Notes under the pieces: model-generated
The model's database searches: none
Told to the model about the DNA's origin: nothing
What the model saw: the letters and a program-made list of their open reading frames with translations, nothing else
Part shown: positions 1 to 39,012 of the stretch, one piece after another
How the letters are laid out: every line of letters starts with the position of its first letter
How positions within the stretch are numbered: the stretch's first letter is position 1
Made by a program: the position numbers and the translations under genes
DNA from: an uncultured Prevotellaceae bacterium
Lineage (GTDB): Bacteria > Bacteroidota > Bacteroidia > Bacteroidales > Bacteroidaceae
Direction of reading: 5' to 3'
Length of the DNA stretch: 39,012 bases
Assembly (NCBI GenBank): GCA_900314125.1
Contig: OMUD01000312.1
Span: 1-39,012, forward strand

Positions 1-69
1 GAAGGTGTTGTCGTAGATGATTGTGTGGGGAATAATCCTTACTACGTCCTTGTTGACGTTAGCCACCAT
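1..69 (-). CDS. possible 5' end of a leftward gene running off the left edge (partial)
   Basis: The reverse-strand frame is open from ATG at 69..67 (MVANVNKDVVRIIPHTIIYDNTF...) to base 1. An in-frame GTG at 99..97 is an alternative start and an upstream stop lies at 138..136. Only about 23 codons are visible and no motif is recognisable. Confidence 0.25.
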   Translation of the reverse strand, partial: MVANVNKDVVRIIPHTIIYDNTF

Positions 70-179
70 CCAATGAGAAAAAGGCTGATAAGATGTCACA
101 TAAGTGAGGTAAGGAGAAAAAATCCATTTGACAAGTTAAAAAAGTTGTGAAAATGTTTGGTAGATTCAAATATTTAAAC

Positions 180-187
180 TATCTTTG
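180..187 (+). promoter_or_regulatory. Bacteroidota-type -7 promoter box TATCTTTG (TAnnTTTG), with TTTG 20 nt upstream
   Basis: TATCTTTGCACA at 180-191 is identical to the 12-mer upstream of the tRNA at 5461-5472. A TTTG at 156-159 leaves a 20-nt spacer, which fits the -33/-7 architecture known for Bacteroides promoters. It lies upstream of the first rightward gene. Confidence 0.45.
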
Positions 188-339
188 CACAAGTTAACGA
201 TGATTTGATGCATGAACGTTGCGTTGTCTTCCACTTTGAACGCAAACGGACAAACAAGGATATTACGGACGAGCAATCTATTGAAATTGGAGTGGAAGCC
301 AAGAGTAGATAGATTGCTTTCGTTTAAATATAAAGCAAT

Positions 340-1284
340 ATGGAACATCATTTTAACGTAGGTTTGGCAAAAGAATATGGAATAGAAGAATCCATACTTA
401 TACATAATTTGTATTATTGGATAAAGCATAATGTTGCAAACAAAAAGCATTTCCATGATGAAAGATATTGGACATACAATACCGCAGATGCTTTTGCACA
501 ATTATTCCAATACATGAATAGTTCAAAGATTTATCGTGTGTTAAAAAGTCTTGAAGATAAAAATATCATCATAAAAGGGAACTATAACGAAGATAAACAT
601 GATAGAACCAATTGGTATTCTTTCACCAACGATGCTCTGGCTATACTAAAAGAAAACGGATACGAAATAGATGGTTTTTCATCATCATTTCAAAATGACG
701 AAATGCATTTTTCAAAAATGGAAAATGGAATTTGCGAAAACGCAAAATGTTATAATATAGATATAGATAATATACCAAATATAAACACAAATGATAAACA
801 TAAAGAAAAAGATAATAAATTATCTTCAAAGAAAGACGAATTATTTGAAGAATGTTGGAAAGCATACAATAGGAAAGGGAGCAAGAAACAATCAAAGGCA
901 CAATGGGCGAAACTTTCCTATGATGAGAAACAATCAATAATGCCACATATAAAATCTTACACATCTTCAAGGGAAATAAACTATCAAAAGGATTTTGAAC
1001 GTTATCTTCGTGACAAGATATTCAATGAAGTCATATATGACAAAAGTGGTCAAGTGGTGTTTGACCCACAAAAGTGCATCACAAGTGATTATATGCCACA
1101 ACAAAGTCCTATGTTGAATTGGAATGAATACTACAATTGCTATATGTATGTCGGTTATTGGGATGGACACATACCAGATGGCTATTCGGATGATGATAGA
1201 CCTGATGGGGCAAGTGTCACACTTAACAATGGACGTGGCACAATCGTATGGGATAAGGAAACCAAACAATGGATTAAGAAATAA
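340..1284 (+). CDS. winged-helix DNA-binding protein, replication initiator / replisome-organizer-like
   Basis: ATG at 340, 314 aa. The N-terminal ~100 aa (FNVGLAKEYGIEESILIHNLYYWI...SKIYRVLKSLEDKNII) resemble the wHTH of phage replisome-organizer/DnaD-type proteins. An N/D/K low-complexity linker follows, then a C-terminal W/Y/K-rich region (ECWKAYNRKGSKKQSKAQWAKL). It is the first gene of the replication block. Confidence 0.5.
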   Translation: MEHHFNVGLAKEYGIEESILIHNLYYWIKHNVANKKHFHDERYWTYNTADAFAQLFQYMNSSKIYRVLKSLEDKNIIIKGNYNEDKHDRTNWYSFTNDALAILKENGYEIDGFSSSFQNDEMHFSKMENGICENAKCYNIDIDNIPNINTNDKHKEKDNKLSSKKDELFEECWKAYNRKGSKKQSKAQWAKLSYDEKQSIMPHIKSYTSSREINYQKDFERYLRDKIFNEVIYDKSGQVVFDPQKCITSDYMPQQSPMLNWNEYYNCYMYVGYWDGHIPDGYSDDDRPDGASVTLNNGRGTIVWDKETKQWIKK

Positions 1285-1291
1285 AAGGTGT

Positions 1292-1513
1292 ATGTTGCAA
1301 GCAAAATCAAGAGAGGAACTGTATAAAATTGCTGAAATAATGGGAATGGATGCACACGAAGTGTTTTCTCAAGAACCATCCGCTTTCTTGGGTAAATTTG
1401 AACCTAAAGATTCCATACTAACAGACATACCCATTTCTTTTGACATGATGGCAGAGATAGTTGATTATTTAAGAGAGCAAAACAACAAATTAAACGAATT
1501 GAACGGAAAATAA
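1292..1513 (+). CDS. small hypothetical protein (73 aa)
   Basis: ATG at 1292 is preceded by AAGGTG, 8 nt after the upstream stop. It reads MLQAKSREELYKIAEIMGMDAHEVF.... The N-terminus resembles only the last helix of an Xre-type HTH, so this may be a domain fragment. Confidence 0.4.
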   Translation: MLQAKSREELYKIAEIMGMDAHEVFSQEPSAFLGKFEPKDSILTDIPISFDMMAEIVDYLREQNNKLNELNGK

Positions 1514-1717
1514 TAATCACGGAACACGAAACAAAAGAGCTGGAGACGCTAATTCAAAACGTGTATATCAATATGATTTGCAAGGTAAATATATTTGTGA
1601 ATATCCATCAACAAAGGTGGCAGCGCGTGCTTTGGGAGTTAGTGTTTCGTTAATATCAGCTTGTTGTTGTGGAAGGGTCAATTCTACAAGAGGGTTCGTT
1701 TTTAAACATACAAAATA
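1503..1717 (+). pseudogene. NUMOD1/IENR1-type homing-endonuclease DNA-binding module, with no ATG and no nuclease domain (remnant)
   Basis: The frame is open 1503-1714 and reads ...KRVYQYDLQGKYICEYPSTKVAARALGVSVSLISACCCGRVNSTRGFVFKHTK*. This matches the VYxYD..G..I..F.S...AA..LG.s.s.I...C.G....GF.F/W pattern of intron-encoded nuclease repeat motifs. There is no in-frame ATG; the only alternative starts are TTG 1578 and GTG 1614. The TAA stop at 1715-1717 abuts the primase ATG at 1718. Confidence 0.45.
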
Positions 1718-3781
1718 ATGGACGCACAAGAAATAAGACGATGGCATAGCGTTTTCAAACGTGACGATGAATTGTTTGAGATACGCATATTGGGTGATAG
1801 AACTTGGAGCGGTTATTTCTATGATATAGAAAAAGCCATTGAACAATTAAAACCATTTGATAATGCGAATATATATTATTCCATTAACGAGGTTAAAAAG
1901 GCTTGTGCAAGTAGAGAACAATTTAATTGTTTCAAACAAGTGAAAGGAACTGCGACAAGCGAGCAAGATATAGAACATCGGTGGTGGCTTCCTATTGATA
2001 TAGATTGCGAACGACCAAGTGGGGTTAGTTCAACAAATGAAGAGAAATCCTTTGCACACAAAAAAGCACAAGATGTGTTCAAATTCCTTCGTTCAAATGA
2101 TTTTAGTGAACCTGTTGTTTGCGATAGTTCAAGTGGCTATCATTTATTCTATCCGATTGATATGGATAACGATTCCGAAAGCAAACAAGCAATTAAAGCA
2201 TTTCTTGAAACACTTTCAAACCATTTTTCAGATGACAAGGTTAAAATAGATATTGTATTGCACGATGCAAACAGGATAATTCGCCTTCCAGGTTCTTTCG
2301 GACGTAAAGGTCGTTCAAGTAGTGAAAGACCGCATCGTATGGCAAAGATTTTGTCAGTGCCAAAGGAAATCATTAAAATGAATGTTGAAAAGATTAAGTC
2401 TTTCAACGAACAATATCAAGTCAAGATAGAACAACCAATAAGATACAATAACTATGGCTCACAAGAAAAGTTTAACTTACGTGAATTTATCCAAAAATAT
2501 GACATAAAGGTTTCTAAAGAAATCGCTTTAAGTGGTGGTGGAACTAAATATGTGTTAGAAGAATGTCCTTTTGAATCTTCACACAAATCACCCGATAGTG
2601 CCTTGTTTGAAATGCCAAATGGAGCAATAAGTTTTAAATGCTTCCATAACAGTCATTCGCATTTAGGATGGAGGGATTTTAGGTTGCATTTTGATAATCA
2701 TGCTTACGACCACGAAAGCCAGCCACGTCAACCACAATACCGCCAATACATACCACAAGTTCCACAAAAGCCTAAATATGAGATAAAGGAAGAGATTCCA
2801 GAACTTGGTGACAAGTGGATGTCGCTTTCAAAGATTCAGAAGATAGATTTGAGCAAGATAGAGAACGTAAAGACTGGCTTTGTGGAATTGGATAGGAATA
2901 TCGTAGGATTAAACATGACGGAAGTGACGTTGTTGAGTGGAAGCAATAGCAGTGGAAAATCTTCTTGGTTGAACACGCTTTTGCTGAACATCATTAACCA
3001 AGGCGAAAAGTTTGCACTATGGTCGGGTGAGTTGCCACCTACGATACTAAAGTCATGGATTCAGATGACGGCTGCTGGAAAACGTTTCCTTCGCCCATCC
3101 AATTATGGTGATGGAAAATATTATGTTCCAAACAACATAAGCGAAAAGATAGACAATTGGCTTGATGGTAAGTTCTTCTTGTACAATAACGAATACGGGA
3201 ATAATTGGAATCAGATATTCAATGACATGAATCTTTTGATGAATGCAGGTGTGAAGGTATTTGCCTTGGATAACCTTATGTCACTTGATATTGACTTGCT
3301 TGAAGGTGACAAGAATGGCAAGCAAAGGGAATTGATGTTGCAAATCAAGGAATTTGCGAAGAAGAACAAAGTACACATCATCCTTGTGGCACATCCAAGA
3401 AAGACGATAGCATTTTTAAGAAAGACGGACATAAGTGGTTCAAGCGACATAACAAACATAGTTGACAATTGCTTCATCATACATCGTGTGAATAATGATT
3501 TCTTCAAGACAGGTGGTGAATTTTTCGGAAAGGCTGAAATACAAAGATTCCAAGGATATGGGAACGTGTTGGAAGTGTGCAAGAATAGGATGTGGGGTGT
3601 CGTTGACTTGCTTGTAGGAATGCACTATGAAGTGGAAAGCAGAAGGTTTAAGAATACGATTGATGAAGAAATTCATTATGGATGGGAAGAACAACCACAC
3701 CAATCCATGATTACTTACTCGCAAGAAGAAACATCAATGCCTTTTGATGTTAATGTCAATGATGAAGAAGAACCATTTTAA
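1718..3781 (+). CDS. bifunctional primase-polymerase (AEP/PrimPol) fused to an SF4 DnaB/gp4-like helicase
   Basis: 687 aa. AEP motifs are present: DxD (WWLPIDIDCERP), sGxH (SSSGYHLFYPID) and hD (IVLHDANRIIRLPGS). A Cys/His cluster follows (CPFESSH...FKCFHNSHSH). The helicase part has Walker A GSNSSGKSS, Walker B VFALDNLMSL and an ILVAHPRK motif. Confidence 0.85.
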   Translation: MDAQEIRRWHSVFKRDDELFEIRILGDRTWSGYFYDIEKAIEQLKPFDNANIYYSINEVKKACASREQFNCFKQVKGTATSEQDIEHRWWLPIDIDCERPSGVSSTNEEKSFAHKKAQDVFKFLRSNDFSEPVVCDSSSGYHLFYPIDMDNDSESKQAIKAFLETLSNHFSDDKVKIDIVLHDANRIIRLPGSFGRKGRSSSERPHRMAKILSVPKEIIKMNVEKIKSFNEQYQVKIEQPIRYNNYGSQEKFNLREFIQKYDIKVSKEIALSGGGTKYVLEECPFESSHKSPDSALFEMPNGAISFKCFHNSHSHLGWRDFRLHFDNHAYDHESQPRQPQYRQYIPQVPQKPKYEIKEEIPELGDKWMSLSKIQKIDLSKIENVKTGFVELDRNIVGLNMTEVTLLSGSNSSGKSSWLNTLLLNIINQGEKFALWSGELPPTILKSWIQMTAAGKRFLRPSNYGDGKYYVPNNISEKIDNWLDGKFFLYNNEYGNNWNQIFNDMNLLMNAGVKVFALDNLMSLDIDLLEGDKNGKQRELMLQIKEFAKKNKVHIILVAHPRKTIAFLRKTDISGSSDITNIVDNCFIIHRVNNDFFKTGGEFFGKAEIQRFQGYGNVLEVCKNRMWGVVDLLVGMHYEVESRRFKNTIDEEIHYGWEEQPHQSMITYSQEETSMPFDVNVNDEEEPF

Positions 3782-3812
3782 ATTTAAATGTTTAACTAAA
3801 TATGTTTACAAA

Positions 3813-4676
3813 ATGAAAACAAATTTACAAGACGTACAAAAGGTTGATACGGAATTTCGGATGAATTACAACCGTGTCGGATTATTTAATTCTCATTTTC
3901 AAAACTTTAAGCAATTTGGTATTCCAAAAGCGCAACTCATCATCGCAGATGTTCCATACAACCTTGATGTTAATGCCTATGCAAGTAACCCAAAATGGTA
4001 TTTAGATGGCGACAACAAAAATGGTGAAAGTGAATTGGCTGGTGAAGAGTTCTTTGCCACGGACAAAGATTTTCGCCCTGCCGAATTTATGCACTTTTGC
4101 AGCCAAATGCTCCGTCCAGAACCGAAAGAAAAAGGCAAAGCACCATGTATGGTGCTGTTTTGTGAATTTGAACAACAATTCTATTTTATTGAACTTGCAA
4201 AAAGATATGGGTTTAAACATTACATCAATCTTGTATTCAGAAAGAATTATTCGGCACAAGTTTTGAAAGCAAATATGAAGGTTGTAGGAAATTGTGAATA
4301 TGGTTTGATTCTTTATCGTGACAAACTCCCTAAATTTAACAATAATGGGCAAATGGTCATGAATTGCATTGACTATCCAAGAGATTTAGGTTGTGAGCGT
4401 GTTCACCCAACACAAAAGGGATTGCCTCTATTAAAATTCCTTATTGAATTATTCACCGATGTGGATGATGTTGTGATTGACCCAGTGGCAGGCAGTGGTT
4501 CTTCGCTTATCGCAGCGATGCAATTAAATCGCAAGGCTTATGGTTTTGAAATAAGCAAACGTTTTTATTCTATGGCTTGTGACTTGATTCAAAAGAATGG
4601 CAAATGTGTTGACTTGTTCAATGAAAGTCCACAATTAAAGAAACGTGAATTATACACACAAAAAAATTTGTTCTGA
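3813..4676 (+). CDS. DNA methyltransferase, beta class (N6-adenine or N4-cytosine, PF01555-like)
   Basis: Motif IV is ADVPYN, lying upstream of HPTQKG and motif I VIDPVAGSGSS. Start is taken at ATG 3813 (MKTNLQ...), just after the primase stop, rather than ATG 3744, which would overlap the primase by 38 nt. Confidence 0.85.
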   Translation: MKTNLQDVQKVDTEFRMNYNRVGLFNSHFQNFKQFGIPKAQLIIADVPYNLDVNAYASNPKWYLDGDNKNGESELAGEEFFATDKDFRPAEFMHFCSQMLRPEPKEKGKAPCMVLFCEFEQQFYFIELAKRYGFKHYINLVFRKNYSAQVLKANMKVVGNCEYGLILYRDKLPKFNNNGQMVMNCIDYPRDLGCERVHPTQKGLPLLKFLIELFTDVDDVVIDPVAGSGSSLIAAMQLNRKAYGFEISKRFYSMACDLIQKNGKCVDLFNESPQLKKRELYTQKNLF

Positions 4677-4677
4677 T

Positions 4678-5442
4678 ATGATTGAACCGAATACAATACA
4701 ACTTGGCGATTGTCTTGACATAATGAAAGATATTCCAGATAATAGTATTGATTGTGTGATTTGCGATTTGCCATACGGGACTACGGAGGCGTATTGGGAT
4801 AGCATCATACCACTTGATAAATTGTGGGAACAATATCTTCGTATAACAAAGGAAACTGCACCGATTTTACTTTTCGGTGCAGAGCCTTTCTCTACAGTGT
4901 TGCGTATGAGTATGTTGGACTTGTTTCGATATGATTTAATATGGGTTAAGAACAAAGTGACGAATTATCTTGAAGCAAAGAATCGTCCGATGAGAAGACA
5001 TGAAAAAATAAGTGTTTTTTCAAAATCAAAGTTTAGTAACGGATGTAAGACTAAAATGACTTATAATCCACAAGGGTTGATAAGATGCGACATCAAAGTG
5101 CATAATGGTGATAGTAACATATATGGAAAAAGGAAATGCCGTGCAAACACCACATATCACAAACAGGAATTCACGAATTATCCTTCTGATGTGTTGTATT
5201 TCAATTCTGATACAAGCAAATTACATCCTACTGCAAAGCCTATTGACCTTCTCCGTTATCTTATTCTTACTTACTCAAATCAGAACGACATAATTCTCGA
5301 CAACACAATGGGTTCTGGAACAACGTGTGTGGCGGCTATAAAAGAAAAAAGACGTTATATAGGCATAGAAAAGGATGAAAAGTATTTTAGAATCGCAAAT
5401 AAACGTATAGAACAAGAAAAAATGCAATTGAATTTGTTTTAA
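4678..5442 (+). CDS. second DNA methyltransferase, beta class (PF01555-like)
   Basis: ATG 4678 lies 1 nt after the stop of the previous MTase. It reads MIEPNTIQLGDCLDIMKDIPDNSIDCVICDLPYG (motif IV DLPY), then LHPTAKP and ILDNTMGSGTT (motif I). Confidence 0.88.
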   Translation: MIEPNTIQLGDCLDIMKDIPDNSIDCVICDLPYGTTEAYWDSIIPLDKLWEQYLRITKETAPILLFGAEPFSTVLRMSMLDLFRYDLIWVKNKVTNYLEAKNRPMRRHEKISVFSKSKFSNGCKTKMTYNPQGLIRCDIKVHNGDSNIYGKRKCRANTTYHKQEFTNYPSDVLYFNSDTSKLHPTAKPIDLLRYLILTYSNQNDIILDNTMGSGTTCVAAIKEKRRYIGIEKDEKYFRIANKRIEQEKMQLNLF

Positions 5443-5460
5443 ATATTGAAAAATATTTTA

Positions 5461-5468
5461 TATCTTTG
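5461..5468 (+). promoter_or_regulatory. TATCTTTG -7 box upstream of tRNA-Gln
   Basis: TATCTTTGCACA at 5461-5472 is the same 12-mer as at 180-191. The box ends 16 nt before tRNA position 1. Confidence 0.45.
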
Positions 5469-5484
5469 CACATATGGATGCAAT

Positions 5485-5555
5485 AGGGATTTGGTGTAAC
5501 GGTCGCACGTCAGATTTTGGCTCTGAAGGAAGGTTTTCAACTAACCTAATCCCTA
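5485..5555 (+). tRNA. tRNA-Gln (anticodon UUG)
   Basis: Hand-folded cloverleaf. Acceptor AGGGATT/AATCCCT has 7 perfect bp. D stem is GTGT/GCAC with loop AACGGTC containing GG. Anticodon stem is TCAGA/TCTGA with loop TT-TTG-GC (U33, purine 37). Variable loop is AGGA. T stem is AGGTT/AACCT with loop TTCAACT. Discriminator is A and CCA is not encoded. Confidence 0.85.
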
Positions 5556-5606
5556 CAAAATAGAGAAATTAACATATTTATTGTTTTACTAAAGATTAAA
5601 CTTAAA

Positions 5607-6740
5607 ATGGAAAGTATCAGATTTAATGTTAGCGATGTCTTGACTAAATTGAAACAAGTTGTCGGTGTGATTGAAAGCAAACCATCTACACTTGAAATTT
5701 TTTCATGTGTACACATCTTCGTGAAAGATGGCACATTGCAAATGAAATCAAGTGATGGTGAAACATGGGTTGGTGTGAAGATTTTAAACCCATTACCAAT
5801 CGTGGAAAAAATTGATTTTTGTGTCAACGGAAAAGACTTTGCACAAATCTTGTCTAATCTTGTAGGGATTGAAGTCACACTTGAAGTTGATTACGAAAAG
5901 AAAATGGTCAATGGGAAATATGGGAGAAAGGGAAAATTCTCGTTGCCAATCAAAGATGGTAGTGAATTTGTTGATGAACCGACAAACGACACCACACCAT
6001 CAACAAAACAAGTCATTGGCGAAACCATCAAACGAGGAATAGAATTGACGGAGGGTTCGGTAGCCAATGATGAATTGCGACCAATCATGAATGGCATCCA
6101 CATTGAATTCACAAAAGAAAAGATTGATTTCGCATCAAGCGATGGAAAGAAACTCACGTCATTCACATCATACAACGTAAAGAATGATGATGAAGTGGAA
6201 GGTGTTTTCACGTTGCCTTTGAAACCTGCAAGAATCCTTTCGCAATTTGCATCGATGGAAGACATTATTGAGATGTCGTACACGGAAAAGAGCATTAGTT
6301 TCAAGGCTTATGATTGGGTCGTTACGACAAGGTTGTGTGTGGGTAACTATCCAAACTATAGGGCTGTCATACCGAAAGAATGGGTGCGTTCAGTTGTTTG
6401 CGACAAGAATGAGATGCTTTCAACCTTAAATCGCATCTTACCTCTTGGAAACAAGGAATCAAGACTTGTCAAAATAAAATTGTGCAAAGATGAAATGATG
6501 TTGCAAGCGGAAGACATAGACTATTCAACGAGTGCGGAAGAGGCTATAACTTGCGAATATGATGGTGATGATTTCATCATTGGATTCAAGGGTGATGCTT
6601 TGATGCAAATATTGAAGAACATCAATTGTGACAAAGTGGTGATTGGTTTGAACGAGAACAACAGAGCAGGTGTGTTCATACCACACGCACAAGAAGAGAA
6701 AACATCATACGTTTCAATATTGATGCCTATGCGACTTTGA
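5607..6740 (+). CDS. dnaN: DNA polymerase III beta sliding clamp
   Basis: 377 aa, a typical DnaN length. The N-terminus shows the usual pattern (L..L..V..VIE.K...EIFSCV.I....G.L......GE). NYPNYRAVIP matches the conserved YPdY..vIP motif, and the C-terminal ILMPMRL end is typical. Confidence 0.85.
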   Translation: MESIRFNVSDVLTKLKQVVGVIESKPSTLEIFSCVHIFVKDGTLQMKSSDGETWVGVKILNPLPIVEKIDFCVNGKDFAQILSNLVGIEVTLEVDYEKKMVNGKYGRKGKFSLPIKDGSEFVDEPTNDTTPSTKQVIGETIKRGIELTEGSVANDELRPIMNGIHIEFTKEKIDFASSDGKKLTSFTSYNVKNDDEVEGVFTLPLKPARILSQFASMEDIIEMSYTEKSISFKAYDWVVTTRLCVGNYPNYRAVIPKEWVRSVVCDKNEMLSTLNRILPLGNKESRLVKIKLCKDEMMLQAEDIDYSTSAEEAITCEYDGDDFIIGFKGDALMQILKNINCDKVVIGLNENNRAGVFIPHAQEEKTSYVSILMPMRL

Positions 6741-7444
6741 TGTATATGTGTGCAAGAAAAGACATTGTAGAAAGAACAAAGAATGTTGTGGTGAAAGATG
6801 ATTGCTTGTCTTTCATCGCATCATTCAACGGAACTCGCAATGCACAAATAATCGCCATCCTATGTGCGTATTTTTCAAATGGCTATAGCAACCCAATAGA
6901 TTTCGTTAAGAAGATAAACGAAGAAAAATTCAATGGAAATCCTTTGTATTACATAGGAGAATACGACTATTGGGATATTCCAAACTTTTGCTTGTACGAA
7001 AACATCTCCGAACTTAATTTCGCTCGTCTTCTCGTCATCATCAACAATGAGATTCTTTGCCACTACGACATCTTCAACGCACACCATGCGTATATGTCAT
7101 CAACAAAGTTGAAATGCAAGTACGCACACGAAGGATTTGCAAGGATGTTTGGTCACAACACGCATTTCCCAAACATAGACAATCGTGGAACGTTCTATCG
7201 CTACAACCTCATCTTCTATTGGCTCGTCTATAAGTTGAAGATATGGAAAGACATTGACACATCCACCATCCTTCTTCCATGCAACGACATTGTGTTTTCA
7301 AATGCCAAAAAGTTGGGTGTGACGAAAACGAGATTGAAGGCAACGTTATCGGGAACGATAAAGATGACGAGGATAGCGAGGGAAATATTTGGTGATGATG
7401 AATTTTGGAAATTGTACGAACTTTTAAACTATGGTGAATTATGA
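6740..7444 (+). CDS. hypothetical protein, possible DUF2400/TIGR02757-like (HhH-GPD superfamily) homolog
   Basis: ATG 6740 overlaps the dnaN TGA (TGATG). YRYNLIFYWLV...IWKDI....ILLPCNDIVFSNAKKLGVTK......IAREIFGDD.FWKLYELLNYG resembles, from memory, the KRLNLFLRWMVR...LW..I....LIIPLDTH..R.A..LGL block of TIGR02757 proteins. The PLDTH motif is degenerate here (PCNDI). The CDS is solid but the family call is tentative. Confidence 0.35.
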   Translation: MYMCARKDIVERTKNVVVKDDCLSFIASFNGTRNAQIIAILCAYFSNGYSNPIDFVKKINEEKFNGNPLYYIGEYDYWDIPNFCLYENISELNFARLLVIINNEILCHYDIFNAHHAYMSSTKLKCKYAHEGFARMFGHNTHFPNIDNRGTFYRYNLIFYWLVYKLKIWKDIDTSTILLPCNDIVFSNAKKLGVTKTRLKATLSGTIKMTRIAREIFGDDEFWKLYELLNYGEL

Positions 7445-7875
7445 TGGAAATGATTTCAAACAGGTTCGTCAATGGGTACATAGAAAAGACGAAAGCGGAC
7501 ACGTACGAGGGCAAGATAGCGATTGAAGGTGTTGACTTGTCACCGATAGTAGGAATCTATTTCAAGGACGATGGAAAGTATTGGCTGTGGTTGAAAAGGA
7601 AACCTTCGCTTGAATATGACATAAAAAGTGGAACGTACAAGAAATATGAGGTTGAACCTTTTTGGGAATGCTATCTTGAAAAGCAAAAGAAAGGGGTTGA
7701 CTACAAAGGATATTTCATATTTTGCCATTTCAAATACGAATTGGTTGGAATCTATGACAAGTTCATGAAGGGAACGGATAGGTTGAACTTGTTCATTGAA
7801 AGGATGCCTATGGAAAAGCAAACAATAATCAACAATATTAACCAAAGAAATAAAAACAATGAAAACAGACAATGA
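7441..7875 (+). CDS. hypothetical protein (144 aa)
   Basis: It has an ATGA overlap with the upstream gene. A beta-rich N-terminus (TYEGKIAIEGVDLSPIVGIYFKDDGKYWLWLKRKP) vaguely recalls DUF736-type proteins. The tail is N/K-rich. Confidence 0.5.
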   Translation: MMEMISNRFVNGYIEKTKADTYEGKIAIEGVDLSPIVGIYFKDDGKYWLWLKRKPSLEYDIKSGTYKKYEVEPFWECYLEKQKKGVDYKGYFIFCHFKYELVGIYDKFMKGTDRLNLFIERMPMEKQTIINNINQRNKNNENRQ

Positions 7876-8374
7876 AATAAAAAACGAATGGTTGAAACTT
7901 GAAAGGAAATCATTCAAAGAAATAGAGCAAATCTTGCAGAACTTTACGTTTAACGAGCAAGTGATGGTCGGTAGTTTTGTGGCAGCATTATGCGGTGTTG
8001 ACTATTCGGATTTGTTCGTGGAAAACAAACGTCAACAAAATACCCATGCAAGGTGGTTGTATTGGTATGCGATACGATACATGACTGGTGAAACGTATGA
8101 ACGCATTTCCGTCCGCACATATTTCGATGGATGTAGGTTTAGTGGGCAAAACATCGGAATAGGCATTTCCAAGATGAACAAGATGATTGGAACGGAATAT
8201 GAATGGAAGAGAAGATGGAAAATAATCAAGCATTTCATTGATTTGAAGGAAGACCCAGAATCGTATCATGAGAATGACTTTTCCAATCCGATGTCAATGA
8301 AATACAAATTGTCGTTGAACGTTCCGAAAGGCATGAAAAAGAATATTGAGGTTGAAGTAAAAGAAGATAAATGA
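7859..8374 (+). CDS. DnaA domain IV-like helix-turn-helix protein
   Basis: KRQQNTHARWLYWYAIRYMTGETYERISVRTYFDGCRFSGQNIGIGISKMNKMI parallels the DnaA C-terminal pattern (R...v.aRqiAMYL.reLT..S...Ig..FgGRDHsTV.ha..KI). There is no AAA+ module. It overlaps the upstream ORF by 17 nt. Confidence 0.5.
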   Translation: MKTDNEIKNEWLKLERKSFKEIEQILQNFTFNEQVMVGSFVAALCGVDYSDLFVENKRQQNTHARWLYWYAIRYMTGETYERISVRTYFDGCRFSGQNIGIGISKMNKMIGTEYEWKRRWKIIKHFIDLKEDPESYHENDFSNPMSMKYKLSLNVPKGMKKNIEVEVKEDK

Positions 8375-8901
8375 TGGAAGAAAAAGTTTATATGGGAATA
8401 GACCCAGGTAGCAAAGGCTTTATCACGATTCAAGAAAAAGGCGATTTCACGCACGTTTCTATTGAAGATAATGATTTATACCAATTAAGCGACAAAATGC
8501 GTGAGATTCGCTTAAAACACACAAATTTGACGTGTGTGATAGAATCAGTCCACGCAGTGTTCGGGAGTAGTGCGAAAGCAACGTTTGCATTTGGCTTCAA
8601 CAACGGATATTTGATTGGATTGCTTTGTGCGAACAAAATACCATACGTACTTGTTCCACCACAAAAATGGCAAAAGGAAATGTGGGAGCATTCCGACATG
8701 GTAGTGACATACAAGCAAACCACAATAAAGGGAAAACAAATCATGAAGAAAGATGTCAACACGAAGCAAACATCAATCAATTGTTGCAAGCGGTTGTTCC
8801 CGATGTTGGATTTGAGAAAGTCGGAACGTGCGAAAAAGATTGATGACAACAAGGTGGATTCCATCTTGCTTTGTGAATATGGACGTAGAAAAAACTTGTA
8901 A
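8371..8901 (+). CDS. RuvC-like Holliday junction resolvase
   Basis: It has an ATGA overlap. YMGIDPGSKG is a RuvC N-terminal catalytic Asp motif. VIESVHAVFG provides an acidic E, and the C-terminal DDNKVDSILLCEYG supplies catalytic Asp residues. Length is 176 aa. Confidence 0.75.
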   Translation: MMEEKVYMGIDPGSKGFITIQEKGDFTHVSIEDNDLYQLSDKMREIRLKHTNLTCVIESVHAVFGSSAKATFAFGFNNGYLIGLLCANKIPYVLVPPQKWQKEMWEHSDMVVTYKQTTIKGKQIMKKDVNTKQTSINCCKRLFPMLDLRKSERAKKIDDNKVDSILLCEYGRRKNL

Positions 8902-8907
8902 GACGAT

Positions 8908-9528
8908 ATGCAGAATTTCAATGACATAACACAAACGATATTCCATCGTGGAATAACATTCTCAATGCAAGACTATGTGTTTGCAACATTGGTGGTTCTT
9001 GGTGAAGATGTTGGTGTAGCCTATGCAATCGCTTATGAAAGTGTTGAATACGGCAAAGCGATTGGCAAGGAGAAAGAAAAAGACTATTTGATTGAAAAGA
9101 AGAAAGATGGCGAGTTGATGTTGCAACAACAATCATTGATTCAATTGAAGGACGAAATCGCAGAGGCTTATCGTGCCGACATCCAACAAAAAGCATTGTC
9201 ACTTGAACAAATTGAATTTACAGCATCCGACATCAACGCACTCCTTAACAAGTTGCTTGCCACACAAGCCAAAGACCTTGATAGTGCTTCCATCCGTGAA
9301 ATGCTTTCAATCATCCATGAATTGATTAACAACTTTGGACTTTCAAGTGGCAATGATGCTTTTGCGAAACATTTCATTACCATACATCCGAAATTCAACG
9401 CATTGTGCAGATGCGGTAGGGAAATGGATATCGTTAAAGGACTTGATTGTGTTTGCCCAAGTTGCAAGCAAGTGTATAAATGGGTGGAAGAGGAAGATAG
9501 ATTCTATCCGACACCAAACAAACTTTGA
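8908..9528 (+). CDS. hypothetical protein with C-terminal zinc ribbon, possible small terminase
   Basis: A CxC...CxxC ribbon is present (CRCGREMDIVKGLDCVCPSCKQVY). The N-terminal DYVFATLVVLGEDVGVAYAIAY is reminiscent of the TerS HTH pattern (F...Y......AY..AY), and the middle looks coiled-coil. No TerS sits next to terL in this window. Confidence 0.3.
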   Translation: MQNFNDITQTIFHRGITFSMQDYVFATLVVLGEDVGVAYAIAYESVEYGKAIGKEKEKDYLIEKKKDGELMLQQQSLIQLKDEIAEAYRADIQQKALSLEQIEFTASDINALLNKLLATQAKDLDSASIREMLSIIHELINNFGLSSGNDAFAKHFITIHPKFNALCRCGREMDIVKGLDCVCPSCKQVYKWVEEEDRFYPTPNKL

Positions 9529-9532
9529 CAAG

Positions 9533-9907
9533 ATGATTAAAATAATAGACGTTGATATTTTATACACAACCATAGTCGTTGCGTTAGAACCCACGTTGGA
9601 TGAATGGAACGCATTCAAGAAGAAATACAAGGCATACATTACGAATGATGATGAAAAATGTTTCCTTGATGATTTCAACAACAACAAAGGTTGCAATGGT
9701 AGCACAATCCAACTTGATAGAGGGGATTATATGATTTTTGTAAGGTATGCAAAGGAACATGGTGATATAGCACATGAGGTTTTCCATGCCTGCAATTGCA
9801 TCTTGAAATCAAGAGGATTTGAATTGACCGACACTGGTGAATCCTATGCATATCTAATAGGCTTTGTGACAAACAAGGTATATGAGATTTTGGATAACAA
9901 AGGGTAG
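9533..9907 (+). CDS. small HExxH zincin-like protein (124 aa), paralog of 9918-10313
   Basis: ATG 9533 lies 5 nt after the upstream stop. The listed ORF start at 9335 would overlap the previous gene. HEVFH is followed 18 residues later by GESYAYLIGF, a candidate Glu third ligand. Confidence 0.6.
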   Translation: MIKIIDVDILYTTIVVALEPTLDEWNAFKKKYKAYITNDDEKCFLDDFNNNKGCNGSTIQLDRGDYMIFVRYAKEHGDIAHEVFHACNCILKSRGFELTDTGESYAYLIGFVTNKVYEILDNKG

Positions 9908-9925
9908 TGCATCATCACTACCCTT
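9900..9925. terminator. bidirectional hairpin between convergent genes
   Basis: AAGGGTAGTG-CATCAT-CACTACCCTT forms a perfect 10-bp stem with a 6-nt loop. It spans both stop codons (TAG 9905-9907 on plus, TAG 9920-9918 on minus). It marks the switch from rightward to leftward transcription. Confidence 0.6.
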
Positions 9926-10313
9926 CTATTATCACACCATCTTTCTTCAAGATGTCCGTTATCTTACGCATGATATACCCTTGCAACCATGCACCATCCT
10001 CACCACCTTGTGGAATCATATAATGTTCAAGAATGGATGCTTGTACGTGGTCTATTTCATGTGATATTGAATCCATGAATTGTTCCAATGAAGACGATTC
10101 CGAAATAAAAACCACACTCATCGTCAAATCATGACGTGAAATGGTCATGCCTGTGTTTATTCCAAGCAATATCCTTATCGCCCTTGATATTTCTTTATCT
10201 GAAACACCAAAAGAGTTCATGATAGCACCCATCTCGTCCACATCAAGAAAATCGAAGTCATAGCAAAACACTATGCCCCAATATCCATCAACATCTATAT
10301 ATCTCTTTTTCAT
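9918..10313 (-). CDS. small HExxH zincin-like protein (131 aa), paralog of 9533-9907
   Basis: Start is taken at ATG 10313 (MKKRYIDVD), which forms an ATGA overlap with the upstream stop; the listed start at 10328 is a TTG. HEIDHVQ is followed by GGEDGAWLQGY. The layout is collinear with the other HExxH protein (IDVD..., G.TI..., HExxH, GE..A[YW]L.G[FY]...K...[ED]IL). Confidence 0.6.
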   Translation of the reverse strand: MKKRYIDVDGYWGIVFCYDFDFLDVDEMGAIMNSFGVSDKEISRAIRILLGINTGMTISRHDLTMSVVFISESSSLEQFMDSISHEIDHVQASILEHYMIPQGGEDGAWLQGYIMRKITDILKKDGVIIEG

Positions 10314-10720
10314 AACATCTTTTCCCAATATATAGGTATTCCTGCGTTACACATCTTTGCCACAAAGCAATCAAGAACATTCTCTGGCATTCCATCTGGG
10401 TCGCAAATCGTTTCTTCAACAAACATCGCCCTTTGTTCATCCGTCTTCAATGTCTTTGGATAATCAGCCAATGCCATGTTGAATAGATACCATGCGGTGT
10501 AAATAAACTCATCTTGCAATTCAACTCCGCTTTTCTTCATCGTTTCTTTCATTTCGTCTATGGAAATAGGCTTTATCTTCTTCATTTCCTTTGTAACGTT
10601 GTCTTTCATTTCCATATTGCCTATCGCCCACTCCGCAAGTTTCTTGCTGAACAATCCATGATTTTCATCCTCATACATTGCCCTTCCCTCTGATATGTAG
10701 TTTTTCATACAATTAAGCAT
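10310..10720 (-). CDS. hypothetical helical protein (136 aa)
   Basis: ATG at 10720, with an alternative ATG at 10708. It reads LAEWAIGNMEMKD...EFIYTAWYLFNMALADY...CDPDG. No enzymatic motif was recognised. Confidence 0.55.
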   Translation of the reverse strand: MLNCMKNYISEGRAMYEDENHGLFSKKLAEWAIGNMEMKDNVTKEMKKIKPISIDEMKETMKKSGVELQDEFIYTAWYLFNMALADYPKTLKTDEQRAMFVEETICDPDGMPENVLDCFVAKMCNAGIPIYWEKML

Positions 10721-10754
10721 TTTTTAAACGTTTTAAATTATAGTTTTTGTTACA

Positions 10755-10788
10755 ATTAAGGGGAATTTTATAAAAAATCCCCCTTAAT
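10755..10788 (-). terminator. intergenic hairpin (possible attenuator or RNA-stability element)
   Basis: On the minus strand, AAGGGGGATTTT-TTAT-AAAATTCCCCTT forms a 12-bp stem including one G-U, extendable by TT/AA. No clear downstream U-run follows, so terminator function is uncertain. Confidence 0.3.
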
Positions 10789-10804
10789 ATTCCATTTAGA
10801 AAGA

Positions 10805-11032
10805 TTAGATGTATCGTCCTCTGCTATCTCTGCTTCTGCGATAATCCATATCTTCTTCGTCTTCGTTGTCTTCCCATCCATGCTTATATCCTTGGCGATA
10901 ACCTTTTTCGTAATCATCACGATAATTGCCACCGCCAACGTAACGATAGTTACCACTACGCATAGAACGACGCATTTGTTGACGCATCTGACCGCCGCCT
11001 TCGTTCTCTTTATCTACAAAAATCCATGCCAT
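10805..11032 (-). CDS. R/G/Y/D/E-rich low-complexity mini-protein (75 aa)
   Basis: ATG at 11032. It reads MAWIFVDKENEGGGQMRQQMRRSMRSGNYRYVGGGNYRDDYEKGYRQGYKHGWEDNEDEEDMDYRRSRDSRGRYI. It fills the gap between flanking genes with short spacers and is preferred over the overlapping 10768..10956 ORF. Confidence 0.5.
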   Translation of the reverse strand: MAWIFVDKENEGGGQMRQQMRRSMRSGNYRYVGGGNYRDDYEKGYRQGYKHGWEDNEDEEDMDYRRSRDSRGRYI

Positions 11033-11060
11033 TTGTTTGTTCCTTTCTTACTTTAGTGGA

Positions 11061-11582
11061 TTAAACATTGCTTGGCGAGGGGGAATCCAACTTCTGCAAG
11101 ATTCCAAGGATTGTGTCAAGTTTCTTGTCTGTCTCTGACTGGCGACGTTCAAGGTCTGTAATAGTGCGTGCTTGTTTCTTTTCTTCCGCATAACGTGGAT
11201 TCAAGACTTCAAGCATTTTTTCTGATTCGGCAATAACATTCTTGTGCAGCGGAATCTGCTCCAAAGCCTTTTTTGATGTTTGTAGCATATTGTCAACCGC
11301 CTGTAGCATTGCCTCACGACTACCGCTGAAAGTTTCGTTGCCTTGTGCGGCAATTTCGACATTCAAAGGTATGTTGTTGATAACCCTATCACTACCATTT
11401 ATCGTAACCGTCAAATCAACAACCTGCTGAAAGTTCATTCCGTTCATCAAGTTCGGTGTTTGAGTTTGATACTGAGGACGAGGCTGCGACTTTGCCTTGA
11501 CCGTTCCGATTTCGAGCACTGGACGCTCACCTTTCTTTAATACATAGAACGGACTCCCGCTCGTAAGACTGTTTATATCCAT
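11061..11582 (-). CDS. hypothetical protein (173 aa), beta-rich N-terminus plus helical/coiled-coil C-terminus
   Basis: ATG at 11582. The C-terminal region (EKMLEVLNPRYAEEKKQARTITDLERRQSETDKKLDTILGILQKL) looks coiled-coil. No family was recognised. Confidence 0.55.
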   Translation of the reverse strand: MDINSLTSGSPFYVLKKGERPVLEIGTVKAKSQPRPQYQTQTPNLMNGMNFQQVVDLTVTINGSDRVINNIPLNVEIAAQGNETFSGSREAMLQAVDNMLQTSKKALEQIPLHKNVIAESEKMLEVLNPRYAEEKKQARTITDLERRQSETDKKLDTILGILQKLDSPSPSNV

Positions 11583-11613
11583 TGTTAATTACTTTTGATT
11601 GTTAAACACTAAA

Positions 11614-11949
11614 TTACACTATTGTTCTAGACAAAAGAGCCAAGATTCCGTTGAACTTATCGTTAAGAATCTCCATAACGCTTACGTTAAGAATGTCAGC
11701 CACAGTCACAGCATTTCCATTCGGAAGAAGTAGTGGACGTGTAACACCATTCAATGTAAGTGTCACTGGCAATGTAGTCGTTGCGTCAGACGGAATAGGA
11801 TTTTCCATTCGTACAATAAACTTTCCTATAGGCTGAATACGTCTCCAACCAAGTGCAATGTTCACGGTGTCGGCTCCTACGACAACTTGTGTATTCGCAA
11901 TATAAGGCTCACCTCCTGCGTTGATTGTTATGTTTGCGTTACAATTCAT
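11614..11949 (-). CDS. hypothetical beta-rich protein (111 aa)
   Basis: ATG at 11949. It reads MNCNANITINAGGEPYIANTQVVVGADTVNIALGW...PVTLTLNGVTRPLLLPNGNAVTVADI. No family was recognised. Confidence 0.55.
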   Translation of the reverse strand: MNCNANITINAGGEPYIANTQVVVGADTVNIALGWRRIQPIGKFIVRMENPIPSDATTTLPVTLTLNGVTRPLLLPNGNAVTVADILNVSVMEILNDKFNGILALLSRTIV

Positions 11950-11974
11950 GCTTTTAACCTCCTATACCTTAAAT

Positions 11975-12898
11975 TTAGAATACAAAGTTATTGCCTCCGA
12001 ACCCGTTACCATAGTAGCCGTTGAAGCCTCCATAGAAGCCACCGTTCACATAAGGAGTGGTATTAACGGCTGTCAACTGAGGCCACTGGACGGGTACGGT
12101 GTTCGGAATCTTGTTCTCAATCTCTGTCACAGACTTCTGCAACGGGGCAACTACGCTGTTGACGTAACCGATGATTTGGTTGGTCTGCGCTGCGTTGTCG
12201 GCAGCATTGCGCAACTGAGTGATGATGTCAGCCTGCGTGTCAATCTTCGACTGCATCTCACGTTCCTTAACGTCACAGAACGATTGAATCATGGTAGCCT
12301 TGAGGTCTGCGATAGCATCAACGTTACGCTGACCGTTTGCGTTCATGGTGTTCTGCAAGGTGTTGGTTTGGTTACAAAGAGCCAACTGATTGTCGCAGCA
12401 GCACTTCTGAATGGTGCTCGCAAGGTTTGCGTCACCTGCCTGTACTGCGTTAATCAGTTGCAAGGTTGACATACCCTGTGTGTTTGCAATTTGATTGAGT
12501 GTGTTTTGAGCGGATTGGATGCTTGCATTTACAAGGTTGAAATCTTGACCAAGCATTGTTGAAAGTGTTTGGATAGCCGTGCGAGATGCTTCACCTTGGT
12601 TTGTGATTGCGTTCATGATAAGTTCACGCCCGCTATCGTTGTTGAGTTGGTTTGAGATGAATCCAGCACCTCCATTGCCACCGAATCCACCAAAGCCACC
12701 GAACCCGTTGTTACCCCATCCAAACATGGATGCGATGATAGCAAGTCCGAAGAGGTCTGCGATTGAATTAAACCCGTTTCCATTACCAAACATTCCACCA
12801 TTTCCATACGTTCCAAAGCCAATAGGAATAGAAAGAGGGATGTTTGCGTTTCCATTGTTATTGCCGTTGTTGTCTGGCAATTGATAAATTTCGCTCAT
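11975..12898 (-). CDS. Gly/Asn/Phe-rich protein with a hydrophobic segment and a Q/N-rich, Cys-containing helical core (307 aa)
   Basis: ATG at 12898. Both termini are low-complexity (NNGNNNGNANIP...GNGGMFGNGNGF...GWGNNGFGGFGGFGGNGGAGF at the N-terminus, YVNGGFYGGFNGYYGNGFGGNNFVF at the C-terminus). A putative TM/glycine-zipper segment is IADLFGLAIIASMFGW. The core contains a QKCCCDNQLALC cluster. Confidence 0.6.
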   Translation of the reverse strand: MSEIYQLPDNNGNNNGNANIPLSIPIGFGTYGNGGMFGNGNGFNSIADLFGLAIIASMFGWGNNGFGGFGGFGGNGGAGFISNQLNNDSGRELIMNAITNQGEASRTAIQTLSTMLGQDFNLVNASIQSAQNTLNQIANTQGMSTLQLINAVQAGDANLASTIQKCCCDNQLALCNQTNTLQNTMNANGQRNVDAIADLKATMIQSFCDVKEREMQSKIDTQADIITQLRNAADNAAQTNQIIGYVNSVVAPLQKSVTEIENKIPNTVPVQWPQLTAVNTTPYVNGGFYGGFNGYYGNGFGGNNFVF

Positions 12899-12947
12899 AG
12901 TCTTTACATTTTGTGTTTTAAATTAGGTGATTTGTTGTACAACGATG

Positions 12948-12955
12948 CAAATCTA
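12948..12955 (-). promoter_or_regulatory. TAGATTTG -7 box for the leftward ORFan cassette
   Basis: The plus strand reads CAAATCTA, which is TAGATTTG (TAnnTTTG) on the minus strand. It lies 50 nt upstream of ATG 12898 and immediately downstream of the fibre-gene terminator. Confidence 0.4.
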
Positions 12956-12997
12956 TTAAAACCAAATTGCTATGACACAATGCACTTTTACAAGTGC

Positions 12998-13030
12998 AAA
13001 AAAATAGGGCATCGTTTCACAACGACACCC
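12998..13030 (-). terminator. intrinsic terminator after the tail-fibre gene
   Basis: The minus strand reads GGGTGTCGTT-GTGA-AACGATGCCC, a 10-bp stem with two G-U pairs and a GNRA-type loop. TATTTTTTT follows. A second hairpin, GCACTT-GTAA-AAGTGC, lies at 12982-12997. Confidence 0.7.
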
Positions 13031-13061
13031 CACCAATACTAAACTAACAATACAATAAAAT

Positions 13062-16000
13062 CTAAACAACTGAATTAAGGTCAACAAGTGATTCCGTTGA
13101 GCGAGTAAATTCCCAATATATGCATTCATGGTTGTTGTATTGCCCAACCTTGCATTCCGCAACGTACATTATCAAGGCACTATAACTCATGATGTCGGTT
13201 TCAGCACGAATCTTGTGCTCAACGGTGTAACTATATCCGATTGAATTGGTGAGTTCACTTAAATCTTGATACGTTTGCCCATTGCTGAATTTATAGTACG
13301 TGTCAACAAGGAAATAAGGGAATCCACCACTTTTGAAATGCCAATTGTCGGCTGCTGGAAGAAAACAAATCTTCTTCCCGACACATTGCCTCAATTCACT
13401 TAAAGTAAAGTAATTTGATGCATCCTTCATGCCGACAATTTGGAAATTCTCTCTCGTTCCATCCGTTGAATAAGCACAAGGGAGCAAGGCATTAAGTGTG
13501 CCGCTGCTATAGTTCCATTCGTCAATGATAAGGTATGACCCGACTTTCAATGGGTTGATATGCAAGGTGGCTGTAGCTGTGACATAATATCCAAAGTCAT
13601 TCAAGTTGTCATCACGAATCTTTTGTATAAGGTTGTTGATTACGCCTTCAAGCACAATGTCTTTCACATACATCTTGCCACTATTTGCATTCATGACAAG
13701 ATTCGGTATGTACGTGTTTTGTGGGTTGCCTTCACCGAAATACTTATACCCATCCAAGAAACTTGCCGATGTGCCATCCGCTTTCTTTCCCAAAACGGAA
13801 TACATATAATCTTCGTTGAATATCCAACTACCCAATTGTGCGAATTGCGAGAAGATTGCTTGTGAGATGAGATACTTGAAATCCGTTGTCATCAATCGCC
13901 AATTCGCATTTTGGTTTGATGGTCTATTTTTGCTTGAAACATCGAAATGTCCGTTCTCGCCAACCCACACCCACAATTGACCATTGTATGCGTAGTAAGG
14001 GGTTTCAAAGTCGGTCACATCAAAGGTGGCGGTACTTGTTTCAATCCAATCACCTTTGTAGTAAGGATTGCGACCCATCTTACCATCCGCTCCATCGGTT
14101 CCAGGGTTTCCTTTATCACCTTTATCTCCTTTGTCACCCTTGTCACCTTTGTCACCCTTATCTCCCTTATCGCCTTTATCACCTTTATCTCCTTTAAATT
14201 CGCCACAATCCTTCCAAATACTACCATTCCACATATAAAGGTGTCCGTCATCATCATAAGTGTATCCATCGCCTACGTTCGCACTTTCTTGAACAATCCA
14301 AGAACCACCCCATATATAAACAGTGTTGCTTGAATAGACAACCGCATTTGAGTATGTAGGTACACCGCTTTGTGGCAATTGGTTCACGGAACTTGCCATC
14401 GCATAGAGAGAACCTTTGATAGACACACTTGTTCCGTCAGCACCTTTCGTCAAGACAAGTTGCCAATTTGGATTGGATTCGGTAGGAACAGAATTCCTAT
14501 TCGTCCTTTTCGCTCTCCACTTTTGCCCTTGATACCAAACCTCATGCGTTTCATATTGTAAGTCTTCCGAATCCCATGATGCGAACAAATATTGTTTGGT
14601 ATTCGTCCAATCCCCTTTGTCAACATAGTTCACGATTGGATTCCCTTGATAGTCAACCTTGATGAAATCTTCAACAACAACACCTTGTGCGTAGAAGAAA
14701 TCATAGTTCGGATTTTGTGCGATGCGTTCTGCCACGGGGGCATATTGCTTCACAAAGTCTGGCAATATTCCCAATGTCATGCCATAGTTGTTATCCCTCA
14801 ATATAGGATTGTTCACACCTATCAATTTGACGATTCTGCCTTCACTCGTTGACAAGTAGAATAATTGTTGCCTTCGTTGGATAGTTTCAAGAATTGTGCT
14901 GTCCGTACATACGATAGGAACATTGCATTCTTGGCTCTTGTCACGGCATCCCCAACGTGTGATGGTCATGAATTCACATGGTGGATAATTCGTGCCAGAT
15001 GGTACATAAGAATCCAAATAGCATCTAACATATATCTCATTGACATTCGCTTGTGGAATTGTAACGTTATAATCCAAGGCAATTGCATCTATTTCTTCTT
15101 GCGTCAGCACATACATCCATGATGTGTAATACTTGTTTCCACCACCATCGGTTGATTGACCTGCATCACTTTCTTCAACATCGGACACATTGCCCATCTT
15201 TCCTGCCAACGTATTGATGACACCTTTCAAGATATTTCCACCTTGTTGTGATGTGACATATCCTTCCCATTTTTCCTTCAAAGAAAGGCGATACACCGAA
15301 TATTCATCATCAGTCACAACGTATTCAACTTTATCAACTTGGTCGTTGTCCGTGAACATCGTATCACCTTCTTGTGCTTGCACACGATTGATGAGTAATT
15401 CAACAACTTCAAGGAAAGACCTGACCTTTAGGCTTTCAACCTCCATGTTTCCATGTTCGTCCAATCTCCAACCACGTCCTTCACCTGCGTTCATGCTTGA
15501 AACATAATCGTGAGATTGTAGGGCATCGGCAAACACACATTTCCCTAAAGCATCCAATCCTTGTTGGAATGTGATATGTCCTTGTGCGACATCATCAATA
15601 ATCTTTGAGAGTTTTTCATCAAGTTGCTTTTGAAGACTTGCATATCCTTCCGATGCGTTCATTCCATAGTATTGTGCTATTTGCGAAACTTGAACACGCA
15701 ACTTGCTCACATCTTCCGTTGTTTGACCAATCTGATTCAACACAATTTCAACGTCATCCGTCAACGTTATCGTGTATTGTGGCAATGTACTTTCTCCAAA
15801 CTTTATTGAAAATTCCTTGATGTACAAAGCAAGTATTGCATTGCCAAACTTGAATCTCACAATCTTGTTATTGTCAAGTTGCGACAAAATATCAAGGTTG
15901 TCACGCAAGAACTTTTCATCAAAGGTTAATGGATAGTCAAAATAATACACGTTGTTTTCCAACATATATTCCATCATCGCCTCATCAAGTTCCCTTTCTG

Positions 16001-18140
16001 AATTGTTGATGTAGGACAAAGGTAATGATATGCCAAGAATTACGAAGGAATCACCTGCTTTCGGAATTTGATAGACGTTAGGTTTCAAAACGCCAAACGT
16101 GTTGATGTCTTTTTGTACGATGACAGTGATGGATTGGCTTGTTGAATCGGGATAGTCATCAATCCTATCCATCCTTCGTTGACCATTAGGTGCGAAATTG
16201 CCATCTTCATCATAGAACACCGCCTTGTAGTCTTCCCAATCACATTGAATAGTGAATGTGCATCCGATGCAAGCACCACTACGCATATTGATGTCCATTT
16301 GCTCCGTAATGCTTGCACAAGCATAAAGGTCAAATCCAAGTGGTGGCAATGTTATCTTGAAATAAGATTGCTTGTAGTTGCCATCATCATCCATTTCATC
16401 ATTCCATCGTGCGTTAGGCAAAGTTCCACGCAACACCTTGTAGTCAAAAGACAAGGAACTTGACGTGTGGTGAATCGTTGCCCATGTATGGCTTGTGTCA
16501 TCCGCATCATATCTAATGTATGTTTGATTTGGGTTTGTTCCACCACCTTGAACAATATCCATCGTATCACCATGAGTGACATTATTTTTGATGATGTTCA
16601 ACAAGTCGTATTCTTTAGGATTGGCTTTACGCAAGTCATCCGTCCTAACCGAATCTATGTATGCTTGGAATTCTGCCAACAAAACATAATCCCTTTCCTT
16701 GTCATTATCATAAGGGAACGCATCAACGATTGCTTTTTCGCCATCTGCCCACAATCTTGGCTTTATGTCTTCAAATTCATGGATTTCATGACTTGGTGCA
16801 TTTATATTTATTGGGTTGGGATAAGTTGATGGTGCATCATAATAGTCAATGATTTGTGTGTCTGGGTCATATCCACTTGCATAAGGATTTACCTTCTTAT
16901 TCACACATTGGCGATAGATGGACGGCATGAGATGGGTGCGTGTGAATGGATGCTTAATCAATTTCACATAACGTCCACCTACAATGCCTTGATAGATTGG
17001 GAATGAATCTGGGTCTGACGGATTGTTCTTCGTGTCCGTCCAATCTGGATTTCCCGTCCATTCAATTTGCGGATAGCCATAAGGAATGTTGTTTTCGCTT
17101 CCATATCCGCTCAACCTTGTAACAATCTTGTTGTTCTTTGGTGTTGCGGAATTATTCTTCAATCCAACACCTTGACCGAATTGAAACACATAAGCACCTC
17201 GTTTTGTGCAAGTGACAACGCTTGATGTAGCATCACCTGGGATACCAACCGCTATGTACACCTCCATATTGTCAGTTGCCGTGTATGAGAAAGCAGACAA
17301 ATAGTTTAGGTTGGAATCCAAGATTATGCCCTCGTTTGCCACCACATCCGCTTGAAGGCTAATACTATCCCCTTTGAACAAATACATAGGTGTCCTATGG
17401 TAATATACATTTGTCAATGATGATTGTTGGTCGCACACAACACTTGTACTTGACGTGTGTGTTATTTCCGTGCTTGGCAATCCGAAATTTATCAAATATC
17501 TTTTTCCACTTTGATAGTCGGAATCGGTGGAAGGAAGAACACTTACGACAAAAGGCACGTCATACGTTTCGTATGCGGTTTTTAAGACATCATTGACAAA
17601 TTGGTTGTCAAACGACAAAACATCGCTTAAAACGTTTCTTTTGGCTTGTGCAACGGAATCATCAATACGACACACCCATTGTGTTCCTTGAAAGTTGGCA
17701 TTCAACTTTGCAACAAAATCAACAAGGTTTCCAATCCAAGAGAACACTTTGTTTTCGGATAGGTATTTTTCTTCGCTTTCCGTCACCGCAATATCGGTAA
17801 AAGGAAGAGATGAAAGTTGATACTCTGGATGATAAAACACAACACTATATTTTGTCATTCCTTTTGTGTCGGAATTATCCTTAACAAGTCCGTTCTTGAC
17901 GATTGTCGGTGGGTTTACGATGTAGTATTTCACGTCATCAAACACCACATATTCCTTCATCGTAAATTGTAATTTGTTGTCAATCCACACGAAATCCCCA
18001 CTGATATTCCGCCCAAGCGACATTATCGTGTTTGAATAAGTCGCATTTCTCAAAACAATGTCATGGAATGAATGGCGAACACCATTTGAATCATCATAAT
18101 AGATGGGGAATGTTTGATTCAATCCGTTTTTTTCATTCAT
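13062..18140 (-). CDS. giant tail fibre / host-recognition protein with a collagen-like segment (1692 aa)
   Basis: ATG at 18140. The N-terminal ~350 aa resemble siphophage tail-tip (Tal/prophage-tail-like) N-domains (VVFDDVKYYIVNPPTIV...KYSVVFYHPEYQL). It has a central coiled-coil and 13 Gly-X-Y triplets, (GDK)9-GNP-GTD-GAD-GKM. The C-terminal globular part is the putative receptor-binding region. Confidence 0.7.
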   Translation of the reverse strand: MNEKNGLNQTFPIYYDDSNGVRHSFHDIVLRNATYSNTIMSLGRNISGDFVWIDNKLQFTMKEYVVFDDVKYYIVNPPTIVKNGLVKDNSDTKGMTKYSVVFYHPEYQLSSLPFTDIAVTESEEKYLSENKVFSWIGNLVDFVAKLNANFQGTQWVCRIDDSVAQAKRNVLSDVLSFDNQFVNDVLKTAYETYDVPFVVSVLPSTDSDYQSGKRYLINFGLPSTEITHTSSTSVVCDQQSSLTNVYYHRTPMYLFKGDSISLQADVVANEGIILDSNLNYLSAFSYTATDNMEVYIAVGIPGDATSSVVTCTKRGAYVFQFGQGVGLKNNSATPKNNKIVTRLSGYGSENNIPYGYPQIEWTGNPDWTDTKNNPSDPDSFPIYQGIVGGRYVKLIKHPFTRTHLMPSIYRQCVNKKVNPYASGYDPDTQIIDYYDAPSTYPNPININAPSHEIHEFEDIKPRLWADGEKAIVDAFPYDNDKERDYVLLAEFQAYIDSVRTDDLRKANPKEYDLLNIIKNNVTHGDTMDIVQGGGTNPNQTYIRYDADDTSHTWATIHHTSSSLSFDYKVLRGTLPNARWNDEMDDDGNYKQSYFKITLPPLGFDLYACASITEQMDINMRSGACIGCTFTIQCDWEDYKAVFYDEDGNFAPNGQRRMDRIDDYPDSTSQSITVIVQKDINTFGVLKPNVYQIPKAGDSFVILGISLPLSYINNSERELDEAMMEYMLENNVYYFDYPLTFDEKFLRDNLDILSQLDNNKIVRFKFGNAILALYIKEFSIKFGESTLPQYTITLTDDVEIVLNQIGQTTEDVSKLRVQVSQIAQYYGMNASEGYASLQKQLDEKLSKIIDDVAQGHITFQQGLDALGKCVFADALQSHDYVSSMNAGEGRGWRLDEHGNMEVESLKVRSFLEVVELLINRVQAQEGDTMFTDNDQVDKVEYVVTDDEYSVYRLSLKEKWEGYVTSQQGGNILKGVINTLAGKMGNVSDVEESDAGQSTDGGGNKYYTSWMYVLTQEEIDAIALDYNVTIPQANVNEIYVRCYLDSYVPSGTNYPPCEFMTITRWGCRDKSQECNVPIVCTDSTILETIQRRQQLFYLSTSEGRIVKLIGVNNPILRDNNYGMTLGILPDFVKQYAPVAERIAQNPNYDFFYAQGVVVEDFIKVDYQGNPIVNYVDKGDWTNTKQYLFASWDSEDLQYETHEVWYQGQKWRAKRTNRNSVPTESNPNWQLVLTKGADGTSVSIKGSLYAMASSVNQLPQSGVPTYSNAVVYSSNTVYIWGGSWIVQESANVGDGYTYDDDGHLYMWNGSIWKDCGEFKGDKGDKGDKGDKGDKGDKGDKGDKGDKGNPGTDGADGKMGRNPYYKGDWIETSTATFDVTDFETPYYAYNGQLWVWVGENGHFDVSSKNRPSNQNANWRLMTTDFKYLISQAIFSQFAQLGSWIFNEDYMYSVLGKKADGTSASFLDGYKYFGEGNPQNTYIPNLVMNANSGKMYVKDIVLEGVINNLIQKIRDDNLNDFGYYVTATATLHINPLKVGSYLIIDEWNYSSGTLNALLPCAYSTDGTRENFQIVGMKDASNYFTLSELRQCVGKKICFLPAADNWHFKSGGFPYFLVDTYYKFSNGQTYQDLSELTNSIGYSYTVEHKIRAETDIMSYSALIMYVAECKVGQYNNHECIYWEFTRSTESLVDLNSVV
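14112..14192 (-). repeat. nine tandem 9-nt units (YTTRTCNCC on plus) encoding (Gly-Asp-Lys)9
   Basis: Direct reading gives TTTATCACC TTTATCTCC TTTGTCACC CTTGTCACC TTTGTCACC CTTATCTCC CTTATCGCC TTTATCACC TTTATCTCC. The Gly-X-Y register continues down to about 14073. Confidence 0.95.
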
Positions 18141-18153
18141 GTCGCTATTTTTT

Positions 18154-18630
18154 TTATTGTTTCAACTTGCGTACACTCCAATACATTATGGCAAGAATGA
18201 AAAGGAAAAGGAATACAGGAGCAATAATGCTCCATATTCCTCTAATCTTCTTTGTTACCTTTTTATTTTCAACCACATTCACCTTTTCTTTTTGCAATTC
18301 GTTTATTGCCTTTTGTAAGGAATCCACCTTGCTTTTATATCTATCCGTTGAGTCTTTCGCATACACGTAGTGGTACATATTGTTGTTCACCACTTCACGA
18401 ATTGTGTCACCACTTTCCTTCAATGTGATTGTGCGAATTTGAACATCCTTAATCGTGTCAACGTGTGTGATGTATTGAGTTTCCTTAATCGTGTCGCACT
18501 TGAATATGTGTATCGTATCGTGCGTTTCGTTGTATATTGTGTCCGTATGGCTTTCATACACAATTTCCTTCTTTGTTGTGCATGATAACGATAGAAAACA
18601 AACAACGAAAAATAAACATAAGTATTTCAT
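18154..18630 (-). CDS. lipoprotein with C-terminal TM anchor, unimolecular-spanin-like
   Basis: MKYLCLFFVVCFLSLSC looks like a lipoprotein signal with Cys17. The C-terminal TM is IWSIIAPVFLFLFILAIMYWSV. Five xDTIx repeats occur in the N-terminal half. It sits directly downstream of the endolysin. Confidence 0.45.
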   Translation of the reverse strand: MKYLCLFFVVCFLSLSCTTKKEIVYESHTDTIYNETHDTIHIFKCDTIKETQYITHVDTIKDVQIRTITLKESGDTIREVVNNNMYHYVYAKDSTDRYKSKVDSLQKAINELQKEKVNVVENKKVTKKIRGIWSIIAPVFLFLFILAIMYWSVRKLKQ

Positions 18631-18633
18631 AAT

Positions 18634-19245
18634 CTACAAAGTTTTAAAATATTCGTTGATTGAATTGACGTGCAGGTCAACTATTGCTTCCTTTCCTTTT
18701 TCGCTCATCAAGAAATCAACATCCTTATGGTTGTCTTGGAACATATTTTCGGTCAACACCGCAGGGCAATAGGTGTTACGCAATACATAATAGTTTGCCG
18801 TCCAATAACGTTCAAATGGTATGGAGCGATTTCCACAAAGGTTTTCCCTAATAGCATTGCTTGTGAATATCTTTGCGAGTTTCTTGGAATTCTTTGATGC
18901 GTTCGGACTTACGAACACGGAAAATCCACTTGCATTCAACCAAGTAGTGCCAATGCCAGCAGCATTGACGTGAATTGATACATACAGGCAATTTGTCGTT
19001 CCCTTCTTTTTGCAAATATCATTCACGATACCAACACGTTTCTTCAATTCAATGGATTGTGGCAATGGAACTACGTCATCGGTTATGTCAACCACAACCT
19101 CATAACCAAGTTGTTCAAGACGTGGCTTAATTTCTTTGATGACATTGCGACTGAATTCATATTCACGGAACTTGCCATCTGGTGACATCTTACCGCTAAC
19201 GTTCTTTCCGTGTGCAGAACCTAAAATAATAGTCTTCTTATTCAT
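18634..19245 (-). CDS. N-acetylmuramoyl-L-alanine amidase (Amidase_3-type endolysin)
   Basis: The sequence IILGSAHGKNVSGK...REYEFSRNV...LYVSIHVNAAG...GFSVFV...YVLRNTYCPAVLTENMFQDN follows the Amidase_3 pattern (GHGG...E; SiH.NA; vE.gF). Confidence 0.85.
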   Translation of the reverse strand: MNKKTIILGSAHGKNVSGKMSPDGKFREYEFSRNVIKEIKPRLEQLGYEVVVDITDDVVPLPQSIELKKRVGIVNDICKKKGTTNCLYVSIHVNAAGIGTTWLNASGFSVFVSPNASKNSKKLAKIFTSNAIRENLCGNRSIPFERYWTANYYVLRNTYCPAVLTENMFQDNHKDVDFLMSEKGKEAIVDLHVNSINEYFKTL

Positions 19246-19681
19246 TTTCTTGTTTCTTTGGTTTTAATTCAATTTCAACATTGCTTACATCCACCTTCGT
19301 TCTATTAGTGCATCCAACCATCGCACAAGTGAATGGCAACAAGGCTTCAATCTTGCGACCTTGCTTCGCAACCATGTTTTTAAGATTCGATATTTCTTCT
19401 TCCATGTCGTTGTATTTCTTTCTAAATTCGTCATTCATTTGTCTTAATGAATCCCTGTCTTCACGAAGATGAATCCTATCATTTCTCAAATCTTCACAAT
19501 ACTTGTTTAGGTCTTCAATCGTTTGTTGATATACATCTTGCAGACCTTTCCATGCTTCAACCTCAACCTGCGTAGCCTCGCCATTGGCTTTCCTTTTTGC
19601 TGCTTTGATTGTGAAAAGCCAAGTCAAACCGCCACCAGTAACGATTCCTAATATGCCTAAAATAAATCCGCTTATATCCAT
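19238..19681 (-). CDS. single-pass membrane protein with long coiled-coil (holin or i-spanin candidate)
   Basis: Start is taken at ATG 19681 (MDISGFILGILGIVTGGGLTWLF), because the listed start at 19693 is a TTG overlapping the portal stop. It has one N-terminal TM, then a charged coiled-coil. It overlaps the amidase start by 8 nt. Confidence 0.45.
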   Translation of the reverse strand: MDISGFILGILGIVTGGGLTWLFTIKAAKRKANGEATQVEVEAWKGLQDVYQQTIEDLNKYCEDLRNDRIHLREDRDSLRQMNDEFRKKYNDMEEEISNLKNMVAKQGRKIEALLPFTCAMVGCTNRTKVDVSNVEIELKPKKQENE

Positions 19682-19689
19682 TTCTTTTA

Positions 19690-21216
19690 TCAAGGGTTAA
19701 TGTTTGTTGGCATGACATCAACGACTTTCGTCATATTGTCAACAATCTCATTGCTTGCATTTTCTGCAATTGCATGAGCCTTATCTGCGTTCGCATCAAC
19801 TTGTGAAGAACCAACATAGTCAAGTGAACCACGTTCCTTGATTACACGTTCCGTTTCGTCTGGTGCTGCATCAGGCGATTTTTCAATGATTGTTTGTGCG
19901 GACAACCACTTTGCTTCCATAGCCAAGTTCGTGATTTTCGTTGTGTTCGTTTCAAGTGACCAAGGAACAATCTTCGCACCAATCTTCAAGTCCGTGTATT
20001 TGATTCCAGTTTCAAGTTCAATTCCACATTGATGCAGATAGACCATTTCGTTGACAAACTTTTGCCAATCCATAGCACTTTGCGTAGCCAACGCATAGTC
20101 ATTTGACATGGCGAGTGCGATACCATTTCCACCGCTATTTGATGTCGTGATGTCTTTTGGTGTGATGAATGACGTTGACGAGAACAATGAAATCTTTTCT
20201 TCCAATGTCTTCAAATACCAATCCATCGTTTGAGGCTCTGGAAAGTTCAACACCTTCGCATCTTGCTTCCCATTTGTATTGTCACTTGAAAGGTTGATTA
20301 CAAGCGTGCTTGAATCACGTTTGAAAGAATCCTCGTCCATTTCTCCAATCAACACCAATGCGAATGTTCCAAATCGTTTCAATGCTATGTCTTGGATGTT
20401 CGCCATGATTTCCCACATTTCAATGCTTGATTGTGCGTATTCCCATGCAGGCAACCCACGTTTATGCAACAATGGACATATAGGGAATCCATGCAATTCA
20501 CTTTGGATTTCCCATCCGTTATTGACCATCCTACAACGATAATGTTTCTTGTTGTCGTAAGTGTCAATCACCACACCGCTATCTATGCGATAGACAAGTG
20601 ACCTTGCGACCTCATGACCATATTCGTCATAGTTTGGTACAATTTGATAGCCATCTTCGTAAGAATAGTTCGTAATGTCATACTTTCTCGTTTGTTTGTC
20701 AAAACTGAACAGCACACCGACATTGCCGACTTTCTTGCAAGTGCTTATGGCTTGGTATTTGTTCCATTCGCAACTCCTCCAAATCCATTCTTGCTTGATG
20801 TAATTGAATCCTTCCTTTTCATCTTCATCGTTCTTTCTATTGCACAATGAAAATTCGATAGGATTGGCGGTCAAGTTCCTGACGTGTGCTGCGTGAATCA
20901 ACTTTTGGAAAGATGCCGTTTGTGTGATTTCGCTGAAACCAAGGTTCATTCCATTGTAAACCACCTTGATTTTAGGAATAGACTTGTTCAAGATGATGTG
21001 GTGCAAGTCTGGACTATACTCCGTCAAGTACAAGTCTTGTGAGATAGGTTGTTTTTCAAGTTGCGAGAATCCAACGTCAAGAAGTCCATCGTTCATAATC
21101 TTTGAACTTTCCCAACCATGTGGAATTTTCTCGCCACCACGAGTGAATGGCTTCATGACCATTAGCCTTGTAGGTTCTTGCAAGAACCAATTGATGTTGT
21201 GTTCTACGTTCATCAT
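19690..21216 (-). CDS. portal protein
   Basis: 508 aa, immediately downstream of terL with an ATGA overlap. Size and position are typical of portals. No specific motif was verified. Confidence 0.65.
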   Translation of the reverse strand: MMNVEHNINWFLQEPTRLMVMKPFTRGGEKIPHGWESSKIMNDGLLDVGFSQLEKQPISQDLYLTEYSPDLHHIILNKSIPKIKVVYNGMNLGFSEITQTASFQKLIHAAHVRNLTANPIEFSLCNRKNDEDEKEGFNYIKQEWIWRSCEWNKYQAISTCKKVGNVGVLFSFDKQTRKYDITNYSYEDGYQIVPNYDEYGHEVARSLVYRIDSGVVIDTYDNKKHYRCRMVNNGWEIQSELHGFPICPLLHKRGLPAWEYAQSSIEMWEIMANIQDIALKRFGTFALVLIGEMDEDSFKRDSSTLVINLSSDNTNGKQDAKVLNFPEPQTMDWYLKTLEEKISLFSSTSFITPKDITTSNSGGNGIALAMSNDYALATQSAMDWQKFVNEMVYLHQCGIELETGIKYTDLKIGAKIVPWSLETNTTKITNLAMEAKWLSAQTIIEKSPDAAPDETERVIKERGSLDYVGSSQVDANADKAHAIAENASNEIVDNMTKVVDVMPTNINP

Positions 21217-22991
21217 ATCATGCTTAATTTGTTCATTATATTTTCTATTTTGGTTGAATGGTGTATCTTCATCCGTTCATGCTTTATTTCCATATCATCA
21301 GCATCAATGTTCAACATTTTCAACATATCATCATCCGAATTTCTTCTACGCACCATTCCACTTTCATCCCTCAACATACGATAGCAATCATAGCACATAG
21401 CACCACAAAGTATGATGATGCTGTCGGTAAGGTCGGGTGACATACCTTTCAACAATTGCTTCATCTGCTCCTTTCCAATCACCGAAATTCTTCCGTTAGG
21501 TGTCTTTCCGAATTGGAATATCTTGCTTTCAAAGATAAGATGCTTGATGATGGTTGTCGCACCCGTGGATTTCATGTTCTTGTGCATATATCGCATTGAT
21601 GCAAGTTTTGGTTCGTAGTGTATCAATCCCGCACGAATCATTTCCATCGCAATATGCGTTGCTTCATCCTTCATGGTACGATATTGGTTTTTACCACGTC
21701 TTGATGTTGTGCCAGCACCACTGAACAACATTGCTTTTGGGTAACATTCTTTCAAGAAACCGAATCCTTGAACGTCAAGAATGATGTTCTTTTGTGGAAC
21801 GTCATGTTGCATTGAAAAAGAGTTTATCATGCGAACCGCTTCCGCATTCGTGTTGTTCATTGAATACTTTATATCCCTACAAATGAAACCGATGTTAGAC
21901 CACAATTCCCAATACTTGATGACAAAGTTGTCAAAGCCAGTAGTTGCCATGTCAACAGTGATGAGTTTCTTTAGTAGCAAGTGGTCAAAATCTTCTTCAA
22001 CAGGCTTGAACATATATTCCACGTCATAAGGCTTCACTTGAACATTCACAATATCCTCTTCATCCGTTTCTTCATCTTCAAGCGAATAATTCCAATTGAC
22101 ACTATATGCACTCGCAGCACTTGCGGAGTTTGCTGCCAAACCACGATAGCCTTTGTTCTTTGCCAACATCTTCTTGTTGTCACGGACATCAAACGTGTAG
22201 AACACCATTGAAAGGATAAAGTCTTCGTATGACATATCGGGGTCTTGGGCAATCAAGGAATCAATGTGGTCTTTGCACTTTTCATACACCTCACGTTTCG
22301 TCCTTCCGAAATATGTTTTTTCCAAGTCACCTTCTTGCATATTGAAGAACATTACAACACCATCCATAGACTTGTCAACAGTGCCATCATCATTTATCCA
22401 CCCACCGCCATGTTCTCCTTTGCCACACAATTTGCGTAGAAAACATTCACGTTCTGGGTTTTGTGCAAGATATATTTGTGCCTTTCCGCTTGAATCGGAA
22501 CGCAATCGTGGAAAGAATGACGTGATTGTTCGCCATTGGAACTTGTTGCATTCATCAAAGATAAGTTTCTTCGCTTGCAAACCTTTGACGATTTTATCAA
22601 TCACGATTGGACTTTCATTGTCAAGTTGTTGGAATTTAAGTTCGCTACCATTGTATAGTTTCATACCCATGTCCACTTGGTTTCGGATGATTTCGCCAAT
22701 AGGGTCATGTGGTTGTTTCTTTACCGACCTGTCTATCAATGGGTACATCTTCTTTAGTGTGTCTGAAACTTTTCCAGCACCCCAAAAATCACTGACGTTA
22801 CGCATGAAACACACAATCTTCGCATTGTCATTCTCCGCAAGATAGTCTATCGGTGCATAGTACAATGCATAACTCTTTCCACCACCCGTACCACCAGTGA
22901 AGCAAACGATGTCCGCATTTGAACGTATCGCCCTCTTCTGATTGCCATCGTCAAGTGGCATAAGCACTATGTCATTTTTCTTCTTTTTCAT
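21213..22991 (-). CDS. terL: terminase large subunit
   Basis: 592 aa. Walker A is CFTGGTGGGKSY and Walker B is KLIFDECNKF. The C-terminal nuclease-sized domain carries acidic residues. The portal gene follows. Confidence 0.85.
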   Translation of the reverse strand: MKKKKNDIVLMPLDDGNQKRAIRSNADIVCFTGGTGGGKSYALYYAPIDYLAENDNAKIVCFMRNVSDFWGAGKVSDTLKKMYPLIDRSVKKQPHDPIGEIIRNQVDMGMKLYNGSELKFQQLDNESPIVIDKIVKGLQAKKLIFDECNKFQWRTITSFFPRLRSDSSGKAQIYLAQNPERECFLRKLCGKGEHGGGWINDDGTVDKSMDGVVMFFNMQEGDLEKTYFGRTKREVYEKCKDHIDSLIAQDPDMSYEDFILSMVFYTFDVRDNKKMLAKNKGYRGLAANSASAASAYSVNWNYSLEDEETDEEDIVNVQVKPYDVEYMFKPVEEDFDHLLLKKLITVDMATTGFDNFVIKYWELWSNIGFICRDIKYSMNNTNAEAVRMINSFSMQHDVPQKNIILDVQGFGFLKECYPKAMLFSGAGTTSRRGKNQYRTMKDEATHIAMEMIRAGLIHYEPKLASMRYMHKNMKSTGATTIIKHLIFESKIFQFGKTPNGRISVIGKEQMKQLLKGMSPDLTDSIIILCGAMCYDCYRMLRDESGMVRRRNSDDDMLKMLNIDADDMEIKHERMKIHHSTKIENIMNKLSMI

Positions 22992-23013
22992 TTCGGCTTA
23001 TCTTTTCACATTG

Positions 23014-23021
23014 CAAATATA
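23014..23021 (-). promoter_or_regulatory. possible TATATTTG -7 box for the leftward terL operon
   Basis: The plus strand reads CAAATATA, which is TATATTTG on the minus strand. It lies 23 nt upstream of ATG 22991, which is rather close, so support is weak. Confidence 0.25.
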
Positions 23022-23130
23022 ATAAATATAGAATGGCTATCATTTTTAAATTAACAACTTTGTGTAGTTGTTTTTGCAAAAAGTAAACATCTTGTAAATA
23101 TGTTATTATTAAAAGATGTATTTATAACTT

Positions 23131-23138
23131 TAATTTTG
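23131..23138 (+). promoter_or_regulatory. possible TAATTTTG -7 box for the rightward structural operon
   Basis: TAATTTTGCAAA lies 44 nt upstream of ATG 23182, inside the 190-nt AT-rich divergent intergenic region. Confidence 0.35.
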
Positions 23139-23181
23139 CAAAAATTATTTTTTTATTAACCAAAAATTGTAGTAGAAAACT

Positions 23182-23820
23182 ATGACGAAGGAAGATGTTT
23201 TACAGAAAGTAAACGACTATTGTAACGAGAAAAGTTACACAAATGAAACTCTGACGGATGATTTTAAGGACAAGTTTTCCGATTTCTTCGCAAAGAAGTA
23301 TGATGAAAACGTTACGTTTGACGAAGATGGTGTTCTTAATGACTTGCAATTCAATTTGAATACCGCTTTTTCAGCAACATCCAAAGGAATCACCGCTAAA
23401 GCAAAGGTTTTTGAAGCGAGAGAAAACACTTTGAAAAACCAAATTGCGGAGTTGAACAAAAAACTTGGCAACGTTGACACCACTACGACACAAGAGCCGA
23501 CAATTTCACAAGAATTGCAAGACAAGTTAAATAGGCTTGAGCAGTTTGAAAATGAACAAAGGCTCAATGAAAAGTTGAAGGAAGTGATGGCAATCGCCAA
23601 GAAAAACGTTAGAAATGACTTACACAAATCGCTTGAAAATTATGCTAACGATTTCAAAGTCACACTTGATGAGACAAGTGAGGAACAAGCAAAGAAATTG
23701 ACTGCACGTTTCCAAGACATTTTTCGTGAATCAATTGGTGACATCAAACCACTTGCACCACAAGTGACGAGAAAACGTGACGAAGAATTCCTTACAACCA
23801 TCCCTAAAGTGAAAATCTAA
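23182..23820 (+). CDS. scaffolding protein (probable)
   Basis: 212 aa, acidic and strongly helical/coiled-coil (ENTLKNQIAELNKKL..., LQDKLNRLEQFENEQRLNEKLKEV). It is the first gene of the capsid block, two genes upstream of the major capsid protein. Confidence 0.5.
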   Translation: MTKEDVLQKVNDYCNEKSYTNETLTDDFKDKFSDFFAKKYDENVTFDEDGVLNDLQFNLNTAFSATSKGITAKAKVFEARENTLKNQIAELNKKLGNVDTTTTQEPTISQELQDKLNRLEQFENEQRLNEKLKEVMAIAKKNVRNDLHKSLENYANDFKVTLDETSEEQAKKLTARFQDIFRESIGDIKPLAPQVTRKRDEEFLTTIPKVKI

Positions 23821-23846
23821 TTATCAAATTTTTAAATATAGTGACC

Positions 23847-24512
23847 ATGCAAGTAACAAATTTATCGTATTTTTACGAAACATCACGAAAAGTTCGTGGT
23901 GGTAAGTTTGTTTGGGTAAAAGATAGCAACGGAGAGCAACGCAACAACGTTCTTCTTGGTGGCACTATTGGAAACCCAAACAAAGGATTCGGACATCTTT
24001 GGGCTGCACAACTCTTGCAGTACACTCCTGGGCAAGATATGCTCATCTTCCGTTCCTTCGCAGTAAAATCGGCAAATGGCACAACCATCAACATCAAAGC
24101 AGATGGATATTCCGATGCACCCGAGGTTGGTCAAATCCTTATGAAAGCACCAACAAAGGCAACGACCACTGGTCAATCGGGTGTTGTGACTAATGTCGTA
24201 TATGACGAAGCAAACGAACAATTCGTTGTGACTGTTGACACCGCCCTTGGCACATTGGCAGCGAATGACATTCTTGTCGAAGCAAATGGTACGGCAGCAT
24301 CCGCAGCCGCCCTCCCTCTCGTTCCTAATCCAAACGTGTTCAACGAAGCAGACAGAGATTTGCTCCCTACCGAAGGATATGGAATTGAGAACGCAAACTA
24401 CAATGTTTCTGCGGTCTATAACAAGCAGGCTTGGATTGCACGTATGCAACCACTCCCAACTTATGTGCTTGCAAAGAACCGCTCTTACATTGACGGAATT
24501 TTTTGGATTTAA
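23847..24512 (+). CDS. head decoration / auxiliary capsid protein (probable)
   Basis: Start is taken at ATG 23847 (MQVTNLSYFY...); the listed start at 23841 is a GTG. Its position between scaffold and major capsid protein mirrors the lambda Nu3-D-E order. It has an Ala/Thr-rich beta region. Confidence 0.35.
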   Translation: MQVTNLSYFYETSRKVRGGKFVWVKDSNGEQRNNVLLGGTIGNPNKGFGHLWAAQLLQYTPGQDMLIFRSFAVKSANGTTINIKADGYSDAPEVGQILMKAPTKATTTGQSGVVTNVVYDEANEQFVVTVDTALGTLAANDILVEANGTAASAAALPLVPNPNVFNEADRDLLPTEGYGIENANYNVSAVYNKQAWIARMQPLPTYVLAKNRSYIDGIFWI

Positions 24513-24532
24513 AGAAAGGAGGAAATTAGATT

Positions 24533-25780
24533 ATGGCAAACGCATATAAATATCAATGGACTCCCGATGAAGCGATAGAGAAACTCTATCAGAAGGGATT
24601 TATGGACGGAACTAACGTTGGTTTCCTCCAAACACTTATTGACAACTCAATTGAGATTGATTCAAATTCGTTCTTTTGGCAAGAGCATTTCACTGTTGAA
24701 GGAAACGAGTACGACATTGACCTCAGCGATTTGAAAAAGAACCCTGCATGGACTGTCAACCAAAAGACAATCCGCAATGTTCCTATGGCAGACGCAATGT
24801 CACCGCTTTCTGAAACCGCACAGCTTGACAACGAGGGTTGGGAGGCAAAGACAGGTTCTATCTACCAATATGGTAAAGGCTTGTTTGAAACCTCAATGTC
24901 AAAACTTGAACTCCAAGCACGTCTTCAAGAACTGAACGTGACCGACCAGAACCTTGTGACAGGTTTCGTTCGTGGTGTTGCTGACTTGGTTAAATCGCAC
25001 AACTATCGTCTTTCCCACATGGCTGCACAAGTTCTTTCCTTTGGTGGTGCATACACCAATGCGAACACGATGGGATTCAGTGGTGTGAAGACTATTCAAA
25101 ACGCATACATCCCAACCGCCAACTTTAAGACGGCTGGTGTGAAAGTGTGGACTGATGCAACTTGCGACATCCCATCGCAAATGCAGAAGATTGAATACGA
25201 TTTCAAGGTTGCGAACAACATCGCAGAGGATACTCCATTTGTTTGGAACATCCCTTACGACATGGTTGTGAACGTTCTCTTGAAGAACTCGTTCTTCGTT
25301 GCAGAAGTGAATCGTTTCATCCGTCTTTACGCACCTGACAAGGTTGTCATCATCAACAATGGAAATAGCACTCTTGACACCAACGTAATCACTTGGGAAC
25401 AACTCGTTGCTTACTCTCGTTCAAGTGTGTCAAAGATTTCACCTATCATGGTTGTCAAGGAATCGCAGACAGTTCAAAACATCACTACCACTACGACTGT
25501 CAAAGGATGGAAGCCAGGCATTGCCGTTCTTCGTCCACTTGGCAACGCAGGTGTGATTGTCCATGCAAAGACAGCAGACGTTCAATTGATGCAGAGTGGT
25601 GAGGTTAACCCTGCAATCCAATTCTCGCTTGCAAAGGTTCAGAATTTCCTCTACGTGATTAACAAGGTGACACCGAATGGTATGCTCAAATCTTACCACA
25701 CGGACGTTATCGGTCGTTATGCCCCAGTGCTTAACGAATCAACATATCACGTTGTGGTTGACACTACAACCGCTGACTAA
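24533..25780 (+). CDS. major capsid protein (HK97-fold, gpE-like)
   Basis: 415 aa, preceded by the only strong Shine-Dalgarno-like sequence I noticed in the window (AAGGAGG). Its position after scaffold and decoration genes, and its size and composition, are typical of phage_cap_E-type coat proteins. Confidence 0.7.
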   Translation: MANAYKYQWTPDEAIEKLYQKGFMDGTNVGFLQTLIDNSIEIDSNSFFWQEHFTVEGNEYDIDLSDLKKNPAWTVNQKTIRNVPMADAMSPLSETAQLDNEGWEAKTGSIYQYGKGLFETSMSKLELQARLQELNVTDQNLVTGFVRGVADLVKSHNYRLSHMAAQVLSFGGAYTNANTMGFSGVKTIQNAYIPTANFKTAGVKVWTDATCDIPSQMQKIEYDFKVANNIAEDTPFVWNIPYDMVVNVLLKNSFFVAEVNRFIRLYAPDKVVIINNGNSTLDTNVITWEQLVAYSRSSVSKISPIMVVKESQTVQNITTTTTVKGWKPGIAVLRPLGNAGVIVHAKTADVQLMQSGEVNPAIQFSLAKVQNFLYVINKVTPNGMLKSYHTDVIGRYAPVLNESTYHVVVDTTTAD

Positions 25781-25827
25781 TCAAACGCACACGTTTTTTC
25801 AATTCTTTCATAATTCAAGACAAGAAG

Positions 25828-26208
25828 ATGACTGTATTAGAATGGCTTAAAGCAAGGACAAGATATAGTTTCAACGAAGATACGTTGGTTACTATCGCAT
25901 TGGATAGGGGATGTGACCCATCGGAAGATTTTTATGGCGATAACGTAAGTGAACGTCAAAAAGAATTGATGAAGGCTGACATCATCTTCACTGCCGTTCT
26001 TTTAAGTCCTTCTAATACATCGTCCTTGTCACAAAGTCACAATGGCTATCAAAAGACGATAGGTCAAGAGCAAGACTTTTACCAAGACAAGAAGATTGCG
26101 TATGCTATTCAGATTTATAAGAAATATGATGATGAGAACGCAGCGATTCTTGAAAGTACGAAACGAAAGATTAGACAAGTTCCAATCATAGATGTGATGC
26201 ACTTATGA
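25828..26208 (+). CDS. head-tail connector/adaptor protein (probable)
   Basis: 126 aa, the first gene after the major capsid protein. VLEWLKARTRYSFNEDTLVTIALDRG fits the loose gp6-like adaptor N-terminal pattern. Confidence 0.4.
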   Translation: MTVLEWLKARTRYSFNEDTLVTIALDRGCDPSEDFYGDNVSERQKELMKADIIFTAVLLSPSNTSSLSQSHNGYQKTIGQEQDFYQDKKIAYAIQIYKKYDDENAAILESTKRKIRQVPIIDVMHL

Positions 26209-26540
26209 CAAGAGAAGAAATACTTGAATATCCTTATGATGGTGTGATTAAGCGAATCATTGAAGGTCATGGTGACGAGGATGATACGTTTGTCATTGTC
26301 TATCAAGGAAAGATGGATGAACACATGGTCAATGATGAGATTGGCAACGTGTTGCAAACATCGACATACATAGTATCTATTCCTTTGACAAAGGATGCGG
26401 ATGGTAAATGGATAGTTCCAAGAAAGGGAGATGTCATTGAAATCAATGTTTATGGGATGGAATTCAGTCTGACGATTGACAACTGCGAACCAAGCCAATT
26501 GGGTGGAGTGAGCATATATGCAACAAGAAATAGTTGGTAG
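26205..26540 (+). CDS. head closure / head-tail joining protein (probable)
   Basis: 111 aa with an ATGA overlap. It is beta-rich (GDVIEINVYGMEFSLTIDNCEP). The call rests on position. Confidence 0.4.
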   Translation: MTREEILEYPYDGVIKRIIEGHGDEDDTFVIVYQGKMDEHMVNDEIGNVLQTSTYIVSIPLTKDADGKWIVPRKGDVIEINVYGMEFSLTIDNCEPSQLGGVSIYATRNSW

Positions 26541-26546
26541 TTGATT

Positions 26547-27248
26547 ATGGGTGAAACAAAAGTCGTATCACACATGGCGAAGGTTGCCGATAGCATTCGT
26601 AAGTTCATCATAGATGAGCAGACGAGAAGGCTTGTTGAATATGCTAAAGCCAAAGTGCAAGAGATTGGTGAACGCATTCAAACGTATGGTAGCAGGAATC
26701 ACATGAACAGGACTGGCAACTTGCTTGATTCACTTTGTTGGAGTGTAGCATTCAATGGCAATGTTGTTGAAAGTGGATACTATCAGAACAATGCAAGGGA
26801 ACTTTCTTACCTGCACGAATTCTATGATTCACGATACAATTCGCCAGAAAGTTACTATGAAGCATACCCCGTTGGTGGTCACACACTTGCTGAAAACTAC
26901 ATCAAGCAATATGGTGGTGGTTCTTTCACAAGTGGATGGCACGTTGTGTTTGCGATATTAGCACCTTATTGGGCATATTGGGAAGAAGGTTTCAACTTTA
27001 AGAGAAGAGGAGTAAGTCTTGGAAGAAGACAATTTGCGGTGATGACCGAATCGTTTAGTCAAATAGAAAAAGACTTGAAGCCATCAAAAGTGCAATTCAA
27101 GAACAAAGTTCCAGCTTACACAAAATCTTACACAATCAAAGGTACAAGTGTTCGTGTGAAAGGTTCTTTGGAAAGAAGGTATGATAGATATAGCAGTGAT
27201 AAATCTAACCCATACAAACCATATTCAAGAAGACGTTATAAATATTGA
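26547..27248 (+). CDS. HK97 gp10-like neck / tail-completion protein
   Basis: ATG 26547 (MGETKVVSHMAKVADSIRKFI...); the listed start at 26541 is a TTG. NRTGNLLDSL matches the TGNLrrSi signature of the gp10 family. It has an extended basic C-terminus. Confidence 0.5.
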   Translation: MGETKVVSHMAKVADSIRKFIIDEQTRRLVEYAKAKVQEIGERIQTYGSRNHMNRTGNLLDSLCWSVAFNGNVVESGYYQNNARELSYLHEFYDSRYNSPESYYEAYPVGGHTLAENYIKQYGGGSFTSGWHVVFAILAPYWAYWEEGFNFKRRGVSLGRRQFAVMTESFSQIEKDLKPSKVQFKNKVPAYTKSYTIKGTSVRVKGSLERRYDRYSSDKSNPYKPYSRRRYKY

Positions 27249-27253
27249 CAACT

Positions 27254-27991
27254 ATGGTAACTGACACAAGAATAGACATATATGATTTTGTTTACAACAT
27301 GGTTTATGGTGTTGTGACAAAGAACGTGTATTCGGTCAGCCCACCACAAGAATTGACCGAATCTGACACGAAGGATGGCTTCATCGTCATCTCCGTTGGT
27401 CAAGTCAATGATGAAAGCGAATTTTTGGGTAGTGCCTATGGATGGGCGAGGGTTTACATTGAAGCATACATACCGACAAGATTGCGTGGACGTGCAGACA
27501 AACGCAAGATTGCCAATTATGAAAGATTGTTGAATAGTGTGATAAATCAATGGAATGATAAGACGAGTGATGATGGGTTCTCAATTGATGTTGATACGAT
27601 AATATCGGATGATGATGTTGTGTCAAGCAACAAGGACAATGTTTATCATGTTCTCGTCAAGTCATTTGTTGTTTACAAAAACGATTCTTCGGATGCAACC
27701 TACAAAGGTGATTTTTATCTTGGTTGTGGTGGAGATGTGTTGCAAAGTAGGGATGATATTGAAACTTTGACAAATGTCCAGCATTACAATGTGGACGAAC
27801 CTTTTGGCGATTATTCCATCTTTGTTCCATCCACAAACTATGTATGGTTGTGTACGACCAAAACGATAAACAAAGTCCTATCAAGCGAGATTGAAGTGCC
27901 TATGGAAGAACCTATCATCATAGATGAGTTCTCTTGCTATAGGACATCTAACGCAATATTGGAAGGACAAATGGATTTGGAGATAATTTAA
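27254..27991 (+). CDS. tail terminator/completion-like protein carrying a C-terminal ~95-aa add-on module
   Basis: ATG 27254 (MVTDTRIDIYDFVY...); the listed start at 27245 is a TTG. The N-terminal ~150 aa have the size and position of gpU/DUF3168-like terminators. The C-terminal module (27701-27988) is homologous to the C-terminus of the 37538-38314 product. Confidence 0.45.
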   Translation: MVTDTRIDIYDFVYNMVYGVVTKNVYSVSPPQELTESDTKDGFIVISVGQVNDESEFLGSAYGWARVYIEAYIPTRLRGRADKRKIANYERLLNSVINQWNDKTSDDGFSIDVDTIISDDDVVSSNKDNVYHVLVKSFVVYKNDSSDATYKGDFYLGCGGDVLQSRDDIETLTNVQHYNVDEPFGDYSIFVPSTNYVWLCTTKTINKVLSSEIEVPMEEPIIIDEFSCYRTSNAILEGQMDLEII

Positions 27992-28020
27992 AACGTTTTT
28001 AATATTAAATTTTTAAGGCT

Positions 28021-28527
28021 ATGGCTAAAAAAACAACCGTTAAACCAATCGCACTTTCCTATAGGAATGTTGGTGCTACAAGTGGTGAATACACCAAGTT
28101 GATGGGTGTTCTCAAAGGTCTTGCAATCGCACAGGATGACCCAGAGAGTACCGAAATTGAAGCAGAGTTCTTTGATTCCCCATTTGACATCTTCTACGAT
28201 GGCAACCCAGTGACCATGACATTTGAACTTGCCAACTACGAACTTTCCGAACTCCCTGCACTCTTTGGTGGTACTGTTACCGCAGCAAGTGCTACTGCTG
28301 AGGAATCCTACGAGGGGGCACACAATGCTTACACAAGCGAGCATGAGTGGAAACTTGATTTCGGACGTGGCTACAAGTCACTCGTCATCTATCGTGGTCT
28401 TACTGTCGGAACTTTGAAGAAAGATGCCGATGGGGCACTCAACTACAACGTTACAATCACCGCTCTTATTTACAATGATGGTACTAATGACCATATGTAC
28501 AAAATTGTGGGTGAAAAAAACGCATAG
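28021..28527 (+). CDS. major tail (tube) protein
   Basis: 168 aa, located directly upstream of the chaperone/tape-measure unit. The composition is beta-rich. Confidence 0.6.
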   Translation: MAKKTTVKPIALSYRNVGATSGEYTKLMGVLKGLAIAQDDPESTEIEAEFFDSPFDIFYDGNPVTMTFELANYELSELPALFGGTVTAASATAEESYEGAHNAYTSEHEWKLDFGRGYKSLVIYRGLTVGTLKKDADGALNYNVTITALIYNDGTNDHMYKIVGEKNA

Positions 28528-28907
28528 TGCCTTATAGCAAGCGATTGACGGGTTCAAAACCAGAATTCCCAGTTGACATCGTTGATGACGAAAGTGGCTT
28601 TGCAATGTTGTATTTCAATGACACAGGCAAAACTATACAAACCCCTTCAGTATTAGGAAGATTATACATTCACAACAAACAGGCTAATACGTATGAATGG
28701 AGGAATGTTCATACCGAAGCAATAGGAAGCACAGTCAAATGTATTTGCAATTTTGCGGAAGACCAATATGGTTCGCGAATGTATATAGAACTTGGAGGGT
28801 TGCAAGGTTCAAATATGATGTTAGTCAAGTCCAAGTCAACATCAATAGTAGGAAGCACTGTAGTTTCTGGAATGTGCGAAATTGTTGCTGGTGAATTTGA
28901 TTGGTAA
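28527..28907 (+). CDS. hypothetical protein (126 aa, start uncertain)
   Basis: GTG 28527 overlaps the tube-gene TAG. The first in-frame ATG is at 28605. No motif was recognised. Confidence 0.4.
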   Translation: MPYSKRLTGSKPEFPVDIVDDESGFAMLYFNDTGKTIQTPSVLGRLYIHNKQANTYEWRNVHTEAIGSTVKCICNFAEDQYGSRMYIELGGLQGSNMMLVKSKSTSIVGSTVVSGMCEIVAGEFDW

Positions 28908-29060
28908 TGATGATTTGTTATAAGGCAAAGAATATACGTCACGGATTTACTCTTTTTGATTCTTTGTGAACGTGTGGGGTACGTTTTGGGGGTAGTACCC
29001 ATTCGTATCCCACATTTGCATAGAATCAAATATAACAAACAAAACAAAAGTTCACGAAGA

Positions 29061-29648
29061 ATGGAAGATAAAACAAAAAACATGAATGTTGAAGAAGAGA
29101 ATGAATTTGAAAAGTTTTCGTCTGAAACAAAAAAGGAAATAGTTGACATTATCAACGATTGCCCATCACTTGTAATGGTTGGCGAAAAGGAATATGCGGT
29201 GAAGAACATGAGGTACTATTCATTGTATAGGATTTGCAATCTTGCGATAAAGATGAAAGAAGAGGAAGACATAAAGGATGATAGCAAGGTATTGAGTGCG
29301 TTGTGTACCGACCTTGATGCGATGTGCGAGATAGTTGCGATAATCCTTTGCAATCATTTGTTCACAAGTGATGGGAATAGGTTGGAAACGTTTGGTGAGG
29401 TGAAGACAAGGAATGACAAGATGATTGACGTGATGAAAGCAAGGGTGATGCAAAGCACGTTTGACACGGGACAATGGGCAGCAATCATCATCGGTGCGAT
29501 AAAGTCAATAGACCTGAGTGGTTTTTTTTTACTCAAAAAATCGGTGAGTGTGCTTACGGATTCTCTAATGGAGAGGAAGATGAAATCGGTGGAGACAGCA
29601 TCACAATTTATGGAAGCACAATCTTTAGTGACGCAAGCGATTTCATAA
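29061..29648 (+). CDS. tail assembly chaperone (gpG-like)
   Basis: ATG 29061 (MEDKTKNMNVEEE...); the listed start at 28956 is a TTG. It lies immediately upstream of the tape measure and contains a slippery T-run with an overlapping -1 frame ORF. Confidence 0.65.
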   Translation: MEDKTKNMNVEEENEFEKFSSETKKEIVDIINDCPSLVMVGEKEYAVKNMRYYSLYRICNLAIKMKEEEDIKDDSKVLSALCTDLDAMCEIVAIILCNHLFTSDGNRLETFGEVKTRNDKMIDVMKARVMQSTFDTGQWAAIIIGAIKSIDLSGFFLLKKSVSVLTDSLMERKMKSVETASQFMEAQSLVTQAIS

Positions 29649-29893
29649 GGACATTCACGCAATACACCCTTGATGATTACTTGTATAATTTAAGCATAGC
29701 ACAAATACAATTCATGTCAATTGACAACACGCACACCAAATATTTGAAAGGAAAGGACAAGAAAGCATGGGAAGGATATAAGGAAGCATACAAGGCACAA
29801 AAGAGTTTGGAGGGATTCCTTGGTAACTTTGACATTCCAGACTTGGGCGATGGTGAAGAATATGACATCCCTGTGAAGAAACGCAACAAATGA
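29061..29893 (+). CDS. tail assembly chaperone frameshift product (gpGT-like), made by a -1 slip at 29522-29531
   Basis: The frame-0 ORF (to 29648) and the -1 ORF (29474-29893) overlap around the T9 run. The -1 ORF ends 36 nt before the tape-measure ATG. This is the conserved G/GT arrangement of long-tailed phages. Confidence 0.6.
29522..29531 (+). other. -1 programmed ribosomal frameshift slippery site (T9-A)
   Basis: The zero frame reads GGT TTT TTT TTA CTC AAA AAA. Heptamers T_TTT_TTT and T_TTT_TTA are available. The -1 frame is open from here to 29893 (...FFFTQKIGECAYG...). Confidence 0.7.
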
Positions 29894-29928
29894 AATAAAT
29901 TTAAAATCTAACTTACTACGATATATAT

Positions 29929-32900
29929 ATGGCAAACGAAGGAAGTACGATTATATTGGCGAATCTTAATACCGAAGAACTTGAAAAGAGTATTAAGAAA
30001 GTCGTTGATGCGGTTGAAAATGGGTCAAAAGAAATGGCTAAAAAGTTTGACACATCAATAAATGCGATGATAGAATCAATGAAGAAACTTTCTTCGTTGT
30101 CAAATGACGTGTCAACGCACACCGAAAAAAGCACAAGTTCAAGGGTTAAGGAAAGCAAGGCGGTGAATGAAACCGCCACATCGTATGATGACCTCGCAAA
30201 AGCGGTCAAAAAAGTCATTGATTCAAACGATGGGATAAAGAAAGCATTCAGCCATGAAGAATTGCAATCGTATATCGCACTTTTGAGAAACATTCATAGC
30301 GAATATAGAAATATGGCTATGAATGGAACATCTACAACCATCACGCAAGAAAAGATGCAAGGCTGGATGCAATCACTTGAACAAGTGATTGCGAAATACA
30401 AGGAAATTCTAACAAACATTGACTATGTGAACAATAGGCAAGGAACTATTAGCACAAAGCAATGGATGCAAGATTTTTCTTCCCAAGACGAGAGATTGAA
30501 GCAATTAAATAATTGGTATAAAGAATTAGAAAAAGAAGACCAAAAACGAATTTCCAACATTGAAAGTGAAAAGAAAGCCAGAGAACAAATGGCAGAAGCC
30601 GCCCGTAAAGCAGAATTGAGATACCAAGATGCGGTAATGAAAACTCAATTCATGCGTACCATGAAAATGCCTACCGACAACCTTGAACAAATGCAAAAGA
30701 AAGTTGAAAGGTTGAAAATTGAACTTGCATCATTGCAAGATGTTGGTTTGTTAAGTCCTGCACAAATCGTGAGAGCGGAACAAGAAATTGGAAAACTTAA
30801 TTCTCAAATCGCACAAATTGCCACAACCACACAACAAAACACACAAGCACAACAACAATATGGTAGGACGGCACAAGAGGTTCAAGAAGCACACGCAAGG
30901 GGTGTTCAACAACAAATTCAATGGCAAGAAGAGTTGAAGAGAAAAACGATGGAGGCTGGCTCTGCCGCACAAAAATCTGCGAGTGAAATCATCAACGCAG
31001 CACACGCAGCATTATCACAAGGTTTAAGTCCAGACGCATTCTTGAATAAAGCCAATTTAAATAATGGTTCTATTGTACGACAATTAACGGATGACATCAA
31101 TAATATGCGTAATGCATATTATAGCATAGCAAAGGATGATAGAGAATCTCCACTTGCAAGAGCATTAAAGAAAGATATGGAGAATGCCATCCAAGCAAGA
31201 AATGCGTTAAATGCGTTGGCAAATACAGAAGCAGGTACAAATAGGGCAATGATGGCTACCGCACAAATTGCATCAGCCACGAATGCACAATATGATGCTT
31301 TAAAAACGACAATAGCACGTCTTGAATATGAATATAATAAATTAAGTGAAGCAGAAAAGAGAACCGAAAAAGGTCAAAAACTTGCACAAGATATACAAAA
31401 TGCGAAACAAAAGTTAGATACGTTCAAAGAATCCGCAAAAACCGCCTCTCAAGCAGCGGCACAATTGTCACAAGAAGAAGAAAAAGTAAGTTCTTCTGCA
31501 AAGAAATTAAGCAATAGCCATAAAGAAGCGACACAATCAAACAATGCGTTGACACGTTCTTTCAACTACATGAAGAATCGTATGGCATTCTATTTGACTG
31601 TCGGTGCTACGACACAATTCGTAAAGCAACTTGCCGACATTCGTGGTCAATATGAAATGACCGAACGTTCTTTGCAAATCCTCACAGATAGTGCCCAAAA
31701 GGGAACGGAGATATTCAACCAATTGAAGACGATGGCATTGAATTCTCCTTTTACCGCAATGCAATTGACGGAATCAGCACGTCAACTTTCGGCACTTGGA
31801 TTTGAAGCAGATGAATTGGTGGGTACAGTAAAAAGGCTCGGTGATATTTCCGCAGCGATTGGTGCCCCGATTGACCGCATTTCCTATGCACTTGGTCAAG
31901 TACAAACCTATGGTTATCTAACGTCATTACAAGCGAGGACATTCATGCGTATGGGTATTCCTTTGGTGAAGTCATTGGCAGAAGAATATTCTAAACTTGA
32001 AGGTCATGTTGTAACTACTGGTGATGTGTTCCAACGCATGAAAGACAAGGCTATTTCATACAATGATGTGATGCGTGTCGTTAATAGGATGACGGATGAA
32101 GGTGGTCGTTTCTTTGACTATCAAGCAAAGGTTTCGGAAACGTTACGCGTACAATTGTCAAACTTGTCGCTTGCATGGGAAAATATGTTGAATAATATTG
32201 GTAAGAGCAACCAATCATTGCTTGCATCACCTATCAAATTGTTAAGGGCATTGTTTACACATTGGCAAGCAATTTCAAGGGTTGTGAAAGCAGGTGCTAT
32301 AGCATTCGGAATTTCCAAAATCATACAACTCATCGCACGTATGGCTATGTGGACTAACCACCAGCGATGGGCATTTGAAATGACATTTGGCAAAAAAATG
32401 GCAACAAAGATGAGAGGCTTTAGCACTGGTTTGTCTGCAATGTTCAAAAGTACATTTTTTTGGGCGACTATTGTGATTGGTGCTATAACAGACATCATCA
32501 TGCACTCAAGCCAAATGTCTGAACGCATAAGGAAAATAAATGAAAGCATCAAAGAAGGTGCTGCGGAAACATCTAAAAATATAGAAGACTATCTCAAAAA
32601 TAGCAATGAAATAGAGAATAGTCTATATAGAAATGTTGAAGTCAAAGACCAACAAAGTGGAAAGGTAACAACACAACGTGTCAATGTTGACATAAGCATG
32701 AAAGATGCACAACCTGCTTGGGAAGAATTAAGAAATGAGATTGAAAATTCATCCCAAAATGCTGATGTGTTCATTACACAACTTATGCAAATTGACAACA
32801 TTAGTGAAAGGTTGAGAAAAGGTTTTGATGTTGCACGACTTATTCAAAATGCTAATAGTGCATTGAAAGAAATGAAAGATGATGCAATAGAGGTAAATCA

Positions 32901-35900
32901 AGACACATGGTTGTGGGGGTTGTTCGGTGAAGGCATGAAATCCGATTTAAAGGATTATAAGGAAGAACTGAAACACGTAGAAGATGTTTGGGGTAGCATT
33001 GATTCCTTGATGAAACAAGGAGAAGACAGGCTTAACGGCAATGCACTCAATGCTATTAGAAATTTAAAAATCGCACAAAAAGAATTCGCTGATGAGGTTG
33101 CAACAACAAGTGCATCTATAGAAAAGTTCTTGGATGGTCACACATTGGATTTGTCCGTTGGTTTTGGCGTATTTGATGCTGATAAATTTACAGAACAATG
33201 GGTTGTCGCACAAGAACAAGTTGATATCATAGCAAAGAAGGTAGCAGAACAAGAAGAGTTAACAGCACAAGAAACCTACGACTTTAGAAAAGAATTAAAC
33301 ACCCAATTATATGCCCATTACCATCAACTATTGCTACGACAAGTAGATGAATCTAAAGGTGCTGATAAATCGGTCGCATTGGAACGTGTGAGGATATTTG
33401 AGGACACATGGGAAACAAATAGGGTTTCTCTTGATAGATTCCTTAATTGGATGAAGAATGAGAATAGCAGTGCGGTACTTGATATGTATAATCAATTCAC
33501 CGACAATGGAAGGCAAGCATTCAAGTTGACAAGTGATGAAGGTAAGGCGAAGATTGATGAATTGCTTAAAAAATTCAAGCAAAACAACTTTTTTGCTTAT
33601 GAAGATTTAAAGGATAAAGTTAAATTGGCAAACTTGCTTGAAGTGTTCATTCCTGTCATCTTTGGTGTGAAATCAGACCCATCTGCTTGGATTACCGAAG
33701 GTTTCAAGGAACACATGGAAAAGGCATCTAAAGAGTTGAAAGATGCACAAGATGAATTGGTTAGCGTAAATGCTGCATTACAATCAAAATCAATAAACAA
33801 AAACGAACAAGATAAACTTGAAAAAAGACGTGAAGACCTAAATGCGACAATCAAGCGATTAAAGGAAGAAAAAGATAGGTTCAATTATACATCAGATAGC
33901 GAATCAAAGCAACAAGCAAAGGATGCAAAGGCAGCGGAAACCGCAAGAAAAAAAGCACTAAAGGAACAAGAGAAAGCAGAAAACAAAGCAAGACGTGCAA
34001 GGGAAAAGGCACAGAGGGAAGCGGAACAAGAACAAAGAAGACGTGAGCAAGAATTGGCGAAGGCATTGAGGGATGAAGTTAGCCTTGTGGAAAAATTGCG
34101 TACATCCTACGACAAATTAAGGAAGGAAGGTGTAGCACCAGAGACAATCACAAGCACACTTTTGAACAATTATGATGCCACCTTTAAAGATATAGATAAA
34201 ATTGTTAAGCAATATGGATTGAAAGGATTTGATTTCTTTGATTTCGTAAATCCGTTTACAAATACATTTGCTCATGATAATACCATTTTCACTTTCTTTG
34301 AAGAACAATTAAAGGTTGTAAGGAATTCAAGTTTCAAGACAAGGGATGCGTTAAAGTCTTTGGAAGAATTGCTTGCAAAGATGCGAGAAGAAAGTTGGAC
34401 GAAAACAATGGAAGATATAACGAAAGTCATGGGCGAAAATATTGATTCATTGTCAACAAACTATGAATTATCCCTTGATGTCGAAGAAAATCCAGAACTT
34501 TCTGAATTATTCTCTAATATGATGGGAATTGATGTTTCCGAATTGTTGAAAGATGCACCAAAATCATTGAAAGAATTTACGGATGAAGTGAATAATATTG
34601 TTGGTGGAGCGATGAATGCCTATTTGGTGAATATTGGCAACAAAGACACTTTTGAAAATTTCATGTCCATTCGTTCTGGTGAAGAATTCAACATTCTTGA
34701 CGAAACACAATTTAAGAGATTGCGTGAGATTCTTACCGAAGATTCACAATTGTTCAAAGATATTGAAAAATTAAGGGATGATTTGATTAAGAAGAATCGC
34801 AAGTTCTTTGACGATGCACAAAAGACATTTGACGATTATCTTTCAAAGTATGGCAAGTATGCGGACAAGGTTCGTGAGATTGAAGAAAAAAGGATTCAAG
34901 ATATGCAGACGTTGGATAACGCATACTATAGCGATGAATTGAAGAAGACGGAAGACTATGCAAGAAAGAAGCAAGCCATCGAAAGGATGACCCAAAAGGA
35001 ATTGCAAAAACTTTCGTTTGAAGAATTCAAGGATAGTGAATGGTACATCACGATGTTCGGTGACTTGGATAATATGTCAATGACAACTCTTGACGTTTTG
35101 ATTGGGAAATTGCAAGAGATGAAGGACACGATGAAGGAATTAGACCCACAAAACTTGAAGACGATTCAAACGGAGATTGACAAGATAATGACGATTCGTG
35201 CGAAGAAATCCCCAATCAAGAACTTTGTCAAGGATATTAAGGAATACAATAGGTTGGCAAAGCAAAGGAAGCAACTTGAAAAGGATTTGGTTGTGTCGCA
35301 ACAATCTGTTGACAATCAAAAGATGGTTGTTGAATTGGCGGCGAAACAAGTTGAAGAGGCTAAAAAGAAATATGGTGTGAATTCCGAAGAATACCAAATG
35401 GCTCAAAACAACTTGAAAGTTCAACAAGACATCTTGGACACCCAAAAGAAGGACAATGAATCCCTTGTCAAGAAATTGAAAAGATATGGTTCTTTGAAGA
35501 AATTGTTGGAAGAAGAAGCGGGTGCGGTTCAAGAATTCCTTGATTCAATAAACAAATACGCACAACTATTTGGGGATTTCCTTGAATCAATCGGTGACAA
35601 TACGGGACTTGAAGATACGACAAGAAAACTTTCCGACCTTGTTGGTGTCGCACAATCAGCCGTTGAGGGATTCAAGACAGGTGGTGTTTGGGGTGCGGTC
35701 ATCGCAGGTGCTTTGTCACTTGGCACTACAATAGCGAAATGGTTGAGTGGTGATGGTTCTATTGATAAGGCATTGCAACGTTCCGAATTGCGTGTGAAGC
35801 AACTTGAAAGGGCATATAGCAATCTTGAAGAATCCGTGAATGATGCGTATGGCACGATGGTTGTAGGGTTGCAAAAAGCACAAATCGAAAACAAGAAATT

Positions 35901-36939
35901 GCAAATTGTTGAGATGGAACGTCAATTAAGACTTGAACAAGGAAGAAAAAAGAAGAATCAAGACAAAGGAAAGATAGAAGATTTGAAATCGCAAATCAAT
36001 GACTTGAAGAATGAATTGGCTAATTCAACCGAAACCATCGTCAATGAAATGTTGGGTATCAGCGGTGTGGCAGGATTTGCCGAAGACTTGGTTTCTTCAA
36101 TGATTTCCGCATTCAAGGAAGGTGAAGACTACATGGACGTGTTCAACGGCAAATGGGATGACATGATAGACCACATGATAATGAAATTGGTTGTTGGTAA
36201 AGTGATAGGTGATTATTTCAACGACTTGTTCAAGCAAATGGAAGGAATCGTTGAAGAAAGGACAAGGAAAGAGGCAAATGAATACACGAACTTGGTCGCT
36301 GCGAGGGATGCAGGTGCTGCTACAATGTCAAACGGCAAGTTGCGTGAATTCCTAATCATGCAACGGATGCAAAACCTTGGCTACACGGATTCTTGGGATT
36401 GGGCTGAACAAGACCAACGAGGGTATAGTGCTTTCGTGAAATCCCTTTCAGATGATTACTTGAACAACTATCGCAAAGCACTTAATGAAAATATTGCTAT
36501 TGCGGAAAGGAACTTGAAGGAAGCAAGCGATGTGGCAACCTATGAAAGTTATGAATTGTTGTTGAATTCAAGGGAAGGTGCGGAAGAAAGAGTGAAGATG
36601 TTGAAAGACATCTTGGCACAATATGGAATCAAGTTTGGTGAAGGAACGAACAAGGAACTTTCCCAATTGCAACAAGGGATACAAGGAATAACGGAGGACA
36701 CGGCTGGAGCATTGGAAGCCTATATGAATGGTGTGTCACAACAAGTTTACTTGCAATCCGACTTGCTTACGCAAATAAGGGATATTATGGTCGGATATGA
36801 TTTCACGTTGCAAAGTGCGACAAATGCGGAAATTTTATTATCTTTGCAACAAAGTTATCAAGTGCAGATGGCTATACAATCCATATTGGTGGGATGGTCA
36901 AACGCAAGTGGTCAAGCCGTTAGGGTTGAAATGATATGA
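29929..36939 (+). CDS. tail tape measure protein (2336 aa)
   Basis: A TP901-type core is present (QLKTMALNSPFTAMQLTESARQLSALGFEADELVGTVKRLGDISAAIG...GQVQTYGYLTSLQARTF). Hydrophobic segments follow (AGAIAFGISKIIQLIARMAMW, FFWATIVIGAITDIIM), and coiled-coil is extensive. It sits downstream of G/GT. Confidence 0.9.
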   Translation: MANEGSTIILANLNTEELEKSIKKVVDAVENGSKEMAKKFDTSINAMIESMKKLSSLSNDVSTHTEKSTSSRVKESKAVNETATSYDDLAKAVKKVIDSNDGIKKAFSHEELQSYIALLRNIHSEYRNMAMNGTSTTITQEKMQGWMQSLEQVIAKYKEILTNIDYVNNRQGTISTKQWMQDFSSQDERLKQLNNWYKELEKEDQKRISNIESEKKAREQMAEAARKAELRYQDAVMKTQFMRTMKMPTDNLEQMQKKVERLKIELASLQDVGLLSPAQIVRAEQEIGKLNSQIAQIATTTQQNTQAQQQYGRTAQEVQEAHARGVQQQIQWQEELKRKTMEAGSAAQKSASEIINAAHAALSQGLSPDAFLNKANLNNGSIVRQLTDDINNMRNAYYSIAKDDRESPLARALKKDMENAIQARNALNALANTEAGTNRAMMATAQIASATNAQYDALKTTIARLEYEYNKLSEAEKRTEKGQKLAQDIQNAKQKLDTFKESAKTASQAAAQLSQEEEKVSSSAKKLSNSHKEATQSNNALTRSFNYMKNRMAFYLTVGATTQFVKQLADIRGQYEMTERSLQILTDSAQKGTEIFNQLKTMALNSPFTAMQLTESARQLSALGFEADELVGTVKRLGDISAAIGAPIDRISYALGQVQTYGYLTSLQARTFMRMGIPLVKSLAEEYSKLEGHVVTTGDVFQRMKDKAISYNDVMRVVNRMTDEGGRFFDYQAKVSETLRVQLSNLSLAWENMLNNIGKSNQSLLASPIKLLRALFTHWQAISRVVKAGAIAFGISKIIQLIARMAMWTNHQRWAFEMTFGKKMATKMRGFSTGLSAMFKSTFFWATIVIGAITDIIMHSSQMSERIRKINESIKEGAAETSKNIEDYLKNSNEIENSLYRNVEVKDQQSGKVTTQRVNVDISMKDAQPAWEELRNEIENSSQNADVFITQLMQIDNISERLRKGFDVARLIQNANSALKEMKDDAIEVNQDTWLWGLFGEGMKSDLKDYKEELKHVEDVWGSIDSLMKQGEDRLNGNALNAIRNLKIAQKEFADEVATTSASIEKFLDGHTLDLSVGFGVFDADKFTEQWVVAQEQVDIIAKKVAEQEELTAQETYDFRKELNTQLYAHYHQLLLRQVDESKGADKSVALERVRIFEDTWETNRVSLDRFLNWMKNENSSAVLDMYNQFTDNGRQAFKLTSDEGKAKIDELLKKFKQNNFFAYEDLKDKVKLANLLEVFIPVIFGVKSDPSAWITEGFKEHMEKASKELKDAQDELVSVNAALQSKSINKNEQDKLEKRREDLNATIKRLKEEKDRFNYTSDSESKQQAKDAKAAETARKKALKEQEKAENKARRAREKAQREAEQEQRRREQELAKALRDEVSLVEKLRTSYDKLRKEGVAPETITSTLLNNYDATFKDIDKIVKQYGLKGFDFFDFVNPFTNTFAHDNTIFTFFEEQLKVVRNSSFKTRDALKSLEELLAKMREESWTKTMEDITKVMGENIDSLSTNYELSLDVEENPELSELFSNMMGIDVSELLKDAPKSLKEFTDEVNNIVGGAMNAYLVNIGNKDTFENFMSIRSGEEFNILDETQFKRLREILTEDSQLFKDIEKLRDDLIKKNRKFFDDAQKTFDDYLSKYGKYADKVREIEEKRIQDMQTLDNAYYSDELKKTEDYARKKQAIERMTQKELQKLSFEEFKDSEWYITMFGDLDNMSMTTLDVLIGKLQEMKDTMKELDPQNLKTIQTEIDKIMTIRAKKSPIKNFVKDIKEYNRLAKQRKQLEKDLVVSQQSVDNQKMVVELAAKQVEEAKKKYGVNSEEYQMAQNNLKVQQDILDTQKKDNESLVKKLKRYGSLKKLLEEEAGAVQEFLDSINKYAQLFGDFLESIGDNTGLEDTTRKLSDLVGVAQSAVEGFKTGGVWGAVIAGALSLGTTIAKWLSGDGSIDKALQRSELRVKQLERAYSNLEESVNDAYGTMVVGLQKAQIENKKLQIVEMERQLRLEQGRKKKNQDKGKIEDLKSQINDLKNELANSTETIVNEMLGISGVAGFAEDLVSSMISAFKEGEDYMDVFNGKWDDMIDHMIMKLVVGKVIGDYFNDLFKQMEGIVEERTRKEANEYTNLVAARDAGAATMSNGKLREFLIMQRMQNLGYTDSWDWAEQDQRGYSAFVKSLSDDYLNNYRKALNENIAIAERNLKEASDVATYESYELLLNSREGAEERVKMLKDILAQYGIKFGEGTNKELSQLQQGIQGITEDTAGALEAYMNGVSQQVYLQSDLLTQIRDIMVGYDFTLQSATNAEILLSLQQSYQVQMAIQSILVGWSNASGQAVRVEMI

Positions 36940-37541
36940 TTAAGGTGCTTATGGATAAGGAAATGTTCACATTCTACAAAAATGCTCTCTCTGATAACCT
37001 TTGTGATGAATACAAGGGTTATTGGAGGGGAGCAAATGATGACAAAAAGAAACTTGTTTCGTTGTCACTAATCCAACAATCCATCCCGTTCTTCGCAAGT
37101 TACGCATATAATGGGAAAGGATTGTCAAGGGAATATCTTTTGGAAGAATTTACGGACTACATCAACGGAAAAGAAACACTATATGATTGTGATGGTGTGC
37201 ATGGATTTTCCTATCAATTGTATGTTGACTATAAGGGGGATTGTGTGGACTTGCAAAGTGATGTCAGTCATTTCATGTGGTGTGATGGGTTGACGATTGA
37301 AGTTGGGGAAACGAAATGTCCTACGATATACATATCAAACAAAAGCAAAGTCAATCTTGTGTGCCTTGGCTACAACAATGTCCGTGTGTATATGTTTGAC
37401 GAAAGCGAATTGACGATAGATGATTGTGATGAAGAATCGTCCGTTACAATCCTTAAATATTCCGACAAATGCAAAGTTGGCAAAAGTAAGTTTTGCTTTA
37501 GCGACAAGATAAAAGAACATGAAAAAACATTACGTTTATGA
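36936..37541 (+). CDS. Cys-rich hypothetical protein (201 aa)
   Basis: It has an ATGA overlap with the tape-measure stop. Eleven Cys are present, including CDGVHGF, MWCDGLTIEVGETKCP, VCLGYN, DDCDEE and CKVGKSKFC. The C-terminus has short repeated beta-like segments. Confidence 0.5.
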   Translation: MIKVLMDKEMFTFYKNALSDNLCDEYKGYWRGANDDKKKLVSLSLIQQSIPFFASYAYNGKGLSREYLLEEFTDYINGKETLYDCDGVHGFSYQLYVDYKGDCVDLQSDVSHFMWCDGLTIEVGETKCPTIYISNKSKVNLVCLGYNNVRVYMFDESELTIDDCDEESSVTILKYSDKCKVGKSKFCFSDKIKEHEKTLRL

Positions 37542-38314
37542 TTGACGGATTAAATGAAAAATATTATGTCAAACGTGGTAACGAAACGTATGCTGACATG
37601 ACCACAAAATTTGATGGTGTAAAAATATTGAAGGTTGAAGGTATGTTCGACAAAGGCGATGCTGTCAACATATACAATGAGCAATGGAATGACAGCCAGA
37701 TTGAAGACTACCTTATAACCACACTTGACAATGACAACAACCCTGTTGTGGTTAGGAAGAACACAGACATCAAGATTACATTTGTGGTATCAACAAAGTA
37801 TGCGAATGGCACTATAGATGTAGGTAAGAAACATGATGAATTTCTATCTTACATGATGGATGGTGCTTTGTGGGTGAAATCACTATACACGAACAAGGAA
37901 TCATATTGTGTTTGCTTGTCAAGTTATTCACCGCAAAAAATCAAATTGCATCGTGATTTCGGAACATATATACTTGGTCAAATCACATTGCATCAATTGC
38001 AATTGCCTAATGACGTGAAAACGCAATATGTGGGTGACTTGTATATTGGACTTGGTGGTGCTACACTTTCCGATGTTTCGCAACTTACAAATGTGCAACA
38101 CTATAATGTTGCTGATGCAAGTGGAACTTATTCCGTCAACATTGGTGCTACAAATTATGTGTGGATATGCACAAGTGGAAGCATAAGCAACGTTGTGTCA
38201 AGTGGTTGGAAAGTCCCGATGAATGGCAGTGTCAATGTCGGAACATTGCGTTGCTATAGGACATCCAATCGCATCCTTCCACACACGATGAATTTTACAA
38301 TTGAAACAACTTAA
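37538..38314 (+). CDS. distal tail protein (Dit)-like, with the same C-terminal add-on module as 27254-27991
   Basis: It has an ATGA overlap. Its position is two genes after the tape measure, and the N-terminus is beta-rich (FDGVKILKVEGMFDKGDAVNIY...). C-terminal residues 164-258 (38027-38311) are about half identical to 27701-27988. Confidence 0.45.
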   Translation: MIDGLNEKYYVKRGNETYADMTTKFDGVKILKVEGMFDKGDAVNIYNEQWNDSQIEDYLITTLDNDNNPVVVRKNTDIKITFVVSTKYANGTIDVGKKHDEFLSYMMDGALWVKSLYTNKESYCVCLSSYSPQKIKLHRDFGTYILGQITLHQLQLPNDVKTQYVGDLYIGLGGATLSDVSQLTNVQHYNVADASGTYSVNIGATNYVWICTSGSISNVVSSGWKVPMNGSVNVGTLRCYRTSNRILPHTMNFTIETT

Positions 38315-38323
38315 ATAACATGA

Positions 38324-39012
38324 ATGACTATGGCTGATATTAACGTTTATGGAACACTAAAAACAATGGCAGAAGACCAAAAGGTTGCTTATGCCAATCA
38401 AGTGTTTGATGAAGATTTGAATAAAGACCAACACACAATCAATCTTGAATTAGATGAAAAGATTGACTATAATGTTGAAGAGTTGAGAGATGATGTGCTT
38501 GGTGATGAATGGGTGGATGAGATACACGGAAGAAGATTTTTATCGCTTGGCAGTGAATATGGGTGGTATAGGAATTATACCACTTTAAGAAAGGAATCAA
38601 CATTGTATGGGAATTGGAATACCAATGTGATAGGATTCAAGGTCAAAGCAGGAGATAAGTTCAGATTGGTTGGTATTTCAACAAATACAGCAACTGCTGG
38701 CTGGAACACCGCACCAATGGCTTGCTTTTATGACATTTATGAAGTGCCAACTGCAAGTGGTTCTTCACCATCGAATTACACCTTCCCGAATGCTCAATAT
38801 GTGGGTAGTTACTCCCCAGAGAAAGAAAGACCTATTGACGATATAGTGGAGATACCACAAGGTGTTGGGATGGTTGCATTTATGGCAACTAAAAGTGGTG
38901 TGGTAAGCAGCGGCGGTTATCTATGGTATGCTGCTGATGATAAGTCTTCATGCTATAGATACCTTGGTAATGTGTTATCCATTGCTGATAAGACAGGCTA
39001 CAAGATTGACAC
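38324..39012 (+). CDS. tail-tip / baseplate-associated protein, 5' partial (runs off the right edge)
   Basis: ATG at 38324, or 38330 (MADINVYGTLKTMAEDQKVAYANQVF...). My hand translation finds the frame open to base 39012. It is absent from the ORF track because no stop lies in the window. Confidence 0.55.
   Translation, partial: MTMADINVYGTLKTMAEDQKVAYANQVFDEDLNKDQHTINLELDEKIDYNVEELRDDVLGDEWVDEIHGRRFLSLGSEYGWYRNYTTLRKESTLYGNWNTNVIGFKVKAGDKFRLVGISTNTATAGWNTAPMACFYDIYEVPTASGSSPSNYTFPNAQYVGSYSPEKERPIDDIVEIPQGVGMVAFMATKSGVVSSGGYLWYAADDKSSCYRYLGNVLSIADKTGYKID

Follow-up and report, generated by a model that had tools for sequence, protein, structure and literature searches.

Lambda carries morons such as bor and lom, which have a promoter and a terminator of their own and lie at the margin of the late genes. 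In crAss001, the head fibres gp21 and gp29 are accessory virion proteins of 97-118 aa with a C-terminal beta-sandwich, and they are patchily distributed among crass families (Bayfield et al. 2023, PMC10172136). The P1 dar operon and polyvalent-protein systems are late multi-gene sets that include a zincin peptidase with an HExxH...E site; this zincin is proposed to process proteins that accompany the DNA, and proteins that enter the host along with phage DNA often contain zincin peptidase domains (Iyer et al. 2017, PMC5512222). Here we describe a six-gene cassette that is common to thousands of Bacteroidales phages from gut and rumen, whose builds differ considerably. Our preferred reading, which we hold at a probability of about 0.4, is that it encodes a fibrous or ejection assembly associated with the virion, together with a maturation pair made at low level.

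The window, the whole 39,012-nt stretch that was analysed, is contig OMUD01000312.1 of assembly GCA_900314125.1 from an uncultured Prevotellaceae bacterium. The cassette (9918-12898, minus strand) consists of six closely packed ORFs, g1-g6, located between the gene for a 1692-aa fibre protein and a converging gene (Table 1). Independent gene callers returned the same six ORFs on three public contigs, in agreement with the original prediction of six packed leftward genes.

Table 1. Coordinates of the cassette genes, regulatory elements and neighbouring features in the window.
Feature	Position	Strand	Description or basis
u-spanin-like gene	18154-18630		sequence reading
Intrinsic terminator of the 1692-aa fibre gene	13003..13034	-	terminator scan and sequence reading
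Dyad A, GCACTT-GTAA-AAGTGC	12982..12997	-	starts 42 nt upstream of the -7 box
Bacteroidota-type -7 promoter box, TAGATTTG(CA)	12946..12955	-	motif scan, related leaders
Dyad B, GTTGTACAAC	12934..12943	-	perfect 10-bp palindrome, 4 nt downstream of the box
g1	11975..12898	-	307 aa; phrog_16490, alignment, composition and hydropathy
g2	11614..11949	-	111 aa; phrog_31654, alignment, AF2
g3	11061..11582	-	173 aa; phrog_28898, AF2
g4	10805..11032	-	75 aa; homologues at equivalent position, alignment
Internal terminator-like hairpin, g4/g5 spacer	10758..10785	-	12-bp stem, TTAT loop
g5	10310..10720	-	132-136 aa, probable start 10708; Pfam DUF7841, phrog_38431
g6	9918..10313	-	131 aa; invariant residues among 39 homologues
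Bidirectional terminal hairpin, GGGTAGTG-ATGATG-CACTACCC	9902..9923	.	8-bp stem; sequence reading
Converging mini-metallopeptidase gene	9527..9907	+	HEVFH, phrog_1365

The regulatory elements that had been proposed for this locus were all found. Directly 3' of the fibre gene lies an intrinsic terminator, a GGTGGGGTGTCGTT-GTGA-AACGATGCCCTATT stem-loop followed by a T-run. The second, GNRA-looped hairpin is also present, and the related loci identify it as a promoter-linked dyad (dyad A): of 69 distinct leaders, 20 have ACTT-N4-AAGT starting exactly 40 nt upstream of the box and about ten more have near variants, compared to 1.7% in shuffled sequences. With one exception, the composite dyad A-box element is confined to the cassette promoter within each ~20-kb locus. 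The TAGATTTG box itself (12955-12948) is 49 nt upstream of the g1 ATG, and 73 of 86 distinct leaders of related loci keep a -7 box about 55-100 nt ahead of g1, mostly at 55-90 nt. The TAnnTTTG 8-mer is not enriched within the window (49 found vs 41.7 expected); TAnnTTTGCA has six copies there, five of which lie in intergenic gaps upstream of gene blocks. Dyad B, a single-copy sequence in the window, is situated at about the predicted transcription start. Its symmetry is kept across lineages while its sequence varies, and 83% of 66 leaders, vs 19% of shuffles, have a perfect inverted repeat, each arm 5 nt or longer, no more than 32 nt downstream of the box.

Within the cassette, the hairpin between g4 and g5 (RNA MFE -19 kcal/mol, z -3.8) has a similar counterpart 3' of g4 in 48 of 50 distinct spacers, where a T-run frequently accompanies it, and also in the cultured Bacteroides phage C3_41T2LP. 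The g5 and g6 ORFs overlap in an ATGA, through which g6 is predicted to be translationally coupled to g5, and the terminal hairpin spans the stop codons of both g6 and the converging gene. Since the upstream terminator, the -7 box and the cassette-specific dyads travel with the cassette, the data support a separate transcription unit. The conserved promoter, the two dyads and the terminator-like hairpin after g4 would together give two expression tiers, g1-g4 and g5-g6.

Gene order, g1-g2-g3-(g4)-g5-g6, is strict across the approximately 100 loci that were fetched, with median intergene gaps of 23, 31, 23, 68 and 3 nt. These loci include siphovirus-like rumen contigs, two crAss-like families, prophage ends and C3_41T2LP, the closest cultured relative, and the capsid backgrounds are siphovirus, crAss-like and SU10-like. 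In C3_41T2LP the cassette is inverted onto the early-gene strand, which indicates that its orientation with respect to the structural genes does not matter. Distribution within Crassvirales is patchy: the cassette occurs in cr116_1, between lysis genes and the capsid gene, and is lacking in crAss001, whose locus gave no match to the cassette profiles. In its own lineage it was found in 24/24 clamp-anchored relatives with enough flank. Conservation of the proteins is roughly on a par with that of the large terminase (TerL) and the putative portal; at locus L011, for instance, identities are 70% for TerL, 68% for the putative portal, 86% for g2 and 75% for g3. Segments g1, g2-g3 and g4-g6 have been exchanged independently (L005, L003, L024/25/27). 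A fibre gene precedes the cassette in the window and in 20/82 loci by tblastn, and in 10/65 the gene immediately upstream is an ORF of 600 aa or more on the same strand. The cassette is at the end of the late region in the window and within the structural block of crAss-like phages. These comparisons indicate a portable cassette that moves between Bacteroidales phages as a unit.

Such autonomy would suit a moron-type conflict module, a non-virion unit, expressed from its own promoter in prophages too, that excludes superinfecting or competing phages or counters host defence, with g6 as an activating or effector protease. The promoter, operator-like dyads and terminators, the independence of orientation and background and the patchiness across Crassvirales all agree with this, as do three prophage ends at which the cassette directly adjoins a tyrosine integrase (L094, L102, L091) and the frequency of zincin peptidases in conflict systems. 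We nevertheless consider it unlikely. PADLOC defence models did not match the cassette, each locus with examined flanks lay in phage or prophage surroundings (flanks are unannotated for most of the 23 MAG loci), and the crAss-like phages that carry it are not known to be temperate. Fixation in its own lineage and TerL/portal-like conservation are unlike the rapid turnover of defence and anti-defence islands and fit a core late function better. The original prediction of an independently transcribed accessory module stands as regards the transcription unit, and the unrelated backgrounds and the patchiness in Crassvirales agree with it; in the window's own lineage, however, the cassette is not optional but fixed. 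Among the roles it listed, surface decoration fits the evidence best and anti-defence less well.

The cassette had also been described as ORFan, which must be withdrawn: g1, g2, g3 and g5 match PHROG families (E 4e-27 to 8e-10), g5 belongs to DUF7841, and more than 1,600 database clusters exist for each of g2 and g3. As had been noted, no product could be tied to a characterised virion, lysis or replication family, nor to a defence family, in PHROG, Pfam, structure and PADLOC searches.

The g1 protein matches phrog_16490 with E 3.7e-27 and has homologues on 123 IMG/VR contigs. Residues 1-80 form an uncharged head rich in Gly, Asn and Phe (G 23, N 14, F 9), bearing out the reported composition bias. 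The head holds a 15-residue, Gly-zipper-like hydrophobic core, LFGLAIIASMFGW, with a mean Kyte-Doolittle hydropathy over 15 residues (KD15) of 1.93. Residues 81-125 are an ultra-conserved segment in the alignment, and the first Lys or Arg occurs at about residue 87. The rod is helical, comprises about 200 residues, is rich in Asn, Gln, Thr and Ala with few charges, and contains a near-invariant Cys cluster, CCC (166-168). Low-charge compositions of this kind are typical of fibres and other extracellular proteins. The tail is rich in Gly, Tyr and Phe and ends in Phe in 64/70 homologues, with a hydrophobic residue at -3.

The hydrophobic core, the late first basic residue, the long rod with conserved cysteines and the terminal Phe could also belong to a membrane-active, spanin- or fusogen-like protein acting late in infection with the lysis genes, while the remaining products regulate or mature it. 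A recognisable endolysin or holin gene lies on the same strand 0.8-1.6 kb upstream of the cassette in 15/87 loci and 0.5-3.1 kb downstream in 8, lysis genes adjoin it in 3/3 crAss-like genomes read, and the L036 cassette includes a gene with a peptidoglycan-binding domain. Lysis modules, moreover, pass freely between phage morphotypes. This envelope or egress role is decidedly unlikely in our judgement, however, because mean hydropathy over 19 residues (KD19) is below 1.6, under the usual transmembrane threshold, in 97% of g1 homologues, and neither a lipobox nor a signal peptide was found in any cassette protein. The g2-g4 proteins are soluble and co-conserved with g1, and would be unable to reach a periplasmic rod. 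In addition, genes for a holin-like protein, an amidase and a u-spanin-like (unimolecular spanin) protein are already present in the window, and six genes far exceed the needs of any known outer-membrane disruption step.

The g2 protein (at least 3,198 clusters at 90% identity) has a mean alignment identity of 64%. Its AF2 model (pLDDT 83) is an eight-stranded beta-sandwich; the N-terminus, which has a conserved Cys, is disordered. In BFVD the modelled fold recurs as a domain in numerous proteins of the tail-fibre, receptor-binding and collagen-repeat tail types (E 3e-4 to 1e-2, TM 0.45-0.6 against fibre-type proteins), and had no significant match in PDB. The g2 profile, searched against 1.84 billion representatives, matched small stand-alone proteins only; the link to fibres is at the fold level only. 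The g3 protein (E 3.6e-25 to its PHROG family; 1,643 clusters at 90% identity) is modelled by AF2 (pLDDT 71) as a small beta-barrel at the N-terminus (11-86) and three helices after it (89-165), with no PDB fold match below E 0.05.

The g4 mini-protein is rich in Arg, Gly, Tyr and Asp (16% Arg, 15% Gly, 11% Tyr), again as reported. It has a GxxxG helix motif, GYRQGYKHGWED, and a conserved C-terminal RRxRDSRGR[YF]x, and homologues occupy the equivalent position in 43-59 loci. An uncharged head, helical rod and Gly/Tyr/Phe tail in g1, likened to keratins or FG-nucleoporins, together with such a partner, would also suit an intracellular scaffold in which g1 filaments or gel organise replication or assembly; every cassette product is cytoplasmic by sequence, and g1-g4 are the predicted abundant tier. 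We find this very improbable, as architecture is its sole basis: family and structure-database profile searches gave no homology of g1 to intermediate-filament proteins, and Gly-rich low-complexity ends occur in fibres and adhesins as well.

The g5 protein is acidic and helical and passes Pfam DUF7841 with 50.4 bits (cut-off 25.2). In line with the original prediction of a mini-zincin, g6 is a putative mini-metallopeptidase with an intact HExxH...E site, HEIDH followed by Glu 15 residues later; W12, H85, E86, H89, E105, A108 and G112 are invariant in 39 homologues. Matches to peptidase families were weak, and no family member tested had a significant match to Pfam PolyVal, M78 or SprT; the C3_41T2LP homologue was annotated by its depositors as "PolyVal metallopeptidase". 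The converging gene product (E 1.3e-12 to its PHROG family) aligns with g6 across the active-site helices (BLASTP E 4e-6) and is a distant paralogue that recurs beside the cassette: a member of its family immediately precedes g1 in cr116_1, and in L114 and L123 one faces g6.

For the virion-associated assembly, we infer that transcription starts at the cassette's own host-type promoter, flanked by the two dyads, runs through g1-g4 and is mostly stopped or stabilised at the post-g4 hairpin, with read-through giving a lower level of the coupled g5-g6. None of g2-g6 has a hydrophobic leader, and assembly would thus be cytoplasmic. The abundant products would form a fibrous virion-associated structure, either an accessory fibre or adhesin or a membrane-active ejection complex. 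In it, g1 would be the rod, which binds or inserts through its sticky Gly/aromatic ends and its Cys cluster and becomes cross-linked outside the cell; g2 a beta-sandwich resembling a fibre knob; g3 an adaptor or chaperone with barrel and coiled coil; and g4 a small glycine-zipper partner. The g5 protein and the g6 zinc peptidase might serve in maturation or processing, in small amounts.

The strict gene order and near-constant post-g4 hairpin argue for this assembly, as do the g1 rod composition and CCC motif, the confidently modelled g2 fold, found in many fibre-type proteins of BFVD, the post-fibre position at the late-region end, and the core-like conservation and fixation. Independent segment exchange, often seen likewise in fibre genes, and the zincin domains of DNA-delivered proteins (PMC5512222) point the same way. 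Against it stand the absence of any sequence or fold match to a solved virion protein, the fold-level nature of the g2-fibre link, and conservation of g2 and g3 far above that usual for receptor-binding tips. One docking site shared by siphovirus, crAss-like and SU10-like capsids is hard to imagine, and crAss001, whose virion is fully solved, lacks the cassette. The separate promoter behind a terminator, the inversion in C3_41T2LP and the lack of counterparts of g4, g5 and g6 in known fibre modules also count against it.

Compared with known systems, the cassette shares with lambdoid morons autonomy, with promoter and terminator of its own, location at the late-region edge beside lysis or fibre genes, patchy presence and adjacency to integrase at prophage ends. 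It differs in having six co-conserved genes instead of one, in being fixed in its own lineage and conserved about as core genes are, in occurring in crAss-like phages, and in showing no envelope-targeting signal. Spanins (Rz/Rz1, T1 gp11) resemble g1 in the coiled-coil rod, conserved cysteines and hydrophobic or aromatic ends, and the cassette in frequent adjacency to endolysin genes, whereas g1 has no confident transmembrane domain or lipobox, is 307 aa long and has soluble partners. With the P1 dar and polyvalent sets the cassette shares a late multi-gene composition including an HExxH...E zincin, but its proteins are small, single-domain instead of polyvalent, and not homologous to Dar proteins. 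The cr116_1 cassette occupies the region, from lysis genes to capsid gene, equivalent to that of crAss001 gp21 and gp29, although the cassette has no recognisable capsid-binding segment. Unlike lambda stf/tfa and T-even gp37/gp38, to which it has no sequence or PDB-level structural homology, the cassette has highly conserved rather than hypervariable g2 and g3, extra IDP, DUF7841 and metallopeptidase genes, its own promoter and an internal terminator. It shares with them the post-fibre position, mosaic segment exchange, a rod-like protein with a small beta-rich one after it, Gly-rich segments and, in g2, a fold found in fibres.

The six leftward genes g1 to g6 form a cassette that we can describe with confidence as an autonomous, portable operon with dedicated control elements and, probably, two tiers of expression. 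It is equally secure that the cassette is without any characterized relative. The window is a portion of a Bacteroidales phage from cow-rumen metagenomes, and exact copies of g1 occur in ENA and Logan contigs bearing the project code PRJEB21624 in their record names. The closest cultured relative of this phage is the Bacteroides phage C3_41T2LP (TerL 53% identical over 99%), whose phage cluster was reported to be siphoviral by electron microscopy (PMC9727126). The sequence features listed in the original prediction were all present at the positions given, namely the terminator, the GTAA-looped hairpin at 12982-12997, the promoter box, the six ORFs and the ATGA overlap, as were the hairpin after the fourth gene and an 8-bp end hairpin that encloses the stop codons of both converging genes. 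Gene callers returned the identical six ORFs on three public contigs. Within the late block, the 508-aa gene is a putative portal gene by position alone, with no family match.

Positions of the cassette genes, control elements and surrounding gene blocks in the window
Feature	Coordinates	Strand	Remarks
g1	11975-12898	-	
g2	11614-11949	-	
g3	11061-11582	-	
g4	10805-11032	-	
g5	10310-10720	-	
g6	9918-10313	-	
Intrinsic terminator	13034-13003	-	14 pairs, GTGA loop, TTTTTTT; 28 nt past the fiber stop codon
-7 box	12955-12948	-	TAGATTTG; 49 nt ahead of the g1 ATG
Internal hairpin	10758-10785	-	After g4; stem strong, T-run weak in the window
Second mini-metallopeptidase	9527-9907	+	HEVFH, phrog_1365; converges on g6, terminal hairpin in common
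Replication block	1 to 9907	+	Replication initiator, primase-helicase, two methyltransferases, sliding clamp, RuvC-like resolvase, small HExxH gene
Late block	22991 to 9918	-	In order: TerL, 508-aa gene, holin-like, Amidase_3 endolysin, 158-aa protein, 1692-aa collagen-repeat fiber, g1-g6
Head and tail genes	Beyond late block	+	Include 2336-aa tape measure

Several other features of the window were recorded. The 158-aa protein between the endolysin and fiber genes (18154-18630, minus strand) carries a lipobox (LSLSC) at the N-terminus and, at the C-terminus, a hydrophobic helix with a mean Kyte-Doolittle hydropathy over 19 residues (KD19) of 2.54, which is the layout of a putative unimolecular spanin; it matched no PHROG family, and homologues were recognizable in only a few related loci. 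Within the 1692-aa gene, a 9-bp unit repeated 9.7 times (14110-14196, minus strand) encodes a collagen-like (GDK)n stretch of the fiber protein. The methyltransferases of the replication block are encoded by a pair of adjoining, slightly overlapping N6/N4 DNA methyltransferase genes (3744-5442, plus strand).

The description of the six genes as ORFans had to be abandoned. PHROG families without an assigned function were matched by g1, g2, g3 and g5, the last of which also passes the likewise uncharacterized Pfam DUF7841 (50.4 bits against a cut-off of 25.2), and database clusters of the cassette families number in the thousands, with 1,643 for g3 and at least 3,198 for g2 at 90% identity. Relatives of g1 were found on 123 IMG/VR contigs and, among Bacteroidales metagenome-assembled genomes, on 23 contigs. 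That the products cannot be tied to characterized families was borne out by profile searches and by structure comparisons of g2 and g3. Source names are all 'hypothetical protein'. Profile searches of PDB sequences with all five alignable families gave nothing significant, NCBIfam yielded nothing for the cassette proteins, and a DNA-level search of the 3.5-kb region against the phage collection gave no match. Our literature searches turned up neither an account of the cassette nor, database placeholders aside, one of its families, and no paper mentioning DUF7841.

The order g1-g2-g3-(g4)-g5-g6 is nearly invariable in the fetched loci, with median gaps of 23, 31, 23, 68 and 3 nt. The flanks vary: within 10 kb on each side, 20 of 82 loci had a recognizable fiber gene and 6 had TerL, and in most genome-derived and larger viral contigs the cassette is the sole part in common with the window. 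Carriers include crAss-like phages of two families, the Suoliviridae (cr272_1 and cr109_1) and the Steigviridae (cr116_1), but a whole-genome tblastn search found no cassette in crAss001, which belongs to the same subfamily as cr116_1. The cassette genes of cr272_1 and cr109_1 are intact only when TAG is read as an amino acid, which fits stop-codon reassignment in those phages. In C3_41T2LP, the cassette occupies the same tail/replication junction but is inverted, lying on the strand of the recombination genes; the homologues of g1-g4 in that phage are genes 00036-00033. On a 539-kb Bacteroidaceae contig (L094), the cassette is found at a prophage end and is followed directly by a tyrosine integrase and then by host genes; an integrase directly follows g6 in two other loci. 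Besides the cassette, the L094 prophage (1901-14114) has an SU10-like capsid gene and encodes a 989-aa metallophosphatase-domain protein; the integrase and a host tRNA synthetase gene are neighbors of the cassette.

The window's own lineage was delimited as the viral contigs with sufficient flank retrieved by a clamp-profile search, a profile adopted after a 206-aa neighbor-gene anchor had retrieved only two close relatives. In all 24 of these contigs, the cassette was complete and converged on the replication block; contigs with more distant clamps lacked it. Identity patterns among relatives indicate that g1, g2-g3 and g4-g6 are segments that phages swap independently of one another. The closest relative of the window overall (L005) has TerL 73%, the putative portal 87%, g5 77% and g6 83% identical, with g2 just 55% and g3 just 62%. 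Three other loci (L024, L025 and L027) have clamps that are approximately 34% identical, yet their g2 and g3 are 92-98% identical, and in L003 these values are 92% for g1 and 38% for g6. On a 98-kb viral contig (L036), an additional 290-aa gene with weak matches to a peptidoglycan-binding domain and endolysins lies within the cassette between g3 and g5 (12056-12928), and no g4 was recognized.

The cassette is bounded upstream by an intrinsic terminator, for which we required a G+C-rich stem, a short loop and a following T-run beyond a stop codon. Promoters were judged by the elements of the Bacteroidota primary sigma factor, a -7 box (TAnnTTTG) and a -33 element (TTTG) approximately 19-21 nt upstream of it. 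The promoter predicted before g1 is corroborated by 73 of 86 distinct leaders (the DNA ahead of g1), in which TAnnTTTG occurs approximately 55-100 nt ahead of the gene, mostly at 55-90. The 8-mer by itself is not enriched in the window, and the box is assigned to the cassette because of these comparative data. At the -33 position, the only candidate, judged by eye, is ATTG at a 22-nt spacer, and an inverted repeat at fixed distance (dyad A) fills the region. No canonical TAnnTTTG box was found ahead of g1 in C3_41T2LP. The longer TAnnTTTGCA has six sites in the window, five of them intergenic and preceding gene blocks. These five, at 180, 5461, 12955 (minus), 23021 (minus) and 23131, precede the replication genes, clamp, cassette, TerL and head block and are likely a promoter map of the window; with TerL on one side and the head genes on the other, the two boxes at 23014-23140 make up a divergent promoter region.

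Dyad A, the second hairpin of the original prediction, is a second conserved element, GGACTT-N4-AAGTCC. In 20 of 69 leaders, its start lies exactly 42 nt ahead of the box, and there are approximately 10 near variants besides, compared with 1.7% of shuffles. With one exception, the composite element is confined to the cassette promoter in each ~20-kb locus. Allowing at most one mismatch, ACTT-N4-AAGT occurs 47 times on both strands of the window against 22.9 expected, a count that no shuffle reached; sites other than the cassette promoter are mostly intragenic. The 206-aa protein encoded at 8908-9528 (plus strand) has a C-terminal CxC...CxxC zinc-ribbon-like motif and no family match. It lies beside the cassette in 30 fetched loci, which are the lineage with dyad A, and is a candidate regulator.

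Immediately after the box, at approximately the transcription start, a perfect inverted repeat with arms of at least 5 nt (dyad B, 12934-12943 in the window) occurs in 83% of leaders and 19% of shuffles. Its sequence depends on the lineage, being GTTGTACAAC in the window and GTAACGTTAC, GTGACGTCAC, GTAATCGGTTAC or TGTCA-N7-9-TGACA elsewhere. These elements look like operators rather than RNA structures. A stabilizing 5' RNA hairpin was rejected as a general account because many versions are zero-spacer palindromes that are unable to fold (MFE 0.0 in the window; median z -0.36); unlike RNA folding, DNA dyad symmetry is strongly enriched in the leaders. A cassette-encoded regulator that co-evolves with the palindrome was also rejected, as operator similarity tracks the adjacent g1 only (rho 0.31) with no added signal from g5 or g6. 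Rfam gave no covariance-model match for 9500-13300 at E up to 1. Downstream of g4, a strong G+C-rich hairpin is present in 48 of 50 distinct g4-g5 spacers (median z -4.2), frequently with a T-run that is clear in many homologous spacers, and C3_41T2LP likewise has it. The genes g5 and g6 overlap or abut. A single promoter would thereby give abundant expression of g1-g4 and lower-tier expression of g5-g6 via read-through.

The head of g1 is uncharged, with 23 Gly, 14 Asn, 9 Phe and zero Lys or Arg in 80 residues, and carries a 15-residue hydrophobic core under the usual transmembrane threshold. Residues 81-125 are almost invariant and lead into a helical rod that is rich in Asn, Gln, Thr and Ala, bears a near-invariant CCC motif and has a middle module of which at least three alternatives occur; the Gly/Tyr/Phe tail ends in a terminal Phe in 64 of 70 homologues. 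Against PDB sequences, the g1 profile returned coiled-coil noise only and the Gly-rich head alone returned nothing, nor was there similarity to the T-even gp38 adhesin. The g4 product, a conserved mini-protein rich in Arg, Gly, Tyr and Asp, combines a GxxxG helix motif with a basic C-terminus.

The g2 model is a confident eight-stranded beta-sandwich (pLDDT 83) with nothing significant in the PDB, where the best match was a Pa193 baseplate/fiber chain (E 0.21, TM 0.44). In BFVD, its fold recurs in small gut-phage proteins, in a 294-aa crAss-like protein named DUF7841, and then in many long proteins annotated as tail fiber, receptor-binding, hyaluronidase or collagen-repeat. The link to fibers is at the level of fold only, because a g2 profile search of 1.84 billion representatives returned just small stand-alone proteins. 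The g3 model, in which long helices come after a small beta-barrel, is of no more than moderate quality (pLDDT 71) because its alignment is shallow, and it had no structural match.

The g5 product is an acidic helical protein; a zinc-binding role was rejected because its cysteines are not invariant. Its DUF7841 counterpart in cr109_1, gp65, scores 148 bits. At 201-294 aa, the DUF7841 proteins of crAss-like phages exceed g5 in length (cr109_1, L002 8129-8734; BFVD A0A8S5LXP6, ctRQZ5), and one includes a region with the g2 fold, a hint that fusion of the g2-like and g5 domains can occur and that the two may therefore work together. The prediction of a mini-zincin for g6 proved sound: H85, E86, H89 and E105 are invariant in 39 homologues, with the Glu 15 residues past HExxH, the zincin core described by Iyer et al. 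(PMC5512222) as an HExxH helix with a downstream Glu as third zinc ligand. M78 (ImmA/IrrE) and SprT profiles matched few family members, all under gathering scores (best E 0.006-0.03), the PolyVal profile matched none, including the C3_41T2LP homologue that its depositors labeled PolyVal, and the best PDB match of the g6 profile was myroilysin (E 0.37). The family of the second mini-metallopeptidase, phrog_1365, also has a member immediately upstream of g1 in cr116_1 and one facing g6 in each of two other loci (L114 and L123).

We favor a virion-associated fibrous or ejection assembly as the function of the cassette, with a probability of roughly 0.4. The composition and cysteines of the g1 rod are those of an extracellular fiber, the g2 fold recurs in fibers, the cassette lies in the late region beside fiber and lysis genes, and its segments recombine like fiber genes. 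No product carries an export signal and all are co-conserved, an indication of cytoplasmic assembly, and zincin domains are frequent in proteins that travel with phage DNA (PMC5512222). Against a virion role stand the absence of homology to any solved virion protein, the unusual conservation of g2 and g3, the occurrence in three distinct virion backgrounds with crAss001 lacking the cassette, and the cassette's own promoter and free orientation. Conservation of the cassette is about that of core genes.

An envelope or egress role with a fusogen-like g1 is distinctly unlikely. Of 87 loci, 15 have a recognizable endolysin or holin gene on the same strand 0.8-1.6 kb upstream of the cassette. Such a gene lies 0.5-3.1 kb downstream of the cassette in eight loci and 5.6-9.7 kb upstream of it in eight, where, in the window's lineage, the fiber gene lies in between; these counts are lower bounds because only four endolysin types served as probes. 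Lysis genes adjoin the cassette in all three crAss-like genomes read. The adjacency may reflect a functional link, or merely that both lie at the end of the late region. Spanins were sought by an N-terminal transmembrane domain (i-spanin) or a lipobox (o- or u-spanin); 97% of g1 homologues have a KD19 below 1.6, under the transmembrane range, and none of the six proteins has a lipobox. Hydropathy thus gives no support to g1 as a classical membrane anchor. An inter-phage or anti-defense module is unlikely; no PADLOC defense model was matched, the only hits being weak ones at E ~0.0025 or above (Cas11b for g5, E 0.0025) or coiled-coil noise (a ZorA tail for g1, E 0.0098).

It is a long shot that g1-g4 are a new phage-encoded self-assembling material, forming filaments or a gel in the infected cell, matured by a dedicated mini-metalloprotease and portable among thousands of Bacteroidales phages, including crAss-like phages. 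Here g1 would be keratin- or FG-nucleoporin-like, with Gly/Asn/Phe-rich ends on a cysteine-bearing coiled-coil rod, and its partners would be the Arg/Gly/Tyr-rich protein and two small folded proteins. The least probable reading, in our view, is an intracellular filament or gel as such, to which the same composition of g1 is relevant.

Bacteroidales phages, crAss-like phages included, are among the most abundant gut and rumen viruses, and the majority of their genes have no assigned function. The cassette is a large, sharply bounded share of this gene pool, with six co-inherited genes, dedicated control, thousands of clusters and several virion types. It is open to experiment because the cultured siphovirus C3_41T2LP (host B. 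uniformis) carries it. If virion-associated, it would be a new accessory fiber or ejection device for Bacteroides phages, relevant to host range and gut adhesion; otherwise, it would be a new portable system active in the infected cell. In both cases, the conserved promoter and dyads offer a way into gene regulation in Bacteroidota phages, a poorly known field. There is a real chance that the cassette will in the end be something new.

The proposal that this is an accessory module holds in part. Like a moron, the cassette has its own promoter and terminators, varies in location and orientation, and is variably present in the Steigviridae, with cr116_1 carrying it and crAss001 not. Unlike a moron, it is fixed in the window's lineage (24/24). 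In its organization, the cassette belongs to a known kind, the moron-like accessory operons, and it is set apart by its gene content, size, conservation and control architecture.
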